64,000 bases of DNA from the sequence record MW812341.1. One strand, given 5' to 3'. This document shows, piece by piece, positions 1 to 64,000 of this stretch; position 1 is the stretch's first letter; the number at the start of each line of letters is the position of its first letter. Both the position numbers and the translations under genes were made by a program. The notes beneath the pieces are model-generated. The model saw nothing but the letters and a program-made list of their open reading frames with translations, was not told where the DNA came from and made no database searches.

Positions 1-22
1 TCACTGGTTAAATGATAAAGAC

Positions 23-59
23 CTCTACACTCCTTCGGGAGTGTAGAGTTATCTTTTTT
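23..59. terminator. Intrinsic terminator, probably bidirectional
   Basis: Stem CTCTACACTCC-TTCG-GGAGTGTAGAG, T-run on + strand at 53-59; lies just past the stop of 61..966. Confidence 0.8.
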
Positions 60-60
60 C

Positions 61-966
61 TTACGGTATCAATTCCAATACAACCATCCAGTTAATTGAA
101 CCAGTCTTCACTGCACTGGCTAATGTTTCTGGTGCTGTGTTAGAGACCGTGGCAAGTTTAGTGGTGTCCGCCATGTGCGCACTGCCCGTACCATTAATCG
201 ATGCCGCGTCCGATAAACGTGGTTGGATAGTAGCATCAGTCAACGCAGTAGGGTCTACACGCAGTCGGGCGTAAGTACCTTTCCATTCACTGTCGTTAAA
301 GTCAGCAGCGTCCGTAAGGTATTGCGTAAACGGTTTATCACTTAGGCGGATGGCGCGAGCAATATAGCGTTGTCCGCTCACTTCGATAATTGTCAACTGG
401 TTAACATTACCTGCATCACCCGTTGGAGTTTTACCGAAGTCATTTGTCCCGTAGATAAACCCTGCGTTGTAACCATTCTGCCAGTTTGAACTGGTGATAA
501 GCTGGCGGTTAGGAATGATTAAAATCTTCCCTTTGTACACAAACTTATACCAGATGTCCGTGGTGTTTACAGCCAGCGTGATACCAACAACACTTTTCAG
601 CTGTGCTTTAATCTTGTCGGTTATATCAGTTACGGTTGCCCATTCGGTTGGGGCAATCTCCCCAAAGTAACCACGCAGCCAATCACCACGTATAACCTTA
701 GACGGTCCTGGCCCCAAGTTAGAGTAATACCCTTGGGTCTGGTTTGCAGCGAAGGAACGATTGGAACCCTTCACAACCGCGACACTGTAGTAGTAGGTAT
801 TACCGACACGAACGTTGGTGTCTTCCCACGCAACAGCATCACCAGAAAGCGTAGCCACAGGCGTTCCTGGACTATTCGGGTCGATGGGTTTGTCACTCCG
901 ATAAATCTCGACGGAATCCAGATGTTGGTCAGTCTGGCTGTCCCATTTTAATTTAATCCCCATCAC
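61..966 (-). CDS. Virion/tail protein, cassette gene A1 (FN3-like N-domain + GPGP/GYFG domain)
   Basis: IKLKW..VEIYR..PGTPVATL..YYY then GPGP..GDW..GYFG..WYKF..GKILIIP; paralog of 3495 and 6893. Confidence 0.75.
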   Translation of the reverse strand: MMGIKLKWDSQTDQHLDSVEIYRSDKPIDPNSPGTPVATLSGDAVAWEDTNVRVGNTYYYSVAVVKGSNRSFAANQTQGYYSNLGPGPSKVIRGDWLRGYFGEIAPTEWATVTDITDKIKAQLKSVVGITLAVNTTDIWYKFVYKGKILIIPNRQLITSSNWQNGYNAGFIYGTNDFGKTPTGDAGNVNQLTIIEVSGQRYIARAIRLSDKPFTQYLTDAADFNDSEWKGTYARLRVDPTALTDATIQPRLSDAASINGTGSAHMADTTKLATVSNTAPETLASAVKTGSINWMVVLELIP

Positions 967-1943
967 TTGCCTCCCAGTTTAACTTCGCTAACACGTCCGA
1001 TGTATTCGATTACTGGCCACCAACATGAGCTTAACGTGCGTGCACGTACAATGGCGGATTCTATTGATGCCCTCACATGCGCTGCGTAGTTGTACGTACC
1101 GTAGCCACGGTGTAATACGTTGGCAGCACTCGGCACTTCCTGGGTAATGACGCCCTGCGTTTGTCGTCCGGCGTATTGGGTAGACGGAATGATGTTTGTT
1201 GGGTTGACAGATTCAACCGTGACCATTCTTTTACGAAGTGGGGCAAGATCAATCAACGGATACAGTAAATCTTCGTATTCCGAATAAATGCCCTGTGCCT
1301 CTGGTGCCACGTTCAAATCAATATTGCCGCCATTCCAAACCATTCCATCCGGAATACCTTTCGCTAAACGAATCAGGAATAAGTCTCCATTCAACTCGAA
1401 AGTGGTCAGCTGGTTAACGTTACCCGGAGAATTAACACCACCCATGTCGTCGGTGCCATATACCGCACCTGCGGTGTAAAGAGATGTCCAGGTCACGTCG
1501 TTAAAATAAATCCCCGGCACGAACAGGACTTTCCCATTACGGATAAATTTATACCACGTAGGATAGAACGGCCCAGTTGGAATACCAGAGGTGTTTTTTA
1601 ACGCACCTAAGATAGTTGAGCTGTTAACGAAGTCAGCTGACGGAAGAGAACCAAAGTAACCGTATGATTCGGTACCTTGTTTCAGCAGGTTCGGCCCTGG
1701 CCCTTTACGGTCGTTGACCTCGATTTTCTGAGGTTGGCTTACCACACGGTCGTTCTGCGTGTTAACCGCCCAAACGTAGTAATACGTTTTACCGAACAGT
1801 GCGGTGCTGTCCACCCATTCCAGCTCACCCCCGGTGAGTTTGACTAAGGGTGTGGTCAAATCCACAGTCGGTGTGTCGCCGCGATAGATCTCGACAGACG
1901 TCGCCCCTTTGTTGGGATTCTTCCATTTAAGTTTTAAGGCCAT
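963..1943 (-). CDS. Virion/tail protein, cassette gene B1 (FN3-like + GPGP/GYFG domain)
   Basis: MALKLKWKNPN..VEIYR..YYY; GPGP..GYFG..WYKF..GKVL..AGAVYGTDD; paralog of 4404 and 7843. Confidence 0.75.
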   Translation of the reverse strand: MALKLKWKNPNKGATSVEIYRGDTPTVDLTTPLVKLTGGELEWVDSTALFGKTYYYVWAVNTQNDRVVSQPQKIEVNDRKGPGPNLLKQGTESYGYFGSLPSADFVNSSTILGALKNTSGIPTGPFYPTWYKFIRNGKVLFVPGIYFNDVTWTSLYTAGAVYGTDDMGGVNSPGNVNQLTTFELNGDLFLIRLAKGIPDGMVWNGGNIDLNVAPEAQGIYSEYEDLLYPLIDLAPLRKRMVTVESVNPTNIIPSTQYAGRQTQGVITQEVPSAANVLHRGYGTYNYAAHVRASIESAIVRARTLSSCWWPVIEYIGRVSEVKLGGK

Positions 1944-1955
1944 GAGTAAGTCCTC

Positions 1956-3482
1956 TTATTTAAAGCCGTTGAGTTCCCCGTTGGCGGTGGATAAATTAAC
2001 CACCACCACTTCCTTGTAATCAGATGTAACCTGAACGACAGGAACTCGTAATATTGTATCCCAGGCCGCTTGTGCTACGTTCAACGGAGGCTCGGATTTT
2101 ATCCGTAGAAGCGGTATCTCTACCTCAGCCGCCCGAACCCAACTAACGTTAGCAACGTTAAACGGCGTATCTGTATCGCAGGAGAATAGGGGTTTAGTGA
2201 GCGCCCCTAAAGTTTCCCAAGCGATATCTGATACAATCAGTAATACTTCGCCTGTGTCTGGGCTGATGGTGAACAGTGGCTTACGTAAAACACCATCTGG
2301 CTCACCAATAAAGTTCTCTAACGGTACGGCGATTTTATCTAAGTCGGCCAGCTCCAGCATTGGTCGCCAACCGCCATTAAATGACGCCTTATCGTACATG
2401 CCCTGGTTGAGTCCGGTCATACTGCTACCGAACGCTTTCGTTGGGTCTTTCAGAGAAGTGGTCGAGAACCAGAACCCATTCCCATCGATGGTTTGCCCAT
2501 CCCATTCACCTGTTGCAAATCCACCACTTACCACAATCTTGGCAAACAGCCTTGCAACGTCACCGGTAGGGTCTGGCGTTTGGTTAATCGCCAGATAGTC
2601 CCACGGGTTTGATTCAGATAACCGTGGCATACACGGTGAGAGATACCAGTCACGTCCGTTTTCTACTTTGCGGATAACGGGACGTTGTGCCACGAGCACG
2701 CCATTAGCTGGGAACTGGAAGTCTTCATGGGTATCAGTCTCATAGACCGCTCCACGCACATACAGCTCTTGCCATCTGATGGTAATCTGGTTGTAGTTGG
2801 CGAGATACAGAATTTTTCCATCTCGAGCGAACTTATACCAGTATCGATTTGTCGGGAATGTTGCTAAGGTTCCCGCTGGGGTTGTTTGACCCTCATTAAT
2901 TCTCGACAGGAGCGCGGGTGCGCCAAATAATTCTGTTTCACTTACTAATCCAAAGTAACCTTCATTCAGGTCACCGATTAACAACACCTTAGTCCCTGGC
3001 CCTGACTCTGGGTAAGTCCCAACCGGTGTACGTGTCCAAGTGACCTGTAGAGAGCCTGTAAACGCCAGAGACGTTGCGGCAATATTCAGGGTAACTTGGG
3101 TCGGCGTATAACCGTAAGGGAGCTTGGTGGTGCCATTGCTCAAATCATCGGGCATAAGGTGCAGCCCATATTGGGCATTTAAAGACGGCAGCAAATCAGC
3201 ATAGGTTTTGGAAGACCCTTTTGCATCGAACACTACCGTGATGCCGTTAAACAGTGTCCCGAGATTTATTCGGTCGTAAAAGAACTGTTTCTTCCCGACG
3301 AATCCGGCCCCAGTGAAACCGTTTAAAGTAACGCGGGTATTACGCCCGCTGCTACCTAAACCGTTTGTACTAGGAGCAACGAGCACAATGACTGTGCTCG
3401 CGCTTAATCCTACCGTGCCGGGATTGTCCCGCATGACCTGCTGGCACAACAAATTCAGCGAGGAACTGTCGTACAACCCCAT
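1956..3482 (-). CDS. Virion/tail protein, cassette gene C1 (anchor-like N-domain + GPGP/GYFG domain, C-terminal GELNGF)
   Basis: LLCQQVMRDNP..YDRINL..F; YPESGPG..GYFG; ends NGELNGFK; paralog of 5407 and 8857. Confidence 0.75.
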   Translation of the reverse strand: MGLYDSSSLNLLCQQVMRDNPGTVGLSASTVIVLVAPSTNGLGSSGRNTRVTLNGFTGAGFVGKKQFFYDRINLGTLFNGITVVFDAKGSSKTYADLLPSLNAQYGLHLMPDDLSNGTTKLPYGYTPTQVTLNIAATSLAFTGSLQVTWTRTPVGTYPESGPGTKVLLIGDLNEGYFGLVSETELFGAPALLSRINEGQTTPAGTLATFPTNRYWYKFARDGKILYLANYNQITIRWQELYVRGAVYETDTHEDFQFPANGVLVAQRPVIRKVENGRDWYLSPCMPRLSESNPWDYLAINQTPDPTGDVARLFAKIVVSGGFATGEWDGQTIDGNGFWFSTTSLKDPTKAFGSSMTGLNQGMYDKASFNGGWRPMLELADLDKIAVPLENFIGEPDGVLRKPLFTISPDTGEVLLIVSDIAWETLGALTKPLFSCDTDTPFNVANVSWVRAAEVEIPLLRIKSEPPLNVAQAAWDTILRVPVVQVTSDYKEVVVVNLSTANGELNGFK

Positions 3483-3494
3483 GGTATTCTCCTT

Positions 3495-4400
3495 TTAGTT
3501 GAGCACCAACTCTAGCACCATGTACGTGTATGCCCCATTGGTGTTGCTGAGATTAGAGATACTCTCCGGCGAGTTGGCTGCGTTTAAATACACTGCGGAG
3601 TTAGTCCACATGTTCGCGAACATAGTTGAACCTCCGGTGTTATACGAACCAGTACCAGGCATATCACGATCGTCGTACTTCTGCTGGGTCCCGTTATAAC
3701 GCCATACACGACACATGGTGTTGAACCATTCGCCATCAGCGGTATATTGGGGATAACTGCTGGACGCTTGGCCGGGTGCATCGTAATCGAACAGATACGG
3801 TAAACGAACAACGTATTCGTAGCCGCTCTTGGTTACGGTCTTTCTCTGTGCTGTCTGACCCGCACCACTGGGTATCACTTTACCGTTATCCGGCGTACCC
3901 CAAGCAAAACCGTTCTGGTAAAAGAAGTTGTAAGACTGGCTGACGTTGGTGTTTGCATCGGGAATGAATAGAATGCGGTTTTTGTACACAAATTTGTGGA
4001 ACAAAGCCGGACTCTGGTTCCAGAGAGTTAAACCAGTCAAGGCATTCATTTCAGCAGCGTTGACAATGAAGTCTTTGGCATCGATGGTACCGAAGTATCC
4101 ACAGAACCAATCCCCGCGAATGATTTTTTGGGGACCTGGGCCAGTGTGTGGGAAATACCCCTGTATCACCGGGAACCCGAAGACCTTGTCCGTACCCTTC
4201 ACAGACACAATACGGTATTGATACGTTTTGTAGTTCTCTACCGTGTTGTCTTCGTAAGTGGTCGCCGTGCCTGGCAATACTGCCAGGGGAGTCCCAGGGT
4301 TATTCGGGTTGATGGTACCGCGTGGATTACTGATGCGGTAAATCTCAATCGAGTCCAGGGTTTGGTTTGCTTTCTGTTTCCACGTCAAAGTAATCGGCAT
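3495..4400 (-). CDS. Virion/tail protein, cassette gene A2
   Basis: MPITLTW..IEIYR..NPGTP; GPGP..GDWFCGYFG. Confidence 0.75.
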   Translation of the reverse strand: MPITLTWKQKANQTLDSIEIYRISNPRGTINPNNPGTPLAVLPGTATTYEDNTVENYKTYQYRIVSVKGTDKVFGFPVIQGYFPHTGPGPQKIIRGDWFCGYFGTIDAKDFIVNAAEMNALTGLTLWNQSPALFHKFVYKNRILFIPDANTNVSQSYNFFYQNGFAWGTPDNGKVIPSGAGQTAQRKTVTKSGYEYVVRLPYLFDYDAPGQASSSYPQYTADGEWFNTMCRVWRYNGTQQKYDDRDMPGTGSYNTGGSTMFANMWTNSAVYLNAANSPESISNLSNTNGAYTYMVLELVLN

Positions 4401-4403
4401 GAT

Positions 4404-5396
4404 TTACTCCATAAGCTCGATGACTGGGGCGAAGTAGCCGTTCGCTACCGCAGGGTCAGCGAGCGTGATTAGCTCCAAATCGTTCATTGTGGAATTTGAG
4501 GTGGCGATAGAGCGACCACGCATCACCACTTTCCCCGAGGTGGGGTCACGTTCCTGGCACAAGAAACCAGCACCCACTAACGACGCATTGGCTGGGAAAA
4601 TGGAGTAGGTCGGGGTATTAGTCCAGTTCGGAACCAGTTGCTTATCGGGCACCCATTCACAGAACGGATAAACAAGGTCATTGTACTCACAGCGACCGTA
4701 CGATGTCGCATCATGCATCTGCCCGTTAATAGCATCCGGCAGAGTCATGACGGTAGATTCACCCACGAAGGTTAAACCGCGCATTAAGCGCATGCGATAC
4801 GTGTCGCCCTGCCAGTCAAATAAACCACCCTGGTCTACCGCCGCTAAAGCCCCACGGCCGTTAGCAGGCCCCGGTCCATCTACACCGTAAACTAACCCAG
4901 CGTTATAAATGTCGTTCCACGAGTTCTTAACGTTCTGAATACGCCCAATGGTGTTAAGCAGATATAACACACGCCCACCTGAGAAGAACTTGTAGTGCGA
5001 CAGGAGAACGTCACCATTCAAACCGGTTAGAGAACGGAAACCAGCCGGGAATGAGTTGTACGTGAAACGTTCCGCCGGGTCAGTAACCAGACCCAGGTTA
5101 GCGCTATCGTCCGTATCACTAAGATACACTTGGTCTACACCACCCACACCACGACGGTTCTTAATCGTGATTTGTTTCTGTGGCCCCACAACGGTACGAC
5201 CCGTTACAGTGACAGAGAGTAGATAGAAATAAGTGGTATTGAGAATAACAGTGGTGTCCGTCCAGGAATTCTCACCATTCGACAGTGTCGCAATGGGCGC
5301 TGGTAACGCGGTGGGTACAAGCGCTTTGGTATCCCGGTAAACATTGACCACAGAACCTGCTGGGTTTTGGTTATTCCAGCGTAGGGTAAAGGCCAT
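4404..5396 (-). CDS. Virion/tail protein, cassette gene B2
   Basis: MAFTLRWNNQN..VNVYRDTK; hinge degenerate (GVGG); AGLVYGVDG, CEYNDL shared with B3. Confidence 0.75.
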   Translation of the reverse strand: MAFTLRWNNQNPAGSVVNVYRDTKALVPTALPAPIATLSNGENSWTDTTVILNTTYFYLLSVTVTGRTVVGPQKQITIKNRRGVGGVDQVYLSDTDDSANLGLVTDPAERFTYNSFPAGFRSLTGLNGDVLLSHYKFFSGGRVLYLLNTIGRIQNVKNSWNDIYNAGLVYGVDGPGPANGRGALAAVDQGGLFDWQGDTYRMRLMRGLTFVGESTVMTLPDAINGQMHDATSYGRCEYNDLVYPFCEWVPDKQLVPNWTNTPTYSIFPANASLVGAGFLCQERDPTSGKVVMRGRSIATSNSTMNDLELITLADPAVANGYFAPVIELME

Positions 5397-5406
5397 AACT
5401 TACTCC

Positions 5407-6882
5407 TCAAAGAAAGCCATTCAACTCACCATTGCACGAGGACAAGGTAGTTTTAGAAGATTTGTCGCTTTGGTCACTCTTCGCTACTAACGGCCTTGGG
5501 CCAGTGTAGTGTGGCGAATCGATCCCTATCGGTCGAACACCTGAACCCCCGTCAGCACTGCCTACCATCGGTTTAACGAGGTCAACGTGCGGTGCATCGA
5601 TCCCTATTGGAATCACGGTCAGGTCATTGTTGCTCGTGCCCAGTACCATCGGGAACGGAATCGCTTCGGTCGCAATCTCCACGATGTAGACTGGAACAAT
5701 CGGCTTATCAGTTACGACAGATGTGACAACAGGCCACGTCGCGGCATTCGTGACTTCGGTTGTGACGTCAGCCAACGGCATTACCATACCCGATGGGTCA
5801 ATGAGTTCAACCACTGGCCACCAGTCAGCACCGGTGAAGTCAGGAATCCACGAACTGTAGCCGCCATCGATGGCCATACGCAGACTCAATGTTCCGGTGT
5901 CGTGCTCTTGCATGTGCACATAGTCACTGAACACCAACCCGGACTCTTGACCCCAGCCACCAGATGCTACGTTCTTGTTAATTCGTGAAGCCAGTTTTAA
6001 AGCAGAGGCATCATCCCAGTTCCCTACCAGATTCAACGATGCGTTAAACCACGGGCAGCGTAACTGGAAGTAACGGGCTTTACCTTCGAACGATTTCGCC
6101 ATGTACAGCAATTGGTTAACGGGTGTGGTAGCGCCCGGAACTTTACCGGGGCCATCTGTACCGAACACCGCACCGTATTTGTACAGGTTTTGCCAGGACG
6201 TATTGCCTATCCCACGGGACGGGAGATACGTGACCTTGCCATTCATGAAGAACTTCAACCAAGTAAAGGTGTTGTCGAACGTAGGGCCAGCATTTGGCGA
6301 TAAGCCGTTCCACATCTCGTACCCGGTAAAGAAATCCTTTTGCGTAACTTTACCGAAGTAACCGAAGACATTGTCTCCCGCCAACAACTGTTTCGGGCCA
6401 GGGCCACTGTCGGGATAATTCCCATACGGTGCACTGGTGTAGGATACAGTCACACGTCCCGTATAGCACAAGGCCGTGTTGTTAACGTTTAATGCTACGG
6501 TCTGTACACCAACCCCACGCGGTAACACAGCATCAGCCGATGCAACATCAGCACGGTCAATGTTCACCCCATAGATTTCGTTAATGGTTGGCAGTATATC
6601 ACCCAACGTTTTCATTTCAGGTGTCAGCACAATCGTCAGCGACATCCCGGCAAATAACGTCGGGATTGAGAGGCGATCGTAAGAGACCACCAACTCACCG
6701 ATGAATCCTTTCCCCGGTTTCCCTATCAACGTAACCTGCGAATTACGCCCATTGATATTTCGGAAGACCGGACTCCCATTCACCGCAATGGCGTCTGGGG
6801 TAATCTGGCCTGCCAAATTAGGGTTGTCTCGCACGACTTGCTGACAGAGTTGCTGCATCGCAGACTCTGTATACAAACTCAT
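5407..6882 (-). CDS. Virion/tail protein, cassette gene C2
   Basis: LCQQVVRDNP..YDRLSI..F; YPDSGPGP..GYFG; ends NGELNGFL. Confidence 0.75.
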   Translation of the reverse strand: MSLYTESAMQQLCQQVVRDNPNLAGQITPDAIAVNGSPVFRNINGRNSQVTLIGKPGKGFIGELVVSYDRLSIPTLFAGMSLTIVLTPEMKTLGDILPTINEIYGVNIDRADVASADAVLPRGVGVQTVALNVNNTALCYTGRVTVSYTSAPYGNYPDSGPGPKQLLAGDNVFGYFGKVTQKDFFTGYEMWNGLSPNAGPTFDNTFTWLKFFMNGKVTYLPSRGIGNTSWQNLYKYGAVFGTDGPGKVPGATTPVNQLLYMAKSFEGKARYFQLRCPWFNASLNLVGNWDDASALKLASRINKNVASGGWGQESGLVFSDYVHMQEHDTGTLSLRMAIDGGYSSWIPDFTGADWWPVVELIDPSGMVMPLADVTTEVTNAATWPVVTSVVTDKPIVPVYIVEIATEAIPFPMVLGTSNNDLTVIPIGIDAPHVDLVKPMVGSADGGSGVRPIGIDSPHYTGPRPLVAKSDQSDKSSKTTLSSCNGELNGFL

Positions 6883-6892
6883 TACGTTCCCC

Positions 6893-7831
6893 TTATGGAA
6901 GAATCAACTCCAACGCTAAGAAATAACCCACGTTTGAATTCAAGGAGTTGGATGTCTGAATCGTGACCGGGTTGTAGGAGTAGTTATAGAAGAGCGTCGA
7001 TGTGGCGTACAACGGTACCATCGCGGTAGTCCCTGCGTCGGTCGTATTGCTGTTGGTGCCGAGTACCTGTAAACCGTCTAACTTACCTTGCCCACGACCC
7101 TGCTTATCAATAGTTTCGGTGTAGTTGTAACCCGTAAGGTACAAACGCGCCATGGTATTACGCCATTCACCTTCGTCATACGCCGAGTTACCGCCAGGCG
7201 AACCATACTCCGTCGCATAAGGCAAACGGATACGGTACTGACGACCTGCTTTCGCTACGCGGGCGTTCTGTGCGACCGCAGCTGACCCACTCGGGACAAC
7301 GATGCCGTTATCATCCGTTCCGTATGCCATACCACGGCCGTATATGACGAGATATGTCGTCGTTCCTGACTGTGTCGTCGGGAAGAAAACAATGCGTCCT
7401 TTATAGATGAATTTATGCCAACCCACTATGTTGTTTTGGAACAGAGCAGATTGGGCTGTGGTTAACTGTGCCTGAATTTCAGCACGGTTAAAGAAATCAT
7501 CCGGGGAAACAACACCGAAATAACCGCAATACCAGTCACCGCGAATAGGCACCTGTGGTCCTGGGCCAACATCGAGATAGAACGCTTGCACAATCTTGGC
7601 CCCGAAAACACGTTCCGTCCCTTTCACTGAGGCTACCCAGTACGAGTACATGGTTTTCTCAGTCAAGTTAGCAACGGGTTCAACGTATTCGGTTGCGGTA
7701 CCGGGTAATGTCGCTACTGGGGTGCCGGGGTTATTAACGTCGATGGTCGCGTCGTAACCCACCTTACGGTAAATCTCAAAGCCGGTTAGGGCTTTGCTGG
7801 CTTGAGACGGCCAGCTTAAACGAATAGTCAT
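6893..7831 (-). CDS. Virion/tail protein, cassette gene A3
   Basis: MTIRLSW..FEIYR..NPGTPVATL; GPGP..GDWYCGYFG. Confidence 0.75.
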   Translation of the reverse strand: MTIRLSWPSQASKALTGFEIYRKVGYDATIDVNNPGTPVATLPGTATEYVEPVANLTEKTMYSYWVASVKGTERVFGAKIVQAFYLDVGPGPQVPIRGDWYCGYFGVVSPDDFFNRAEIQAQLTTAQSALFQNNIVGWHKFIYKGRIVFFPTTQSGTTTYLVIYGRGMAYGTDDNGIVVPSGSAAVAQNARVAKAGRQYRIRLPYATEYGSPGGNSAYDEGEWRNTMARLYLTGYNYTETIDKQGRGQGKLDGLQVLGTNSNTTDAGTTAMVPLYATSTLFYNYSYNPVTIQTSNSLNSNVGYFLALELILP

Positions 7832-7842
7832 GTCCGCCTCTT

Positions 7843-8844
7843 TTATTCAACCAGTTCAAAGATAGGAATGTACCGACCAATTTGGCCAGGTGGTAGATAG
7901 ATGATTTTCTGGAACTGTCCCGGATAGACTGCTGCTGCTGTCGTATTGATACCACGGTGCAACACGCGGTCTTGGGCCGTATCGTGTTCCTGACACAAGA
8001 TACCTGCGTTCAGATACGGGTATGTTGTGGTGTTGTTTGGCAAACCACCTGCGGCAATAACCGAACCGGTAAGGACTTGATAGTTTGCCCAGCGTTGTTT
8101 AACCGGAAACTCATTAACCATCGCATATATCAGATCATTGTATTCGCAGTAATCCGTTAAGGCTGAAACCGCATCGTGGTCTTTTCCAGCGTAGGCGTCA
8201 TTAAACGCCAATGCCGGGACGTCACTGTCTTTCGTTAATCCACGCGGTAAACGGATGCGGTAGGTGTCATTAAGATGAATCATCTTCGCATCTTGCTTGG
8301 TATCCACCAAACTGCCGTGACCGCCAGTTGGACCAAAATCATCCGTGCCGTAAACCAACCCCGACTGATACAATGCGCTCCAACTCACCGACCCTAGGAA
8401 TACGTTCGGGAGAACGGTATAAAGAACTTTACCGTTACGAATGAACTTGTACAGGGGAATACGGTCAGGGAATACTGACGGGAACATCGCCTGGAAAGCC
8501 GCAGGCATCTGCGAGAATAACGGCTGCTCCGCATAGGGCACAGGTCCCAGATAACCTAAGCGGTCATCGCCCTGAATAAAGGCCATTGGCCCCACGCCAC
8601 GTTTCACCGCAACGGTGTACTGCTGGTTGGCGCTGGCAATCGTTTTACCGTTCGCAGTAACAGTCAAAAGGTAGAAGTACGTCTGTCCTGCAACAGCTGT
8701 GGTATCACGGTAAGAGGTTTCACCGTTAGACAATGTCGCCAACGGTGCAGGTAAAGCGGTTACTGAAATGGTCTTCGTGTCACGGTACACATTGACTACC
8801 GTGGCGGCGGTGTTGGGGTTTGTCCACCGTAATGTAAATGACAT
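7843..8844 (-). CDS. Virion/tail protein, cassette gene B3
   Basis: MSFTLRWTNPN..VNVYRDTK; GVGP..GYLG..SGLVYGTDD. Confidence 0.75.
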   Translation of the reverse strand: MSFTLRWTNPNTAATVVNVYRDTKTISVTALPAPLATLSNGETSYRDTTAVAGQTYFYLLTVTANGKTIASANQQYTVAVKRGVGPMAFIQGDDRLGYLGPVPYAEQPLFSQMPAAFQAMFPSVFPDRIPLYKFIRNGKVLYTVLPNVFLGSVSWSALYQSGLVYGTDDFGPTGGHGSLVDTKQDAKMIHLNDTYRIRLPRGLTKDSDVPALAFNDAYAGKDHDAVSALTDYCEYNDLIYAMVNEFPVKQRWANYQVLTGSVIAAGGLPNNTTTYPYLNAGILCQEHDTAQDRVLHRGINTTAAAVYPGQFQKIIYLPPGQIGRYIPIFELVE

Positions 8845-8856
8845 GACGTCTTACCT

Positions 8857-10275
8857 CTATTTGAAACCGTTGAGTTCGCCATCCGAGCTAGAAAGGTTTG
8901 TACCATCGGGCGGGGTATACAACTCGGTCTTCGTTGGCGCTGGTGTATAATCCAACGTTTTCGGTAGACCCAGCGAAACCGGCGCGAGGGCAAACTGGTT
9001 TTCAGTACGTGCCGGTGCAGGCGTGATGTCCACCGTACCCGGTAAACCGAATATTACAGGTGCTAATTGCATCTGATTTTCAGGGCGGATTGGCGGTGGG
9101 GTAATCGTGTAGTCCATGCGTCCTACGATATCCTGCAACGCAATCGTGTTGGAAGACGTATCAACCAACTCAACAATCGGCCACCAGTACCATGATGTAC
9201 TTTGGCTAGTCTTCCCGACGATAGACGCTGTACCCGCAGCTAACGTACCGTAACGACAGTTCGCGGTTGATGTGGCTGAGTTCTGATAAAGAATGTTCGC
9301 CGCTGTCCACTCGCTGTTGTTGTTACTTTCCCACGTACCGTTCCTTACCTTCAGCAACATGTCTAACATACTGCCTGCTACGTTGGCAGGAACCAACGTC
9401 CCGTTTGGTGAAGGGTCTGGGTCTTGCAAACTGATAGTCGGTAAACGTATCCGCAGATAGAAACGTCCTTCAGATTTGGTCAACGTCATAATCTTCGATT
9501 GGTTTACAGGTGTACCCGCCGGGTATTTCCCCGTGTCGTCCGTACCGTAAACCAGTCCTGCCTGGTAAAGCATCTGCCAGCTTACATTGCTGCCGGTCGG
9601 GCTTACCGGGAAGTAAAACACAGTGCCCTGATAGAAGAACTTATACCAACCTTCAGTCCCGCCACTGTACGTGGTGTGCCCTGTCAGTTGCGATGCCGCG
9701 ACAAACTCTGCACGGGTGTATAGTTCTGCCGTAGTGACACGCCCGAAATAACCCATGGTGGTGTTACCCGCCAGCAGGTATTTTGGCCCTGGGCCAGAAT
9801 TCGGATAATAACCAATTTGTTCCGTCTGGTACGAAAAGTACAGCGCACCCGTAAACGCAGCACAGGCAGCCGTCACGGTAATCTGTGCGTCTTGCTTCGT
9901 GGCATTCGGGTTGAGGGCTGTAGTCAGGTTAGTGACTTCGTCCGGACGGAGGTTGATTCCTAAAACGTCATTAATAATGGGTAAGGCATCAGCGATGCTT
10001 TTAATGTCTGACGAGAAATAGAGAACCGGTCGCAGTGAAGAACTCCAGAGACTACCCAGCAACACACGGTCATAGTTGAGCGTCAGGGTACCGATATAGC
10101 CAGAGCCAGGATACGCCGTAAACTTTACTTCGGTATTGCGTCCGTTTGTTGAACGGGCGACAGGTCCGGAGGTCAGCACCGTATTAGCTGGCGTCAACTT
10201 CACAGGCAGATTGGGGTTATCCCGATTCACCTGGTCGTAGACGAGCTGTAGCGCTTCCTTGGAATAGAATTGCAT
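8857..10275 (-). CDS. Virion/tail protein, cassette gene C3
   Basis: LVYDQVNRDNP..YDRVLL; YPNSGPGP..GYFG; ends DGELNGFK. Confidence 0.75.
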   Translation of the reverse strand: MQFYSKEALQLVYDQVNRDNPNLPVKLTPANTVLTSGPVARSTNGRNTEVKFTAYPGSGYIGTLTLNYDRVLLGSLWSSSLRPVLYFSSDIKSIADALPIINDVLGINLRPDEVTNLTTALNPNATKQDAQITVTAACAAFTGALYFSYQTEQIGYYPNSGPGPKYLLAGNTTMGYFGRVTTAELYTRAEFVAASQLTGHTTYSGGTEGWYKFFYQGTVFYFPVSPTGSNVSWQMLYQAGLVYGTDDTGKYPAGTPVNQSKIMTLTKSEGRFYLRIRLPTISLQDPDPSPNGTLVPANVAGSMLDMLLKVRNGTWESNNNSEWTAANILYQNSATSTANCRYGTLAAGTASIVGKTSQSTSWYWWPIVELVDTSSNTIALQDIVGRMDYTITPPPIRPENQMQLAPVIFGLPGTVDITPAPARTENQFALAPVSLGLPKTLDYTPAPTKTELYTPPDGTNLSSSDGELNGFK

Positions 10276-10301
10276 AACGACTCCTAACGCCCGTGCGTTG
10301 C

Positions 10302-10323
10302 AATAAAGGCCCCGAAGGGCCTT
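10302..10323 (-). terminator. Intrinsic terminator
   Basis: Minus strand AAGGCCC-TTCG-GGGCCTT followed by TATT. Confidence 0.7.
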
Positions 10324-10326
10324 CCA

Positions 10327-11154
10327 TTAGCTGTTGTAGTGGTAATACGCCACACCTTTCACCCCAGCCTCATCGATGCCCGTTTGGATAACAACGCGGT
10401 CGTAATCCTTATTGGCGCTCGCTGCGGTCGTGGTTGCGACATCCTGAACAGTGTTGCTGTTCAGTGGCGCGGAGTAAGGCGGTATGCCCAGGCTATCCAG
10501 CAGGCTACGCAGACCTTCCCATTGCGGTAAACCAGCAGCAGTAACCTGCAACAGGTTTTTGTACGCAGTGAAGTCGATACCGTACGTCAACATGTCGATA
10601 CACTTCTGATTCAGCGCCGGGTCAACGTTGTGCGTCAATGCCGGTACTGCATCTTTCGTGATGGACGTGTCGAGCACTGGCAAGCCGCGACTATAACGAA
10701 CGTTCATCGACCCGCGATAAGCAGGAGACCCTGCCAATGCGCTGATGGTAGTGGTGTTGGTATAGTTCGGGCTACCCACGCCAGATAGGCCGTAGTTCTG
10801 CAAGTCCCAAGTGCCGAAGTTAATCCCGTACGTATCAAAGATTACCGGCAGCGCCGCATGGACGGTGGCCGCATCAAAGGTCACGAACTGTGCTTGTGCG
10901 CTCGTCCCATTCGGGAACAGCGTGGTGATACTTACACGGTCGTAGAACAACGTAATCTGGTCACGGAAACCAGTTCCTTGCACACCACGTAAGCGTACAG
11001 AGGTATTACGGTTGTTACTGGCCGCATTCACGGCCACGTTGGTAATCTTTTCGATGATACAGTTGTCCGCAGTAACCGGCACCGGAAGGTTTGGGTTATC
11101 GCGGTTAATCAGATCAAAGACCAAAATATTCGAGGGTTTTCCGTAAATAAGCAT
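10327..11154 (-). CDS. Virion (tail/baseplate) paralog family D
   Basis: LINRDNP..YDRVSI..LF N-domain shared with C genes; ends YYHYN. Confidence 0.7.
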   Translation of the reverse strand: MLIYGKPSNILVFDLINRDNPNLPVPVTADNCIIEKITNVAVNAASNNRNTSVRLRGVQGTGFRDQITLFYDRVSITTLFPNGTSAQAQFVTFDAATVHAALPVIFDTYGINFGTWDLQNYGLSGVGSPNYTNTTTISALAGSPAYRGSMNVRYSRGLPVLDTSITKDAVPALTHNVDPALNQKCIDMLTYGIDFTAYKNLLQVTAAGLPQWEGLRSLLDSLGIPPYSAPLNSNTVQDVATTTAASANKDYDRVVIQTGIDEAGVKGVAYYHYNS

Positions 11155-11156
11155 CT

Positions 11157-12044
11157 TTACACCTCGTTCGGATCGTCAAGGTCGTTGAACTGGAGGTACA
11201 TGGTACCTTTGAACGACGTGTTGGTGGCTGGGAGTTTCAACACGAGTGCGTATTTGTACTTCGCGTTGGTCGGCATAGTGACCGGGTTGTTCAGTCCCAC
11301 GCTAACCACTTCTGCACCCGCCAGACCCCAAGCGGAGCTGGTTGTTGCTACCCACGAACCGCCCGTGATGTCTTTCAGGATATTGGTCATATCCGTCAGA
11401 GGCTGACCGGTCAACACACCTGGAGTAAACGCCAGCAGCTGGTCGTGGTACTTGGTGAAGTTGAACGGATAGCTGTAGACCTCGGCGATTGTACCGGAGA
11501 CAGTTTCGGAGCCCATCTGCCCATTCGGGTATTTCAGACCCGTCAAGGTGTTGGTGGTAACGGTGGACACCAGAGATTCATCGCCTTTCACAACTTTGAA
11601 GTTATACTGATCAATCCAACCAATTGAGTTGGTCTTCGCTTTCACCACAACGGTACCGGCAGTCTTGTCGGTGTTCCAGAGGATGTCCGCTTCTTCCAGG
11701 TCATCAGTTGTGAACACGAAGCCGTAGCGTTGGTTCAAACCAACAAGCGCCTGAGAGAGTTTGGCATTCGACGGCCCGATAGCCAACGTGTCACCAATCA
11801 GCACCACAATGTCCTGCACTCGCAGACGGTTGTAATAGATGTTCTTCTTACCTGACCAGGTAGAACCTACTACCCCATCAGCCGTGATTTTAATCTGAGT
11901 GTTCTTCTCAGTCGTGTTACCTTTGTCAGTACCACGAATGTCTTTCGGCGCGCTCCAGACGAAGTCGGTTGCTTTGATGCTCAGCGAGTTCGCAACGTTA
12001 ATCGCGTTCAGCAGCACGTCTTTAGCAGGAATATAGATTGCCAT
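11157..12044 (-). CDS. Virion (tail/baseplate) paralog family D
   Basis: LLNAIN..YNRL; LTGLKYP linker; ends LQFND. Confidence 0.7.
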   Translation of the reverse strand: MAIYIPAKDVLLNAINVANSLSIKATDFVWSAPKDIRGTDKGNTTEKNTQIKITADGVVGSTWSGKKNIYYNRLRVQDIVVLIGDTLAIGPSNAKLSQALVGLNQRYGFVFTTDDLEEADILWNTDKTAGTVVVKAKTNSIGWIDQYNFKVVKGDESLVSTVTTNTLTGLKYPNGQMGSETVSGTIAEVYSYPFNFTKYHDQLLAFTPGVLTGQPLTDMTNILKDITGGSWVATTSSAWGLAGAEVVSVGLNNPVTMPTNAKYKYALVLKLPATNTSFKGTMYLQFNDLDDPNEV

Positions 12045-12055
12045 TCGCTTTTATC

Positions 12056-12904
12056 CTAGTTGTTGTAGTGCAGCAGCAAATCGCCACCAACTTGAGAATC
12101 TTTGATGTTGTAGATCAACAGTGCGTTGTCGTACATCGTGTTCATGCGAACGTCACCTGGTGAGGTACCAGTCTTCAAACGCATAACAGAAGACCCCGTT
12201 GGGTCAAACGTCGGAATGCCGTATGCCGTCAACGTATCCATCAGGTTCTCAGTGAGCCCCTGGTCGAAGTTGTAACCCACATCTAAACGGCCGTTCTTAA
12301 ACGACGCCATCAGTTGTGGTTCGTTGGTGAAGTCACTACCGTAAGCCAACATCGTGAGACATTTCTTCGGTACATCACCACCGGTGGCAGGATGTGTCAG
12401 CTCCGCCAGAAGGTCATTCACGACCTGGTCTTCGAAGCTGTTCTTGCCACGGACAGACAGGAACGTCACCGACCCTGTGTACTGAATACAGCTGCCGAGT
12501 ACGCTCACCGTATTCTTAATGTTCAGGTAGACGTACACATCCGGAATGTCTTCTGGCACCAGGTTCAAGCCATAACGTCCATTCAGGTTCTGTACAAATG
12601 CCGCCTTCTTCGACGTGACATTTAACCAACCGTACGCGTTAGGTGACGTCACTTGCGGCGTCATGTTCTTGAACAAGTCGTTCAGCGACAAGCGTTTATA
12701 GCGGAACGTCTGTACGCCCACATACCCACGTCCTTGACGACCGCGCACGGTAATCTCAGTGTTGGCACCGCTTGGTGTCGTTGCAATAGCCTTGGGCACA
12801 CCAATGTTGGCATTGTCCAAATCCATAGGCATAATCGCCCCTGGGTTCTCGGCATTAATCGCATCGTACAGGAATTGTCGCTGAGACAGACTATATAAAG
12901 CCAT
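12056..12904 (-). CDS. Virion (tail/baseplate) paralog family D
   Basis: LYDAINAENP..YKRLSL..LF; ends LLLHYNN. Confidence 0.7.
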   Translation of the reverse strand: MALYSLSQRQFLYDAINAENPGAIMPMDLDNANIGVPKAIATTPSGANTEITVRGRQGRGYVGVQTFRYKRLSLNDLFKNMTPQVTSPNAYGWLNVTSKKAAFVQNLNGRYGLNLVPEDIPDVYVYLNIKNTVSVLGSCIQYTGSVTFLSVRGKNSFEDQVVNDLLAELTHPATGGDVPKKCLTMLAYGSDFTNEPQLMASFKNGRLDVGYNFDQGLTENLMDTLTAYGIPTFDPTGSSVMRLKTGTSPGDVRMNTMYDNALLIYNIKDSQVGGDLLLHYNN

Positions 12905-12921
12905 AGTAGCCTCCTCGGCCT

Positions 12922-12966
12922 AAAAAAAGAAAGGAGTACACCAAGAGGAGGAATCCCTCCTCCTGG
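12922..12966 (-). terminator. Intrinsic terminator
   Basis: Stem CCAGGAGGAGG/CCTCCTCTTGG then T-rich tract on minus strand. Confidence 0.7.
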
Positions 12967-12976
12967 CGCGGCCTAA

Positions 12977-13888
12977 TTAGGCATTGAAGTGCAGGTACAG
13001 AATACCCTGGAAGTTAGAGCACAGGGTGTCAGACAGTTGCAGTTTCAGAACCTGAGTGTACGCAGGGTTTGCGCCTTCAACAGGTTTCTTCGGCTCTTCG
13101 CCAGTTGCAGTGCCGTCATCCGCAGTTGGGCCAACGTACAGAACGTTTGCACCGTGCAGGTTGTAGTCTGCCGCAGCAACGTTATCAACCCACAGTTCCG
13201 GAACCACTTTGTTCAGTTCAACCGGGAATGCGGAGTCTTCTGCGATAACACCTTCAGCCTGAACTTTCAGGAAGGCGGCGATTGGGGTGCAGTCTACGCC
13301 GTAAGAGTAGATGTAACCCTGACCTTTCGCATCGCTTGGGCCGTCTGGGTACACCAGACCGTCCAGTTTGGTTTGAGTAACAACCAGGCTCAGACGTTCA
13401 CCAACCTGTGGCTTAGGCCCGATTTTAACTGGGATGGCACCGAGGTAGGCATAGCAGGCAGTGTCAAAGGTAATGACGTGGTCAACTGGAACCGGGTCTG
13501 GAGCGTCTGGGTCAACAACCGGCGGGTTGGTACCGTCTGGAATAGTAGCAGAGACGATGTCGTCTGCGGTCAGTTTCAGACCATACTGCGAGTTCAGCGT
13601 ATCCAGCAAGTCTTCGGTTTTCTTCGGAGACTTAACGTCCAGATACGCGGTCACGTTACGGAACAGGTTCGTACCATCGAGACGGTCGTAAGTTACAGTC
13701 TGGTCACCAATGTAACCGGAGTTCTTACGTGCGGTCAGCACCATAGAGGTGTTGCGGTCAGGACTGTCGCCAGTGGCTGGCGTTGGGTCGCCCAGTTTGA
13801 TTTTGCCCAGCTCGAGATCAGCATCCGGGTTCTTTTCGTTGATGAAATCAAGAACCAGCAGATCAGACGTTTTGTTTAAAGGTTTCAT
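12977..13888 (-). CDS. Virion (tail/baseplate) paralog family D with Pro/Asp-rich insert
   Basis: LDFINEKNP..YDRLDG..LF; LDGLVYP; ends LYLHFNA; insert PPVVDPDAPDPVP. Confidence 0.7.
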   Translation of the reverse strand: MKPLNKTSDLLVLDFINEKNPDADLELGKIKLGDPTPATGDSPDRNTSMVLTARKNSGYIGDQTVTYDRLDGTNLFRNVTAYLDVKSPKKTEDLLDTLNSQYGLKLTADDIVSATIPDGTNPPVVDPDAPDPVPVDHVITFDTACYAYLGAIPVKIGPKPQVGERLSLVVTQTKLDGLVYPDGPSDAKGQGYIYSYGVDCTPIAAFLKVQAEGVIAEDSAFPVELNKVVPELWVDNVAAADYNLHGANVLYVGPTADDGTATGEEPKKPVEGANPAYTQVLKLQLSDTLCSNFQGILYLHFNA

Positions 13889-13909
13889 TCTAACTTCCTT
13901 TACTCAGGA

Positions 13910-14755
13910 TTAATCAGGGTCGTTGTAGTGAAGGTACAAACGCCCGCCAAGGTTTAGACTATACAGCGACAACTCAACAATCACGACATTATCAACGGAT
14001 GGGTTCGTCGGGAATTCCGCTTTGTTCACCCCGTTATAGACCACCACTGCCTCTTTGAGGTTGTAGTCTATTGGGTTACGGTAAACCGACCAACCGTCGC
14101 CCGTGACCGTTTTCAGAATCTGTGCCAGACGGTCTGTAGTAATACCCAGTCCGTATGCTTTAAACTCTGTCGCGTAGTTGTCAAAACGCCATGGATACGA
14201 ATACACCGCACCCTGACCGACTTTGGTGTTGAAATAAGGATAACTGTACGGCATCACCGTTACAGGTTCAAAGTTGACCGGTAACAATGCGTCCCCAGGG
14301 AGAAGCTGTACCTGCTGCTGACCAATCCACCCTAAGGAGGTTGGCTCGGCAATCAAATCCAGCATCCATGTCTTGCGGTCAATGAGCGTGTTCTCCACGT
14401 CACTTGCCCGAAGCTTGAGGCCGTAATACTGGTTAATCAAACCCACGATATCGTGCGCAGCAAAGACAGCGTCCAAGCGGGCAGGTACACGCAGTGGTTG
14501 CACACCATCGATATCGGTGAACATCTCCGCGAAGTCTACACGGTCGTAATAAACCGTGGTGGCTCCGATTGCGTTTGCCGTGGCCAGCGCTTGAATACGC
14601 ACCATGCTGTTGCAGCCCTGGGCTTTGTCAATATCGCCGGGTTCTGTCGGGATACCCGGCGTACCGAACACCACATCCTCAACTTTGAGGTCGAGGTGGT
14701 TCTCGGTGTTCAGCTCTTTCAGAATAACTTCTTCTGCGGTGGCTAAGAGTGGCAT
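13910..14755 (-). CDS. Virion (tail/baseplate) paralog family D
   Basis: LKELNTEN..YDRVDF; GQGAVYSY; ends LYLHYND. Confidence 0.7.
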   Translation of the reverse strand: MPLLATAEEVILKELNTENHLDLKVEDVVFGTPGIPTEPGDIDKAQGCNSMVRIQALATANAIGATTVYYDRVDFAEMFTDIDGVQPLRVPARLDAVFAAHDIVGLINQYYGLKLRASDVENTLIDRKTWMLDLIAEPTSLGWIGQQQVQLLPGDALLPVNFEPVTVMPYSYPYFNTKVGQGAVYSYPWRFDNYATEFKAYGLGITTDRLAQILKTVTGDGWSVYRNPIDYNLKEAVVVYNGVNKAEFPTNPSVDNVVIVELSLYSLNLGGRLYLHYNDPD

Positions 14756-14763
14756 GTGAATCC

Positions 14764-15606
14764 CTATATCGGTTGATAGTGAAGGATGAGGTTACCAACA
14801 TAGTTGCTGTTCGCCGCTAGTTTGATAGCCGCCACACGATTGTACGTACTGTCATACTGGTCACCCGGTGTAACAGACGCCACGCCCATAAAGCGTGCAC
14901 CCTGCAAAGCAATTTGGCCTGGTTGTGCAGCATCACCCGTCACGAACGCAAGTTTCAATGGGACTACCTGATTAAGTAATTCCACATCCGCTGCGGTAAT
15001 GGCGCGGTTATACGACCAGTCCGTATTGAACTGTTGGGACATCTCTGTCCAGTCGTAACCGTAGGCCACGTAATCGGCCTGTGGTTTTGCACCCAGCGTG
15101 AACGGTGGAGCAATCGCTGCTAATGCCACATCCGTGACAACGTCAGCTAAGTTCGGGAAGAACTTCGCGTAACGCATTTTGAATGTGCCCTTCCACGCTA
15201 AACAGCCTGGCTTGATGACCACATCCGCAATCCAGCTTTCACCCATAGACGCCACTGAGAAGTCTTCCACGTCGTCAGCAACTAACGACAGGCCATACTT
15301 CTTGTTCAGGAACGGTAAGAGTTCCGAGAGCTTGTTCACGGGGTTCGTAATCACCACAGGAATTACGTTACGGAACAACACCGGCATCAGAATACGGTCG
15401 TACTCAATGGTGACGTTGCCTTTATAACCCATCCCGTTCAGCCCGTACAACAGTACGCGGGTATTACGGTCAGCACCAGGGGTCGTTACCACCTCAGGAT
15501 AACCTGAGGCGATTTGGTTCCACGTTAATGGATTCGCCAACAAGTTATTCTGCTTGTTGATAGCATCCAACAACATTTCGCGTGAGGGTTTATTGTAGAT
15601 AGACAC
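14764..15606 (-). CDS. Virion (tail/baseplate) paralog family D
   Basis: LLDAINKQN..YDRILM..LF; ends LILHYQ. Confidence 0.7.
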   Translation of the reverse strand: MSIYNKPSREMLLDAINKQNNLLANPLTWNQIASGYPEVVTTPGADRNTRVLLYGLNGMGYKGNVTIEYDRILMPVLFRNVIPVVITNPVNKLSELLPFLNKKYGLSLVADDVEDFSVASMGESWIADVVIKPGCLAWKGTFKMRYAKFFPNLADVVTDVALAAIAPPFTLGAKPQADYVAYGYDWTEMSQQFNTDWSYNRAITAADVELLNQVVPLKLAFVTGDAAQPGQIALQGARFMGVASVTPGDQYDSTYNRVAAIKLAANSNYVGNLILHYQPI

Positions 15607-15615
15607 TCAGCCCTC

Positions 15616-16410
15616 CTAGTTGTTAAAGTGGAGCAGCAAGGTACCCTGGAAGTTGCTGCACAACACGCTCAGGTTTAAGCCGAGCACATTGGCGAATTCA
15701 GGATTAGTCCCTGGGATGGTTGACGGCGAACCGTAGAACGCAAAGGACGCCTGCTGTAAGTTGTACGGTGCTACGTTGAGTTCATTGACCCACAGCTCTG
15801 GCACCACGGTAGACAAGTCCTTCGCAAAGGCTGTCATGTCTGCGGTACCGGCGCGGAGCTGAGGAATCCAGCTCGCCAGTCGAGTAGCATCCAAATCGTA
15901 CGAGTACGTGGACGCCTGACCAACGGCTGTAATTTGGTGGTCGGGATACTTCAGACCATCTAATTCGGTCAACGGGATAATAGACGCTAATTGCACCGCT
16001 TGAATTATTTGTAATGTGACGTTCCCGCGCCATTCGTGTGAAGTCGGTACGGCTACAACCGTATGCGAATCACCCGAGACCGGGGCGTCTTCCAGGTCTT
16101 CCGGAAGCAGGTTCAGATTGAAACGATCGTTGAGCGCGGGAATATAATCGTGGGTCGAAACCACACCGATTGCATCAAACGACAGATCGTCTTTGACATA
16201 GTCAGGCAAATCGCGACGGTGGTATGTCACGTCAATTTGCGATCCTTCGTCGCCCTTGATTTTCGAGGTAAGTGTTACCTTTGAATCACGACCGTCGACT
16301 GAAACCACCTCCGGCAGAGAGATATCAACATCGTCAAACGTCAGCACCGGAGTGATGGCGTTCTCTTTGTTGATGAGTTTTAGCAGATTCTGTTTAGATT
16401 GAAAAGACAT
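15616..16410 (-). CDS. Virion (tail/baseplate) paralog family D (start MSFQSK preferred; ORF open to 16479)
   Basis: LLKLINKEN..YHRRDL; LDGLKYP; ends LLLHFNN; paralog lengths favour the 16410 start. Confidence 0.7.
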   Translation of the reverse strand: MSFQSKQNLLKLINKENAITPVLTFDDVDISLPEVVSVDGRDSKVTLTSKIKGDEGSQIDVTYHRRDLPDYVKDDLSFDAIGVVSTHDYIPALNDRFNLNLLPEDLEDAPVSGDSHTVVAVPTSHEWRGNVTLQIIQAVQLASIIPLTELDGLKYPDHQITAVGQASTYSYDLDATRLASWIPQLRAGTADMTAFAKDLSTVVPELWVNELNVAPYNLQQASFAFYGSPSTIPGTNPEFANVLGLNLSVLCSNFQGTLLLHFNN

Positions 16411-16476
16411 CGCGTTAACTCGGTTATTAGGTTTCCTAAGGCCAACACTACCTTGGTAGCGATAACCCCCTGCCAG

Positions 16477-16497
16477 CATATTAAAGGACGAGGACGT
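16477..16497 (-). promoter_or_regulatory. Partial ACG-N14-TATG motif upstream of tail block
   Basis: Minus strand AACG-14 nt-TATG; lacks the T-run of the other copies. Confidence 0.35.
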
Positions 16498-16540
16498 TCA
16501 GCTATAACTCGCGTCAAACAGACAAAAAAAGAAAGAAGAC

Positions 16541-16584
16541 AAAAAAAAATAAAGGCGTAGCGTACAGGGATTTCCTGTACGCTA
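16541..16584 (-). terminator. Intrinsic terminator
   Basis: 11-bp stem TAGCGTACAGG/CCTGTACGCTA, long T tract on minus strand. Confidence 0.85.
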
Positions 16585-16618
16585 ACATCGTAAGTTGTAC
16601 CTACGCATAACCATGTCC

Positions 16619-16846
16619 TTAGCAGACCCACACCAGTCCGCTAGTTTTTGGTTTGTCCTTTTTTCCGTAAACTACCTCGAGGCTGTCAACCATCTTGTTG
16701 CCTTCTTTGATGGTCTTCATCACTGCTTCACGCTCAGTGTGGGAGAGCTTCAGCAGGATGTCGAGCATGTCTTCGTTTTTCTTAGCTACAGTTTTAGTTG
16801 CTGGAGCTACTGGTACTGCGTTAGTTTTAGTGAATAAGTTGCGCAT
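16619..16846 (-). CDS. Hypothetical protein (75 aa)
   Basis: ORF with AAGGA RBS, followed by terminator. Confidence 0.75.
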   Translation of the reverse strand: MRNLFTKTNAVPVAPATKTVAKKNEDMLDILLKLSHTEREAVMKTIKEGNKMVDSLEVVYGKKDKPKTSGLVWVC

Positions 16847-16878
16847 GGTGAATTCCTTATTAAGTTTATTAAAGTTGA

Positions 16879-16902
16879 CTCCCTACCCGTTTGGGTAGGG
16901 AG
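16879..16902 (-). other. Intergenic hairpin (weak terminator or RNA stabiliser)
   Basis: CTCCCTACCC-GTTT-GGGTAGGGAG, 10-bp stem with poor U-tract. Confidence 0.55.
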
Positions 16903-16911
16903 GTATAACAA

Positions 16912-17334
16912 TTAGTAAAGCTCAGCGATAGCTTTATTGATGAATGCATCTTCCAGTGCACGAGTAGACTCAGTCAGCGCATTCCACGCTTGGTAAGTTT
17001 CCACGTTGCTTTTGATGCGGGCGTACATTTCTTTAATCATGCCTGGGATAGTGCTGGCACGGAACTGCTCACTCAGCTCAGTTGCCAGAGCTTTCATGAT
17101 GATTTGGTGATTGACCTGGTCGTTGTAAGCTTCGTCGGTGTCGAAGTCTTTACGTACCAGATTAACTTCTTCCTGCGCTTTACGCATGAAGTTTTCAGAT
17201 TCGCGTTCAATCATGCAACGGTCAATGTTGTTAACCTTGCCGGTAGAAGTATACAGTCCAACAATCATCATCAGAGATGCTGGGTTAGCTTTAGCGGCAG
17301 CGCGGATTGAATCGTTCAGAGTGATAGTAGTCAT
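16912..17334 (-). CDS. Hypothetical helical early protein (140 aa)
   Basis: AAGGA RBS; directly downstream of early-promoter motif. Confidence 0.85.
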   Translation of the reverse strand: MTTITLNDSIRAAAKANPASLMMIVGLYTSTGKVNNIDRCMIERESENFMRKAQEEVNLVRKDFDTDEAYNDQVNHQIIMKALATELSEQFRASTIPGMIKEMYARIKSNVETYQAWNALTESTRALEDAFINKAIAELY

Positions 17335-17394
17335 GATAGTATTCCTTGATAGTCAATTAAAATAAGGTTAGGAGAAAAGATTAATACTCTAATC

Positions 17395-17424
17395 TCACCT
17401 AGGTAATATATATCTGAAATATTT
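17395..17424 (-). promoter_or_regulatory. Putative early (virion RNAP) promoter
   Basis: Minus strand AAATATTTCAGATATATATTACCTAGGTGA; contains TATTAC like phiKZ early promoters; six similar copies elsewhere. Confidence 0.7.
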
Positions 17425-17441
17425 TATAATCGAATCTGGAC

Positions 17442-17478
17442 AAAAAAAGAAGAATACCCACTCCCGAAGGAGTGGGTA
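17442..17478 (-). terminator. Intrinsic terminator
   Basis: TACCCACTCC-TTCG-GGAGTGGGTA then T tract. Confidence 0.85.
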
Positions 17479-17485
17479 CTGCTAC

Positions 17486-18442
17486 TTAGCCCATGTGTTC
17501 GATTTCACGGAAGAGACACTGCCTTGCAACCTTCTGCAACTTAGCATCGTCTTCTGGTGTGATTACTGCACCGGGAACGCTCAGGCGCGCCAGGAAGTCT
17601 TTATCTTCCTGCTCACCAAACCCTTCAATCAGTGTAGTGATTTGGTCAGTAGTCAGTCGAGACTGTTTTAGATGAACGCCTTTGATTTCCAACTCAGCGG
17701 CAAGCAGCTTTCCTTCTTTTGCTTCCGGGATGGTCATCAAAGCCTTACTGGCAAACGGGCTTTCTTTCTGGCGTGAAAGTTCCGTACGGCATTCAGATGT
17801 CAGAACACTGTGACCGCTTCGTGGTTCCGACAGAAGACGTTCGTTTAGTTCACTGGTTGGATTAACGGTTTCAGGTGGACGGCCTGTCAATGTGAGATGT
17901 GAATTCGATTCACGCATGTGTTGCATCATTGTCGTATTTTTCTCCGGCGTAGCGAAGTAATGCTTCTGGTCTTTGTTAGGGATATGGTCGTGGTAGTTGT
18001 ACTCAGGCCCGGTACCGACGCCACCGCCACCACAAATCTTCATGATGTTCAGAAACGCGTCAGAGTTCATTGCACCTGCATTAGACCAACGTAACCGTGG
18101 TGGGATACTTCCACCGGCTTCAGTGGGTTCGGTGCGAGTAAAATTCATTTCACTGATCGGTTTCGGACGATACATACCAGGTTTTGGTGCAAACGCTTTT
18201 TCCATGTGACGTTTGTAAGTGGTACCGAGTTTACGCGCCACCATGCCTAACTGCTGTAACATACGACGGGGTTTCACTTTATGCATGCTCTGCATGGCAA
18301 TGCTCATGCTGGTCGTAGTGTACAGCTGGAACTGGTTAGCAGCCCATGGGCCATTAACCGTATGCAGTTTCTTACCCACGGCGATTTTCAAACGCGGGGA
18401 CATGATTAATAACGCTTTACGGGATTTACGCGGTTTTAACAT
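17486..18442 (-). CDS. Hypothetical protein (start MLKPRKS)
   Basis: AAGGAG RBS before 18442; ORF track start 18478 has no RBS. Confidence 0.75.
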   Translation of the reverse strand: MLKPRKSRKALLIMSPRLKIAVGKKLHTVNGPWAANQFQLYTTTSMSIAMQSMHKVKPRRMLQQLGMVARKLGTTYKRHMEKAFAPKPGMYRPKPISEMNFTRTEPTEAGGSIPPRLRWSNAGAMNSDAFLNIMKICGGGGVGTGPEYNYHDHIPNKDQKHYFATPEKNTTMMQHMRESNSHLTLTGRPPETVNPTSELNERLLSEPRSGHSVLTSECRTELSRQKESPFASKALMTIPEAKEGKLLAAELEIKGVHLKQSRLTTDQITTLIEGFGEQEDKDFLARLSVPGAVITPEDDAKLQKVARQCLFREIEHMG

Positions 18443-18653
18443 TTTCTGATTCTCCTTTAATGGGGTTGCCTTGCTCATCCATCAGGATGATGTAACCAAT
18501 GCCTGTTGGCCAGAACGCCACAGGTGGCGCACAACGAACTTTCCACTTACCCCGCCAGCTTTTCCCACGATAAAGGTAATAGCCGAAGTACGGGGTGTTG
18601 GCGACGAGACGTTTAACCTTTGTTACTTTATTCTGCTTGCGGGGTTTAAGCAT
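18426..18653 (-). CDS. Small basic hypothetical protein (MLKPRKQ)
   Basis: Fills the gap between coupled neighbours. Confidence 0.65.
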   Translation of the reverse strand: MLKPRKQNKVTKVKRLVANTPYFGYYLYRGKSWRGKWKVRCAPPVAFWPTGIGYIILMDEQGNPIKGESENVKTA

Positions 18654-19599
18654 CGTCTTTCCCCTGCGGTGTGGTGAAGTATACGGAACCGTACGGCGTT
18701 TCAGTTGGCTTATCCAGTTCGACGTCTTTCAATGCGTCTGGAATAAGACTTGAGCCCAACGAATCAATAATGAAACGCTCGCCCCCAACATCACCTATGC
18801 GTTCCTTGATAATCTTAAAGATACCCTCACCCACCGGTGCTTCCATATTGAGTATCAACTCACTCGGATTCGGAACATCGTGTTGCATCTGCGGGAAGTG
18901 TGGGAAGAATGTGGTGTTGCCCGCCATCGCACGAATACGGCTAAGCATCTCCGGAGTGATATCGTCGAACATACCCCGAAGACCGCCAGGATTGAGTAGA
19001 CCTAAATAATCCTGAATTTTAACCTTGCAGATTTTCTGACCGTAGGTAATCAACCAATCGACAATGTTGTCAGCTGTTGGGGTGATCAACTTCTCTACGC
19101 TTGCCACCCAAACACCATGGGCCTGCGCCACAATCATTTCAATTGTCTGGGACGGAGGCGGGAAACCGGTCATGGTATCAACCAGTACGAATTCCCCCTG
19201 GGTCGGTAACCAGGCTTCCAAAAAGTGGAAGGGATGTTGAATCGCCGGATTATCAATATCGATAGAACTGCCACGACCGAGTTCGTCATTTACCGCTCTA
19301 ATCACATCATCGCGTAGCTTCGGCTCGACGTGCTGGACATCCAGTTCAGCTAATGCGCGGACGATTGCGTGTCGGTTCGAACTGCGGTGCAATTCTGTCA
19401 TATCGAGATCAAACGTTGGCGAGTACAAACTCAACGAAGGACGCGATGCCGGGATTCTGTCCATGGTCGATACCTTACCCCCGTCGAGGTGAGCATTAGC
19501 ACCAACCTCCCAATATTTCAAACGCGGGTATTTAGGTTTCTGTTGTTTGGCGTGGTGTGCGCGTTTAGCTGCGCGGAGCTTACGTTGTTTTACTGACAT
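18646..19599 (-). CDS. Hypothetical protein, basic N-terminus
   Basis: 317-aa ORF, AAGGAG RBS. Confidence 0.8.
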   Translation of the reverse strand: MSVKQRKLRAAKRAHHAKQQKPKYPRLKYWEVGANAHLDGGKVSTMDRIPASRPSLSLYSPTFDLDMTELHRSSNRHAIVRALAELDVQHVEPKLRDDVIRAVNDELGRGSSIDIDNPAIQHPFHFLEAWLPTQGEFVLVDTMTGFPPPSQTIEMIVAQAHGVWVASVEKLITPTADNIVDWLITYGQKICKVKIQDYLGLLNPGGLRGMFDDITPEMLSRIRAMAGNTTFFPHFPQMQHDVPNPSELILNMEAPVGEGIFKIIKERIGDVGGERFIIDSLGSSLIPDALKDVELDKPTETPYGSVYFTTPQGKDDA

Positions 19600-19623
19600 G
19601 TGATTCTCCTTAATGGTTTACTA

Positions 19624-20046
19624 TTAACGACCCGAATGTTCTTTCCACCAGTCGTTATCCGGTGCAGCTGATTTCAATGCAGTGACTTCTGTTCCGCTGG
19701 GGAACACGACCCGATTCAATTCTGGGAACTCGAAAACTGGGTCTTGTATCATGTTGAGACTTTGCCCTTCGAGCTGAAAGCGGTGCATCAGTTCTAAGTT
19801 GGCCTGTCGGAAGCTAACGTTATCATTTTCACTGAACGTCTCGGCGGTTTCGTTAATCAATGTCGCCCAGTCACGCCCGCCCTGCATCCCCACGTTCAAA
19901 TGAGCCAGCGTATTGAAAAAGCGATTATCCTTCTGGTTGTTCTCCACCCAGATGTCAAACGCTTCTTTCTTTTTTGCCGCAAGTTCTTTTTCCAGATACT
20001 TGATACGCCGTAATTCGTTTCGTTTTAACCAACGCAGTAAACCCAT
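19624..20046 (-). CDS. Hypothetical protein (start MGLLRW)
   Basis: TGATG coupling with upstream stop at 20046. Confidence 0.75.
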   Translation of the reverse strand: MGLLRWLKRNELRRIKYLEKELAAKKKEAFDIWVENNQKDNRFFNTLAHLNVGMQGGRDWATLINETAETFSENDNVSFRQANLELMHRFQLEGQSLNMIQDPVFEFPELNRVVFPSGTEVTALKSAAPDNDWWKEHSGR

Positions 20047-20369
20047 CAGAAATGCCCCTTCCCGCCGCTGGCAATGTAAATAGCACATTCCCGTATAGCG
20101 CGTTCTAATCCACAGACCACCAGTACAACACCACCTATCGTGCGAGGGGCTCTAAAAGCCTCGTATTCGCGTCCTGGCGTGCGTACCACATACTCGCTAC
20201 CTAACAGTGCGATTTGGTAATGCTCGCCCCGTAGAGGAACGAGCGTCATCAGAATCGCATCGGCGTTGGCATCGGTATCTTGCACACGTTCCCCACGTTG
20301 TAGTGACTCCAGAACTTCCTGGGGTGACTTACCCGTGAGATCAGTGTAGAGATTCACCAATTCGCCCAT
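20046..20369 (-). CDS. Hypothetical protein
   Basis: ORF in coupled operon, GGAG RBS. Confidence 0.75.
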   Translation of the reverse strand: MGELVNLYTDLTGKSPQEVLESLQRGERVQDTDANADAILMTLVPLRGEHYQIALLGSEYVVRTPGREYEAFRAPRTIGGVVLVVCGLERAIRECAIYIASGGKGHF

Positions 20370-20372
20370 CGA

Positions 20373-20732
20373 CTACTCCTTCGCTTTGAGGAACACCAGC
20401 GGTGCCATTGGTTCGTCGGTATTACGTGGGTTGATACCTAACGAACACGACAGTTCATCAGCAAACTTCTCTGCCCACGCTTCGTGGTTACGCAGAAGCT
20501 CACCGATACGATCGAAAGCTTCGTGACCTGGATTATTCAGAACATAACTTTGCAGGTCATGGAATTCCTGAATGAGTTCTTTGTTACGGGCAATACCGTG
20601 ACGAATCATGGTCACCGCCATAAACCGAGCGCCCTCAGTCTTTGCTTGGAGCGCAGTCAATTGATGGACTTTCATGTGTTCGATAGCGAGCGCCAAATCC
20701 AGGTTATCAGCGCTAAGTTCTTTATTTGACAT
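20373..20732 (-). CDS. Hypothetical protein
   Basis: ORF in coupled operon. Confidence 0.75.
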   Translation of the reverse strand: MSNKELSADNLDLALAIEHMKVHQLTALQAKTEGARFMAVTMIRHGIARNKELIQEFHDLQSYVLNNPGHEAFDRIGELLRNHEAWAEKFADELSCSLGINPRNTDEPMAPLVFLKAKE

Positions 20733-21030
20733 TAAATTGTTCCTTGTGTCTATTAATGGTGTTCATTGCGATATAGCCAATATCACAAGCATCCCGGTTG
20801 ACTTTACGAAGACGTTCGATCTCTTCATGTAATGCCTCCGGTTTCTGATAGTGGCCGAGGTAATTAATCAGGTCGCCCTGATGCCGGTTCTTTATCACTA
20901 AAGACCGTATAAGCGCGTTACTCGTTTCTAGCGCCTGCTTCAACTCGCGGTGTTCTCTAAGAAACATTTGGTTTTCATCGAGCAACTGCCGTTGGCGTTT
21001 GTTAATAAGCGAGATTATCCAGTTCAGCAC
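20722..21030 (-). CDS. Hypothetical coiled-coil protein
   Basis: ORF in coupled operon, heptad-like. Confidence 0.7.
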   Translation of the reverse strand: MLNWIISLINKRQRQLLDENQMFLREHRELKQALETSNALIRSLVIKNRHQGDLINYLGHYQKPEALHEEIERLRKVNRDACDIGYIAMNTINRHKEQFNVK

Positions 21031-21032
21031 GA

Positions 21033-21317
21033 TTACACCTTATCAATATTGAAGATGACGCGGAAGTTATGCATCTCCTTCATGACGTTTATTGCACCGA
21101 CGGTATTCTTTTTGATGTTGCCAGCCAGAAGTCGCATTTCAGGATCGGACGATTCTTCCATCCGATTCACCAAATCAACCAGAACCCCGGCATGTCCATC
21201 TGCTATCGTTTCCAAAGAATCGATATGCTTAATGGCTGTTTGCAGCCGCAGACTTAAATCCATTTCATCAATGACTTTCTGCGGTTGGAAGATATGCTTT
21301 AACAGTTTCTTAATCAT
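21033..21317 (-). CDS. Hypothetical helical protein
   Basis: ORF in coupled operon, GGAGGT RBS. Confidence 0.75.
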   Translation of the reverse strand: MIKKLLKHIFQPQKVIDEMDLSLRLQTAIKHIDSLETIADGHAGVLVDLVNRMEESSDPEMRLLAGNIKKNTVGAINVMKEMHNFRVIFNIDKV

Positions 21318-21666
21318 TAGAAACCTCCGGGGGATTAATGTCGTATTTCGCGCAGAATGTCTTTAGCAGAGCGCGAGACCTGTTTCTCCGTTGGCGTACT
21401 GCACGCGCATAGAGGAGCAGATTATTCACCATGATCTTACGGGCTTTAGGCCAGCGAATAACCGTTGCGGCGATACCCGCATGCTTCACCGCGCGACTAT
21501 CAGCCTGCTCTGAACGTTTCAACGCATCATGAGTTAATCGGATGAGAGAACGACGCTCACTCTGGAGTTCCGCTATCTGACGCTCCAGCTGTTCGTACGT
21601 TGGCTTTAAAGGCAGCCCGAAATACTTACGTATACGGTCGTTTACAACACGTAAAGAGACTGCCAT
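21310..21666 (-). CDS. Hypothetical basic coiled-coil protein
   Basis: ORF in coupled operon. Confidence 0.75.
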   Translation of the reverse strand: MAVSLRVVNDRIRKYFGLPLKPTYEQLERQIAELQSERRSLIRLTHDALKRSEQADSRAVKHAGIAATVIRWPKARKIMVNNLLLYARAVRQRRNRSRALLKTFCAKYDINPPEVSND

Positions 21667-21668
21667 GA

Positions 21669-22196
21669 TTATCTCCGATGCAGGTAAACGACGTTACGGT
21701 TATGGAACGGCCCTGCTGTCCAGGATAAACGCCAATAGACGTGTTTCTTATCCGGTGAGTCCACTTCAATGGCCTTGAGTTTACCCGAGTCCATCAGCAG
21801 CTCAAGAATCATCATCAGTTCCTGACGCGGCCTGTCCCAGATAATGCGGAGGTGCTCGTCTAAACGGTCCGGGTGCGCAATCGGCATGATGGTTACTGGC
21901 TCATCCGGGTTGTCTGCAAGATGCAGACGGTCTGGTGTGCGTGGTACGTACCACGTCCAACCTTCCAGACGTTTGCAGGTGTTATACTCTGCCAGCGCCA
22001 TTAGTGAGCCGTGAACCAGCAAAGCTTCACGATACCAGTCATCCCAGTTTTCCTCTGGGTAACGTTTCGCAATCACTTCTTTAATAGGTTCGATGGTTAA
22101 TGCTTCGGCCTGAGCGTTATTGGCAATGCTCAAACCCTGTGTTAAACATTTAGTCAAGAAGCCGCGTTCGCGCTTCGTAAAGAAACTCATGTGCAT
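21669..22196 (-). CDS. Hypothetical protein
   Basis: 175-aa ORF, AGGAG RBS. Confidence 0.8.
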   Translation of the reverse strand: MHMSFFTKRERGFLTKCLTQGLSIANNAQAEALTIEPIKEVIAKRYPEENWDDWYREALLVHGSLMALAEYNTCKRLEGWTWYVPRTPDRLHLADNPDEPVTIMPIAHPDRLDEHLRIIWDRPRQELMMILELLMDSGKLKAIEVDSPDKKHVYWRLSWTAGPFHNRNVVYLHRR

Positions 22197-22216
22197 TTGA
22201 TTCTCCTGATGGGGTA

Positions 22217-23116
22217 CTACTTCTTGCGGGGCTTCAACACAATCTCGTTTTCGTAGCGCTTAGCGCAGATGTCGAGTACCGTGTGAACCACGTTGTTTTG
22301 GATACCGGTCTTGACCAAGTCAATAACCAGCTGATGTTTTTCTTTCTTGAGACTGTCAATCTCAACGAACAGTTGACCTTTGCCTTCGAGGTGGTAACTG
22401 CAACCGCGTTCACCCTTACCTTTCAGACGGGCAACAATCATGCGCATGGCACGGTCTTCAATCTCATGGCATACAGCATGAAGTGTGACACGGTAGACAC
22501 CTTCACCGTTGTACTCCACAACGACCTCTGTCGCAGTTGGAATCAAATCCATATCCGCTTGATCGAGAACTTCGTTGTTACCAGTGTTCCAGCGGTCTAA
22601 CACCCAGGCCAATTCTAACTTCATTGCTTCGGGTAGATTGGATGTGCTGGTTAGGAAGATATCACCGAGATCGCTCGGGCTATCGCATCCTGAAATCTCA
22701 GGTTCCCGTGGGTTAGCAAAAGCGTCTTGTTTCTGTAATAACAACGAACGTTTCGAAACACCGAACTCGCCATCTTCTTTCGCTAACTTGTACATCATTG
22801 GAGTCGGCGTGTAGGTACCACGTACGCCGTTCTTGTACTCCTCGTACATGTCACTCAGGAGCTTGATGATTTTCTTGGCTTCCGGGTCATCCTTCTTGAG
22901 ACGTGACAACGCCATATAGGCGTACAGACCCATGTCAGAGACGAAGCTAACTGCGTCGTTGCTAATTGGAATGATACCGATGGTGATGCGATGGTGCTTA
23001 CGAAATGCCATGGTATACGCTTTACGCAGCATAGCCAGTGTCGCATTCACGATAGGGTCACGAACCGGCATATGTTCTTCGAACAACGGAACGATAACTA
23101 ATGGTTCTTTATTCAC
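22217..23116 (-). CDS. Hypothetical protein, paralog of 23937..24836
   Basis: AYMALSRLKKDDPEAKKI matches SYLALNRLPEDDVEAHHI; both 299 aa. Confidence 0.8.
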   Translation of the reverse strand: MNKEPLVIVPLFEEHMPVRDPIVNATLAMLRKAYTMAFRKHHRITIGIIPISNDAVSFVSDMGLYAYMALSRLKKDDPEAKKIIKLLSDMYEEYKNGVRGTYTPTPMMYKLAKEDGEFGVSKRSLLLQKQDAFANPREPEISGCDSPSDLGDIFLTSTSNLPEAMKLELAWVLDRWNTGNNEVLDQADMDLIPTATEVVVEYNGEGVYRVTLHAVCHEIEDRAMRMIVARLKGKGERGCSYHLEGKGQLFVEIDSLKKEKHQLVIDLVKTGIQNNVVHTVLDICAKRYENEIVLKPRKK

Positions 23117-23139
23117 GATGATTATCCTTCTGGGGTATT

Positions 23140-23529
23140 TTAGTTAAGGGTGTCGTAGACGTTTTTCAATGCGGCAACATTCAACATGGCTAACGTCGGG
23201 GAGAACTCAATAGATGTTCCGGTTGGAATAACATGCGTGAATACATCATGCCACACGTTAATCATCCCAATGTGCTTACAGGTTTCCAGTTCGGTTACTT
23301 GCGGGTCTAAACAACCTGCCAGCGTTAAGCGGTACTGGGCAATCATGCGGTTACGCACAACTTCATCCAGATTAGCATGACGGAAGAAACCAATCGGACG
23401 TTCTACGATTTCCGTGTTGGTGTAACCTTGCTCCCGTAAACGGGCTTGTACTGCACAAACCGATGAATAGAAGTCCGGGTCTGCGGCGGGGAAAACTAAC
23501 TTTACTTTCACAGTGTAGTCGATGGTCAT
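23140..23529 (-). CDS. Hypothetical protein
   Basis: 129-aa ORF, GAGGGA RBS. Confidence 0.75.
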   Translation of the reverse strand: MTIDYTVKVKLVFPAADPDFYSSVCAVQARLREQGYTNTEIVERPIGFFRHANLDEVVRNRMIAQYRLTLAGCLDPQVTELETCKHIGMINVWHDVFTHVIPTGTSIEFSPTLAMLNVAALKNVYDTLN

Positions 23530-23531
23530 GA

Positions 23532-23927
23532 TTATCCCTCTGGGTGTACTAATTGCGCCTGTCTATAAATGCGGAAGTCTTTCTCGGCCCAACCACGAAT
23601 TTCATCATCAACTGGAAGGTCATAACCGCTTGACCCATCCCAGTTAACAAATGCTTCGTCGTAGAACCCCTGTGTACAGGCATCAGGGAAACTGTCCTGT
23701 AAGACCATCAACATATAAGCCCAGCGTTGCCACTCGTGGTCACTGATAGCGTTCTCGCCACAGTGATAGTAGATGTACGAATGACTTAACATTAACTTAC
23801 GGAAACGGGCAATACAGTTTTCTGGACTGTACTTACCCGTCGGTTCGACCATGGATTGTAACGTGGACATAATCTCCACGTTAGTTCCATTGCGGCCTTC
23901 TTTAATGACCAGTGTCATCTTAGCCAT
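23532..23927 (-). CDS. Stand-alone NAD-dependent DNA ligase subdomain Ia-like (Nlig-Ia) protein
   Basis: HSYIYY..ENAISDHEWQRW..L..L pattern matches LigA N-terminal YY..D.P.ISD.EYD motif; no adenylation KxDG domain. Confidence 0.65.
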   Translation of the reverse strand: MAKMTLVIKEGRNGTNVEIMSTLQSMVEPTGKYSPENCIARFRKLMLSHSYIYYHCGENAISDHEWQRWAYMLMVLQDSFPDACTQGFYDEAFVNWDGSSGYDLPVDDEIRGWAEKDFRIYRQAQLVHPEG

Positions 23928-23936
23928 GGTGCTACC

Positions 23937-24836
23937 TTAACGAATAAAGCCGTCAGGCGTAGAGTTCAGACCGGCCAACACTTCGGTCAACTCTTCTTCA
24001 ATACGGTTACGCCAATCCTGCGCATGACGAAGTTCATCTTTCGGTGTACAGGTGGAAATCAGAACAAAGACATCTTCTTCCCAATGATAACCGGCAGCTA
24101 CCTTGCGCTCCAGCATACGCTCTTTGATGAGTTCTTTGCCTAGTACAGGGATAGGCTGGTCGAACGTAAAGGTGCAACGAATACGATCGAAGTCCATGGT
24201 GTGTTCAGCAGGAATACGTTGTGCGCCAATGTGAACAATCTTCACTGGCTTTTCAAACGTCGTTATGCGGCTGATTGGTGTAGTGAGTGTGATATCGAAC
24301 GGCAAGACGGACAACGCACGTTCTAGCTCTTGCATCGGCACCAGACCAATTTCACGACTGACATCCAGACGGAACTTCAAACGCATGGCGTTCTGTGCCG
24401 CATTTTCTGCTTCTACGAATTTCGCGTTCAAGTCGACTGGAGATGAATCCGAAGCGAAGGTTTCACGCGGTAGCGCATCATCAGGATGAACCTTACCGGC
24501 TAACACATCTGCTTCCCAGTCTTCCAGCTTGTCACAAATCAACATAGTGGTAGAGGCTTCCAGCGGATGGAATGGAATCTCGCTGTTGAACATATCGACC
24601 GCTTTGGTCAGCATATTCTTGATGTGGTGCGCTTCCACATCGTCTTCCGGTAAACGATTCAACGCCAGATAAGAGTTACGAAGGAAGCGGTTCCAATCGA
24701 ACCTCGGATGCATACTGACATTGATGCAGCAAATCAAATCGATGGAGTGCTTCAGTTGAGTGATTTCAGCCAGCTTGTTAATGCGAGAGGCGGTGGAAAG
24801 CAGATGACCCGGATGATGAATAGGGGCTTTAAACAT
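23937..24836 (-). CDS. Hypothetical protein, paralog of 22217..23116
   Basis: Shared Y.AL.RL..DD.EA..I motif; AAGGAG RBS. Confidence 0.8.
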   Translation of the reverse strand: MFKAPIHHPGHLLSTASRINKLAEITQLKHSIDLICCINVSMHPRFDWNRFLRNSYLALNRLPEDDVEAHHIKNMLTKAVDMFNSEIPFHPLEASTTMLICDKLEDWEADVLAGKVHPDDALPRETFASDSSPVDLNAKFVEAENAAQNAMRLKFRLDVSREIGLVPMQELERALSVLPFDITLTTPISRITTFEKPVKIVHIGAQRIPAEHTMDFDRIRCTFTFDQPIPVLGKELIKERMLERKVAAGYHWEEDVFVLISTCTPKDELRHAQDWRNRIEEELTEVLAGLNSTPDGFIR

Positions 24837-24848
24837 GATAATACTCCT

Positions 24849-25262
24849 TTAGGTAATTTCACCCATCAAGACAATTTCGACACCATAACGTTCGCCGAGA
24901 GCTTGGAAGGTTTGGATAAGTAAATGACGGTGACAGAATTTGCCAGCCGGACAGAAACACATCAGGGCAATACGCCCAGCGTACAACAGCTCTAATAGAA
25001 CATCGGGTTCCGTTCGAAAGAGCTGCTTAATCTTCGCGCGGTACTTACGGGTATACACAGCCTCGGCCTCGGCGTCCTTATTGGAACTTTTATATTCCAT
25101 CAAGAAGTCCCAGGTCGGGGCTAATAATTTATTACCCGTCTTGACAGTGATATCAACCAGCCGGACTGACGGATGAATCTCCCACACTTTCCGCCACTTT
25201 GCCATCTGCACTGTCCAGATTTCCAGACGCGGCTTGGGCAGCGAGTCGCTCTTTTTCATCAC
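24849..25262 (-). CDS. DUF488-family protein
   Basis: LAPTWDFLMEYK..Y..Y and IALMCFCPAGKFCHRHLL motifs; GAGGGAG RBS; overlaps upstream gene by 110 nt. Confidence 0.65.
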   Translation of the reverse strand: MMKKSDSLPKPRLEIWTVQMAKWRKVWEIHPSVRLVDITVKTGNKLLAPTWDFLMEYKSSNKDAEAEAVYTRKYRAKIKQLFRTEPDVLLELLYAGRIALMCFCPAGKFCHRHLLIQTFQALGERYGVEIVLMGEIT

Positions 25263-26205
25263 GCTCCCTCAGATATTTTTTCAGCCGTGGGCGATAGTCT
25301 GCCCACTCTTCACGACTGTAAGCCTTAATGGACAGCGGCTCAGACTTCTCATTAAGAGATAACGCGCCAACCCAACCTTCCTTAACTTTAAACGCTTCGG
25401 GTGCTCTCATGATGCTATTTGGAACCCCTGGCCCCACACTGTCTTGCGGACAGGTGCTTTTCTGAATTCGATTCCAATAGGCTTCGTTGGTATTGATTCG
25501 CCAAGCGACAGACAATTCAATTCCCTTTTCACGGTAGCGAATATGTTTCGCTGAATTATCCAAGTTAATCTCGACGTAGAACATATCGAGTTCAGGGCAG
25601 TCGATAAACTCAATTGAATAATGAGAAGCCACCGTGACCAATTCACGAATATCTGCGGGTAGTTCTTTCCACATTTCGATTTTGGTTTTATCCCATGCTG
25701 GCGTTATCAGCGGATGCACACGTTGAGCATGGTCCTGGAAATAAATAAGACTTTCGTACATCTCACGCAAACGGACATAGTCGGCTTCACTGTATTCCCC
25801 GCGCGCAAAGTTACGTTCGATGCAATCACCTTTGTTCCACCCCACGTACGCAGTAATGGCATCGGAACCACGGCACAGTTCCTCGTTCATTACACTCGCC
25901 AAGGATAAGATAACGTTACCCTGCTGTACAAGACGGGCGGTGTAGTTACCGCGAATGTGATTGAAGATATTTGAGGCCGGTGTCCGCCAAGTCAGTTCAC
26001 GCTTATAGACTTCAGACTTCTTCAACATACGGAGCGCAGACTCACTACTCAGTAAATATTCTAAGAAGGCTGCGCGATACCCCTGATTGAAATCGAGATA
26101 TACCGGAAAGATAAATTCCGCTGGCATATCGTCCGACAAGTTCAACAACGTATTCATTACCCAGGTAGAATCTAAACCGCCGGTTAATGTCACAACTCTT
26201 CCCAT
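25153..26205 (-). CDS. QueC-like PP-loop ATP pyrophosphatase
   Basis: VVTLTGGLDST (SGGLDS-type PP-loop), YLDFNQG, PAWDKTKIEMW; lacks the QueC C-terminal Cys cluster. Confidence 0.6.
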   Translation of the reverse strand: MGRVVTLTGGLDSTWVMNTLLNLSDDMPAEFIFPVYLDFNQGYRAAFLEYLLSSESALRMLKKSEVYKRELTWRTPASNIFNHIRGNYTARLVQQGNVILSLASVMNEELCRGSDAITAYVGWNKGDCIERNFARGEYSEADYVRLREMYESLIYFQDHAQRVHPLITPAWDKTKIEMWKELPADIRELVTVASHYSIEFIDCPELDMFYVEINLDNSAKHIRYREKGIELSVAWRINTNEAYWNRIQKSTCPQDSVGPGVPNSIMRAPEAFKVKEGWVGALSLNEKSEPLSIKAYSREEWADYRPRLKKYLRERDEKERLAAQAASGNLDSADGKVAESVGDSSVSPAG

Positions 26206-26230
26206 TATTTAATACTCCGTAGTGGTTAAC

Positions 26231-26428
26231 TTACAATTGCCAGATGTGTCGAAGTGACCAGGTTAATAAACCGGCACCGATAATGAAGGCGATAATCACG
26301 CCGATGAGTTTCTGTTTCCCATCAACGCCCAAACGTTTACGCTTCTTCCAACAGTCTTGAAGCTGTGCTCCTTTTATCCCAGTGAATAACGCTGAGATAA
26401 TCAATACGACCCAATAGACCGCGACCAT
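26231..26428 (-). CDS. Small membrane protein, 2 TM (start MVAVYW)
   Basis: Two hydrophobic stretches around a KKRKR loop; AAGGGA RBS; downstream of early motif. Confidence 0.7.
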   Translation of the reverse strand: MVAVYWVVLIISALFTGIKGAQLQDCWKKRKRLGVDGKQKLIGVIIAFIIGAGLLTWSLRHIWQL

Positions 26429-26463
26429 AATCTTCCCTTTCGAAAAAAAGAAATAACCGAAGC

Positions 26464-26490
26464 TCATCAAGATAATATCTATCTGAGCTT
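26464..26490 (-). promoter_or_regulatory. Putative early promoter
   Basis: Minus strand AAGCTCAGATAGATATTATCTTGATGA. Confidence 0.65.
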
Positions 26491-26497
26491 CTTTTAG

Positions 26498-26698
26498 TTA
26501 GAACAAGGTTTGTAATGGCGCGAGCTTAATGAATGCCCATTTGTGGATGTTCCACGCGATTATCGCGAAAACGAACGCCACAAACATCCCCATCAAGTCA
26601 CCCTTGAACAAATCCTTTACACCATCGATGACGCAATGGATAAGGTAATACCCGGCCAGTACCATCATTACCCAGTAGAACAGTTCTGATATGCTCAT
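26498..26698 (-). CDS. Small membrane protein, 2 TM (start MSISEL)
   Basis: Hydrophobic segments; ATGA overlap with upstream stop. Confidence 0.7.
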   Translation of the reverse strand: MSISELFYWVMMVLAGYYLIHCVIDGVKDLFKGDLMGMFVAFVFAIIAWNIHKWAFIKLAPLQTLF

Positions 26699-27168
26699 TC
26701 CGGTAACAAGTCCCAACAGATAACTTTATCAATCGCACCACCCGGCGTAGCCAGTGCACGCATCCCGAACGTAACGTTTTGATTACGACCATCCATCAAC
26801 TCGTTCACCGTACGGGCGTGTGGGCCAAACGGACGCAGCTCTGCCTTTACCGTCCCCTTCATCTTATCGTGACGAATGTTCTCGATAGACGCACACACGT
26901 TCTTTTGGTCAATGGTGCAGACCGCAGGAGCGTATTTATCGTCAGCCATCGGGATTTGGAAACGGTAGTCGTGATACGGATCAACTTCGCACAGAACACG
27001 AGGTTGGCGCACGATACCACGAATCAAATGTGCAATATCGCCGGTGTACTGGCGACCGTCTGTCGTCATGCGGGATGTGTCCAGCAACACAACACTGTAG
27101 AACTTACCGTTGTTGTCTTCGCCTTGTCCCGTGATTTGTAATCCGCGCAAGTCGTTATTCTTTTCCAT
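26695..27168 (-). CDS. Degenerate prohead protease (T4 gp21/phiKZ gp175-like) paralog, probably inactive
   Basis: VLCEVDP..IDQKNVCASI..V.AELRPFGP..NVTFGMRA..ICWD follows the GE..HP..VSH..GP.G..V.FS.R..TWD scaffold; start MEKNND. Confidence 0.55.
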   Translation of the reverse strand: MEKNNDLRGLQITGQGEDNNGKFYSVVLLDTSRMTTDGRQYTGDIAHLIRGIVRQPRVLCEVDPYHDYRFQIPMADDKYAPAVCTIDQKNVCASIENIRHDKMKGTVKAELRPFGPHARTVNELMDGRNQNVTFGMRALATPGGAIDKVICWDLLPE

Positions 27169-27193
27169 GTTACTGTTTTCCAATGTTGTTAAA

Positions 27194-27544
27194 CTAACGA
27201 AAGATGCTGTAGTCGCGTTCTTGATAAGCAATCGGTACTTCCCCACGAGGGATATGGCACCACGCGTCGATATCTTCTGCAAAGAAACTATCCGGGCCGA
27301 ATTGATTCCACGCATATCCCTTTGTGTTATTACCCCATTCATCGCCGAAGGAAATGACACCTTTACGTGGGTCGTTAACCGGCAAGGCATCGCGCTCAGC
27401 TTGAGATAAACCACGGACGAGTTTAACCACCACCCACTCACAACCCTCCTGGTCAGTATCGACCCAAGTCCCGCGAGTATGATGCGCTAACACGTACGTC
27501 CCTTCATCAGGGAGTTCACCCTTTCCAGGATAGAAGATTTCCAT
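27194..27544 (-). CDS. Conserved phage hypothetical protein (start MEIFYP)
   Basis: DEWGNNTKGYAWNQFGPDSFF..W motif; GGGGGT RBS. Confidence 0.75.
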   Translation of the reverse strand: MEIFYPGKGELPDEGTYVLAHHTRGTWVDTDQEGCEWVVVKLVRGLSQAERDALPVNDPRKGVISFGDEWGNNTKGYAWNQFGPDSFFAEDIDAWCHIPRGEVPIAYQERDYSIFR

Positions 27545-27548
27545 GCTA

Positions 27549-28565
27549 CTACCCCCCAAGTTTTTCTAAGTGAGCGATACCATCGGCAAGGGCAGTTGAT
27601 AGTGCACGATCTTTACCGATGAAGTTTTCAGACTGGGCAGCCGAGCTGATGCGTACATACCAGGTATCTGACACGTCATTGTAGTTAAGGCTGAAACCGA
27701 CCTCACGCTGTTTACAAAGCGCTTTCAGTCGTGTCATGTCACCGATGAACAGAACGTGGGACATGTCATTATAGAAGCGGCTACCCACATCGTCCTCCGT
27801 GATACCCAGATGGTCGAATGCTTCTTCAACCGTATTAGATAAGGAACAATCGCCCGTCCTGAACCAATGCTCATGCTCCATTGGACGAATGCTGAAGTTC
27901 CACATATCGTCGCCTTCTTCGTAATTCAAAGAATAGTCCAGACCATCTTCTTTGCAGCGCTCATGGATTAAACCGTGCGCTTTTACGAAGTCTGGGTGGG
28001 TTGGTGTGTTATACGCAGTTTGACGTTCACGTCCCACTAACTCCCAGTTATCCGGCAGCACCACATCCCAACCTGGCACGCCGGTAATCTTACCTTGCTC
28101 GTCAGTAAGTACCCGTGCTCGCAAAGTGATGTGTGGCACCACCTTCATGTAACGGCGTAACTTCTCGCCCTTTGGCCCAGTAGGGAAGAAATAGGTTTCG
28201 AGTATCACCTCATCGGTAAGCGCATGGAGATGCCCGTCGCGCAGCGCGCCACAAACATCATGTTCGTCGACGCGACGGTAGCTTTGAAGCGCCATCGGAT
28301 TGGTGAAGGGTGCTGTACCTTTCACGGGACTCGCGGTGACCATCGCCGCCGCATTTATCCAACGATGGAAAACCTTTCCGATATCAGCATCCGCTGCGAA
28401 CAAGCCATTGGCTGCTTTGAAAGCCAACCCGCGACCATACACCGTTTCTGTTTTCGTGGAAGTAGCACCGTTGGTGTGTTCTTTCACTTCAACCACTACA
28501 TCAAAAACGTAATCAATCACTAATTCTGCGGAGGGTTGCTCCGGTAACATCGTATCCGTGTTCAA
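27549..28565 (-). CDS. Hypothetical protein with duplicated C-terminal ~60-aa domain
   Basis: CKEDGLDYSLNY..W.FSI versus CKQREVGFSLNY..W.VRI. Confidence 0.75.
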   Translation of the reverse strand: MNTDTMLPEQPSAELVIDYVFDVVVEVKEHTNGATSTKTETVYGRGLAFKAANGLFAADADIGKVFHRWINAAAMVTASPVKGTAPFTNPMALQSYRRVDEHDVCGALRDGHLHALTDEVILETYFFPTGPKGEKLRRYMKVVPHITLRARVLTDEQGKITGVPGWDVVLPDNWELVGRERQTAYNTPTHPDFVKAHGLIHERCKEDGLDYSLNYEEGDDMWNFSIRPMEHEHWFRTGDCSLSNTVEEAFDHLGITEDDVGSRFYNDMSHVLFIGDMTRLKALCKQREVGFSLNYNDVSDTWYVRISSAAQSENFIGKDRALSTALADGIAHLEKLGG

Positions 28566-30255
28566 GATATTTCTCCGGTTCGTAAAGTGCGGCCTGGAAG
28601 ATGCGTTCTACTATTGCGTCTAAACGACGAGCACCCAGGTTGTTCTCCCGATTGGCTTCAATCGTCTGCTCGGCAATGTATGCGTAGGTGTCTTTGTCGT
28701 ACAACACCTTCACACCTTCTAAGGACAACAGTTTAATCATGCCGTGGAAGTCACTGCTGTCCAAACGACAGATAGCTTCAAGGGCGTCTTTATCCAGTGG
28801 CTCTAAGTTCGCCCTTAACGGGAAACGCCCTTGGAGTTCTGGAAGGAGTTTAGAAAGAGGCGCTTCAGCAAACGTCCCAGCAGCGACAAAAAGCACGTTG
28901 GTTGTATCGATGGCACCGTATAACCCTCCTTCGACCATTTTCAACAGACTACGTTGCACACCACTGCGGGATACCTGGGCATGATTCGCACGTTCAGATT
29001 CAACCAGCTTATCAAACTCGTCCAGGAACACCACAGCGAAGTTCTCAATGAAGTCACGCCCATTACAGTTGTCAACCTTCAGCAAATCCTTCTTGCTAAT
29101 GACGCCGGTTTTGTGGGAGAACTCTGGTTTCGCTTTCGGAATATCAAACGTCCAAAGTTTCTCATCAGCAAAACGGGTGAAGTCTTCAACTGACCAGAAC
29201 TCTTCCATCATCGCTTCGTATTCGAATGCAATTTGGAATATCCAGTGCAGCAGATGTCCGGTAGAGTCGCTATACTTCCAGAGAATCCCAGGCGGGATGT
29301 CCTGCTTCTCACCGTCGAGCGTATACGCTGCATCGTACCAATCACCGCCAGAGACACAGGCTGCAACTGGATTGCTGCCCATTAACTCCAGGCCACGCTC
29401 CATGTACATCTCGAGCGTGTTCGCCATCCCCATCAAGCCCATGACATCTGCCATGAATTCCGGCTTCTCCTCGATGGCCGATTCGAGATCCATGTCCTCC
29501 ATCGCATCTGCATCCAAGTCACGCATTCCGGTGATGTCTCTACCGAGCACACCTTCCAACAGACTAAGAACTTTACGCACAATGACCTGAACCGTCTGAC
29601 CGGGCATCAGTTCCAACGTTCGGATGTCGAAGTCGTCGTACGGAACACCTTGGATATTGGAATAACCCAGCAGCATGGCACGCAGATAGAAGATACGCTG
29701 AATCTGCGCGTATTCAGCATCGCCAGGTAAGATACCCATGCTTTGCAATTGCAGTGTGTGCTTTTGCTTAGCTTCACGAAGTGCACGACGCTCTGTGTCT
29801 TCTTCCTGCTTCTCCGCTTCGTACTCTTTACGTTGGAGAGCATCCCATTCTTGGCGAGTGTAACGCGCTTCGTCCTTTTTCACTTCCATCCCAGTACGCA
29901 GTTTCACATACCAGTCCGGTAATGAGGTTGCTCGTACCAGTTCTGACAAGTCTGCACCGATGGTGTTAACGTTGCGTCCAACGTAACCTGTCTCGGAGAA
30001 ACCCGTCATGTCCAGTTCGAGTACCGGTAAACCAAAGCGTTGACGTAGGACACGCATCAAAGCCGTCTTGCCCGAACCCGTCGGGCCAATTAGCAGAAGG
30101 TTCTGCTTCTTCACGCTGCCACGGTCACGTAAGCCTAGAGAGGCTACACGAAAGCGGTTACGTAAAGCAATCGCCAACATCTTCTTTGCCATGTGTTGCC
30201 CGTGGACAAACTGGTCAAAGACTTTGACGATTTCAACAGGAGTTAGATTGTCCAT
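28513..30255 (-). CDS. hslU: HslU (ClpY)-like AAA+ ATPase with enlarged insertion domain
   Basis: LTP.EIV..GQ..AK..LAIALRNR; Walker A GPTGSGKT; pore loop GYVG; Walker B VFLDEFDK; GVQR.LL..VEG; PELQGRFP; NLGARRL. Confidence 0.9.
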   Translation of the reverse strand: MDNLTPVEIVKVFDQFVHGQHMAKKMLAIALRNRFRVASLGLRDRGSVKKQNLLLIGPTGSGKTALMRVLRQRFGLPVLELDMTGFSETGYVGRNVNTIGADLSELVRATSLPDWYVKLRTGMEVKKDEARYTRQEWDALQRKEYEAEKQEEDTERRALREAKQKHTLQLQSMGILPGDAEYAQIQRIFYLRAMLLGYSNIQGVPYDDFDIRTLELMPGQTVQVIVRKVLSLLEGVLGRDITGMRDLDADAMEDMDLESAIEEKPEFMADVMGLMGMANTLEMYMERGLELMGSNPVAACVSGGDWYDAAYTLDGEKQDIPPGILWKYSDSTGHLLHWIFQIAFEYEAMMEEFWSVEDFTRFADEKLWTFDIPKAKPEFSHKTGVISKKDLLKVDNCNGRDFIENFAVVFLDEFDKLVESERANHAQVSRSGVQRSLLKMVEGGLYGAIDTTNVLFVAAGTFAEAPLSKLLPELQGRFPLRANLEPLDKDALEAICRLDSSDFHGMIKLLSLEGVKVLYDKDTYAYIAEQTIEANRENNLGARRLDAIVERIFQAALYEPEKYLEHGYDVTGATLRRISD

Positions 30256-30781
30256 AGCGCACCATCAGCATGTTTTGTTGGACGTCGGTCATACCCACGA
30301 CCCGACCGATTAGTTTATCGAACTCTTCACAGACGAGGGAGATGTAACACGCTCGTTCCCCTTGTGGGGTAGTGAAGTCCGCGAGTTCAACCTCAGGCAT
30401 TGTATCCAGCCCACCGACGACATACACGTTAATCCGCATCATGTCGAGACTTGCGACCAGTTCGTTCAAATCGTACGGTTCGAGGTTGCCTTGAAAAGAC
30501 CGAGAGAACTGCACCGCGTTACGACTGAATACACGGTCACAGATTTCCGCCGTTAGTTCTTTGCGTTCTTTCTCCGGTAAAGCTGGGAGAATATTACAAC
30601 GCAGTGCATCGGTCGACATCATGAAGTACAACTCACGCGGGGTAAGATTCATCGAATCAGCTAACGCGATGATATCATGATTCCCTGCATCGAAGTATTC
30701 TTCGACGGCTTTCTCGATGGGTGAGAAGTCAATCTTACGCTCCTTCACCCACAGCTGTTTAAAGCGTTTCCAGAAGTTCAT
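30233..30781 (-). CDS. Hypothetical protein
   Basis: 182-aa ORF coupled to both neighbours. Confidence 0.75.
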   Translation of the reverse strand: MNFWKRFKQLWVKERKIDFSPIEKAVEEYFDAGNHDIIALADSMNLTPRELYFMMSTDALRCNILPALPEKERKELTAEICDRVFSRNAVQFSRSFQGNLEPYDLNELVASLDMMRINVYVVGGLDTMPEVELADFTTPQGERACYISLVCEEFDKLIGRVVGMTDVQQNMLMVRYGQSNSC

Positions 30782-31416
30782 CAGTTCACCAGTTTATAGT
30801 CGTCACCTTCACCACGCTCACGAACTTTCATCCCCACGTCAAACTTACCGTGGTCGGCCATCAACTTAATGATGAGTTCTTCGCGCTCTACTGGCCATAC
30901 GGACATTGCCACATGGGTATCTTTCTCCAGCACGCCAGAGGCCATGAAGTTCTCAATGAGACGTTCATCTGCCGGACCTTCGAAATCCCAACGGTCATTT
31001 GGTGCACAGAAGAAAGCAAAGCCGATATAGTCTTCGGCAGAAATCTCTTCTGGTCGCGTATGGTCTACCAGGGTTTGGATATGCTCGTTGAAATCGCCGA
31101 GTGTGTAATCGTCAAGCGATAACAACGACGACTGTGCCTGCACACCTTCAGGACTGTTCGAGTAGTGGCACATCCACAGATTCCAATGACGTTCATCCTC
31201 AAAGAGGGTTTCAGCCAATGCTGCGCTCACGGTAACACGAACCTTCGTACCTACGGTGTACTGGAAACCACGCCCGCCGAACGGCTGTAAGCGGCGGTTA
31301 GACGCCCCGATAAAGGCAATGCGGTTTAACGCATTTTCTGCCACCATGTGTGACGTTTTAACAAGCGCTTGTTTCGGGTTGTACTTTTTGCTACGTGGTT
31401 TCTTAGACTTAGCCAT
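30781..31416 (-). CDS. Hypothetical protein, basic N-terminus (MAKSKKPRSKKYNPK)
   Basis: AAGGAG RBS; 211 aa. Confidence 0.8.
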   Translation of the reverse strand: MAKSKKPRSKKYNPKQALVKTSHMVAENALNRIAFIGASNRRLQPFGGRGFQYTVGTKVRVTVSAALAETLFEDERHWNLWMCHYSNSPEGVQAQSSLLSLDDYTLGDFNEHIQTLVDHTRPEEISAEDYIGFAFFCAPNDRWDFEGPADERLIENFMASGVLEKDTHVAMSVWPVEREELIIKLMADHGKFDVGMKVRERGEGDDYKLVN

Positions 31417-31442
31417 TCTTGATTCTCCTTTAGGGTATTCTA

Positions 31443-32057
31443 TTACTGAATTGGGAACTGGAACTGTTCGGACAGGGTGATGCGCAGTAACTGGCGGCTG
31501 TAGTTACGGTCGAGTGGTAGTGACTCGTGAATACAGGTAGAGTTGGTAAGGTACGCCTGATTGGCTAACATCATGCCGCTATCCAGTTTATCAAACTGGT
31601 CACGCAGATGTTCACAATCACCACCCTGTCCAGCAATACCTTCAACTTCACCTGCCCAGAATTGACAAGCAGAATAGTTGGACGCAATAAGCATCCCGCC
31701 ATTCGGATTACGGTAAGAACGAGTATGTTCTGCTTCGGTTAACATACGGCCAGGGACGCCGTTCAGCCAGCCACCACCGGTATCATCGTTCCAACCCATG
31801 GTTTCGTAGCAGCCGTCAACATGAGCACCACCACGGCGGTGTTTTTGGCCTTTCTCTACACGGGACTCATCAATGGTAATCCAGACATCCTGGTCACCAG
31901 GGATACCCGCTTTGGCAACCATGTCACGAACCATTGGGCGGTATTCCAGTGGCACGACATAGTGGGCGACAGACGCCATTACTTTCTTCATGTACATCTG
32001 TACGCCGCTGAATTTTGGGAACTCGACGGGTGCTAAAAGAGTCGCTGTAGATTGCAT
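31443..32057 (-). CDS. 2OG-Fe(II) oxygenase-like protein
   Basis: HRRGGAHVDG (HxD), distal IHES (His) and RQLLR (2OG-binding Arg). Confidence 0.65.
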   Translation of the reverse strand: MQSTATLLAPVEFPKFSGVQMYMKKVMASVAHYVVPLEYRPMVRDMVAKAGIPGDQDVWITIDESRVEKGQKHRRGGAHVDGCYETMGWNDDTGGGWLNGVPGRMLTEAEHTRSYRNPNGGMLIASNYSACQFWAGEVEGIAGQGGDCEHLRDQFDKLDSGMMLANQAYLTNSTCIHESLPLDRNYSRQLLRITLSEQFQFPIQ

Positions 32058-32080
32058 GGTAATGCTCCTGTTATGGTATA

Positions 32081-32106
32081 CATTAGATTGATAGCTGACG
32101 TAAAAA
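32081..32106 (-). promoter_or_regulatory. Class-2 motif TTTTTACG-N14-AATG
   Basis: Same spacing as other copies; upstream of 31443..32057. Confidence 0.5.
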
Positions 32107-32559
32107 TCACGAATGGGCTGACATGACTTTCGCCATCATCAACCAATACTCGCAAGCCACTTCGACGATATCATCATCTGGCCTACGATTCAGCTTAAAC
32201 GTCCACGCCGGGTAAGTAGCGGTGGGACGACTTTGGTGTTGTTGGTGTTGTAAAGTAAGGCTCATGCGTTTCCCTTCGGGGCCTGCCTGCCATACCTGCC
32301 AAATCACTTCCAACAGTTTAAGACCTTTCTCATTGACAACGAACGTTAAGTAATGCGGCTGCCGCGTTCGGGGTCGGCCTTTCTCAACACGAACTAATCC
32401 TTCGCACGACCATACGGTTGCAATATCAGATACTTCTTGCAACGCGATGATAACGTCTTTCAGTTTGCTTCGTGCCAAGTCGCCGTTGTCAATCATCAAC
32501 TGGGTACGTTCGCGAAACTGTGTTAAATCAGAATCACTCACAACGGAGTTCTGGAACAT
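32107..32559 (-). CDS. Hypothetical protein with I.T.WSCEG motif
   Basis: GAGGA RBS; 150 aa. Confidence 0.8.
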   Translation of the reverse strand: MFQNSVVSDSDLTQFRERTQLMIDNGDLARSKLKDVIIALQEVSDIATVWSCEGLVRVEKGRPRTRQPHYLTFVVNEKGLKLLEVIWQVWQAGPEGKRMSLTLQHQQHQSRPTATYPAWTFKLNRRPDDDIVEVACEYWLMMAKVMSAHS

Positions 32560-32574
32560 GAATTCTTCCTCTCG

Positions 32575-32616
32575 AAAAAATATAAAACTACGTCCTACCC
32601 GATTAAGGGTAGGACG
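32575..32616 (-). terminator. Intrinsic terminator
   Basis: CGTCCTACCC/GGGTAGGACG stem, T-rich tail on minus strand. Confidence 0.7.
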
Positions 32617-32635
32617 AGTCCGGCAAGAGTAGGTA

Positions 32636-32665
32636 CTCTCACTTAAATAATATCTATCTGAAAAG
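32636..32665 (-). promoter_or_regulatory. Putative early promoter
   Basis: Minus strand CTTTTCAGATAGATATTATTTAAGTGAGAG. Confidence 0.65.
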
Positions 32666-32667
32666 AA

Positions 32668-32952
32668 TTACGATAATGAATCGATTCGGATAGGCTGGCG
32701 GTTCTTACTGCCGAGTGGGACAGTCATGATACATTCACGACGATGGATAGTCACTGTTCTCCCTGGTGCTGGGATTAAGTTAAAGGCTTCTATCGGCATC
32801 AGGATATTGCGTCCGTCGATTATGTTAACAAGACGAACGTGGCGCGGCAGGATACGGTCAACGCGCATCTCAACAACACTACCTTTCTCTGCCCCCATCC
32901 CACGCATGAACCAATGGCGGTGAGCCAGATTAATGGGGCTTGGGTTCGACAT
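32668..32952 (-). CDS. Hypothetical protein (start MSNPSP)
   Basis: ORF overlapping the upstream stop. Confidence 0.6.
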   Translation of the reverse strand: MSNPSPINLAHRHWFMRGMGAEKGSVVEMRVDRILPRHVRLVNIIDGRNILMPIEAFNLIPAPGRTVTIHRRECIMTVPLGSKNRQPIRIDSLS

Positions 32953-33265
32953 GATGTTTAGTCGAAATAACGAAGCAGTTCGGCGACGTACACGTTGCAA
33001 TCGCCCACATCCACTTCTGGGTTTCTTTATCCTGCCAGGATGCTAACCATACGCCGTCTTTGATATCAGACACGTCCACTTCTGGGTGGAACAGCATGAA
33101 CTCATTGTCGTCATTATCCATGACAACGAACTGGCCTTCTTCCATACGGTCGAAGCGAGCCAGTCCAACGTCAACCTGTACCGGGCCAGTGTGCGGGTCG
33201 CCAGTTACGGTCGTTCCAAAGTCAACTACTTTCGGCAGGTCACGGTGAATAGCGCTAAGCCACAT
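32930..33265 (-). CDS. Hypothetical protein
   Basis: GAGGA RBS; 111 aa. Confidence 0.75.
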   Translation of the reverse strand: MWLSAIHRDLPKVVDFGTTVTGDPHTGPVQVDVGLARFDRMEEGQFVVMDNDDNEFMLFHPEVDVSDIKDGVWLASWQDKETQKWMWAIATCTSPNCFVISTKHHVEPKPH

Positions 33266-33325
33266 TCTTGTATTCCTCTAATTGATGGGGGTTTGTACAT
33301 ATAGATAACCCCATCTGTATTTAAA

Positions 33326-33360
33326 TAAAAAAAGAATCCCTCACCGTTAAGTGAGGGATT
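33326..33360 (-). terminator. Intrinsic terminator
   Basis: AATCCCTCAC/GTGAGGGATT stem plus T7 tract. Confidence 0.85.
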
Positions 33361-33363
33361 ATC

Positions 33364-33852
33364 TTAAAGCTGCGCCTCTTCCCGGTCATCAACCAGCACA
33401 CTGGTGATAACGTAGCGGGCCAGGCGGTTACGCGCTTCATCTTCCTGTTCGGCAGTAGGATTCGGATCAACCGGAGCACACAGAGTCAACTCTGCTTCTC
33501 TCAGCTGCATCGCATAATCTTCTACGGCTTCATCGAACGGGCCACGGATAGCAGCGATCTTATCGAGGATTTCCTCGTTCGGAACGATACCTTCGCGGAG
33601 AACCATGGCTGCATCAGATGGTTCGACCATCGTGAAGTTCAGCTCATTGAGCATCGCCACATTTGAAGCATTCGATACAATCAGTCCCGACAACAGTTTT
33701 TCGAAATCGTCAAGGCTAACCTCGTCTTTTTCATTGCCTGTCAGCAACGCGTAATAGCGCTTCATTAACAGGTTGGCATCAGCATTTTCTTCGCTACGAA
33801 CGTTAAGGTCGAAGTCATGTTGAGGCAACTGCTCGAAGTCAATAACTTCCAT
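33364..33852 (-). CDS. Highly acidic helical protein
   Basis: 36 D/E versus 13 K/R in 162 aa by my count; GAGGAAAGG RBS; own terminator. Confidence 0.85.
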   Translation of the reverse strand: MEVIDFEQLPQHDFDLNVRSEENADANLLMKRYYALLTGNEKDEVSLDDFEKLLSGLIVSNASNVAMLNELNFTMVEPSDAAMVLREGIVPNEEILDKIAAIRGPFDEAVEDYAMQLREAELTLCAPVDPNPTAEQEDEARNRLARYVITSVLVDDREEAQL

Positions 33853-33894
33853 CGCCTTTCCTCATCGTTTAAAGGTTCATAGAATAACCAAGAG

Positions 33895-34167
33895 TTAGGC
33901 GTTATGGATAACCAACTCTTTGCCTTCCTCGTTCAGCACTTTGCCATAAAGCACCTGGCTACCTTTGATACCATCACGATGTGAGGCTTTGGCCAGCAGC
34001 TTATCAAGCAGGCTGACGTGGCGACGGTTCGACATCTCTTTACCCGGATAGGCGATAAGGAGCTTATGCTCTTCGTCAATCACGCCATGGAACTTCTCCA
34101 TGTCATCGCCGGTTTCAACGGTGTACACAACTTCTTTAGAGCGGGATACAGAACGATTAATGGACAT
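33895..34167 (-). CDS. Hypothetical protein (start MSINRS)
   Basis: AAAGGAG RBS before 34167. Confidence 0.75.
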   Translation of the reverse strand: MSINRSVSRSKEVVYTVETGDDMEKFHGVIDEEHKLLIAYPGKEMSNRRHVSLLDKLLAKASHRDGIKGSQVLYGKVLNEEGKELVIHNA

Positions 34168-34168
34168 C

Positions 34169-34933
34169 TTATTCTCCTTTAGGGGCTGCTGAAATGATGT
34201 AAGCTTTGCTGTAGGTTTTGAAACCAAGAGTGGTCATGTATTCGGCTATTGGGCCGACAATACCACCTTCTTCGATTGGGTAATCGAAATACCCTTTCTT
34301 CGCCTTCGATACCAGATAGTTGAAACCATCCAGCAGTGGGAGGATATCCTGCGAACCAATCACATGGAATGTGTTCAGCGTGATGTGCTGCGGGTCGTTA
34401 TCAAAACGGTCGACAATCAACAGGCCATTACCGTGTTGGGATTTGTAACGGCAGATGAAAGAAGCACCACGGCCAACTGAGGACAGAGCGAATCGCATAC
34501 TTTCGCTTTCTTCTGCAATGCTGAAAAGACGTTTGGTCTCTTCCTCGTCTAGCACAACGTCTTCTTCAAAACCCACCGGACAGGTTGCTTCAAAGCCACC
34601 GTCTTTGGCCGTGCGGACACTGCGGTGATACATACCGAATTTGGCAGGCATCGGGTCATCTTCCTTAGACGTATAAAGGAAGACATGATCCACGCCCAGC
34701 GCTTCAGGCAGACCAACGAATGTCAGTGGGACATCACGAAGGAGATCTACATCGGTAAGCATTGCGGTATTATCTACTTTCCGCAGGTAGGCAAATGCCC
34801 CATCAGCCAACTCTACAACATGTTTGGACTCACCCACTTCTTCATCGAGTGGCAAGACACGCCAATTCAACAAACCACGTCCGAGTGGACGGTCGTACGT
34901 TCCGTCAAGAACAGACTGCGTAATGTCTTTCAT
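34169..34933 (-). CDS. Hypothetical protein, possible degenerate tandem GNAT fold
   Basis: Ends EYMTTLGFKTY (GNAT-like terminal LGF); size matches neighbours. Confidence 0.4.
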   Translation of the reverse strand: MKDITQSVLDGTYDRPLGRGLLNWRVLPLDEEVGESKHVVELADGAFAYLRKVDNTAMLTDVDLLRDVPLTFVGLPEALGVDHVFLYTSKEDDPMPAKFGMYHRSVRTAKDGGFEATCPVGFEEDVVLDEEETKRLFSIAEESESMRFALSSVGRGASFICRYKSQHGNGLLIVDRFDNDPQHITLNTFHVIGSQDILPLLDGFNYLVSKAKKGYFDYPIEEGGIVGPIAEYMTTLGFKTYSKAYIISAAPKGE

Positions 34934-35733
34934 TAATTCTCCTTTAGGGCACGATGGTGCAAATAGCTTTCAGGGACGAAGCTGTTCATAATCAGCCACG
35001 TTACCCGGTTGTTAGCTGCCTGTATCGTCGAAGAATACACGAGTGTATCTCCTTTCGGTAAGCAGGCCATCAAGCATTCGATAAAGCGGCCAAAGACCGC
35101 ATCGGATACCGGTACATTTCCAGACACACGAAGAATCTGTGGGTCAGACATCACCCAACGATTTTCACCACGACTCACAATTGCGGCAACCTGTTCGCCT
35201 TCCTCGGTAATCAGCAAAGAAAACATCCCGTTGGAATTGAGTACAGATTCAACCGCAGGGTCATCGCCGAGTGTGGTGCGAACGTAGATACGGAATTGTT
35301 CTTTATCGTGATACAGCGAAGCAACGTTTGCTGTGAAATGTTTATTGTCACGTCTACCTGGAATGATGGGGCGGGCGTAGTTAATAGACACTACAGGTAA
35401 CCCCATCTCAACATACTGGTCGTCGTACTCGCGGGAATATACAATAATCCGCGAACGGCCCAGATGTCGCAGCAACGGTTTGGTGATACTGGGGACGGGT
35501 ATCTCAGGATTAATGTTGTGTCCCATCAGTTCTACCATAAACCCACGGTCGAGTAACAGTAAGGCCATTGCCCTTACTTTCCCAATGAATACCCCCACAA
35601 GGCGAAAACGGTCGTCTTCATCATCGTGGCTGTAGCGGATTACCTTTTGCTGAAATTGTTCAATCCGATTCTCACGTAGCCAGTCACGGCATGCGAGTTG
35701 TTCGGTTTCCTCTACCAGGCGTATCTGTTGCAT
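34933..35733 (-). CDS. Hypothetical protein, possible degenerate tandem GNAT fold
   Basis: Two ~130-aa halves ending QYVEMGLPVV and WLIMNSFVP. Confidence 0.4.
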   Translation of the reverse strand: MQQIRLVEETEQLACRDWLRENRIEQFQQKVIRYSHDDEDDRFRLVGVFIGKVRAMALLLLDRGFMVELMGHNINPEIPVPSITKPLLRHLGRSRIIVYSREYDDQYVEMGLPVVSINYARPIIPGRRDNKHFTANVASLYHDKEQFRIYVRTTLGDDPAVESVLNSNGMFSLLITEEGEQVAAIVSRGENRWVMSDPQILRVSGNVPVSDAVFGRFIECLMACLPKGDTLVYSSTIQAANNRVTWLIMNSFVPESYLHHRALKEN

Positions 35734-35741
35734 TCAGCCTC

Positions 35742-36545
35742 CTAGGCGAAGGTATAATGGTGAGACCGCACCTCGTGTTCAATGCCTACGTATTCAGGAA
35801 TCTTGGCTTCTGCCGCTAACGCAATAGAGTAATGCTTGTTCTCTTTTGCACAACGGCCCAACATCCCACGGAAGTGTTCGAGGAACTCATCTGTGTATTC
35901 CGTGCTCCCAATTGGGTACACAGACACGAAGGCTTCACTGACTAACATCTCGGTACCCACTTCGCTGTAGAACATAGCGCTGGTTAAGATGTTCCCGGTG
36001 AAACGCATTTGAACACTTGTTGCCCCTGCGGCGGCACTGGACAGAACATCTTCTGCGCCTGCCAACTTTTTCTTGGCCAGTTCACACAAGGCTGCTATCT
36101 CTTCAAGCGAGCTATTGTCTTGCAGTTGGATGCCACAGGTTGGGAACGATACTGCGTCTGGGTCAGTGATGGTGAAGACAACACGCTTCGTCACAAATTT
36201 CAACCCCATCGATTCAAACTGCGAATGGCTATTGCCACCTTCTGCACCTGCAATCAGCTCCAGATAACTGACTTCCAGTTCACGCCGCAATGCATTCCAC
36301 TGCTTGAACGGTTGGTCAGCCAACGGGCTGAGTCCCTGGATATAAAAATGACGGCCATTACGTGTGCCGTTAAAGTACATCAACACACGGTCACTGTTCG
36401 AAAGAATCATGTAGTGTTCGGTGTGGTCACACAGCCCGCCTCTAAACTGCGAGAGGGCATTCCAGACTTTATCAATACGCGCCATCTTGCCGTTGAACTG
36501 CACAGCCATTTGGTCGTTATCAATTTGGTATTGAACCAGTTTCAT
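35742..36545 (-). CDS. Hypothetical protein, possible degenerate tandem GNAT fold
   Basis: First half ends QFESMGLKFV; ATGA-coupled to dam. Confidence 0.35.
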   Translation of the reverse strand: MKLVQYQIDNDQMAVQFNGKMARIDKVWNALSQFRGGLCDHTEHYMILSNSDRVLMYFNGTRNGRHFYIQGLSPLADQPFKQWNALRRELEVSYLELIAGAEGGNSHSQFESMGLKFVTKRVVFTITDPDAVSFPTCGIQLQDNSSLEEIAALCELAKKKLAGAEDVLSSAAAGATSVQMRFTGNILTSAMFYSEVGTEMLVSEAFVSVYPIGSTEYTDEFLEHFRGMLGRCAKENKHYSIALAAEAKIPEYVGIEHEVRSHHYTFA

Positions 36546-37366
36546 TTCAGAATCCCGATAAGTTCGTTAACCTTCCCACGCTTGTCAGCTTTTGCACCCA
36601 CGTAACGACCCACCACAACGATTTGCCAATCAAATCCGTAATAGATGTCTTTAGTCAACAACGTATCAGAATTCGACAACACAACCTTAGCACCCGCTTT
36701 GTGGACAGCCTTTAACTGTTTGGCTAAGACACGGTGTTGTTGTTGGCCGAAGGGGCTTTTATGGTATTGCGCGAAAGCTGCTGTTTTAGAGCGGGGAATG
36801 TATGGCGGGTCACAATAGACCACCGCATTCTTTGGTAAGTTTGTCAGGGCTTCGGTAAAGTCCTGGCACGTAATAATTACTTCGCACTCCGAACACTTCT
36901 TCCAGAATGCTTGAATCTCAGCACGCGGTAAATAAGGTGCAGACTCCGGTTTACCGTGTGGGACATTATAACCCCCACTTCCATTATAGCGACAAAGACC
37001 ATTATAGCCGTGACGGTTAAGGTAAATGAATAACGCAGCACGGTCGATACTGTCTTCGATAGTGATGTTCTTACGGTCATTGAATTTGGCCTTCAGTGTC
37101 GCGTAGGTGTCTTCATCGAATCCCATACCCCATAGCTCTTCACAAGCTTCAATAAGGTCGTCAGGAGCTTCTGAGGCCACTTTAAGCACCAGTACCAAGT
37201 CTGGATTAGAATCCGACAACCGATACTGCGCATAATCGGTATTCAAAAATACCGAACCACTACCCACGAAGGGTTCTACCAGGCAATCACCTTCGGGTAG
37301 GATTTTTTTAAGGGTCGGCAACACACGACTCTTCCCACCTACCCATTTTAAAATTGCACGTTGCAT
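36542..37366 (-). CDS. dam: DNA adenine methyltransferase (Dam, D12 class)
   Basis: LKWVGGK, EPFVGSGSV (SAM motif), YLNRHGYNGLCRYN, VYCDPPY (motif IV), VVLSNS. Confidence 0.95.
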   Translation of the reverse strand: MQRAILKWVGGKSRVLPTLKKILPEGDCLVEPFVGSGSVFLNTDYAQYRLSDSNPDLVLVLKVASEAPDDLIEACEELWGMGFDEDTYATLKAKFNDRKNITIEDSIDRAALFIYLNRHGYNGLCRYNGSGGYNVPHGKPESAPYLPRAEIQAFWKKCSECEVIITCQDFTEALTNLPKNAVVYCDPPYIPRSKTAAFAQYHKSPFGQQQHRVLAKQLKAVHKAGAKVVLSNSDTLLTKDIYYGFDWQIVVVGRYVGAKADKRGKVNELIGILK

Positions 37367-37375
37367 CCCTACCTC

Positions 37376-38323
37376 TTAATCAGTTAACATCGGTCCGCGT
37401 TCACGGTCGATATGCTTGTTGAGGCCCTTGGTGCGTTTCCAGGAAACAGCGTCCTCAGTTTTACCGATGCCGTAAGAGCCTGGCAGTTTGGTGTAACACA
37501 ACAGATTACCCAACAAGTGTTCAGCAGGCACATTACCCGCAAAGGTCGTTGCGCTAATTTCTTCGTGGGATTGACTGGCGAGCTTCATGGCAGCGGCCAC
37601 TAAGTTACGGCCAATGCGACGCTTCTGATGTTTTGGATGCACACCCATTCCAGTCAGGGAGACCCCGCCCCAATTGGTATACTCGAGCTGAACCACACCC
37701 AAAATCTCACCACCCTCACGCCACACCAGCGTACGGTATTGTCCACTACGACCACGCTCGATAACTTGGTCGGGACGGATGGTGCTTAGAATCCAACGTT
37801 TCAGTGGGTCGTATTCACCCTCCTCCATAATCGAACACGACAGCACTATGTTCAAATCATGCAGGTCTTTTTCGCCAATAACTTGATCAGCCAGGTCAGT
37901 GGAGATATCGACAACCCGTTTGTCCACTTCTAAATCAGCGTACGGTTTCGTTTCTGCTGACCAGTTGTTTTCAATCAGGATAAAGCCCAGGTTCTCCAGA
38001 CGGGAGATTTTCTTCTCATCCTCACCCAACATCATAAGGTTAGAAGTACCTGTGTGGTCGAGTAACAGTTGAATCGTCGTCGGACGAACAGCGTGTGCTT
38101 TCAACTGTGCGAAATGATGGCAAGCCAAGGTTTCATCACCTGGCACATTGGACGTGGCAAAGTAACCGCCCCATTCTCCCTCCATCGTAAGCCCGTAGAC
38201 AGCGATGGAAGGATTCTTTAAGAATGCATCGAGTCGGTTTGCTGAGTCTGTGCCCGGCTGTAACAACTCGCGCAATTTGCGGGCATGAACACTACCCCAA
38301 AATACTCGCGCAATGCTATACAT
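37376..38323 (-). CDS. Two-domain GNAT acetyltransferase
   Basis: C-half GMGVHPKHQKRRIGRNLV (motif A) and N.PAEHL; N-half ends RLENLGF. Confidence 0.75.
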   Translation of the reverse strand: MYSIARVFWGSVHARKLRELLQPGTDSANRLDAFLKNPSIAVYGLTMEGEWGGYFATSNVPGDETLACHHFAQLKAHAVRPTTIQLLLDHTGTSNLMMLGEDEKKISRLENLGFILIENNWSAETKPYADLEVDKRVVDISTDLADQVIGEKDLHDLNIVLSCSIMEEGEYDPLKRWILSTIRPDQVIERGRSGQYRTLVWREGGEILGVVQLEYTNWGGVSLTGMGVHPKHQKRRIGRNLVAAAMKLASQSHEEISATTFAGNVPAEHLLGNLLCYTKLPGSYGIGKTEDAVSWKRTKGLNKHIDRERGPMLTD

Positions 38324-38349
38324 GTTTTACCCCAAATGAGTGTAGTCTA

Positions 38350-38375
38350 CACAAGATCTATTACAAACGTAAAAA
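38350..38375 (-). promoter_or_regulatory. Class-2 motif TTTTTACG-N14-TGTG
   Basis: Upstream of the GNAT/dam operon. Confidence 0.5.
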
Positions 38376-38378
38376 GAC

Positions 38379-38409
38379 AAAAAATATAAGGGAGCCGAAG
38401 CCCCCTTAT
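38379..38409 (-). terminator. Intrinsic terminator (imperfect stem)
   Basis: ATAAGGG..GC-TTCG-GC..CCCTTAT plus T tract. Confidence 0.65.
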
Positions 38410-38419
38410 TTAGTTCTTA

Positions 38420-39067
38420 TTATTTCCAGTCTAACGAACCGGTCAAGTTACTGCCGGTCAGCGTCAGGTCGTGTTCACTTTCAACGTTCGCATAACGGTC
38501 AGCGAAGTTCTTGATATATGCCATGGTGCGGAACAGGATTTCTTTCGCGTCATCTGGGATATCATCATCGAACGCAACGTTCTTACCGGCGATGAACATA
38601 TAACCAACGTGCTTACCGTTCGGGTTGCTGTATCCGTACTGCAAGTCCACGTAGTGCGGCTGCTTAGCAGTATAGGCGCGCAGGTTGTTATCGAAGAACG
38701 CCGCCACGGACAGATATGCCGATGCTGCTTCTTCCGATACGTTAACCGCCAGACGAGCGATAACAGAAACATGCAGACCGTAGGTAGAGATAGCCGCACG
38801 GCGATGACCGCGAATCACACCAACAACTTCGTCTTTGTGATAAATCACAAAGGTATTCATGGTGCTGTCCTGGAAACCGGCCAGTTTAAAGTCACCCTGA
38901 TACAGGTTAATGAACAGCTTACCGTGGATAGGTGCCTGTGGCGGGAAGATGTTTACTTCCGGCTCGACGACTGTGGTATTGGTAGCGTCAGATAATTTCT
39001 GGGCGATAGTTGCACCCGGTTGGGCGGCGGTGGTATTCTTTTTAGCTGCGTTGGTACGTGGTGCCAT
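38420..39067 (-). CDS. Hypothetical protein with low-complexity N-terminus
   Basis: GAGGAG RBS; 215 aa; own terminator. Confidence 0.85.
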   Translation of the reverse strand: MAPRTNAAKKNTTAAQPGATIAQKLSDATNTTVVEPEVNIFPPQAPIHGKLFINLYQGDFKLAGFQDSTMNTFVIYHKDEVVGVIRGHRRAAISTYGLHVSVIARLAVNVSEEAASAYLSVAAFFDNNLRAYTAKQPHYVDLQYGYSNPNGKHVGYMFIAGKNVAFDDDIPDDAKEILFRTMAYIKNFADRYANVESEHDLTLTGSNLTGSLDWK

Positions 39068-39091
39068 TATGATGCTCCTCAGTGGGATGGA

Positions 39092-39466
39092 TTATTTTGC
39101 AGAGAAGTAAGTCGCAAAGACTGCGCGATCTTGTTCAATGCGGGTGAAATGTTTAGGTTCGTTCACGCAGTCGCCACACAGATGAATCTGCGGGTCTGCT
39201 GGGTTGTGTCCGTAACAAGACCATGGGATAGCATCACGCTGCGCCATCATCTTGCCACAGTCCACACACGCCACTGGTGAGCCATACAGCTCTTCCAGCA
39301 ACGCGTCATTACAAGCACGACAAAGGAAGTGTGTTTCGCACTTCTTGTCAACAATCTGGGTAACAGTACGTGAAGCCCAACCACCAACGTGGAGATGCTT
39401 GCAGTGATTCGCGCTGTGAATAGTCACAGGCGTCTTGTAAGACCCATGGTAGTAGATTGGTTTCAT
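39092..39466 (-). CDS. Cys/His-rich putative Zn-binding protein
   Basis: CRAC, CVDC, CGDC, HCKH. Confidence 0.65.
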   Translation of the reverse strand: MKPIYYHGSYKTPVTIHSANHCKHLHVGGWASRTVTQIVDKKCETHFLCRACNDALLEELYGSPVACVDCGKMMAQRDAIPWSCYGHNPADPQIHLCGDCVNEPKHFTRIEQDRAVFATYFSAK

Positions 39467-39469
39467 GAC

Positions 39470-39826
39470 TTACCCTCTTGCTTTAGAGCTGTGGACGATA
39501 CGGCCTTGTTCAGTGACCTTAACGCGAGCAGCCTTCATGTATTCAAATCCAGCTTCGCACTTCACGGTGTAGCGGGCTTTGCCGAACTTGGAAGACAGCA
39601 CAACTTCATAGGTCAGGCGGATTGCATCAGCAACACGCAGAATGGTTTCGAAGGAAACGTTCTTGCTACGGCCGTTCTTAATCGCACCGATAGTTGCCAC
39701 CGATACCTGACACAGTTGAGCTAACTCACGCTGTGTGGTTTTGGTGTTCAACTCTTCGATGATGAAAGACAGATGAGTCATGAAAGTTTCTTTAGCAGCA
39801 CGAGTAGCAACATGTTGATAGCGCAT
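39470..39826 (-). CDS. XRE/Cro-CI family helix-turn-helix regulator
   Basis: TQRELAQLCQVSVATIGAIKNGRSKNVSFETILRVADAI. Confidence 0.85.
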   Translation of the reverse strand: MRYQHVATRAAKETFMTHLSFIIEELNTKTTQRELAQLCQVSVATIGAIKNGRSKNVSFETILRVADAIRLTYEVVLSSKFGKARYTVKCEAGFEYMKAARVKVTEQGRIVHSSKARG

Positions 39827-39841
39827 GATAATATTCCTTGA

Positions 39842-40225
39842 TTAACGATGGGTAACAGTATAAGCGGGCACAAAGAAACCGTCAGCATGAAGCCGACCGT
39901 AACGGTGCATTTCGGGTGTAACATATTCCACAGGTATCCGGAAGCATGGTGTAGCGCGTTTGTTGCAGTAAGCGCAATCGTCAGCGTCCTCCCAATACTC
40001 CCAGGTTCCGTGTTCTGGGGTCTTACCAATGATGCGTGTAATGCTACGCATCGCTTCCCGGTCGATATCACAATCACCACGAGGGTTCGGGGTGTGTTTG
40101 TCGAACTCAGCCAGGGACATTAATTCGAATGCGTTAATCTCAATGCCAGGATGGCGAAAGGATTTAGCGTATTTGTGTAACCAGAGTTTCATGCGTAGGT
40201 TACGGATTGTTTTTAAGATGTTCAT
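39842..40225 (-). CDS. Hypothetical protein with CxxC
   Basis: CAYC..PCF..H; AAGGAG RBS. Confidence 0.75.
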   Translation of the reverse strand: MNILKTIRNLRMKLWLHKYAKSFRHPGIEINAFELMSLAEFDKHTPNPRGDCDIDREAMRSITRIIGKTPEHGTWEYWEDADDCAYCNKRATPCFRIPVEYVTPEMHRYGRLHADGFFVPAYTVTHR

Positions 40226-40249
40226 GAGTTACTCCTTGATAATCGAATA

Positions 40250-40277
40250 AGGCACTACTCCCGAGAGAGTAGTGCCT
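40250..40277 (-). terminator. Hairpin, possible terminator
   Basis: AGGCACTACTC/GAGTAGTGCCT 11-bp stem; weak U tract. Confidence 0.55.
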
Positions 40278-40282
40278 TTAGG

Positions 40283-40519
40283 TTACATTTTAGGTCTACG
40301 TGGCACAGGAGCTGATGGTGTAGACGTTGAGTCTAACTTATCCATCAACTTCTTAATAAGCTCATCAATGTCACAGTCCTCACCTGCATACTTCATCAAG
40401 TCTGCTCGGGATAGTCCCAAGTCTTCTGGCTTGATACCATGAAGTGCAAGTAGGCGTGCGGTGAATCTATTAATCCAGTTTAACTTCTTCAATGTGATTT
40501 TTACGTCTTGTCTGTTCAT
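40283..40519 (-). CDS. Hypothetical early protein (start MNRQD)
   Basis: AAGGAG RBS before 40519; downstream of early motif. Confidence 0.75.
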   Translation of the reverse strand: MNRQDVKITLKKLNWINRFTARLLALHGIKPEDLGLSRADLMKYAGEDCDIDELIKKLMDKLDSTSTPSAPVPRRPKM

Positions 40520-40567
40520 AGCGAACTCCTTATTTATAGTTATAATTTCCAACATTAATTTCTAATG

Positions 40568-40598
40568 TCACCTAAATAATATCTATCTGAGATTATTT
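40568..40598 (-). promoter_or_regulatory. Putative early promoter
   Basis: Minus strand AAATAATCTCAGATAGATATTATTTAGGTGA. Confidence 0.7.
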
Positions 40599-40602
40599 AG
40601 AG

Positions 40603-40629
40603 CATAGGAGGGTGCGCTAACGTAAAAAA
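40603..40629 (-). promoter_or_regulatory. Class-2 motif TTTTTTACG-N14-TATG
   Basis: Directly upstream of the early motif (tandem arrangement). Confidence 0.55.
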
Positions 40630-40658
40630 TAAGCAACCCCTTACCCGAAGGTAAGGGG
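40624..40658 (-). terminator. Intrinsic terminator
   Basis: CCCCTTACC-TTCG-GGTAAGGGG plus T tract. Confidence 0.85.
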
Positions 40659-40664
40659 CACTAC

Positions 40665-41330
40665 TTAGGCGATCATTGTAGCAGTAGGATTACGTTCTTG
40701 TAATTCATCAGCATACGCCCTGACAATCTTCGCGGCTACATCCAGTGCAGCGAACTGAGAAGTCTTCTCGTTCAGCTGAATCCACTCGAACTTGTTACCG
40801 CCCTCGGTCAGAATCTGGAAGGCGTAACGATAACGTGCACAGGCTGCTTCCCAAGCTTCTGGAGAGACGAACATCTTTCCGCTTACTGCCGCATCCCAAT
40901 CGTGCCCTTTCTCTTCCAGGCGCTTCTGGTTGCGTTTAACAGCGGTTTCATAACCGACTTCCATCGAGACGTAGATAGTAGGTGAACCCGGCATGTTGCA
41001 AATGCCTGTGCGGAACACTTCTTCTTTCCCTTCATCGCCCTGATTGGCAATCGTTACCGGTGCCCAGCGGTCACACAGAACAACGTCGAAACGTGGAACC
41101 ATGTTGTGCAGCGTGTACTCAAAATCCTGGCACATGGCACGAGCGACGATATCGTTCGCCTTACCCGACACCAATTGTAGACGAGCATAACGCCCCGTCT
41201 CTGTCAATGCCTGCGGATGGTTAGCAACCCCCACGCGCAGACCCAGCCCCTCCAGTATCTTTGCAACTTTAGCAACGGTAGTGGATTTGCCGGAATAATC
41301 CGGGCCATCGAAAGCCACGGTAATCGTCAT
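40665..41330 (-). CDS. tmk: Thymidylate kinase
   Basis: VAFDGPDYSGKST P-loop, VVLCDRW (DR motif), NMP kinase length. Confidence 0.85.
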   Translation of the reverse strand: MTITVAFDGPDYSGKSTTVAKVAKILEGLGLRVGVANHPQALTETGRYARLQLVSGKANDIVARAMCQDFEYTLHNMVPRFDVVLCDRWAPVTIANQGDEGKEEVFRTGICNMPGSPTIYVSMEVGYETAVKRNQKRLEEKGHDWDAAVSGKMFVSPEAWEAACARYRYAFQILTEGGNKFEWIQLNEKTSQFAALDVAAKIVRAYADELQERNPTATMIA

Positions 41331-41365
41331 TGTTCTATCCCCATTTCAAATTAAGCAAGTGTGTT

Positions 41366-41390
41366 CACATAATGAGCATCTCACGTAAAA
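41366..41390 (-). promoter_or_regulatory. Class-2 motif TTTTACG-N14-TGTG
   Basis: Upstream of tmk. Confidence 0.5.
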
Positions 41391-41391
41391 C

Positions 41392-41429
41392 AAAAAAAAA
41401 AATAAAACAGGCACCCCGAAGGATGCCTG
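41392..41429 (-). terminator. Intrinsic terminator
   Basis: CAGGCATCC-TTCG-GGGTGCCTG plus long T tract. Confidence 0.85.
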
Positions 41430-41442
41430 ACATTAGGTGCTA

Positions 41443-42201
41443 TTAGAAGAGCGTGCCAGGTTTCTTCATTTCCGGCGTCCAGCTGTGCTCAATCCACGCC
41501 TCAATAACCGGTTTGATACCGGGATTATTAAAGAATGCATTTAACGACGGCCATTCCCCTAACGCATACTTGTTAGTGATGTTGAGCGACGTTACACTAA
41601 AGCCTTCATTTTTGTTGAAGAATGCAGAAGGTGCCAAGGAATAGGACACCATGACCTGCGGCATTTCTTTTCCAGACCATAGGAGAGTCAATCGACGGAT
41701 AGCACGTAATTCAATGTCATTGAAATTACCCCGGATGTTTTCCTCGCACTTGACGCTACGATGGAAACGATCCCCCGTTTCAGATGCCTTGTTTATCAGA
41801 CGTTCTGTTTTCAATACGTCTTTAAAATACGCATTGATACATTCTTCAATGTATACGAAACGCGGTGCTGCCTCACGCAGTGCCTCTAAGTCGTACTCTT
41901 TCCACGCAGGAAGTAGTTCGGTCTTGCGGGCTACATGCTTAAAGAACATCCTGGCTGATGTGCCCCGCATAGCCTTCACCAACTGACGAAGAACATCTTC
42001 GTGCGTTGCATTAGGTGCAAAGAACTCCACCCCACCGTGAATAAAGGTACCGCCCGAATCCGCAGTGACGAGCTTATGCTCGAGCGCTGTTGGCATTCCG
42101 TTTTTGCCGACCTGTTCTGGGTTATGCAGAAACACATAACGATAGGTGCCGCAAAGGGTAGGGACAGACAGGAACTCTTTCTTCGTAATAATAGCAGTCA
42201 T
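41443..42201 (-). CDS. Hypothetical protein
   Basis: 252-aa ORF with RBS. Confidence 0.8.
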   Translation of the reverse strand: MTAIITKKEFLSVPTLCGTYRYVFLHNPEQVGKNGMPTALEHKLVTADSGGTFIHGGVEFFAPNATHEDVLRQLVKAMRGTSARMFFKHVARKTELLPAWKEYDLEALREAAPRFVYIEECINAYFKDVLKTERLINKASETGDRFHRSVKCEENIRGNFNDIELRAIRRLTLLWSGKEMPQVMVSYSLAPSAFFNKNEGFSVTSLNITNKYALGEWPSLNAFFNNPGIKPVIEAWIEHSWTPEMKKPGTLF

Positions 42202-42251
42202 GATATTTCTCTCTTAGTTTAAAGTGATGCGTTTTAACCGACGCACTACGG

Positions 42252-42278
42252 CATAGGGAATGGTACCCACGTAAAAAA
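42252..42278 (-). promoter_or_regulatory. Class-2 motif TTTTTTACG-N14-TATG
   Basis: No hairpin upstream, so the T-run is not a terminator tail. Confidence 0.55.
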
Positions 42279-42285
42279 GTACCAG

Positions 42286-42627
42286 TTATTCGTCTTCGCG
42301 GTTATCCACGAAGACCAAATCTTTCTGGCGGCAAAGCATTGCTTTACACGCTGCGCGCATGACGGGTTTGATTAAATCCTGACGGGGCATCTTCCGGTAG
42401 TTGAGTTCGTAGTGTTTGCAATTAAATGTGTTGTCCTGCGTAGCCCAGATGACTTGCATCGGTGCACCAGTCTTCGTGTAAATGACAATATACTTAGATT
42501 GCTCTAACGCATTAGCTAACGCAGAATGTGCCCAGAGTTTCAGATGATCACGTTCCGGAACCCGTTGAATACCCGGCTCTTTAATTAGGTCTTCATAGCT
42601 GTTAAATACTTTGATTTCGTTTTCCAC
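42286..42627 (-). CDS. Hypothetical early protein (GTG start)
   Basis: AAGGAG RBS; downstream of early-like motif. Confidence 0.75.
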   Translation of the reverse strand: MENEIKVFNSYEDLIKEPGIQRVPERDHLKLWAHSALANALEQSKYIVIYTKTGAPMQVIWATQDNTFNCKHYELNYRKMPRQDLIKPVMRAACKAMLCRQKDLVFVDNREDE

Positions 42628-42670
42628 AATAACGCTCCTTGATAGTCGAGGGTAAAAGAATAGATTGTAT

Positions 42671-42700
42671 TCTCACCTAGGTAAAATCTATCCAAAAAAA
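42671..42700 (-). promoter_or_regulatory. Putative early promoter (variant)
   Basis: Minus strand TTTTTTTGGATAGATTTTACCTAGGTGAGA. Confidence 0.55.
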
Positions 42701-42734
42701 TATAGAGTACACCCACCCCGAAGGGTGGGATACT
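42694..42734 (-). terminator. Intrinsic terminator
   Basis: CCCACCC-TTCG-GGGTGGG plus T tract. Confidence 0.75.
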
Positions 42735-43333
42735 TATTGGTGCGCAACCGTCGGCTCTGACCATTCACCTTCCGTTACTGGTTGGTTCAGGGAAGTGGCG
42801 ACATCAGCATGGACAACCAACGGCGTCAAGGCACGCTCAGCCAGATAGTGTTGCAGACGGAAAGCTTCCTTCTCGTCATTCACGACTACCAGCTCGGCAC
42901 GTCTCATCATTTCGATGGCTGCTTCGGCTTCTTGTTGCGTAGGTGCACGGGTGTTACCCTGCGCTACCGATACCAGGCGCTCGCGAGCAAGTCCTGCGAT
43001 GTTGCAGAACGCGTCACGTAAGTCAACCAGGTTATCACGGTACTCAGTATCATTCACGCCATCCTTTAACAGGAAGCGGTACGGAGACTGACGACGGTGA
43101 CGGTGCATCACACACACTGCTTTGTGAAGAATCCCACGAACATGTTTAAAGTTGTTCAGGGATTTGGGTTTGTCCATCCCAGTCACCTTACACGCAATCT
43201 CCAGAACAGTCGCAATGTGATACAGGCGGCTCACCCCTTTACGGCGAACACAAACCCGAACCGGCAGCTTCTTGTGCTTGTCGATATACGCGTTGGTGAT
43301 CAAAAACAGAGAATCCAAAATCATCTCGGGCAT
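42734..43333 (-). CDS. Hypothetical protein
   Basis: 199-aa ORF. Confidence 0.75.
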   Translation of the reverse strand: MPEMILDSLFLITNAYIDKHKKLPVRVCVRRKGVSRLYHIATVLEIACKVTGMDKPKSLNNFKHVRGILHKAVCVMHRHRRQSPYRFLLKDGVNDTEYRDNLVDLRDAFCNIAGLARERLVSVAQGNTRAPTQQEAEAAIEMMRRAELVVVNDEKEAFRLQHYLAERALTPLVVHADVATSLNQPVTEGEWSEPTVAHQ

Positions 43334-43345
43334 TTTCTCACTCTC

Positions 43346-43714
43346 TTAGAAACCGTTACTTACGGCTCGCATAAAGTCGTGTACGGTTTGACTGTGGTCA
43401 GCCAACGCATACTTGAACTTCGATTTATCATCCCACCATCTCACAGGATAGGTGTGACCATCGTGTTTAACGTAACACATTAAGGTGAGGAAATAATGCG
43501 TGTTATAACGATAGCGCAATTCAATCGACCCATGCTCGTTCGTGAAGGTCAGGTTCGCTAACATTGTGTCGGCCCGAACGTTGTCATAATGCACGTCAAC
43601 TTTCAGACCGGGAATGCCACTTACAGCACTAACGACATCTGCGAAGGAGGCGTCGTGTTTGGTGGTGCCGTCACGCAAGGCAGCGGTGTATTTTTCGAGT
43701 TCAGAATAGAACAT
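43346..43714 (-). CDS. Hypothetical protein
   Basis: 122-aa ORF with RBS; overlaps upstream gene end. Confidence 0.75.
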   Translation of the reverse strand: MFYSELEKYTAALRDGTTKHDASFADVVSAVSGIPGLKVDVHYDNVRADTMLANLTFTNEHGSIELRYRYNTHYFLTLMCYVKHDGHTYPVRWWDDKSKFKYALADHSQTVHDFMRAVSNGF

Positions 43715-44268
43715 CCCAGTAGTCTCCCATTCCGCCCATAAGGCAGGTTCATACGATTGTAACCTTCGCCCTGAACGTTATGCCAATATACGTGGCGATT
43801 GTAGAATAGAAGATATTTATAAAACGTCGCAATCGTGACGTCTTTGACTGTACCGAGTACGTAGTCGTCTTCTGGTGAGTCAGGGAACTGCACAGCAATC
43901 CCCGTCATAATGTCACCGTCAATCTCTTCATTGAATGGTGTCACCACGCACTTAGCACACTCCATATCGACCTGGAATGCTTTCTGTCCCGTCCAATACA
44001 CGCCACGCGTCGTAGCGTTCGTTGTCTTGCTTTTGCCACGCGGTAACGCAGCAGAACTCCAACTGTATCGCTGACTACTGTCTGCGCCTTTTACAAAGGT
44101 TTGGATTTGTTCGATGGTCAGGTATTTCTCAATACCTGGTGGAAGTTGCCAGAAAGTGCCAGCCACACGCACCACTTTCCAACCCGGTCTCCGGACGAAG
44201 CCGAAACGTTTCACTGCAAAAGTAAATCGCGAACCGGTCGAATGCGGTACGCTACGAACTGACGCCAT
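43621..44268 (-). CDS. Hypothetical protein
   Basis: 215-aa ORF, AAGGAG RBS. Confidence 0.7.
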   Translation of the reverse strand: MASVRSVPHSTGSRFTFAVKRFGFVRRPGWKVVRVAGTFWQLPPGIEKYLTIEQIQTFVKGADSSQRYSWSSAALPRGKSKTTNATTRGVYWTGQKAFQVDMECAKCVVTPFNEEIDGDIMTGIAVQFPDSPEDDYVLGTVKDVTIATFYKYLLFYNRHVYWHNVQGEGYNRMNLPYGRNGRLLGCSILNSKNTPLPCVTAPPNTTPPSQMSLVL

Positions 44269-44269
44269 A

Positions 44270-44737
44270 TCACAACTCCTTAACCATATCCTGCATTTCA
44301 GTTCGGAATCCCAACCGTTGGTACATAGCCAGGGCAGCCTCGTTATTGTCGAGGACAGTCAGCTGCATAAAACGACAGCCTTTCTGTTTGCCATAGTCAC
44401 GCACCGTCTGCATCAATAACGACCCAACGCCTTTACCGCGTTGTGAGTCTTTAACGTAGAAGTTGTGAATCCATAACCATTTTTGCGCGTTCTTTCCGCT
44501 GATAGAGAACGACAAGAAACCCACGGCTTCTTGCTTCTCATCTACGGCGACCGCCATCACATCGTACGGCGTCCAAATCCCCTCTAAGGAATCTGCACCC
44601 CCAAACCCATCACGACCCGTCAGGTCACTGAGCTTGGCACGCTGGTCAGCGTACAGTTCGTTGTGTAATTGTAATAGACTGTTGTAGTAGAGTTTACCGA
44701 GACGGGAGTCAGGTTTCAAAATGAGCTTTACGTCCAT
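44270..44737 (-). CDS. GNAT family N-acetyltransferase
   Basis: FYVKDSQRGKGVGSLLM (motif A), LTVLDNNEAALAMYQRLGF. Confidence 0.92.
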   Translation of the reverse strand: MDVKLILKPDSRLGKLYYNSLLQLHNELYADQRAKLSDLTGRDGFGGADSLEGIWTPYDVMAVAVDEKQEAVGFLSFSISGKNAQKWLWIHNFYVKDSQRGKGVGSLLMQTVRDYGKQKGCRFMQLTVLDNNEAALAMYQRLGFRTEMQDMVKEL

Positions 44738-44746
44738 CTCGTATCC

Positions 44747-45913
44747 TTAGCCTTTAAGACTAGCCGCAACCCAGTTAAGGAGGCCGTCACTGACACGCGC
44801 CATAGCGGTAGTGAAAGCATCTTCCAGTGCCATCGAGTTTTTGTAGAGCATCATGGCTGCACGGAGTTCTTCACCCTCCATACCTTCCATGTTCTTCTGC
44901 ATCTCTTCCATCTCGTGATAGATACCGGTATAACTGAACACGCCGTGGCGAGCACTACGGGCTTCCATAGCCTTCACTAACTCACCAACGGCACTCAGTG
45001 CTTTCTTACACTGGTCACGCGTCAGTGGGTCAATGTTTGCCCCAAGCTTGGCTTCACGGCCTACCCCGAACTCAATCTTTTCTTTCACGCCTTTACCGTG
45101 GTTTACGATAATGACGTTACCGGCAATCGGACGAGCCTTCACATCGTTCTGTGTGAAACGGCCAAGCAAACCAGAAGCACGGTGAATTGCCGCGTTAGAG
45201 CCATAGCCCAACTTCGACAAGGTACCGTCTGCTTGTTCCTGATAACGCCCGACCAGTAACCCTTCCATCTGCCGCACTTTCACGGTGTATGATTTCACCA
45301 TGTTGTTGAGGTCACCGGAATGGTTCGCCAGCCAGATACAGGCGTCCAGGTCAACCTTATCTAGCAAACAGATACAGGATACCCAGGACATGGTTTTGAT
45401 AGGCGTGCCAGGCAGCTCTTTGGTTTCATCGAGAGTACGGTCAAGCTTCTGACGTTTCTTCTCAACCGATGGTGCCTTCTCTGCCAACTCATGGAGCTTG
45501 GCTTTGAACTTTGGCCCGTAATGGGCCGCCCACTCTTTGAACTTACCAGACAAAGCGACAGACACCTTACCGCTGGCCTTACCAACGGCCTTAGCCCCTT
45601 TCGCGGTACCCTTAGCAGCAAGCTTGGCAGCACCGGCGGTACCCTTGGCGGCAATCTTCACGGTCTTCTTGGCAAAACGTGTTGCTGTTTTACCTTCCAC
45701 CGCTGCGTCTGCCATAACCTGAGCACGTTCCATCATAGCACGCGATTCACGCGCCACTTGTTCTTCCCACTCTTGCTCGATGTTAGCAAGAACACCCCAG
45801 CGTTGTGCGATGGAGCGTACCATTGGGTCTTCAATACCACGACCACGGGATTCTAACGCCACAACGGTGTCGTAGTCTTCCCACAGGGTGGCGAAATCAA
45901 AATCAGCCGACAT
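44747..45913 (-). CDS. Putative internal head (ejection) protein with AXE-cleaved propeptide (start MSADF)
   Basis: Acidic N-terminus with VALES, ARES, AVEG sites followed by Lys/Ala-rich segment; GGAGGAG RBS before 45913. Confidence 0.6.
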   Translation of the reverse strand: MSADFDFATLWEDYDTVVALESRGRGIEDPMVRSIAQRWGVLANIEQEWEEQVARESRAMMERAQVMADAAVEGKTATRFAKKTVKIAAKGTAGAAKLAAKGTAKGAKAVGKASGKVSVALSGKFKEWAAHYGPKFKAKLHELAEKAPSVEKKRQKLDRTLDETKELPGTPIKTMSWVSCICLLDKVDLDACIWLANHSGDLNNMVKSYTVKVRQMEGLLVGRYQEQADGTLSKLGYGSNAAIHRASGLLGRFTQNDVKARPIAGNVIIVNHGKGVKEKIEFGVGREAKLGANIDPLTRDQCKKALSAVGELVKAMEARSARHGVFSYTGIYHEMEEMQKNMEGMEGEELRAAMMLYKNSMALEDAFTTAMARVSDGLLNWVAASLKG

Positions 45914-45915
45914 GG

Positions 45916-46269
45916 TTACTCCTCCAGTTCCGGCAGGTCTACCGTTTGTCCCGCTAACGCATGGGTGCAGTCCGATAAGAACTCGATACGACCGTCCCGA
46001 ACAAACGAGTGGCATACACCACAGGTAAAGACATCCGCTGGGTCTTCTTCCGGATGTTCAGCCAGATAGGTACACCAGCAATCACCAGTGTGCCCATCTG
46101 TATAATGTCCGGAACGAACCAACACCGACGGAGATAACGTAGGCTTGTCACTGTTCCCGTTCCATTGCCATTGAGGGCCACCCGGCGTTTTCACGTTGAC
46201 GGTATGGCGAACCTCACAGCCTGGGCAGAGAAACGACAGTTTGCCGTCAGACGTTCCTTTTACGCGCAT
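45916..46269 (-). CDS. DUF6527-family protein (start MRVKG)
   Basis: FLCPGC..H..W.WNG..KPTLSPSVLV..CHSFV.DG.I.FL.DCTH.LAGQTV.LP; GAGGT RBS. Confidence 0.7.
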   Translation of the reverse strand: MRVKGTSDGKLSFLCPGCEVRHTVNVKTPGGPQWQWNGNSDKPTLSPSVLVRSGHYTDGHTGDCWCTYLAEHPEEDPADVFTCGVCHSFVRDGRIEFLSDCTHALAGQTVDLPELEE

Positions 46270-46276
46270 GACTACC

Positions 46277-46546
46277 TCAATACACGGTGACCGTGTAATA
46301 GTAATTACGTTGCGGCCAGCGCACACAGACGGCTACCAGGTTTCCATCCTCATCATGATAATGCACCACGCGGGCTTTGTTCTCTTCGATTGGGTACACC
46401 GGCGTCCAACCTCTATGGTTTTTCTCCATGTGTTCCCAGAACTCATCTTCACTCCCACGGTATTCGCGAATCCGAGGAATCTTCGGTTTCACTTCATCGG
46501 GGAAGAAGTATTCGAACAGACGTACAGCAAATGGTTTGCGTTTCAT
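46277..46546 (-). CDS. Hypothetical protein
   Basis: 89-aa ORF, GGAG RBS. Confidence 0.7.
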   Translation of the reverse strand: MKRKPFAVRLFEYFFPDEVKPKIPRIREYRGSEDEFWEHMEKNHRGWTPVYPIEENKARVVHYHDEDGNLVAVCVRWPQRNYYYTVTVY

Positions 46547-46577
46547 AGCGGCAGCTCCTGTGTAGCGGCGGGCCAGG

Positions 46578-47177
46578 TCATAATAAACGCAGGGACTCTA
46601 GCCAGGCCGCTCCATCATCGACATGATTGTAACAAGGAATACCACACTGCTTGGCGTACTTAACGCCCATGGCAGTACCGCCGGTAGGTTCCCCGCGTTT
46701 GTTCAATGGGGCTGAGTAATACACAGCATCCACCGGGGTGTCCAACTGGTCACCCATAATGATATTCAAATTACGCCCGTGGAGCGCCCAGGCGAAGTCC
46801 TGGAGCTTATCAGGGTAATCATGCAGCTCACGTACGATATCACGGTAGCGTGCGTCCTGTGGGATTACACGGAACTCTACGTTAGGGTGTTGCTTCGCTA
46901 ACCAGAGCTTCTTATCGTCAGGCAGATAACAAATGAATTTGTCATCCCATTCCACACGTTTACCGGTGTCCTGGTCGTACGTTGAACGCCACTGTTGGGC
47001 GAAACGGAATTGGAGTTGGTCAGGGCCTTGCCAGCACCCGCCAGAATCATACTCAATCTTGTAGCCACGGTGATGCAATGCATTGAAACCACGAAGCAGG
47101 TTCATGTACATTTCGTTCATGGTATCTGCGTCGGTTTTACGGGAACCAATAACAGCAATACGGTACAGTTTTGACAT
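46578..47177 (-). CDS. SLOG-family (DprA/YpsA-like Rossmannoid) protein
   Basis: IAVIGSR, SGGCWQGPD, HGRN..I.G, GGTAMGVKYA..GIPCYN. Confidence 0.75.
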   Translation of the reverse strand: MSKLYRIAVIGSRKTDADTMNEMYMNLLRGFNALHHRGYKIEYDSGGCWQGPDQLQFRFAQQWRSTYDQDTGKRVEWDDKFICYLPDDKKLWLAKQHPNVEFRVIPQDARYRDIVRELHDYPDKLQDFAWALHGRNLNIIMGDQLDTPVDAVYYSAPLNKRGEPTGGTAMGVKYAKQCGIPCYNHVDDGAAWLESLRLL

Positions 47178-47190
47178 GGGTGTGTCCTCC

Positions 47191-47217
47191 TATATCACTG
47201 ACCCGTTACGAAAAAAA
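47191..47217 (-). promoter_or_regulatory. Class-2 motif variant TTTTTTTCG-N14-TATA
   Basis: Same spacing; upstream of the SLOG gene. Confidence 0.4.
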
Positions 47218-47245
47218 TAAGAGAACCTCTCCCCGAAGGGAGAGG
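47211..47245 (-). terminator. Intrinsic terminator
   Basis: CCTCTCCC-TTCG-GGGAGAGG plus T tract. Confidence 0.8.
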
Positions 47246-47254
47246 AGCCAATAC

Positions 47255-47650
47255 CTAGTAGCCGTATAACGGATACCGGGCGGTAATTACATCGCCCAGA
47301 TAGAACGTTAACACCTGGGTAACTATCGTGCGCTTACCTAAGATAGTAGGGTCAGTAAGCGTCGCGGTAATAGTACCACTGCAACTTCCTGCATCGATGA
47401 ACTGATACGTCTGTCGCTGGATATTGATGAGATAAAAACCGCCGCCAGGACACTTCTCCTCACGACCGAAGTTCACTACCGCAAACCCACCGTGCTCTAC
47501 CACAGTCTTAGGATTGTCGATTTTACTGAACTCCACGCGAACGTCGCCCGGATTAGCTGGTTTAAAACCAGCCATCTGACTCGGGTCAAACGCTGCGGAA
47601 ACCGTAAACGAAATTACTGCTAGAGTAGCAGTCAATAAAGCTCGCATCAT
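47255..47650 (-). CDS. Putative secreted/periplasmic protein
   Basis: Sec-type signal MRALLTATLAVISFTVSA-A; two Cys in mature part. Confidence 0.7.
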   Translation of the reverse strand: MMRALLTATLAVISFTVSAAFDPSQMAGFKPANPGDVRVEFSKIDNPKTVVEHGGFAVVNFGREEKCPGGGFYLINIQRQTYQFIDAGSCSGTITATLTDPTILGKRTIVTQVLTFYLGDVITARYPLYGY

Positions 47651-48132
47651 ATCTTGTTATCCTCGACCATATAGGGTTGAAGCCAGTCCTGTTGCTCTAA
47701 CCGTGGAATCATCTTTTGTGTCGCAGGTGACCAACGTAGAGCTTCAGTGAACTGTTTTTTGAAGTGATGCCAGTGATAAGAAAATGGTTTCGTGCGGAAA
47801 CCCGCCTCTCTTAAAACTTCTTCCCATTCCAACTCGCGGATGAACTCGTCCACAACCATAAGGACTAAGGCTTTCCATCTACTGCGCCGGAAGTGCCGAC
47901 CCAGGTGTGTCCTGAGTTCGGTAAAACATTTTCTATTACTGGGCCTTATTGCTGGTGTAGTCTTTATAATTTTTTCTTCCCGCCAGTTCTCTGTGGAGAA
48001 GATGCGTATCGGTACCCCTCGTAAAGTTGAATTAGCGATATTCAACTCACACCCAGATACAACCTCCGCACAGCGTACTGGCTTTGCCTGGAGGTCGTCC
48101 AGGCTTCGTGTCTCGTACACAACACGTATCAT
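47647..48132 (-). CDS. Hypothetical protein (start MIRVVY)
   Basis: Start chosen to avoid overlap with the upstream GNAT. Confidence 0.65.
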   Translation of the reverse strand: MIRVVYETRSLDDLQAKPVRCAEVVSGCELNIANSTLRGVPIRIFSTENWREEKIIKTTPAIRPSNRKCFTELRTHLGRHFRRSRWKALVLMVVDEFIRELEWEEVLREAGFRTKPFSYHWHHFKKQFTEALRWSPATQKMIPRLEQQDWLQPYMVEDNKI

Positions 48133-48148
48133 TATTGTACTCTCGCGG

Positions 48149-48628
48149 CTAGTAAATACCTCCGGCCATCGAGAGGAAGATAGGCACGCTGGAAGCAAAC
48201 GTTTCTAACTGCTTCTCCTCCGATGGAATCGATGACGGTTGCGAAACTGCATTCGTCATACGAAAGTATCGGCGATCCGCATGATCCGTATACCAGCTCG
48301 TGATTTGCCAACCCATGCGATGAAAGAAACAAATCGCATCAGTCGCAGACGGTAGCACTTTACACCAGGCCGTCTTCTTATCCGACTGCTGTAACAGGTA
48401 GTTGACCAGGTAGGTTCCCGCCCCACAATGACGCGAAGCTTCGGGCACCACCAGGTAAATCAAATGACCTGGTTCCCACACCATTATCCCCATCACGTTA
48501 TCATCTTCAACCGCCATGACGATATTCACAGGGTTGGCGCGAATCGAGTTTAGTTCTTCAATCCAACTGCGTAGTCCCGGATAGGTCTCCGGGGATATCT
48601 TATCGATACTGACAGAGATAATCAGCAT
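48149..48628 (-). CDS. GNAT family N-acetyltransferase
   Basis: YLVVPEASRHCGAGTYLV (motif A), AICFFHRMGW. Confidence 0.85.
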   Translation of the reverse strand: MLIISVSIDKISPETYPGLRSWIEELNSIRANPVNIVMAVEDDNVMGIMVWEPGHLIYLVVPEASRHCGAGTYLVNYLLQQSDKKTAWCKVLPSATDAICFFHRMGWQITSWYTDHADRRYFRMTNAVSQPSSIPSEEKQLETFASSVPIFLSMAGGIY

Positions 48629-48636
48629 GGGTGCTC

Positions 48637-49242
48637 CTAAGAGAAAATAACCTCGTACTCGGAGGTCAAGAATTTAGACATAGGTATCATTAACAATCCG
48701 CCCGAGAGCATGTCTTCATCCACACCCTTCGATCGCTTCGTGTGGTAAGCGTGCACCGTATGGAAATACGTGAACACGGACATCTCTTTATAATCCACGG
48801 TTGGTCTTACCCAGCGGACTTGTAAGTAATCTTCCCGCCAAGAGAAGCTGACCCCGTGGTCGAATACCTGCGGCAGTCTTTGTGCAAAGTTGGGGACTAA
48901 GTCGCCATCCACTACATCGTACTTACCGATAAGGGTGTACGGTAGTAGGAGGGTATGGCAAGCGGCCTTTAATCGACCGATGATGGCTTTCAGGTCTTCA
49001 TCAGGAACAAAAGGAATAGCTTCTTTCAGTTTCACGAACGCCATCCCCTGGAATGGGGGCGTCCTGTAGCTGTAATCCCACGGCACTGTATCGTAATAGG
49101 TAAACATGAGTTCTTCTAATACGGCCTTAACCATCAACTGGCGTTCGGCTTTCTTGAACTTACGCTTCTCTAAATCACTGATACCTTTCAATACAGCCAG
49201 CGCTGGAATCAACAGAGTGCGAACTCTCAATTGTGGTTTCAT
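48637..49242 (-). CDS. Hypothetical protein
   Basis: 201-aa ORF, AGGA RBS. Confidence 0.8.
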   Translation of the reverse strand: MKPQLRVRTLLIPALAVLKGISDLEKRKFKKAERQLMVKAVLEELMFTYYDTVPWDYSYRTPPFQGMAFVKLKEAIPFVPDEDLKAIIGRLKAACHTLLLPYTLIGKYDVVDGDLVPNFAQRLPQVFDHGVSFSWREDYLQVRWVRPTVDYKEMSVFTYFHTVHAYHTKRSKGVDEDMLSGGLLMIPMSKFLTSEYEVIFS

Positions 49243-49264
49243 AGTGCGGTCCTGTTATTGTTTA

Positions 49265-49290
49265 CACATAAAAGCAACATGACGTAAAAA
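49265..49290 (-). promoter_or_regulatory. Class-2 motif TTTTTACG-N14-TGTG
   Basis: Upstream of 48637..49242. Confidence 0.5.
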
Positions 49291-49321
49291 GAAAAATAAA
49301 ACTCGCCCCCGAAGGAGCGAG
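49286..49321 (-). terminator. Intrinsic terminator
   Basis: CTCGCTCC-TTCG-GGGGCGAG plus T tract. Confidence 0.75.
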
Positions 49322-49325
49322 CTTG

Positions 49326-49901
49326 TTACTTCTGTGTGTTCGACTTCGACGGATTCGATGCGGTGGACTTCTGGAGTCTCGCCTCTACTACCTTGGCTCC
49401 CACGCTTAGTGAGGTGTAGGCCAGTGTCTTAATCGGCACGGTGCAAAAGAGCAGCAACCCAATCAGTGGCAACAGTCCGATGGTTGCAGCATCGAACAGG
49501 TCCACGGCTTCACGGCGGAGAATATCAGTCATCATGTAAACATCAGTACCGATTGTAAACAGTACCAGAATCCAGATGATTGCCTTCACCGGGAAGGACA
49601 GGCTTGGCCACAATGTCATGATGGTTTCTTTACCGTACTTGGCATCCATCCCCTCGATTGAGCCCACCGCCAGATTCTCCATCGACTTCCCAAAGTTGCC
49701 GACCTGTTCTACAATCAGCGGACGGAGGGAAGAAAGGATAACACTGGCAGGTTGTGTGACATCAATCTGAGCGGCGGAACCGACGGCCACCACAGCCGCC
49801 TCTTTCACCTTAGTCGCTTCATCCGCGCTGAGCTTATTAGTGCCCGCTTGGATAAGAACGTCTAAGACTGTAGAGGTGGCTTCCTGTATGGTTTGTGACA
49901 T
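49326..49901 (-). CDS. Membrane protein with 2 predicted TM segments
   Basis: AIIWILVLFTIG and IGLLPLIGLLLFCTV hydrophobic stretches. Confidence 0.75.
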   Translation of the reverse strand: MSQTIQEATSTVLDVLIQAGTNKLSADEATKVKEAAVVAVGSAAQIDVTQPASVILSSLRPLIVEQVGNFGKSMENLAVGSIEGMDAKYGKETIMTLWPSLSFPVKAIIWILVLFTIGTDVYMMTDILRREAVDLFDAATIGLLPLIGLLLFCTVPIKTLAYTSLSVGAKVVEARLQKSTASNPSKSNTQK

Positions 49902-49905
49902 GGTT

Positions 49906-50565
49906 TTAGCCCCTGAAGCGTCTACGTTTCCGACGAGATTTACCCGACTTCGGTTTCTTGGGCTTTTTCTCCCTCGGAGGGAGCAGACTATTTAAATTGA
50001 GTAGTGAAGTCCTCACAAAGATATTCCCAACAGCTACGCCATCGATGCTGTGCTCATCTAAGGCAGTCAGGTCTATTAAGGTGCTGTGTTTATAGAGGTT
50101 GGTGACCGCCGCAAACATATGCGTTTTATCGGTCCCCTTGGCCTCTACGCCCACAAAGGATTTCACAATAATGGGATTATAACCATGCAACGTCATACCA
50201 GGGTAGACACGCCACAACGTGCGACGCAACATCAATTGCAATTCTACACCAGATTCATAGGCGGAAAGCTTGGAGCGCTGCATAAACGGCGTCTCTGTAC
50301 AAGCAAACGTGGGGCAAGCCAATCGTAAGAACTCTTCCCACATTTTCTCCAGATACACCATTCGGGAATCACGGCGACCTACGCATTCCCCGAACCCACT
50401 ATCGTGAGTTGGGTCACGCGCATGTATTGTTTTCGCCCAGACCACTTCGGCCATAGGTTGTCCGTATTCCCAATCCAGAACCGCTAAGCCCAGGTGACTT
50501 GTGCCGGGGTCAACCGCCACAATCCGCACCATTCTATCTGGCACACGCGGTTCAGGAATCAGCAT
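49906..50565 (-). CDS. ruvC: RuvC-like Holliday junction resolvase
   Basis: IVAVDPGTSHLG, ACTETPF, P..VK..VG..DK, DEHSIDGVAVG; basic C-terminal tail. Confidence 0.85.
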   Translation of the reverse strand: MLIPEPRVPDRMVRIVAVDPGTSHLGLAVLDWEYGQPMAEVVWAKTIHARDPTHDSGFGECVGRRDSRMVYLEKMWEEFLRLACPTFACTETPFMQRSKLSAYESGVELQLMLRRTLWRVYPGMTLHGYNPIIVKSFVGVEAKGTDKTHMFAAVTNLYKHSTLIDLTALDEHSIDGVAVGNIFVRTSLLNLNSLLPPREKKPKKPKSGKSRRKRRRFRG

Positions 50566-51452
50566 TACGACGCGTCCCCTAAGAAGAACGGTGCAGGCTG
50601 ACCCACGCGAATGGTAAGACCAAGGTTTTCATTGGTCTGTGCCAGGTTAACAAACAGAGAGATGTGATACAGTGCCTGTACACCGATAGCTTCGGTGTAG
50701 CTGAACGGAGAACCCGTTGCAGACTGTCCACTTTCCGGAACGTCCAAGCCAGAACACATGGAGATTTCAGAAATCAGGGCTTTGTTTGCAGACCCACGCA
50801 TGATAGAAGCCACGTTCAGGTATTCCTGTACGTCGAACTCTGTCCACGAGATAAAGATGTCTGCACCTGATTCCACGTAACGACCATCCGGCATCTCAAC
50901 GGTACCGTCATCATCGTAGTCGTAGTCTGGCAAGCGACCTGGGACTGGGTGAAGGTCAGCATCGGTGTACACGAAGTCGTCCGGTACCGGAACGCCATTG
51001 GTACGAATGGTTTCGATGTCTGTGGTCTTCACGGTACGCATGTCCAGCACACGCAGGTAGTACGCCCAGTAGTTACGGCCGTTGATATTGACCTGAGTAC
51101 GGAAGCGGTAGTTCTTACGCTGTTCGTCGCTCAAGTCGTTGTCAAGTGGACGCAATACCCACGGCACTTCGGAGAACATCCCGGAGACGGTCGGACTTTT
51201 ACCAACTGGTACGAAGTCATCGATATCACCATCGCTCTCAGCACGGTGACCACGATTACCAATCGCCAGGTATTTCAGTGTTGGGCGTTCGGCTGGGTCT
51301 GGCTGACGGGCAGTCATCAGCTTATAGAACTCATTCAGAGTTGAGTTCTGCGGATACTGTACCGGCGCGCCACAAATCAGCGCAGCGGATAAACGCATCG
51401 CGCTCAAGGTAGCCGTCGACAGTTTCCCGTCGTACGTTTTACTGTTTGCCAT
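50565..51452 (-). CDS. Conserved virion structural protein (phiKZ gp127-like, from memory)
   Basis: NSTLNE..LKYLAIGNRGH..P.VLRP.DNDL..YYL pattern; position beside gp128-like and portal genes. Confidence 0.6.
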   Translation of the reverse strand: MANSKTYDGKLSTATLSAMRLSAALICGAPVQYPQNSTLNEFYKLMTARQPDPAERPTLKYLAIGNRGHRAESDGDIDDFVPVGKSPTVSGMFSEVPWVLRPLDNDLSDEQRKNYRFRTQVNINGRNYWAYYLRVLDMRTVKTTDIETIRTNGVPVPDDFVYTDADLHPVPGRLPDYDYDDDGTVEMPDGRYVESGADIFISWTEFDVQEYLNVASIMRGSANKALISEISMCSGLDVPESGQSATGSPFSYTEAIGVQALYHISLFVNLAQTNENLGLTIRVGQPAPFFLGDAS

Positions 51453-51973
51453 TAGAAAAATTCTCCAATATTGAATCCATCGAGGCTGCGCAATGTAACC
51501 AGCTCTGCGAGACGGCGTGGGGTCGGGTCGATAAAGGTGATTACAATCGTCCCTTTAAAAGAAGGATGATGTGGTTCGATTTTGGCCAGGTACAATTCTT
51601 TGGTGCTGTCAATCGGCTCCACGACTAAGTCATAGTCACCCAAATCCAGTCCTAAGGAATCGCGGATATACGGCACTAAGTAGTGGCTCCATTCAGCCAC
51701 CCCTTGCGGTACCTCTACCACTTCCCCATCCAAAAGCTCAGTCAGGTTAGCACGCGTCAGATAGAACTCACGCGTACCTGTCACCCCGTTCTTAAAGGAC
51801 GCGGCAATCTTTGACTCAACACCCTTAGCACGTCGCTCATCCTTAGTAAGCGGCCACGCACCACGGCTGTTAAATTCAATCTGATCCGGTCTATAAGATG
51901 TACCGAAGACGTAGTTAATACGGTTCAACAGTATTTCTTTCGGGGATTTCGATAGGTCTACACGATATGGCAT
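51452..51973 (-). CDS. Virion protein with family-D-type N-domain
   Basis: EILLNRIN..F..TR.NL..LL; ends SLDGFNIGEFF. Confidence 0.6.
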   Translation of the reverse strand: MPYRVDLSKSPKEILLNRINYVFGTSYRPDQIEFNSRGAWPLTKDERRAKGVESKIAASFKNGVTGTREFYLTRANLTELLDGEVVEVPQGVAEWSHYLVPYIRDSLGLDLGDYDLVVEPIDSTKELYLAKIEPHHPSFKGTIVITFIDPTPRRLAELVTLRSLDGFNIGEFF

Positions 51974-51998
51974 GGTTTTTTCTCACCGGGTTAATGCA

Positions 51999-54185
51999 TC
52001 AACTGAAGAACTCGTCCGGACGAAACCCATCCAGTGCGTATTTCTTCACTCTATCTGCAAGTGTGATTTTCGTATTCGTCAGTTCCTGGGAAACAACACC
52101 CACGGCATTCGTTTCAATATCGACACGAATGTTCTGATGGACACGTACCTGAACACCCAGGAAGACGTTCATGCAGAACTTATACTTTCTCGGCATGGAC
52201 ATCTTGGTGATTTCCGGCATGACGGCGAGCGGGTTAGCGGTCGTCATCTTCGCACGGGCACGCACTGACACTACCCCAACGTGTGGGTCGTCAATACTGG
52301 TACTCATGTCCCCCGACATGGCAATGTCGCCAAGTATCGGAGTAATGGGGTCAGTAATGTCGTAAGAGTCAGCGGACATCCTGGCAGCAAAGTGAATCGT
52401 GTAAGATGAGAGTTTCCCCATCAGCTTCACCATCGCACGTTGGATTTCGCCGTGGGACAGAGTCGCACGGTTCTCCATATTGGTACCCATGTTAAACGCA
52501 TCGGTCGCAATATCTTGCCAGGTCTCGTCTGAGATAATCGTGTAATCAAATCCCAGGTTTTGGAAGAACTCTTCGTAGTCACGATACGGGAGTTCTAAAT
52601 CACAGCGGTAGTCTTTGTAATGGTACGCGAACAGTTGGACTGCCGCAGCGCGGTCTTTAATCTTCCGACGGTTGTACGAGTAGTTGTAGCGACGACGTTT
52701 GTTGTTAATCATCGCAAAGGCTGCATCGTAGAACTCATCATTACTCAATACATCGCCAACGACTTCGTACTGCGTGTCAGCGTAGTAGTTGATGGTTTTA
52801 TCGTAACGCCCTTCCCAGCTGTCGTTCACCAGGTAGTTCTGCATTTCCTGTACACTGACCCAGCGTTTGATTTGGACGCCGAGCGCATGGAACGCCGGAA
52901 TCTTCTCTAACGCTACCCCAGAGAAACCTTTAAAGCCCGCATAAAGGTACAACGCCATCAGCTCCTTGGTGGATATCTTGATGGTATCGCCGTTAGTGGG
53001 GTTCAGGAACTCGTGGGAGACGTTGTACTGGCCTTTCGCTGTCAGGTGCAGCCATTCATTAAAGATGGCGTGCGTGAACTCCCAGCGCTCTATAGCCTCT
53101 GGGTCAATCGCAGTAACTTCCACCAGTTTCGTGGTCAAGTTCGGATACTGCGTCAACCCTAAACGGCGGTCAACGTCACTTTGATACTCAGGTTGGTGCA
53201 CGGCGTTGTTGTGGGCCAGCGGCAACTCTTTCTGAATGATGTCAGCGGTTGCTACTAAGTCCAGATCACGGCCCGAGTTACGCTCGGTGTAGTTGAGCGC
53301 TTCTTGGTAACCTACCGGTAACGGTGTCAGGTCTTCATCATTCCCCGTAGACGGGTCATGAATCTGTTGTCCCACACGGTACGCCACAGCGGGCATACTC
53401 CAGCCCGTAAAGAAGGTCTCCACCATCCAGTCGAAGATTTCTTTCTTACCTGAGTTACGTTCCCAGTAGCGGATGTTACGGTAGACCGTAAACATCTGGT
53501 CACGCTTCATGTACGGAATGAATTCATGCAGCTCTTGGTGCGATGCCAGGAACTCCGTTACGTAATAACTGTGCGTTTCCAGCGTGAACTGCTTACATGC
53601 ACGTAAGCGCATCAACATACTCGGCAGTTGCGGGAACAGCATATTGTAGAAAGCCAACACGAAGGCGTCGTTGTGAACCTTCCAACCCTCGGCCATGTAA
53701 CGGACGTGTGCTGCAATCAGCAGCTTCTCCATGTCATGGATAAATGACTGTTCCTGGGACTCTACCAACGCCGGGTTGTAGTAAAGGATAGAGCAATCTT
53801 GCACCGTAGTCGAAACCCGCAAGGGTACCGGCCAGAAGCATCCCTTTATATAGACCGCGTAGTCCAGGTTGGCCAAAATGAGTTGGTCGATATACTCGGT
53901 GTTGGAGCGATACACGTTCGAGGTTTTCTTATGAATAGACAGGTTAGCTGTCGTCAGCTCGATTAACTCTTGTGTATCTAACGATGTGATAAGGATTGGT
54001 TGGTCGGCATCATGTCGTCTGCCTGCTAGGTGCAGGTAATACCGCCATGTGTTGCGGTCACTCGACACATAACCGCCATTCTCGGTTATGGCCAGATTCA
54101 TCTGCTGTGCAATTGTATCTGATTTAATAATCAGAGACTTCGCCAGCTCGATGTTCTGGTCTCTAAAGATATTGAACCTCTGCAT
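51999..54185 (-). CDS. Conserved virion structural protein (phiKZ gp128-like, from memory)
   Basis: TWRYYLHLAG..H..D..I.I.SLDT..I; 728 aa; divergent from portal; ends ALDGFRPDEFFS. Confidence 0.65.
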   Translation of the reverse strand: MQRFNIFRDQNIELAKSLIIKSDTIAQQMNLAITENGGYVSSDRNTWRYYLHLAGRRHDADQPILITSLDTQELIELTTANLSIHKKTSNVYRSNTEYIDQLILANLDYAVYIKGCFWPVPLRVSTTVQDCSILYYNPALVESQEQSFIHDMEKLLIAAHVRYMAEGWKVHNDAFVLAFYNMLFPQLPSMLMRLRACKQFTLETHSYYVTEFLASHQELHEFIPYMKRDQMFTVYRNIRYWERNSGKKEIFDWMVETFFTGWSMPAVAYRVGQQIHDPSTGNDEDLTPLPVGYQEALNYTERNSGRDLDLVATADIIQKELPLAHNNAVHQPEYQSDVDRRLGLTQYPNLTTKLVEVTAIDPEAIERWEFTHAIFNEWLHLTAKGQYNVSHEFLNPTNGDTIKISTKELMALYLYAGFKGFSGVALEKIPAFHALGVQIKRWVSVQEMQNYLVNDSWEGRYDKTINYYADTQYEVVGDVLSNDEFYDAAFAMINNKRRRYNYSYNRRKIKDRAAAVQLFAYHYKDYRCDLELPYRDYEEFFQNLGFDYTIISDETWQDIATDAFNMGTNMENRATLSHGEIQRAMVKLMGKLSSYTIHFAARMSADSYDITDPITPILGDIAMSGDMSTSIDDPHVGVVSVRARAKMTTANPLAVMPEITKMSMPRKYKFCMNVFLGVQVRVHQNIRVDIETNAVGVVSQELTNTKITLADRVKKYALDGFRPDEFFS

Positions 54186-54200
54186 TATTCGGAGACCCCA

Positions 54201-56972
54201 ATGGACGATATTAGTAAATTAACTGCGCGTGATCCTGCCGTAAGCGCAATACTGCGCAAAGCCACAGGCCCCTCCGCGACACAAGAACGCGGTAAACGTC
54301 AGGAAGGCGGCACGACGCCCACCCGGTCAGAATTAACCGGGATTGCCAGTTCGCGTATTCGTACAACGAAGAACGCGCAGCGCATTTATCAGGCACTGCC
54401 TGAGTTAGAAACGATTGTCACCATTGCGACGTCCTCTCTGCTCTCTTCGAAAGACCTGATCAATACCAGCTTAATCTACGACTGCGTCACTGACGTACCG
54501 TTAGACTTAAAAGAAACTCTGCTGGGACTTGAGCGCGAATTCCACGACAACGTTCGTAAGTTACCAACGAAGTTGTACAAGTGGATTTACGATGCGGTGA
54601 AATCAAAAGGCGCGACACCTGTTTTGATTCTGTCCGACTCTGGCTTTGATAGCCTGTTCGGTCTCGATACACGCGTTGCGCAAGAATCTGCGAAAGCAGC
54701 CCTGCGTACGAAACAGATTAGCTTCTTCACCGAACAGACTGGCGCTCTACGCAAGATTGCCAAGCCTGACGAACAGAAAGTAGGTATCGAAAGTATTTTG
54801 AGTAGCCATACCAAACCGGATGGCCCACAAGAAATCAAATTCGATTTGTCGGGGATGTTCGGTAAGGAATCCGGCTTCACTGAAATGAAGGTGATGCTCA
54901 CTGATAACCGTAACGTTTTCATGATGCCAGAAGTGGTTCGTCGTGTAGCACGCGAAAATGCCAGCAGTTCATTTTACGGCCAGTTAGAGCAGGCTGCATA
55001 TGAAAAGCCAAGTACGCCAACAGGGGGCGGAACATTCGACCCACGTCCTGTTCGTGATGCAGAAGCTAACAAGATTCCTAATCAGATCAACATTGCCGAT
55101 CTGAATGAAACTTATCGTACGCCTCCTGAACAGATGCTGTACGCTGAGATGAAGAAAGCACAGATGGATGATGTTAACCGTGTGGAATACGTCGAACGTA
55201 TCCTCCCTGCGGAATCCACGCTGCCGCTTATTCTGGGCGATGACGTCATGAACCCGATTGGCTATCTGGCTATCGTGGACGAACAAGGTAACTTCATCAA
55301 TGCTCGCTCTTCACTGTACGGTGATGCGAACTTCATGAACTACCTGAACAATGACGGGATGATTGACTCTACCATTAACCGTGCTGCGATTGGCATGGGT
55401 GAAGGTAATGCTAAAGTTACACCTGAGATTGCTAACCGTCTGGTCAGCCGTTTCGGTGAGATTGCAGAGAACCAACTGGCACTGTCGCTGGGTGATGCTC
55501 TGGGCGGCGCTGAGCTGGACATTAACGTAACCGAAACCTTCGGTCGCGTTATGCTGACTCGCCACTTGGCTAAACGTCATACCCAGGTTGTGTACATTCC
55601 AGCAGAGAACCTGTGTTACTTTGCTACCGACTTCGATGAAGACGGTATTGGTGTGTCTATCACCGAACGTGCTTTCATTATCTCTTCTGTGCGTATGGCG
55701 TTGCTGTTTGCCACCATGAACTCAGCGATTCTGAATTCAGCACGTCACATGCAGTACGACATCCAATTGTCTCCGGATGCGATGAACGGTGAAGAGTCTG
55801 TTGCGAAAATCAAGTCTGATATTCTGAACAGCTACAACCGTCGTCAGCCGATGTGGGGTAACATGGATGACGTGTGGGCAATGTCCACCAACGCCGGGAT
55901 TGCGTTTAACGTGGAAGGGAACGAACATTATTCCTCTCACAAAATCTCTGTGTCGGATACCACACCGGATTACAAAGTGCCTGACCAGGCATTGGATGAA
56001 TCGCTGTTACGTCGTACGTGTCACATCGCAGGGGTTGACCCTGACTTGGTGCTGACGCCTGACAACATCGAATTCGCGTCTCAAATCTTCTCTAAATCCT
56101 TGCTGGTTACTCAGCAGATTGTGAAGAAGCAAGAGATTCTGCAAAAGCCGCTGACTCGTTATGTCGTGACGTCTACACTTTCTTCACCTAAGCTGCAAGC
56201 TCAGATGTTGGAAGCTATCATTACGTACATCAAAGATAACGAGCCGGATACTCCAGAAACCGATTACGTAGCGAAAGCTTCTGCGTACATGGGCCAGTTC
56301 ATCAATGGGATTAAAGTCAGTCTGCCACCACCAGATACATCGGCGGCTAACTCTCAGATGGATCTGTTCGACAAACGTATGGAGTTCTTCGAGAAATTGG
56401 CTGACCTGGTTGTTACGGATGATATCTCTGCCATGCTGCAAGATGCTGGCGTGTCGATGGACCCGAACAACGTTAAGTCTATGGTCAAGACGTTCTACGC
56501 ACGTAACTGGTTACGTCGCCAGGGTATTGAAAACGACTTCTTCGATCTTATCTACGACGATGACAAACGTCCAGAGAACGTGAAGATGATGTCGGATGAT
56601 GTAGCCGGTGCCAGTAAAACAATTATCCAGTTGGCTAAACGCGCACAAGGTAAGATTGAGACTCTGGCGAAACAAGCTGATGTCGTCGATGAAAACGGCG
56701 GCGGCGGTGGTTTCGGTGGGGACGACCTTGGCGGTGGAAACGACGATGGTCTGGGCGGTGATGACGGCTTAGGCGGTGATGATGATGGTTTAGGTGGCGA
56801 TGACGGACTGGGAGGAAATGACGATGGTCTCGGAGGAGACGATGGATTGGGTAGTGACGATGGGACGGGTGGAGATGATACTGGGGGCGACGGCTCTGAT
56901 GCTAATGCTGATGGGACTGGGGCTGACCCTCTTAGTGATGATGGCTCTGAGGCGGAAGAAATCCCGCAGTAA
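54201..56972 (+). CDS. Portal protein (phiKZ gp129/SPN3US gp81-like)
   Basis: LPELET..SS.LS.KD; GY..IVDE.G; QVVYIP..Y.A.D..G.G.S; R..LLFA..I.NS; size and synteny; only + strand gene. Confidence 0.75.
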   Translation: MDDISKLTARDPAVSAILRKATGPSATQERGKRQEGGTTPTRSELTGIASSRIRTTKNAQRIYQALPELETIVTIATSSLLSSKDLINTSLIYDCVTDVPLDLKETLLGLEREFHDNVRKLPTKLYKWIYDAVKSKGATPVLILSDSGFDSLFGLDTRVAQESAKAALRTKQISFFTEQTGALRKIAKPDEQKVGIESILSSHTKPDGPQEIKFDLSGMFGKESGFTEMKVMLTDNRNVFMMPEVVRRVARENASSSFYGQLEQAAYEKPSTPTGGGTFDPRPVRDAEANKIPNQINIADLNETYRTPPEQMLYAEMKKAQMDDVNRVEYVERILPAESTLPLILGDDVMNPIGYLAIVDEQGNFINARSSLYGDANFMNYLNNDGMIDSTINRAAIGMGEGNAKVTPEIANRLVSRFGEIAENQLALSLGDALGGAELDINVTETFGRVMLTRHLAKRHTQVVYIPAENLCYFATDFDEDGIGVSITERAFIISSVRMALLFATMNSAILNSARHMQYDIQLSPDAMNGEESVAKIKSDILNSYNRRQPMWGNMDDVWAMSTNAGIAFNVEGNEHYSSHKISVSDTTPDYKVPDQALDESLLRRTCHIAGVDPDLVLTPDNIEFASQIFSKSLLVTQQIVKKQEILQKPLTRYVVTSTLSSPKLQAQMLEAIITYIKDNEPDTPETDYVAKASAYMGQFINGIKVSLPPPDTSAANSQMDLFDKRMEFFEKLADLVVTDDISAMLQDAGVSMDPNNVKSMVKTFYARNWLRRQGIENDFFDLIYDDDKRPENVKMMSDDVAGASKTIIQLAKRAQGKIETLAKQADVVDENGGGGGFGGDDLGGGNDDGLGGDDGLGGDDDGLGGDDGLGGNDDGLGGDDGLGSDDGTGGDDTGGDGSDANADGTGADPLSDDGSEAEEIPQ
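56692..56930 (+). repeat. Gly/Asp-rich coding repeat (GGDDGL)n at portal C-terminus
   Basis: GGDDLGGGNDDGLGGDDGLGGDDDGLGGDDGLGGNDDGLGGDDGLGSDDG. Confidence 0.9.
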
Positions 56973-56977
56973 GTAAC

Positions 56978-57034
56978 AAAAAAAAAATAAGTGAAGTGTA
57001 CCTCTACCCGAAAGGGTAGAGGTATTACTTATTT
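56978..57034. terminator. Bidirectional intrinsic terminator
   Basis: TACCTCTACCC-GAAA-GGGTAGAGGTA flanked by A-run and T-run between convergent genes. Confidence 0.85.
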
Positions 57035-57337
57035 TTAATCCAGTGACGCAGGTTTCCCTACAGTCTCCTTCTCTTCCTTCATGATACCAATGGCCAAAGG
57101 GTCTTTCTCGTACTTGGCGAGAAACGCCAGAGCCTTAGGCAATTGGGCGGCTTCCAAAGCCGGTATGAGCGCACGGCGTACGTTGTAATAGACGTGGAAA
57201 CGTCTACCACCACTTATCCCTGACTTCACTTGTTGAAAGCGCTCCAGGAACGCTGTGGTAGCGTCGTTGTCCGGGAGTTCGAATCGAAGCAAGACATCTC
57301 GCCACTGATTCATTTCTATTACAAACAGTTTCACCAT
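57035..57337 (-). CDS. Hypothetical protein
   Basis: GAGGT RBS; 100 aa. Confidence 0.75.
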   Translation of the reverse strand: MVKLFVIEMNQWRDVLLRFELPDNDATTAFLERFQQVKSGISGGRRFHVYYNVRRALIPALEAAQLPKALAFLAKYEKDPLAIGIMKEEKETVGKPASLD

Positions 57338-57368
57338 ACTCGTACCTCATTTACGGAGTATTAAGCTT

Positions 57369-57635
57369 CTATCTATAATAATCGTGTGTAATGAAGGTGA
57401 AGTGCGGATCGAGTGAATGTAGGCGCGGCAGTATATGCTGAGAATATTTCATGTTCAGCAACGCATCCAGCTCTTTCTTTACCGTAGAATAGCGGACACA
57501 TTTCTTCTTACCAATCATCAGTGTTTCGTAACGATCGCACTGCATAGCGAAGTCGTGAACTTCTTTACCATTCACATTGACATCCACATCGAACAGCACC
57601 TTGCCGTCTTTATCCAAGATATCAATCGTCAGCAT
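57369..57635 (-). CDS. Hypothetical protein (start MLTID)
   Basis: AGGAG RBS before 57635. Confidence 0.7.
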   Translation of the reverse strand: MLTIDILDKDGKVLFDVDVNVNGKEVHDFAMQCDRYETLMIGKKKCVRYSTVKKELDALLNMKYSQHILPRLHSLDPHFTFITHDYYR

Positions 57636-57867
57636 TGCCCTCTCCTGCGCTACCTTGGGCGGCTTCGGGTTCCATCTCATCAATGCGCATGTTCAGCACG
57701 TCAAGATACAAAGTCATCGCGTTAAGTTGCATCAGCAGTAACGCCTGTTGTTTCGCAGGCAGGGAGCTGAAGTCTGAGCTATTGCGGTAATCGCTTAATG
57801 CGATAAGCTTAGTGTCCAGATCATCACGCTCGGCAGTTACTGATGCTAAAACTTCGTTCGTTTCCAT
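57622..57867 (-). CDS. crAss001_48-like helical hairpin protein (start METNE); candidate nucleotide-signal sponge
   Basis: E.DDL..KL..L..Y..S..F..L...QQ.LL..QL.AM..Y..VL..RI pattern; GAGGAG RBS. Confidence 0.6.
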   Translation of the reverse strand: METNEVLASVTAERDDLDTKLIALSDYRNSSDFSSLPAKQQALLLMQLNAMTLYLDVLNMRIDEMEPEAAQGSAGEGNADD

Positions 57868-57883
57868 TGTACTCTCCTCAAAC

Positions 57884-57915
57884 AAAAAAGAAGAGGGAGC
57901 CCGAAGGCCCCTCTT
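57884..57915 (-). terminator. Intrinsic terminator
   Basis: AAGAGGGG-CC-TTCG-GG..CCCTCTT plus T tract. Confidence 0.75.
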
Positions 57916-57918
57916 TAC

Positions 57919-59511
57919 TTAGTAACGGATAGCCGCAGTTGGCTCACCGCTAGACAACAACAGGTAACGCGCTTGTGGTGCCACCAGATAGATGTTGGCA
58001 TTCGGAATACCATGACGCAGGTATTCGTAGATTTCAGTCACTGGAACTTCAGTAGCCCCCAGAGAATGTTTACCTACCATGCTGTTACGAGTCAGTGTTG
58101 GGTAGTTGCCCGGAATCAAGATATCGTAGCCGGTCTGTACAATCGATACTGTCGCACTACCTTCCATTTTCACGGTCAGTGTTGAAACGGAAGTGGCCAC
58201 GGTCATGAACAGGTCACGGAAGAAATCCGGGGTGTCTGTGTATCCGTTATCACCGATCGTAGATTGATACAGTTGGCCTGCGAAGAAGTTCAGGTCGTCC
58301 ATGTTGCGTTCCAACTCGACGCCTTTAAACTTCCCAGGCAATTCTGCACAGCGATCCGTAGCCAAAGACAAGCCGTTGTGAACTGTCATGCTCAACATGC
58401 CGAGATATGCGTTGGTAAAACGCACAGCTTCAGACACGATGGTTTCGGTCACGTCTTCGGTTTCGCCCACAGAGCTACTGTACAGTTGAACCACAGCCAG
58501 CTTCATCGCTTGTACAGTTTCGGACACCACTTTCATTACCTTGTCTGCATCGTGGTTCTGTTTAACCAGAGCACGCAGAGTTTGGATGTGAGTGTCGTGT
58601 TCGCCAACAAACGCTTTGAAGCGCTCGCTAGTTTCTGTATTGATGCCGACCAGATAAGAACGTTTCTGTTCACGCAGACGCACAGCGATGTCTGCGCCAC
58701 TGTAATACACTGCTGGTTCGGTACCCAGTACCAGCTCTTCCAGTGGTTTCTTCCAGTCTTTCGTTTCCGCGTATTCGGTCACACGGTCGTTAGCTTCTTT
58801 CGCGGTGATAGATACGCGACGTTTTGGCGTATCCAGTTCGTGCTCTGCGTAACTTTCCAAAGCCAGTACCTCAATTGGACTAAAGACAGGTTCGTTGACA
58901 TTGCCCACAGTTTGTGTCAGTGCCATGATAGGTTGGTTGGTATCCGGTACCAACGTAGCAACTGGCATTGCTGCCAATGGAGACGTCGGTTGTGCTGCTG
59001 GAATCTGTGTAGGCGTTACGGGAATACCGCTGCTTACATTCAGTCCACCCACTTCAATCGGTAAGCCTGGGCTGCTAATTGCAGGAGTGTTATCAATCGA
59101 CAGAGATCCGCCTGCATTGATACCACCACCCCCTAAACCACCCAGACGCAGACCACCGGTCAAACCACCGGCTTGTACGTTTTGCTCACCTGCTTTAATC
59201 ATCGCAACCACTTCATTGAACAAACCGTTCAGGCTGTTGTGCAGTTGCGGGTCATTGTTGAAGCCGATATTGTACTGTTGCAGTTTCTTGTAGGCTGCCG
59301 CTTTAAAGGCTGCCACAATACCGTCTGCCAGTTTCTGTTCAGTCACACCAGGACGGGATGCCACCATGGTACCAAAACGAACCGCTATATCCAGAGCTTC
59401 GGTCACATCAACGTTGTTATTGATGACTGCTCCGTTAATCTTTGCCAGATTCTCGTCGCTGCCCAGTCGGGATTCGCAGAGTTTTGCTACAGCTTGTGCA
59501 GTAATTGCCAT
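57919..59511 (-). CDS. Large hypothetical protein with central Gly/Pro-rich linker
   Basis: 530 aa; AAGGAG RBS; directly downstream of RNAP subunit. Confidence 0.85.
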   Translation of the reverse strand: MAITAQAVAKLCESRLGSDENLAKINGAVINNNVDVTEALDIAVRFGTMVASRPGVTEQKLADGIVAAFKAAAYKKLQQYNIGFNNDPQLHNSLNGLFNEVVAMIKAGEQNVQAGGLTGGLRLGGLGGGGINAGGSLSIDNTPAISSPGLPIEVGGLNVSSGIPVTPTQIPAAQPTSPLAAMPVATLVPDTNQPIMALTQTVGNVNEPVFSPIEVLALESYAEHELDTPKRRVSITAKEANDRVTEYAETKDWKKPLEELVLGTEPAVYYSGADIAVRLREQKRSYLVGINTETSERFKAFVGEHDTHIQTLRALVKQNHDADKVMKVVSETVQAMKLAVVQLYSSSVGETEDVTETIVSEAVRFTNAYLGMLSMTVHNGLSLATDRCAELPGKFKGVELERNMDDLNFFAGQLYQSTIGDNGYTDTPDFFRDLFMTVATSVSTLTVKMEGSATVSIVQTGYDILIPGNYPTLTRNSMVGKHSLGATEVPVTEIYEYLRHGIPNANIYLVAPQARYLLLSSGEPTAAIRY

Positions 59512-59541
59512 GTTCTTGATTCTCCTTTAGATTTGTATTCT

Positions 59542-61311
59542 TTAACGGCCGATTTGTGCAATGTCGGCCTCAGCTTCTCGAATGATCGAATCGAGGGCTG
59601 GATTTCGCAACATGACAAGATTTCGGTTCGTCGTCATGTACGGGTTGAGAATGTTAGACTTGAACGGTGCAGACTTCGGAATGTAGTAAACGTTACCCAG
59701 TTCCAGATGTGATGCAGACGCATGTTTAGTGCGGTCATTCAAGTTAACGGTTTTACCTTTCTTACTGCGCTTGTTATCCGTTTCGGTTTGCCCGATGGCG
59801 TGAGTCGAGACGGCCAGTACCATAGACTCCGTAGAAGCGTTGAAGAAGTTAATCGCACCATTGCTGGTGATACCCCGACACACCAGGTTTGGTACAATCT
59901 TCTTGTTCAGCTCATCACGGATGGTTTCGTGGCAGGTTTCCGCGCTCCGGTTCTCCAGCTGGCTCAACCGCCAACGTATAAAGGAGATGGTGCTCGTGAA
60001 CCCAGTCTGTCCTAACAACAGGTAATCGACTACGGTCAAACGCTTACCGTACATGGACGGGATATCATCCTGCTTGGTAAGTCGGGTACGCACCATCAGT
60101 TTGGTCGTGTAGTACAGGAAGTCGAACATATCGATGTCCGGGTCAATATCCGGATCGGTCACCATCAGTTCGGCGCGGAACGTGTTGTTAACGTAACGTT
60201 CACACTCCATGAAGTGACTGTTCATGCTTCTCAGCAAATCCACGTCAGAAGGTTTGGTACCCTGAATACTACGGCCCAGGATTTCTTTCCAGATTTCCGG
60301 GGAGTCCAGGTTAGCCAGATCATCCGCTTCATCGAATTCGTTGATGCGGGTAAAGAGCGGTGTCAGTGTAGTGCGCTGTGGAGAACGGGCAGATTGTTTC
60401 CCAGCGTAGTAATGCGCAGCTTTATAGAAGGCAGCACACGTCACCAACAGAAGATGCTCATTCTGATCCCAGCGAGAACGGTCGACGTTCGGGAAGTTTT
60501 CTTTATCCGTCACCAGCACGTACTGAATGTTCTTCGCCAGTTGTGGTTCACCTGACGAAATCACCACTTGCTTGTCCAGATCCAGTTCTTTCACACGATA
60601 CGCTGGCCATATCTTCACATCAGCCCCCGTACAACGCTTCACAGCCTCACTGAAGCCGTATTTCCCGAACAGCCAATACATCAGTGGCTTTTCATCGGAA
60701 TCGTTGCCTTGGGTGGTTTTAGGAACGTACAGGTTATTCGTACCCGGCAGGTAAATTTCTTCCTTCTTCCCATTGACCAGGACTCGCGCTGGATTCTTAC
60801 AGAACTTCAACGACACTTTACGGGTGAAGTCAAAGTTAATGAAGATGCCACCGTGTTCACGACAGATACCCGGTTGGTGAATGACAGGTGCCACATGGTA
60901 CAGTGTGCCCCAGCTGTGCATCAACCCACCACGACGAATGAACGGTAAGTACATCGGTCTTGGAGTCAGGCGGTTCTCGCCCGGTATCTTGAAGTTAGCC
61001 ATGATCATGTATTGGTCAGTACGCGCAATCGAAATTGGTGCACGACCACGGGCCTGGCGGTTATCCGCCTTCGCCACTTTAAAGACGAATGTTTCGAACG
61101 GCTGCATGAAGCGGAACTGCTGTACCGCTAACCCGATAGGTAAGCGCGGATTGGTTTCCGGGTCGTACGTTAGTTCGCGACGAAGAATGCTATATACCCG
61201 CTCGTGAATCCCGTCTTTCGCTTGTGTGTATCCGATCCCCTCTGCCACAGCACGATTAAACGGAACGATTTTACCTTCCGTCTTTAATCGCTTAATAGAA
61301 TCTGCAAACAC
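59542..61311 (-). CDS. Non-virion RNA polymerase beta subunit, N-terminal part (phiKZ gp123/SPN3US gp77-like)
   Basis: MYLPFIRRGG..GTLYHV.PV; L..YLFGKYGF..; GKR...DY; synteny with portal; GTG start with AAGGAGG RBS. Confidence 0.75.
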   Translation of the reverse strand: MFADSIKRLKTEGKIVPFNRAVAEGIGYTQAKDGIHERVYSILRRELTYDPETNPRLPIGLAVQQFRFMQPFETFVFKVAKADNRQARGRAPISIARTDQYMIMANFKIPGENRLTPRPMYLPFIRRGGLMHSWGTLYHVAPVIHQPGICREHGGIFINFDFTRKVSLKFCKNPARVLVNGKKEEIYLPGTNNLYVPKTTQGNDSDEKPLMYWLFGKYGFSEAVKRCTGADVKIWPAYRVKELDLDKQVVISSGEPQLAKNIQYVLVTDKENFPNVDRSRWDQNEHLLLVTCAAFYKAAHYYAGKQSARSPQRTTLTPLFTRINEFDEADDLANLDSPEIWKEILGRSIQGTKPSDVDLLRSMNSHFMECERYVNNTFRAELMVTDPDIDPDIDMFDFLYYTTKLMVRTRLTKQDDIPSMYGKRLTVVDYLLLGQTGFTSTISFIRWRLSQLENRSAETCHETIRDELNKKIVPNLVCRGITSNGAINFFNASTESMVLAVSTHAIGQTETDNKRSKKGKTVNLNDRTKHASASHLELGNVYYIPKSAPFKSNILNPYMTTNRNLVMLRNPALDSIIREAEADIAQIGR

Positions 61312-61322
61312 ACCGACCCTCC

Positions 61323-62420
61323 TTATTTCATAATCGCCAGTAACGCCATACCCGCCGCTAAGTACGTTGGGATAGCCTTGAGAAAATCAGACCCGTCTTT
61401 CCTTACCGTGGCACGTTGGTCATAGCTCTCTTTGCGCTCCTCTGACTGATCCTTTCTGATTAACGATTTCTCATCGTAGTTATCTTTACGAGTAAGTGAA
61501 CGTTCTTCTAAATGATCTTTCCGCTCGTCGGACTGCTGTTTCTGTCTCAACTCCAGTGTACGATACTCAGCCAGTACCTCTTCTTTATTAAAGGCCAAGT
61601 CATTCATTCGCTGACGATGTTCCAAATCCTGCTGCGCTTTCCGATCAGCAAGGTCACGGTCTACATCCCGAATCTTATCTGCCAACTGCTGACGCAAGTT
61701 AGCGAGATCCGGTATCGCTTCCGAAAGCCAACGGAAACTACGAGCCGCATCCTCACTCTCAAACACTCGGAATGGTGATAGTGGGTCATCGAACTTGAAA
61801 TGCAACAGTCGACCACCTTCGGCAATCTCGCCGGACATCATCACCATGTATACGCCCTCTTCGTAATACTTAGAGCGCACAGAGTCTACTTTGACCATCG
61901 TGGTATAATACCTTACCCACGTATAGTTAGTTGGGTCATCATAACGCTGCACCACCACGACACCTAGCGTGATATTGGTACGGTCGCCGTGAGTTTTGGT
62001 AATCGGAGTTCGGTTAATCCCAACCGGACGGCTGGAGATGGCCAAACCCAAATCACTCAATACTACTGCTTCTCCACGTAAAATAGGAACAGGATCGTCC
62101 ACCACGTACAACAATGTGGTTTCACCATACTGCCTCAACTCATTGGCCATGTTTCGAAACACAACGGCTGAGAACGACTCTGCCATCATAGCCAGATTCG
62201 CTGTTCCTGCTGGCACTTTGTACGTCACGTAAATCTCAACCGCATTCGGGCTAACAACGCGATTACGCTTTGGTTCCAGTATAAAACTACCGCCATGGCT
62301 TTCAGTAACGTACAAAGGGATACCGGTGTTATTCGCATAGCTGATTGTTTTGGTCATGACACCATGTTGCATGGGTCGTGGCACAACTACCGGTGCGACA
62401 TCCAGTTTTTGATAGTTCAT
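61323..62420 (-). CDS. Protein with charged coiled-coil repeats and C-terminal hydrophobic anchor (start MNYQK)
   Basis: RKD-based repeats; ends AIPTYLAAGMALLAIMK; longer ORF start 62474 overlaps the promoter motif. Confidence 0.8.
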   Translation of the reverse strand: MNYQKLDVAPVVVPRPMQHGVMTKTISYANNTGIPLYVTESHGGSFILEPKRNRVVSPNAVEIYVTYKVPAGTANLAMMAESFSAVVFRNMANELRQYGETTLLYVVDDPVPILRGEAVVLSDLGLAISSRPVGINRTPITKTHGDRTNITLGVVVVQRYDDPTNYTWVRYYTTMVKVDSVRSKYYEEGVYMVMMSGEIAEGGRLLHFKFDDPLSPFRVFESEDAARSFRWLSEAIPDLANLRQQLADKIRDVDRDLADRKAQQDLEHRQRMNDLAFNKEEVLAEYRTLELRQKQQSDERKDHLEERSLTRKDNYDEKSLIRKDQSEERKESYDQRATVRKDGSDFLKAIPTYLAAGMALLAIMK

Positions 62421-62451
62421 GAGGTACCCAGTTATAAAACCAACGAACAGT

Positions 62452-62478
62452 TCACATGGATAATATCTATCCAAAATT
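62452..62478 (-). promoter_or_regulatory. Putative early promoter driving the nvRNAP operon
   Basis: Minus strand AATTTTGGATAGATATTATCCATGTGA. Confidence 0.65.
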
Positions 62479-62494
62479 ACGTGGAGTGAATGCC

Positions 62495-62521
62495 CATATC
62501 ACTTGGACTCCACGTAAAAAA
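62495..62521 (-). promoter_or_regulatory. Class-2 motif TTTTTTACG-N14-TATG within an 11-bp inverted repeat
   Basis: TTACGTGGAGT (62477-62487) and ACTCCACGTAA (62507-62517). Confidence 0.55.
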
Positions 62522-62523
62522 CC

Positions 62524-63225
62524 TCAAGGTATCAGTCGTTGGGCGATTTCCAACAGTTGACCACGGTTCAGTTCAGCAAGATTCATATTGCCGAACCCGA
62601 GTTGCAGATCGAGCTTATAACCGTTATAAGGATACGTTTTGGTGTTAGCAATATTGAGGAGCGACTCTGCCAATTTAATCATGGTAAGGTCACGCGAGAC
62701 ATATGGGATAGGGACAGGTTGGTTAGTTAAGCGGTAGTTGTACGTTACCGCATCATTATCAAAGTTGAACTGCATCGTGCGGCCTGGAATATTGTACGAC
62801 TCCGCGACAGATGGGGCGTAGCGATCGGGGCCTTTATGCCAAACGGCCTCATCGAACCCGGTAACGAAATTCTCACGAATAGCGTTGAGGATTTCCGTAA
62901 CCATCTCGGGATTTGTTTCTTTAAGTATTTTAAGGTTAGATGGCCAACCGTAATCACTAGGATCGAACATGACGAATTTGATATCACCGAAATGCAGCAC
63001 ATCACCTACACATCCAGGTTCATCATCACCCTCCAGTTTCATCTCCCACAACTGTACCCAACGCCGTATGACATCAACCGCATCGCGACTCATGTACATT
63101 TCAACACCGCTGAATAACGCAGGCATGATGCCACGTCGTTCTTTGTTATCTTTTAGGCTAACCAGATAGCCCCGCCCATCGAACAACGATGCAGTTAGCC
63201 TTGACTTCGTTAAAACGTATTCCAT
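62524..63225 (-). CDS. Hypothetical protein, paralog of 63236..63931
   Basis: C-terminal P..GYKL.L..G.G...L shared; 233 aa. Confidence 0.8.
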   Translation of the reverse strand: MEYVLTKSRLTASLFDGRGYLVSLKDNKERRGIMPALFSGVEMYMSRDAVDVIRRWVQLWEMKLEGDDEPGCVGDVLHFGDIKFVMFDPSDYGWPSNLKILKETNPEMVTEILNAIRENFVTGFDEAVWHKGPDRYAPSVAESYNIPGRTMQFNFDNDAVTYNYRLTNQPVPIPYVSRDLTMIKLAESLLNIANTKTYPYNGYKLDLQLGFGNMNLAELNRGQLLEIAQRLIP

Positions 63226-63235
63226 TAATTACTCC

Positions 63236-63931
63236 TTATTGCTTCATGAGTTTCTTTTGTAATTCAGCCAAGTCGGTCTTCATGGGTTGACCGAGCGTTA
63301 TAGAGCCTAGGCCGCATTCTAAGAGGAGCTTGTAACCTGTCAATGGTAAGCTGCTGGTTTCTGTTACACCGCCCAGGAGGTCGGACGTGGCGGCCATGAA
63401 TGGTGTGAGTGGGGTGTAAGGCATGATGTCGTCGTAGACATCATTAGTGTTGTCTTCTAACATCTTACGCACATGGCCGATTTCAATCCATTGTCTATCC
63501 GAACTCTGCCGGAAAACGAACGCGGATTCCATGTGCATCATCATACGCCGACGAACATACACCAGATGATCGCGTAGCGGGTGGTTGTAACTAATCCGGG
63601 GAATAGCTTCGTTCTCTATATAAGCAAAACCCAGTAGTCCTTCAAACTTCTCCAGGTCGCTAATAAGCCGTGCTTTAAAATCCACTTCCCAGGGATGGGT
63701 TAGGTCGAACTGATATTTACCGTACTCAATATAGCTAGGACGAATAGCCCTTTTCAGCGTGCTCTGCTCGTCTGGATATTCGTCGTGGAACTTCACTGTA
63801 TAACGAACCGCTTCGAGGAAACAGACAAACTGTTCGTTGTTGAAATAGATGTCGCCGTATTGCGGATGGTGCATACAGACGCCATCGCGGATAGGCCGCG
63901 CTGAGGTAAACTCGCCGAGTGATGCAGACAT
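63236..63931 (-). CDS. Hypothetical early protein, paralog of 62524..63225
   Basis: LPLTGYKLLLECGLGSITL; 231 aa; AAGGAG RBS. Confidence 0.8.
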   Translation of the reverse strand: MSASLGEFTSARPIRDGVCMHHPQYGDIYFNNEQFVCFLEAVRYTVKFHDEYPDEQSTLKRAIRPSYIEYGKYQFDLTHPWEVDFKARLISDLEKFEGLLGFAYIENEAIPRISYNHPLRDHLVYVRRRMMMHMESAFVFRQSSDRQWIEIGHVRKMLEDNTNDVYDDIMPYTPLTPFMAATSDLLGGVTETSSLPLTGYKLLLECGLGSITLGQPMKTDLAELQKKLMKQ

Positions 63932-63963
63932 TAATTACTCCTTGATAAAATAAGATAGTCATT

Positions 63964-63993
63964 CCCTTAGATAATATCTATCTCAATAAATTT
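63964..63993 (-). promoter_or_regulatory. Putative early promoter
   Basis: Minus strand AAATTTATTGAGATAGATATTATCTAAGGG. Confidence 0.65.
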
Positions 63994-64000
63994 TGAGATG

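What the first reader, a model, noticed from the sequence alone, without database searches (positions are those of the whole stretch)
61..10275. Three tandem copies of a three-gene virion cassette (C-B-A)x3: a candidate multiplexed tail-fibre/receptor-binding system
Seen in the sequence: in transcription order the nine genes run C3-B3-A3, C2-B2-A2, C1-B1-A1. C genes (472-508 aa) start with the LxxQVxRDNP..YDR anchor-like domain and end in GELNGF. B genes (326-333 aa) start M(A/S)xxL(K/R)WxNxN. A genes (301-312 aa) start MxIxLxW with PGTP. Order and size are preserved in each copy while sequences have diverged strongly, and the whole unit sits between two terminators (10302-10323 and 23-59). 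Inference: each triad builds one heteromeric appendage (C docks to the baseplate, B and A are added via FN3-like domains), so the virion could carry three fibre types, or choose among them, to widen host range. I do not know a described mechanism for this layout.
Basis: partly seen in the sequence, partly recalled or inferred. Interest (0 to 1): 0.75.

Follow-up and report, generated by a model that had tools for sequence, protein, structure and literature searches.

The report
Three-gene virion adhesin-like cassettes, repeated
A giant Erwinia phage carries three diverged copies of a three-gene virion-protein cassette that relatives gain, lose and swap as whole units; it belongs to a known jumbo-phage filament family, looks built for host binding, and its counterparts in a related phage travel with the head, not the tail.

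Summary
Window 61-10275 (Erwinia phage pEa_SNUABM_9, 100% match) holds nine intact, tightly packed minus-strand genes forming (C-B-A)x3. The genes are orthologs of Salmonella phage SPN3US gp145-153, part of the published 'paralog family B', and C carries the N-domain of DUF7941, a Chimalliviridae filament family described in 2026. New here: (i) C = DUF7941 N-domain + core module + disordered repeat tail, while A and B = FN3 + the same core; (ii) across 11 phages there are five triad types, always gained or lost as whole C-B-A units (2-4 per genome) in a conserved order, with congruent C, B and A trees; (iii) a recombination junction sits exactly at the C N-domain/core boundary; (iv) elsewhere the same N-domain is fused to a Gp38 adhesin, lectins and glycosidases. 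This fits exchangeable host-binding cassettes. However, quantitative proteomics of two tail-less SPN3US mutants recovers gp145-153 with heads at capsid-like ratios, so 'tail fibre docked to the baseplate' is not supported. Function and exact location remain untested. The family is known; the triad cassette organisation appears undescribed.

The parts
8857..10275 (-). C gene of triad type I (the finding's C3), 472 aa. DUF7941 N-domain aa 1-151 (nt 9823-10275); core module aa 154-372 (nt 9160-9816); Pro-rich repeat tail aa 373-472 (nt 8860-9159) ending in the conserved C-terminal motif.
   Evidence: ortholog of SPN3US gp145
7843..8844 (-). B gene of triad type I (B3), 333 aa. FN3-like domain aa 1-82, then the core module to the C-terminus.
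   Evidence: ortholog of SPN3US gp146
6893..7831 (-). A gene of triad type I (A3), 312 aa. FN3-like domain aa 1-83 (sub-threshold Pfam fn3 hit), then the core module.
   Evidence: ortholog of SPN3US gp147
5407..6882 (-). C gene of triad type II (C2), 491 aa. N-domain aa 1-150 (nt 6433-6882); core aa 153-362 (nt 5797-6426); repeat tail aa 363-491 (nt 5410-5796) with a short Pro-hydrophobic motif about every 13 residues.
4404..5396 (-). B gene of triad type II (B2), 330 aa. FN3-like domain plus core module.
3495..4400 (-). A gene of triad type II (A2), 301 aa. FN3-like domain plus core module.
1956..3482 (-). C gene of triad type III (C1), 508 aa. N-domain aa 1-151 (nt 3030-3482); core aa 154-380 (nt 2343-3023); disordered repeat tail aa 381-508 (nt 1959-2342). 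A recombination junction relative to contig L012 lies at about nt 3000-3030, which is the N-domain/core boundary.
   Evidence: (AF2: residues 1-390 pLDDT about 90, 390-508 below 50)
963..1943 (-). B gene of triad type III (B1), 326 aa. FN3 fold aa 1-80, then the core module aa 80-317.
   Evidence: (pLDDT 90.2)
61..966 (-). A gene of triad type III (A1). 300 aa from the annotated ATG at 963, or 301 aa from the GTG at 966. FN3-like domain plus core module.
10327..16479 (-). Upstream context in the same gene string: seven tandem full-length DUF7941 paralogs of 275-303 aa (S1-S7), orthologs of SPN3US gp144-gp138. These are the likely filament-forming subunits.
   Evidence: (235-294 bits over the whole Pfam model)
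10302..10323 (-). GC-rich hairpin (8-bp stem, UUCG loop) in the 51-nt gap between S1 and the first triad. The U tract is weak, so it may be an attenuator or RNA 3'-end element; this is not shown.
   Evidence: not called by the scan
23..48 (.). Bidirectional terminator-like hairpin (11-bp stem) between the last triad gene and the convergent plus-strand gene.
   Evidence: for the convergent gene

Best explanation
The nine genes are three paralogous cassettes (types I, II and III, out of at least five types circulating in SPN3US-like jumbo phages). Together they encode a low-copy virion appendage complex belonging to the DUF7941 filament system of Chimalliviridae. In each cassette, C supplies an N-terminal DUF7941 domain that plugs the complex into DUF7941 polymers or anchors (the S1-S7 proteins encoded just upstream). 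C also supplies a core module and a disordered, repeat-containing tail with a conserved end motif. B and A each supply an FN3 domain plus the same core module. I infer that the C core, B and A assemble into one distal unit that binds a host-surface structure, so a virion displays several alternative binding units at once. By orthology with SPN3US gp145-153, the complexes are attached to the head, not the tail. Shown: the homology, domain architecture, unit-wise inheritance, junction recombination and fusion partners of the N-domain. From the literature: virion presence and head fractionation of the orthologs. Inferred: heteromer formation, exterior location and host binding.
For: The window is identical to pEa_SNUABM_9, and SPN3US gp138-153 are syntenic and orthologous. 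Domain architecture comes from Pfam, PHROGs, my own HMMs and AF2 models. The C N-domain matches a chain of the phiKZ outer baseplate structure 9xqd (probability 1.0, TM 0.55). The A/B N-terminus has an FN3 fold. The triad is a unit: in 11 phages, 2-4 complete C-B-A triads occur in the conserved order I-II-X-W-III. The C, B and A trees recover the same five clades, and Mantel r is 0.85-0.91 with 0 of 2000 permutations reaching it. The block 'C core + tail + B + A' of type III is near-identical to contig L012 (dS about 0.1), while the same gene's N-domain is saturated; identity jumps from 0.6 to 0.98 at the domain junction. Host-binding context: CR5_144, in a triad position, is the N-domain fused to a Gp38 adhesin (86 bits, and PDB 9v85 at E 6e-8). 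In a search of 1.84 billion representative proteins the N-domain is also fused to ConA-like lectin domains, an arabinofuranosidase, SPRY/Ig domains and beta-propellers. The Goslar paper shows purified gp22 forming filaments and predicts head-to-tail oligomers. Head association: SPN3US Table S2 ratios are 1.06-1.67 for gp145-153 against 0.03 or less for sheath, tube and gp168-170, and a second tail-less mutant agrees. Spectral counts per kDa within each SPN3US triad agree within about 2.6-fold and resemble the 12-copy portal (my arithmetic).
Against: There is no direct evidence that C, B and A bind each other, that they are on the outside of the capsid, or that they bind host structures. The core module has no solved or annotated relative, so a binding function is not visible in the fold. 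Published capsid reconstructions of SPN3US (about 30 A) do not report fibres. The Goslar authors place DUF7941 filaments at the peripheral baseplate, phiKZ gp127 is modelled there, and SPN3US gp237, an N-domain-only member, fractionates with tails. Where measurable, dN/dS is 0.05-0.31, so there is no signal of diversifying selection. All localisation data come from SPN3US, not from this phage.
Confidence: 0.45

Rival explanations
1. The triads are parts of baseplate-anchored fibres: C docks through its DUF7941 N-domain to the peripheral baseplate or to filaments growing from it, and the complexes act as tail-side receptor-binding units. Their presence in SPN3US head preparations is carry-over of self-assembling filaments.
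For: The C N-domain matches the phiKZ outer baseplate chain in 9xqd. phiKZ gp127 terminates the gp139 band in the baseplate. The Goslar paper proposes universal baseplate association. SPN3US gp237, an N-domain-only member encoded beside tail genes, is in the tail fraction.
Against: gp145-153 are retained in CsCl-purified tail-less heads of two different mutants at the same normalised ratio as capsid and portal proteins. That fits stoichiometric attachment better than carry-over. The Goslar maps show no density for these proteins, and that paper does not consider the SPN3US data.
Confidence: 0.2
2. The triad proteins are internal head proteins, packaged with the DNA and possibly ejected, as the SPN3US authors tentatively suggested for abundant family B members ('Head ejection?').
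For: The head fractionation and the authors' annotation of gp141, gp143 and gp160. No external fibres are reported on low-resolution SPN3US capsid maps.
Against: The family's N-domain is fused to adhesin, lectin and glycosidase domains that make sense only outside the particle. FN3 domains on phages are typically surface-exposed (established knowledge, not tested here). One family member is in the phiKZ baseplate. Purified Goslar gp22 forms long filaments. No family B member is among the protease-processed head proteins.
Confidence: 0.15
3. The triads are head-surface decoration or stabilisation proteins with no receptor function. In this view the paralogy reflects different quasi-equivalent capsid sites, not different ligands.
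For: Head fractionation and low, roughly equal abundance. Purifying selection. FN3/Ig-like decoration proteins are common on large capsids (established knowledge).
Against: The number of triads varies from 2 to 4 among phages that share the same capsid genes, and whole types are swapped, which is unexpected for fixed lattice sites. The recombination junction that separates anchor from distal block and the adhesin fusion in the CR5 array resemble receptor-binding modules.
Confidence: 0.1

Closest known systems
SPN3US 'paralog family B' (gp83, gp138-154, gp160/161; Thomas et al. 2016, Ali et al. 2017, and the 2023 SPN3US proteomics paper PMC10052503)
   Same: The nine genes are positional orthologs of gp145-153, and the upstream seven are orthologs of gp138-144. 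These are virion proteins of unknown function that are head-associated in tail-less mutants.
   Different: The papers treat the family as one set of 17-21 paralogs. The passages I read do not describe the C-B-A triad sub-structure, the FN3+core architecture of A and B, the triad types, or unit-wise gain and loss. SPN3US has types I, II and a second II, whereas this phage has I, II and III.
DUF7941 (PF25613) filament proteins of Chimalliviridae, e.g. Goslar gp22/gp23 and phiKZ gp126/gp127 (Goslar structure paper, Sci Adv 2026)
   Same: C proteins carry the DUF7941 N-terminal globular domain (79-93 bits) and a long disordered segment. The neighbouring S1-S7 proteins are full-length DUF7941. Some family members carry host-recognition domains.
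   Different: C matches only model positions 1-154 of 276. Its disordered segment is C-terminal, after an unrelated core module (hhalign probability 0 against the S C-terminal half). A and B have no DUF7941 at all. The paper proposes baseplate anchoring, whereas the SPN3US orthologs of the triads fractionate with heads.
Modular receptor-binding proteins with a conserved N-terminal anchor and exchangeable distal part (T-even gp37/gp38 adhesins and many tail fibres and spikes)
   Same: A conserved anchor domain, a sharp recombination junction at the anchor/distal boundary, cassette-like exchange, and several alternative units per genome. A Gp38 adhesin domain is fused to the same anchor in CR5.
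   Different: A, B and C have no sequence or fold similarity to known fibre, spike or adhesin proteins. The orthologs are not in the tail fraction. The distal unit would be encoded by three genes instead of one.
Capsid or head fibres of flagellotropic phages (e.g. phage 7-7-1, cited in the Goslar paper)
   Same: This would be a head-attached flexible appendage used for first contact with the host. SPN3US is reported to use flagella as its receptor.
   Different: No homology was tested or found. No head fibres have been imaged on SPN3US-like phages in the papers I read. The receptor of pEa_SNUABM_9 is unknown.

Membership tests
Pfam DUF7941 (PF25613) | Match to the family model above the gathering score | tested here: met
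   C proteins score 79.5-93.1 bits against a cutoff of 27, but only over model positions 1-154 of 276. S1, S4 and S7, the three S proteins scanned, match the full length at 235-294 bits. A and B proteins have no hit, so they are not members.
Pfam DUF7941 (PF25613) | N-terminal globular domain with the fold seen in phiKZ gp127 | tested here: met
   [quoted passage not shown] Identifying that chain as gp127 is inferred from the paper.
Pfam DUF7941 (PF25613) | Head-to-tail oligomerisation through a disordered segment docking on the next N-domain | not testable with these tools
   C has a disordered segment at aa 390-508 (pLDDT below 50) with significant internal repeats. No complex prediction tool was available.
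SPN3US paralog family B | Orthology and synteny with gp138-154 | tested here: met
   Same gene order and sizes. Reciprocal best classes and shared clades in the trees.
SPN3US paralog family B | Present in virions and retained in tail-less heads | not testable with these tools
   Known only for SPN3US. No proteome of pEa_SNUABM_9 was found.
Tail fibre / baseplate receptor-binding proteins | Sequence or fold homology to known fibre, spike or adhesin families | tested here: not met
   A, B and C gave no such hit in Pfam, PDB sequence search or Foldseek against the PDB. PHROGs annotates them only as 'virion structural protein'.
Tail fibre / baseplate receptor-binding proteins | Location in the tail fraction of the virion | tested here: not met
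   From the literature, for the orthologs: the head/wild-type ratio is 1.06-1.67 for gp145-153, against 0.03 or less for sheath, tube and the fibre candidates gp168-170.
Fibronectin type III domain | FN3 beta-sandwich fold at the N-terminus of A and B | tested here: met
   B1 model residues 1-80 match many FN3 structures (probability 1.00, TM 0.56-0.65). The Pfam fn3 hit is below threshold (17.2 bits against 25, in A3 only).
Gp38 tail-fibre adhesin (PF05268) | Match to the adhesin model | tested here: not met
   A, B and C of the window have no hit. Only CR5_144 (86.2 bits) and P0116 (75.5 bits), which share the N-domain, are members.

The most novel reading that the evidence does not exclude
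Each triad encodes a three-gene heteromeric adhesin: one anchored subunit, C, plus two FN3-bearing subunits, B and A, all built on the same core fold. The adhesin is displayed on head-attached DUF7941 filaments. SPN3US-like jumbo phages would then carry a combinatorial set of 2-4 such adhesins drawn from at least five types and exchanged as cassettes by recombination at the conserved anchor/core junction. This would be a head-borne, multi-gene counterpart of tail-fibre host-range modules, and it would also resolve the head-versus-baseplate disagreement between the SPN3US and Goslar studies.
Probability: 0.3. Interest if true: 0.75.

Novelty: new variant of a known kind. Interest (0 to 1): 0.55.

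Why it matters
DUF7941 / paralog family B is the largest paralog family reported in a single phage genome and makes up a large share of jumbo-phage virion proteins, yet its function and even its location are unsettled. SPN3US proteomics places it on or in the head. The 2026 Goslar study places it at the baseplate and does not discuss the SPN3US data. Recognising that part of the family is organised as exchangeable three-gene cassettes, with an anchor/distal recombination junction and with adhesin, lectin and glycosidase relatives, gives a concrete hypothesis that descriptive evidence can test. The hypothesis covers how these phages first contact their hosts and why the family is so expanded. 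It also gives annotators a rule for genes now labelled only 'hypothetical' or 'virion structural protein': C is N-domain + core + tail, and A and B are FN3 + core.

Tried and rejected
- PDB sequence searches with C1 and A2 found nothing, apart from weak galectin-1 hits to A2 whose individual domains are not significant. I do not rely on them.
- Foldseek found no solved relative for the core module of C or B. BFVD returned only other unannotated jumbo-phage virion proteins.
- I tested whether the EPS depolymerase genes next to the array in Wellington, Asesino and pSal-SNUABM-04 carry the DUF7941 N-domain. They do not.
- I tested whether the core module is a diverged S-protein C-terminal half. 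It is not (hhalign probability 0).
- Tandem Repeats Finder found no DNA-level repeats in the C tails. The repeats are visible only at the protein level.
- dN/dS against the closest contig was saturated for types I and II, and showed purifying selection for type III (0.06-0.24 per gene, 0.05-0.26 across its measurable domains). No diversifying selection could be shown.
- Sigma-70-type promoter scans found fewer sites than in shuffled sequence (6 against 17 expected), so they say nothing about internal promoters.
- No paper on pEa_SNUABM_9 addresses these genes.

Full report
**Identity and observation.** The first 16.6 kb of the window is 100% identical to Erwinia phage pEa_SNUABM_9 (MW812341.1, genus Machinavirus), an SPN3US-like jumbo phage of the phiKZ-related group. 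GenBank starts the last gene at the ATG at 963 instead of the GTG at 966.

All-vs-all BLASTP confirms three classes with full-length homology across copies:
- A: 34-41% identity
- B: 29-38% identity
- C: 27-31% identity, with E-values down to 6e-68

The quoted terminal motifs are present. Genes are separated by -1 to 12 nt, so they form one polycistronic string. The hairpin at 23-48 is a good bidirectional terminator. The one at 10302-10323 is a real GC hairpin with a UUCG loop but lacks a proper U tract.

- A and B are paralogs of each other.
- A, B and C all share one core module.
- The C N-domain is shared with seven more tandem genes, S1-S7, at 10327-16479.
- HMMs built from the window find no further members between 16.5 and 64 kb.
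- Three small N-domain-only genes lie just beyond the window start.

**Domain architecture.**
- C has the Pfam DUF7941 N-domain (aa 1-151; 79-93 bits, model positions 1-154 of 276).
- Next in C comes a core module (to about aa 365-380).
- C ends in a tail of 100-130 residues that AlphaFold2 leaves disordered (pLDDT below 50 for residues 390-508, against about 90 for residues 1-390).
- The tails contain significant internal repeats of about 26 residues (z 4.4-13.6, with 0 of 200 shuffles reaching the score).
- The tails end in a motif kept strictly in 22 of 30 C proteins from 11 phages, and in relaxed form in 28 of 30.
- A and B have an FN3 fold at the N-terminus (B1 model pLDDT 90; Foldseek probability 1.0 to many FN3 domains), followed by the same core module.
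- The core has no solved relative. It is not related to the C-terminal half of the S proteins. It recurs in virion proteins of many phiKZ-like phages.
- S1, S4 and S7, the three S proteins scanned against Pfam, are full-length DUF7941 proteins; S2, S3, S5 and S6 are their BLASTP paralogs.
- The only significant structural match of the C model is a 150-residue chain of the phiKZ outer peripheral baseplate structure 9xqd. From the phiKZ atlas this is presumably the gp127 N-domain.

**Not unique to this phage.** SPN3US has the same layout: gp138-144 are the seven S genes and gp145-153 are three triads. A tblastn search with C1 finds matches in 84 phage records, 61 of them covering at least 80% of the protein. 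I annotated the arrays of 11 phages and built trees for C, B and A. All three trees resolve the same five triad clades.

| Phage | Triad types, in gene order |
|---|---|
| ChrisDB, pEa_SNUABM_4 | I, II, X, III |
| pEa_SNUABM_9 (this window) | I, II, III |
| Caitlin, Asesino | I, X, III |
| SPN3US | I, II, II' (then gp154) |
| pEa_SNUABM_11 | I, X, W |
| Wellington, Kwan | I, W |
| pSal-SNUABM-04 | I, X |
| CR5 | two atypical DUF7941 genes, then a mixed triad |

In the finding's naming, type I is C3-B3-A3, type II is C2-B2-A2 and type III is C1-B1-A1. Type I is first in the ten arrays that carry it (CR5 lacks it), and type III is last in the five arrays that carry it whole. The CR5 triad has a type-III C with type-X B and A.

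The C, B and A distance matrices are strongly congruent (Mantel r 0.85-0.91, 0 of 2000 permutations). Within-type identity is 0.51-0.59 and between-type identity is 0.30-0.34. The triad therefore duplicated as a unit before these genera diverged, and has since been kept, lost or exchanged only as a whole.

**Modular exchange.** A close metagenomic relative, L012, carries the same I-II-III array. Against it, the S genes and triads I and II are 42-74% identical at the protein level, with saturated synonymous sites. The type III block is nearly identical from the C core through B and A: B is 96% and A is 99% identical, and dS is about 0.08-0.1 across most of the block. Yet the N-domain of that same C gene is highly diverged. 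Nucleotide identity along the gene jumps from about 0.6 to about 0.98 at gene position 450-480, which is exactly the N-domain/core junction. So the block 'core + tail + B + A' has moved as one piece relative to the anchor domain. Where it can be measured, selection is purifying, with dN/dS of 0.05-0.31.

**What is fused to the N-domain elsewhere.** In CR5, a 722-aa gene occupying a triad position has the DUF7941 N-domain followed by a Gp38 tail-fibre adhesin domain (PF05268, 86 bits). It also matches the solved 'receptor-recognizing protein gp38' (9v85, E 6e-8). A profile of the ten N-domains in the window found 3,268 clusters at E of 1e-3 or better among 1.84 billion representative proteins. 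Many of these carry two to five copies of the domain. Long members fuse it to these domains:
- another Gp38 adhesin
- up to six ConA-like lectin / LamG domains
- an alpha-L-arabinofuranosidase catalytic domain
- SPRY and Ig domains
- beta-propeller repeats

These are extracellular binding or glycan-processing modules. This extends the Goslar paper's observation of carbohydrate-binding, glycoside hydrolase and LRR fusions.

**Literature, and a discrepancy.** Thomas et al. 2016 and Ali et al. 2017 defined SPN3US 'paralog family B' (gp83, gp138-154 and others). They assigned it to the head because all members were found in tail-less 64_112(am27) particles. The function is unknown, with 'Head ejection?' suggested for the abundant members.

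The 2023 SPN3US proteomics paper (PMC10052503) gives numbers for CsCl-purified heads of the tail-tube mutant 255(am107):
- gp145-153 are recovered at 1.06-1.67 times their wild-type share.
- The major capsid protein is at 1.39 and the portal at 1.40.
- Sheath, tube and the fibre candidates gp168-170 fall to 0.03 or less.

Spectral counts per kDa for gp145-153 are 3.6-13. That is similar to the 12-copy portal (11.7), and values within a triad agree within about 2.6-fold (my arithmetic, and rough).

In contrast, the 2026 Goslar paper shows that purified gp22 forms filaments and predicts head-to-tail oligomers. It proposes a baseplate-anchored 'DUF7941 fibre cloud', citing the phiKZ gp127 N-domain in the outer baseplate. 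That paper does not mention SPN3US.

I found that SPN3US gp237 is an N-domain-only DUF7941 protein (94 bits). It is encoded beside tail genes and fractionates with tails at a ratio of 0.06. The family therefore has members in both compartments, and the triad orthologs fall in the head-associated set. SPN3US is reported to use flagella as its receptor. None of the passages I read describes the triad sub-structure.

**Interpretation.** The best-supported reading is that each triad encodes one low-copy virion appendage unit of the DUF7941 system. C anchors it through the N-domain, and the C core, B and A form the distal, exchangeable part. The phage displays three such units, probably for host-surface binding, and they are attached to the head, not the tail.

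- Shown here: homology, architecture, unit-wise inheritance, junction recombination and the fusion partners.
- From the literature: virion presence and head fractionation of the orthologs.
- Inferred: heteromer formation, exterior location and ligand binding.

I rate these at 0.45, 0.2, 0.15 and 0.1 respectively.

**Verdict.** The tail-fibre/baseplate placement is contradicted by the only direct data on orthologs, and the claim that the layout is undescribed is only partly true. The family is known, but the triad cassette organisation, its five types, the anchor/distal recombination junction and the wider fusion repertoire appear to be new descriptions. No gene in the region is broken.

Noticed in passing
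window 12938-12969 (minus strand): The strongest terminator-like hairpin of the array (14-bp stem) sits in the 72-nt gap after S4. The SPN3US ortholog of S4, gp141, is by far the most abundant member of the tandem array gp138-154 (2239 PSM against 200-1038 for its S-gene neighbours). The hairpin may mark an expression tier or a stabilised 3' end.
   Followed up: partly
L004 (Cronobacter phage CR5) 15821-17989: CR5_144 (722 aa) is a DUF7941 N-domain fused to a Gp38-type tail-fibre adhesin domain with glycine-rich motifs. It occupies a triad position in the array. The preceding CR5_143 (438 aa) is an N-domain plus an unassigned C-terminal part, like SPN3US gp154.
   Followed up: yes
L014 (SPN3US) 1865-2416; L001 (pEa_SNUABM_9 record) 9020-10695: Small N-domain-only DUF7941 proteins exist. 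SPN3US gp237 (183 aa) lies next to tail genes and is in the tail fraction. Three genes of 170-177 aa lie just outside the window start in pEa_SNUABM_9. They could be anchors or caps for the filaments.
   Followed up: partly
L006 4413-6311, L007 1889-3703, L008 4506-6311: In Wellington, Asesino and pSal-SNUABM-04, an annotated EPS depolymerase gene lies immediately upstream of the S-array. It lacks the DUF7941 N-domain and is absent at the equivalent place in pEa_SNUABM_9.
   Followed up: partly
window 12989-13879 (plus strand): A 296-aa ORF lies antisense to S4 and spans almost all of it. It has no annotation in the record and is most likely a chance open frame in GC-balanced coding DNA.
   Followed up: no
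proteins P0072-P0075, P0195: Many metagenomic proteins carry the DUF7941 N-domain two to five times in tandem within one polypeptide, i.e. covalently linked 'filament' repeats.
   Followed up: no
L005 (Caitlin) 9278-10693; L009 (pEa_SNUABM_4) 8934-10313: In these two phages the type I C proteins end before the conserved C-terminal motif that 28 of 30 C proteins keep. These are natural variants that could show what the end motif does.
   Followed up: no

What the first reader, a model, noticed from the sequence alone, without database searches (positions are those of the whole stretch)
28513..30255. Rewired HslU: ~295-aa novel insertion domain and no HslV-activating tail
All motor motifs are intact (Walker A/B, GYVG pore loop, GRFP arginine finger). 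Residues ~105-400 replace the ~130-aa bacterial I-domain with a longer acidic helical insert. The C-terminus ends ..TLRRISD rather than the conserved ..L(S/R)(R/K)(F/Y)IL tail that docks into and activates HslV (established for bacterial HslU). No hslV is in the window. Inference: a protease-independent unfoldase/remodeller with phage-specific substrate selection, or a dominant-negative poison of host HslUV.
Basis: partly seen in the sequence, partly recalled or inferred. Interest (0 to 1): 0.65.

Follow-up and report, generated by a model that had tools for sequence, protein, structure and literature searches.

The report
Tail-less phage HslU with novel insert
A giant Erwinia phage encodes an HslU-type protein-unfolding motor that has swapped its substrate-binding domain for a larger, unrelated helical domain and lost the tail that normally couples it to a protease, so it most likely works alone as a protein remodeller; the gene family was already annotated, but these features had not been described.

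Summary
The ORF is real: window 28513-30255 (-), 580 aa, pEaSNUABM9_00247 of Erwinia jumbo phage pEa_SNUABM_9 (Machinavirus, Chimalliviridae). The motor is HslU-type, with Walker A/B, GYVG, arginine finger and sensor-2 intact.

Residues 106-399 sit exactly at the I-domain site. They form an acidic, confidently modelled all-helical domain with no sequence or fold relative outside this phage family, in 1.84 billion cluster representatives, PDB and BFVD.

All family members end about 14-20 residues early and lack the LSRYIL-type HslV-activating tail. There is no ClpX-type IGF-loop insertion either.

Its distribution is uncoupled from the ATPase. SPN3US and phiEaH2 keep the peptidase only; Kwan keeps the ATPase only.

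My best reading is a peptidase-independent unfoldase/remodeller with a fast-evolving specificity domain (confidence 0.55). A non-canonical pairing with the phage peptidase remains open (0.2). Poisoning or use of host HslV is unlikely.

This is a new variant of a known kind, of moderate interest.

The parts
28513..30255 (-). HslU-clade AAA+ ATPase gene (580 aa, pEaSNUABM9_00247; phrog_4339)
   Evidence: AF2 model pLDDT 84.6; VIA Z 29.5 to HslU 1g41 against 25.5 to ClpX
29941..30255 (-). N-terminal part of the AAA+ large domain (res 1-105), with Walker A (30064-30087) and the GYVG pore-1 loop (29977-29988)
29059..29940 (-). Lineage-specific insert (res 106-399) at the I-domain site: acidic, all-helical, with a long helical hairpin (about 134-202) plus a helical bundle; conserved LPDWY motif at 112-116
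   Evidence: insert-only AF2 model pLDDT 81.3, pTM 0.68; no PDB/BFVD fold match; no sequence relatives outside the family; pI 4.66
28516..29058 (-). C-terminal part of the AAA+ large domain plus the small domain (res 400-580): Walker B 29008-29034, arginine finger 28819-28839, sensor-2 28621-28635. It ends in the conserved YD(I/V)TGxTLR motif plus a few variable residues (28516-28554) and has no HslV-activating tail
30233..30781 (-). Upstream gene (182 aa, phrog_11712) overlapping the ATPase start by 23 nt; homologues sit directly upstream of the ATPase in both the Machina-like and Kwan-like clades; candidate cofactor or adaptor
   Evidence: the only lead on its nature is a weak sigma-70-like feature score of 0.86-0.87
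27549..28565 (-). Downstream gene (338 aa, phrog_24315 + phrog_31164) overlapping the ATPase 3' end by up to 53 nt; contains a partial S80-protease-like segment and an internally duplicated ~74-aa module; its position varies among relatives
26695..27168 (-). 157-aa paralogue of the S80 prohead protease (context only); found 0-3 genes downstream of the ATPase in the Machina-like clade only; Gly replaces the Ser of the true protease's FS(L)RA motif

Best explanation
The gene encodes a hexameric HslU-clade AAA+ unfoldase that works without a docked peptidase. Shown: it has a complete ATP-hydrolysis and translocation apparatus (Walker A/B, GYVG pore loop, arginine finger, sensor-2). Shown: the I-domain is replaced by an unrelated 294-aa acidic helical domain that evolves much faster than the motor. 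Shown: both known peptidase-docking devices of this clade are absent, namely the HslU C-terminal tail and the ClpX IGF loop. Inferred: six copies of the insert form the substrate or adaptor entry structure on the face where HslU carries its I-domains. They would select phage-specific clients, which are then unfolded or stripped from complexes and released rather than degraded. Precedents, from my own knowledge, are ClpX with MuA and HslU alone acting on SulA. Inferred, weaker: the conserved overlapping upstream gene is a cofactor, and the site of action may be the phage nucleus, as reported for the distant homologue RAY gp116.
For: The motor is intact and HslU-like. The tail is absent in every family member, whereas all but two or three of 87 bacterial HslU hits end in an LSRYIL-type motif. 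The tail, its aromatic residue and the C-terminal octapeptide are what activate HslV (PMC4106860; PMC6429459 abstract). The segment between GTF and ELQGR is 10 residues, as in HslU, so there is no IGF-loop insertion. No canonical HslV or ClpP is detected anywhere in the phage genome. The phage HslV-like gene and the ATPase gene dissociate in both directions: SPN3US and phiEaH2 have the peptidase only, and Kwan has the ATPase only. The insert is confidently folded yet has no relatives. It diverges far faster than the motor, 19-50% against 59-81% identity, as expected for a specificity module. There is a precedent for an HslU paralogue that does not activate HslV: T. brucei HslU1 (PMC4106860). 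[quoted passage not shown]
Against: The same genome encodes an HslV-family peptidase with catalytic residues conserved. At least 18 of 27 phages with the ATPase also carry it, and in CR5 the two genes are 2.3 kb apart. The conserved C-terminal YD(I/V)TGxTLR motif could be a new docking element. There is no biochemical, expression or interaction evidence: no RNA runs were found and complex prediction was not possible. The nuclear localisation comes from a homologue sharing only about 33% identity over the motor and carrying a different insert.
Confidence: 0.55

Rival explanations
1. It is the ATPase cap of a phage-encoded HslUV-like protease. It would dock on the phage's own diverged HslV/proteasome-family peptidase (pEaSNUABM9_00092) through a non-canonical interface and feed it substrates selected by the insert.
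For: The phage peptidase matches phrog_1040 at E 3e-36, and that profile rings in exactly the HslV/proteasome-bearing control genomes. It starts MTTIA and keeps the Asp, Lys and GSG positions of Salmonella HslV. Most phages with the ATPase also have it. In CR5 the two genes lie in one block, 2.3 kb apart. The conserved YD(I/V)TGxTLR C-terminal motif might replace the tail.
Against: In this genome the genes are about 109 kb apart. They dissociate in both directions: more than 20 SPN3US- and phiEaH2-like phages keep the peptidase without the ATPase, and the Kwan clade keeps the ATPase without the peptidase. The peptidase position aligned with HslV Lys28 is Gly or Ser; my recollection, not tested here, is that Lys28 binds the tail carboxylate. 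Phage proteasome homologues (PPH/AAH) have no known unfoldase partner (PMC8665760).
Confidence: 0.2
2. It acts on the host HslUV system. Either it activates host HslV like canonical HslU, or it poisons the system by capping HslV or co-assembling with host HslU.
For: The only support is general homology of the AAA+ core, about 33-38% identity to bacterial HslU.
Against: The C-terminal tail that mediates HslV binding and activation is absent (PMC4106860). The proline aligned with E. coli Pro315 is shifted by one position. The gene is dispensable in close relatives (SPN3US lacks it; JN03 keeps only a 73-codon remnant). If the protein is nuclear like RAY gp116, it would be separated from host HslV.
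Confidence: 0.05
3. It pairs with the neighbouring S80 prohead-protease paralogues (26695-27168 and part of 27549-28565) as an unconventional ATPase-protease module.
For: An S80 paralogue lies 0-3 genes downstream in the Machina-like clade.
Against: The paralogues have Gly where the true protease has Ser in the FS(L)RA motif, so they are probably inactive. The adjacency is lost in relatives at 59%, 50% and about 41-43% identity. S80-type proteases are not known to dock AAA+ rings (my own knowledge).
Confidence: 0.04

Closest known systems
Bacterial HslU (ClpY), e.g. E. coli / H. influenzae (PDB 1g41, 1do0, 1g3i)
   Same: Same AAA+ clade and fold (VIA Z 29.5, 33% identity over about 310 residues). 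GYVG is at the same residue numbers, and Walker A/B, arginine finger and sensor-2 are present. A domain is inserted at the same point in the large domain.
   Different: The insert is 294 aa rather than about 134 aa and is unrelated in sequence and fold. The C-terminus lacks the DLSRYIL-type tail. There is a 4-residue deletion in the EGSTVxTKYG hairpin. The score is below the NCBIfam HslU cut-off, 210.6 against 362.45. No adjacent hslV.
ClpX
   Same: Sister AAA+ unfoldase (VIA Z about 25; NCBIfam 136 bits), and a precedent for protease-independent remodelling.
   Different: No N-terminal zinc-binding domain matched and no IGF-loop insertion. The phage has no ClpP.
Erwinia phage RAY gp116 (Agricanvirus), 'HslUV-family' accessory protein
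   Same: A phage-encoded, tail-less HslU/ClpX-clade ATPase in a Chimalliviridae phage, with a large insert at the same site. [quoted passage not shown]
   Different: Only about 33% identity over 45% of the query. It has a different insert, a GYYG pore loop and a long hairpin retained. Orthology is not established.
Trypanosoma brucei HslU1
   Same: A natural HslU paralogue reported not to activate HslV (PMC4106860).
   Different: It is eukaryotic and mitochondrial, and retains a C-terminal tail with the conserved aromatic residue. It was not compared here by sequence.
Phage proteasome homologues PPH/AAH (Fuchs et al. 2021)
   Same: The genome's HslV-like gene is a short phage-borne Ntn-hydrolase of the HslV/BPH-related group. 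No unfoldase partner is known for these (PMC8665760).
   Different: I did not test which subgroup pEaSNUABM9_00092 belongs to. It is not part of the window.

Membership tests
HslU (NCBIfam TIGR00390 equivalog) | Whole-protein score at or above the curated cut-off | tested here: not met
   210.6 bits against a cut-off of 362.45, matched in two stretches only
HslU (NCBIfam TIGR00390 equivalog) | ClpX/HslU-clade AAA+ core with Walker A/B, GYVG pore-1 loop, arginine finger and sensor-2 | tested here: met
   Motifs present and invariant in alignment A1; fold Z 29.5 to HslU
HslU (NCBIfam TIGR00390 equivalog) | Homologous I-domain (E. coli 110-243) inserted in the large domain | tested here: not met
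   An insert is present at the same site, but hhalign gives probability 0.2%, no HslU chain appears among the fold matches of the insert-only model, and the PDB profile search is empty
HslU (NCBIfam TIGR00390 equivalog) | C-terminal HslV-activating tail (..DLS(R/K)(Y/F)IL) | tested here: not met
   The protein ends in RRISD. The whole phage family ends about 14-20 residues short of bacterial HslU, or carries unrelated K/E-rich extensions
HslU (NCBIfam TIGR00390 equivalog) | Functional pairing with HslV (operon partner, activation) | not testable with these tools
   There is no adjacent hslV. A diverged HslV-family gene lies 109 kb away and its distribution is uncoupled from the ATPase.
ClpX | IGF loop for ClpP docking and N-terminal zinc-binding domain | tested here: not met
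   The 10-residue GTF-to-ELQGR segment is as in HslU, with no insertion. There is no zf-C4_ClpX hit in Pfam and no ClpP in the genome
phrog_4339 (jumbo-phage HslU-like ATPases, function unknown) | Full-length profile match | tested here: met
   E 2.5e-189, residues 1-578 on profile positions 2-529 of 552

The most novel reading that the evidence does not exclude
The ATPase is an unfoldase dedicated to the phage nucleus. Using its lineage-specific insert, and perhaps the conserved upstream gene product, it would thread selected proteins across the chimallin shell, or strip them from complexes at or inside the shell. That would supply the 'unfoldase' option left open for nuclear protein import in Chimalliviridae.
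Probability: 0.08. Interest if true: 0.85.

Novelty: new variant of a known kind. Interest (0 to 1): 0.5.

Why it matters
HslU is a textbook model of how an AAA+ unfoldase is coupled to a peptidase through its C-terminal tail and chooses substrates through its I-domain. This phage clade provides a natural experiment: the tail is deleted and the I-domain is replaced by a fast-evolving domain with no known fold, while the motor stays under strong constraint.

If the protein works alone, it adds a phage-encoded, protease-free unfoldase to the toolkit of nucleus-forming jumbo phages. In those phages, how proteins are remodelled or moved across the shell is unresolved.

If instead it docks on the phage's own proteasome homologue, that would be the first unfoldase partner for the phage PPH/AAH-type proteasome homologues, and a new docking mode.

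Either outcome can be tested with standard biochemistry. The gene is accessory, having been lost in SPN3US, so it is likely to be conditional, for example host- or defence-specific, rather than essential.

Tried and rejected
- **Canonical hslV, proteasome and ClpP profiles (TIGR03692, PF00227, PF00574) on the whole phage record:** nothing at E<=10. This was misleading for HslV. The PHROG profile phrog_1040 found a diverged homologue, which scores only E 1.7 against TIGR03692 when scanned directly and has no phmmer hit in PDB.
- **Complex prediction, ATPase plus two copies of the phage HslV-like protein:** I did not send it elsewhere afterwards. The second try, ATPase plus the upstream gene product, returned 'tool not available'. 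No interaction test was therefore made.
- **Chimallin search with RAY gp222 against the phage record:** no hit. This is uninformative, so I relied on the taxonomy instead: Machinavirus is in Chimalliviridae.
- **ESM Atlas on the insert:** no usable hit.
- **IMG/VR scan:** only ChrisDB is a close relative; the rest are short ClpX-like genes.
- **Sequencing-run search:** no run holds more than 9% of the words, and none is recorded as RNA.
- **S80-paralogue partner idea:** rejected, because the synteny is lost in relatives and Gly replaces the Ser of the true protease's FS(L)RA motif.
- **PMC124242 (Ramachandran 2002):** not held. The role of the tail is cited from PMC4106860 instead.
Full report
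**Identity and observation**

The window is the last 64 kb of Erwinia phage pEa_SNUABM_9 (MW812341.1, 247,273 bp; genus Machinavirus, family Chimalliviridae). The reported ORF, 28513-30255 on the minus strand, encodes 580 aa. GenBank annotates it as pEaSNUABM9_00247, 'hypothetical protein'.

- Pfam sees only split AAA_2/AAA hits.
- NCBIfam's HslU equivalog matches in two stretches at 210.6 bits, below its 362.45 cut-off. ClpX follows at 136 bits.
- Solved HslU chains match residues 1-105 and about 400-560 at E about 1e-46. Residues 106-399 are unmatched.
- The full-length AlphaFold2 model (pLDDT 84.6) superposes on HslU at Z 29.5 and on ClpX at about 25.

**The insert**

The insert lies at the E. 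coli I-domain site (I-domain 110-243; PMC10743992), but it is 294 aa long, acidic (pI 4.66, net charge -20) and all-helical. To test whether it is simply an enlarged I-domain, I fetched eleven homologous loci. I aligned residues 102-404 alone (A2) and modelled that piece (pLDDT 81.3, pTM 0.68).

| Test of the insert | Result |
|---|---|
| hhalign, insert profile vs 28 bacterial HslU | probability 0.2% |
| hmmsearch vs PDB sequences | nothing at E<=10 |
| Foldseek vs PDB | best E 1.6 |
| VIA-align vs 48,161 PDB representatives | best Z 5.8, one long helix only; no HslU chain listed |
| Foldseek vs BFVD | only the family's own entry |
| HMMER profile vs 1.84 billion cluster representatives | two hits, both family members (Machina-like P0009, Kwan-like P0026) |

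Within the family the motor is 59-81% identical to the query where the insert is only 19-50%. In the Phobos/CR5 lineage the insert is larger still (677-730-aa proteins) and shares only a few short motifs. This is a conserved engine carrying a rapidly changing accessory domain.

**Docking elements**

All but two or three of 87 bacterial HslU hits end in an LSRYIL-type motif. Every phage-family member instead ends at a conserved YD(I/V)TGxTLR motif plus a few variable residues, or carries an unrelated K/E-rich extension. The tail, its aromatic residue and the C-terminal octapeptide are what bind and activate HslV (PMC4106860; PMC6429459).

The stretch between GTF and ELQGR is ten residues, as in HslU, so no ClpX-type IGF loop is inserted there. 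The placement of the IGF loop in ClpX is from my own knowledge. The family also has a four-residue deletion in the hairpin that corresponds to ClpX's RKH loop.

**Is there a peptidase partner?**

Canonical profiles for HslV, proteasome and ClpP find nothing in the 247-kb record. However, CR5's annotation 'peptidase HslV family' led me to phrog_1040. That profile rings in the same nine control genomes as the HslV model TIGR03692. It hits this phage at E 3e-36 (record 73250-73756; pEaSNUABM9_00092, 171 aa).

The protein starts MTTIA. It keeps the Asp, Lys and GSG positions that align with Asp17, Lys33 and the GSG motif of Salmonella HslV. It is therefore probably an active Ntn peptidase of the phage proteasome-homologue kind, for which no unfoldase partner is known (PMC8665760).

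It lies about 109 kb from the ATPase gene and outside the window.

**Distribution of the two genes**

| Pattern | Phages |
|---|---|
| Both genes | at least 18 (Machina-like, ChrisDB, Caitlin, SPAsTU, some SPN3US-like), plus CR5, where they are 2.3 kb apart |
| Peptidase only | SPN3US and phiEaH2 (checked directly), and about 20 further SPN3US-like and Erskinevirus records |
| ATPase only | Kwan (no phrog_1040 match); Wellington and pEa_SNUABM_11 show no tblastn hit |

JN03 retains only a 73-codon N-terminal remnant of the ATPase gene. Neither gene therefore depends on the other. The ATPase is accessory, which matches the classification of RAY gp116 (PMC10299810).

**Context**

The gene sits in a long minus-strand run of overlapping ORFs of unknown function.

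- The 182-aa upstream gene (30233-30781, phrog_11712) overlaps the ATPase start by 23 nt. It has homologues directly upstream of the ATPase in both the Machina-like and the Kwan-like clades, which makes it the best candidate for a cofactor. Its only functional lead is a sub-threshold sigma-70-like feature score.
- The downstream 338-aa gene and a 157-aa S80 prohead-protease paralogue are variably present. The paralogues carry Gly where the genuine protease (record 94338-95033) has Ser in its FS(L)RA motif. I do not regard them as a peptidase partner.

**Mechanism**

I commit to a peptidase-independent hexameric unfoldase/remodeller whose insert, possibly with the upstream gene product, selects clients (confidence 0.55).

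- Shown: an intact motor, a new insert, loss of both docking devices, and uncoupled inheritance from the phage peptidase.
- Inferred: hexamer formation, the arrangement of the inserts over the pore, and release rather than degradation of clients.
- Site of action: it may be the phage nucleus. RAY gp116, a distant tail-less homologue with a different insert, co-localises with phage DNA (PMC10299810). A preprint on nuclear import explicitly leaves open an unfoldase that threads cargo through the lattice (10.1101/2024.03.27.586873). I give that specific role a probability of only about 0.08.

Rivals:

| Rival reading | Confidence |
|---|---|
| Non-canonical docking on the phage HslV-like peptidase | 0.2 |
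| Action on host HslV or HslU | 0.05 |
| Pairing with the S80 paralogues | 0.04 |

**Limits**

- There is no expression evidence.
I found it after my own tests and do not count it as independent support.

**Verdict**

This is a new variant of a known kind: an HslU-clade ATPase, already annotated as HslU-like in relatives, whose replaced I-domain and missing tail had not been described. Interest is moderate, at 0.5.

Noticed in passing
outside the window: MW812341.1 73238-73753 (-) = L005:1489-2004 (-): pEaSNUABM9_00092, annotated 'hypothetical', is a diverged HslV/proteasome-family Ntn peptidase (phrog_1040, E 3e-36). It starts MTTIA and keeps the Asp, Lys and GSG positions. It sits at the edge of a cluster of about 17 tRNA genes. 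Canonical HslV and proteasome profiles miss it.
   Followed up: partly
window 30233-30781 (-): This 182-aa gene (phrog_11712) overlaps the ATPase start by 23 nt and is conserved directly upstream of the ATPase in the Machina- and Kwan-like clades. The ESM Atlas gives only a weak sigma-70 r2/ECF-like lead (0.86-0.87, below the 0.9 level).
   Followed up: partly
window 27549-28565 (-): This 338-aa protein has an internal duplication of a ~74-aa C-terminal module (about res 185-253 and 264-337; the module occurs once in CR5_124). It also has a partial match to the S80-paralogue family phrog_7478 at res 92-169.
   Followed up: partly
window 26695-27168 (-): This 157-aa S80 prohead-protease paralogue and its homologues in three relatives have Gly where the genuine protease (record 94338-95033) has Ser in the FS(L)RA motif, plus a 3-residue insertion next to the conserved His.
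   Followed up: partly
MT799840.1 (Salmonella phage JN03) 105688-105906; NC_027402.1 (SPN3US): SPN3US-type phages lack the ATPase gene. JN03 keeps an unannotated remnant of codons 1-73 (64% identity), which indicates recent deletion within a genus where SPLA3, MET_P1_082_240 and phage 1252 still carry the full gene.
   Followed up: partly
MT710307.1 (pSal-SNUABM-04) 106144-107874: The orthologue (56% identity, full length) is annotated 'putative DnaA protein'. The published description says HslV is encoded at ORFs 1 and 116 and that no HslU is present (PMC7823757). By its position in the genome ORF 116 may be this HslU-like gene, so the annotation looks wrong; I did not check the ORF numbering.
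   Followed up: no
window 25153-26205 (-) and 27194-27559 (-); L090-L100: A QueC-like 350-aa gene and a DUF488-N3a gene travel with the ATPase block in nearly all relatives, though their order differs. In Kwan-like phages the QueC-like gene is upstream of the ATPase.
   Followed up: no
P0027-P0032 (Phobos/CR5/Derbicus lineage): These HslU-like ATPases are 677-730 aa, with inserts of about 400-450 aa and, in some, Gly/Met-rich low-complexity linkers. The pore loop reads GYHG or GYQG instead of GYVG.
   Followed up: no
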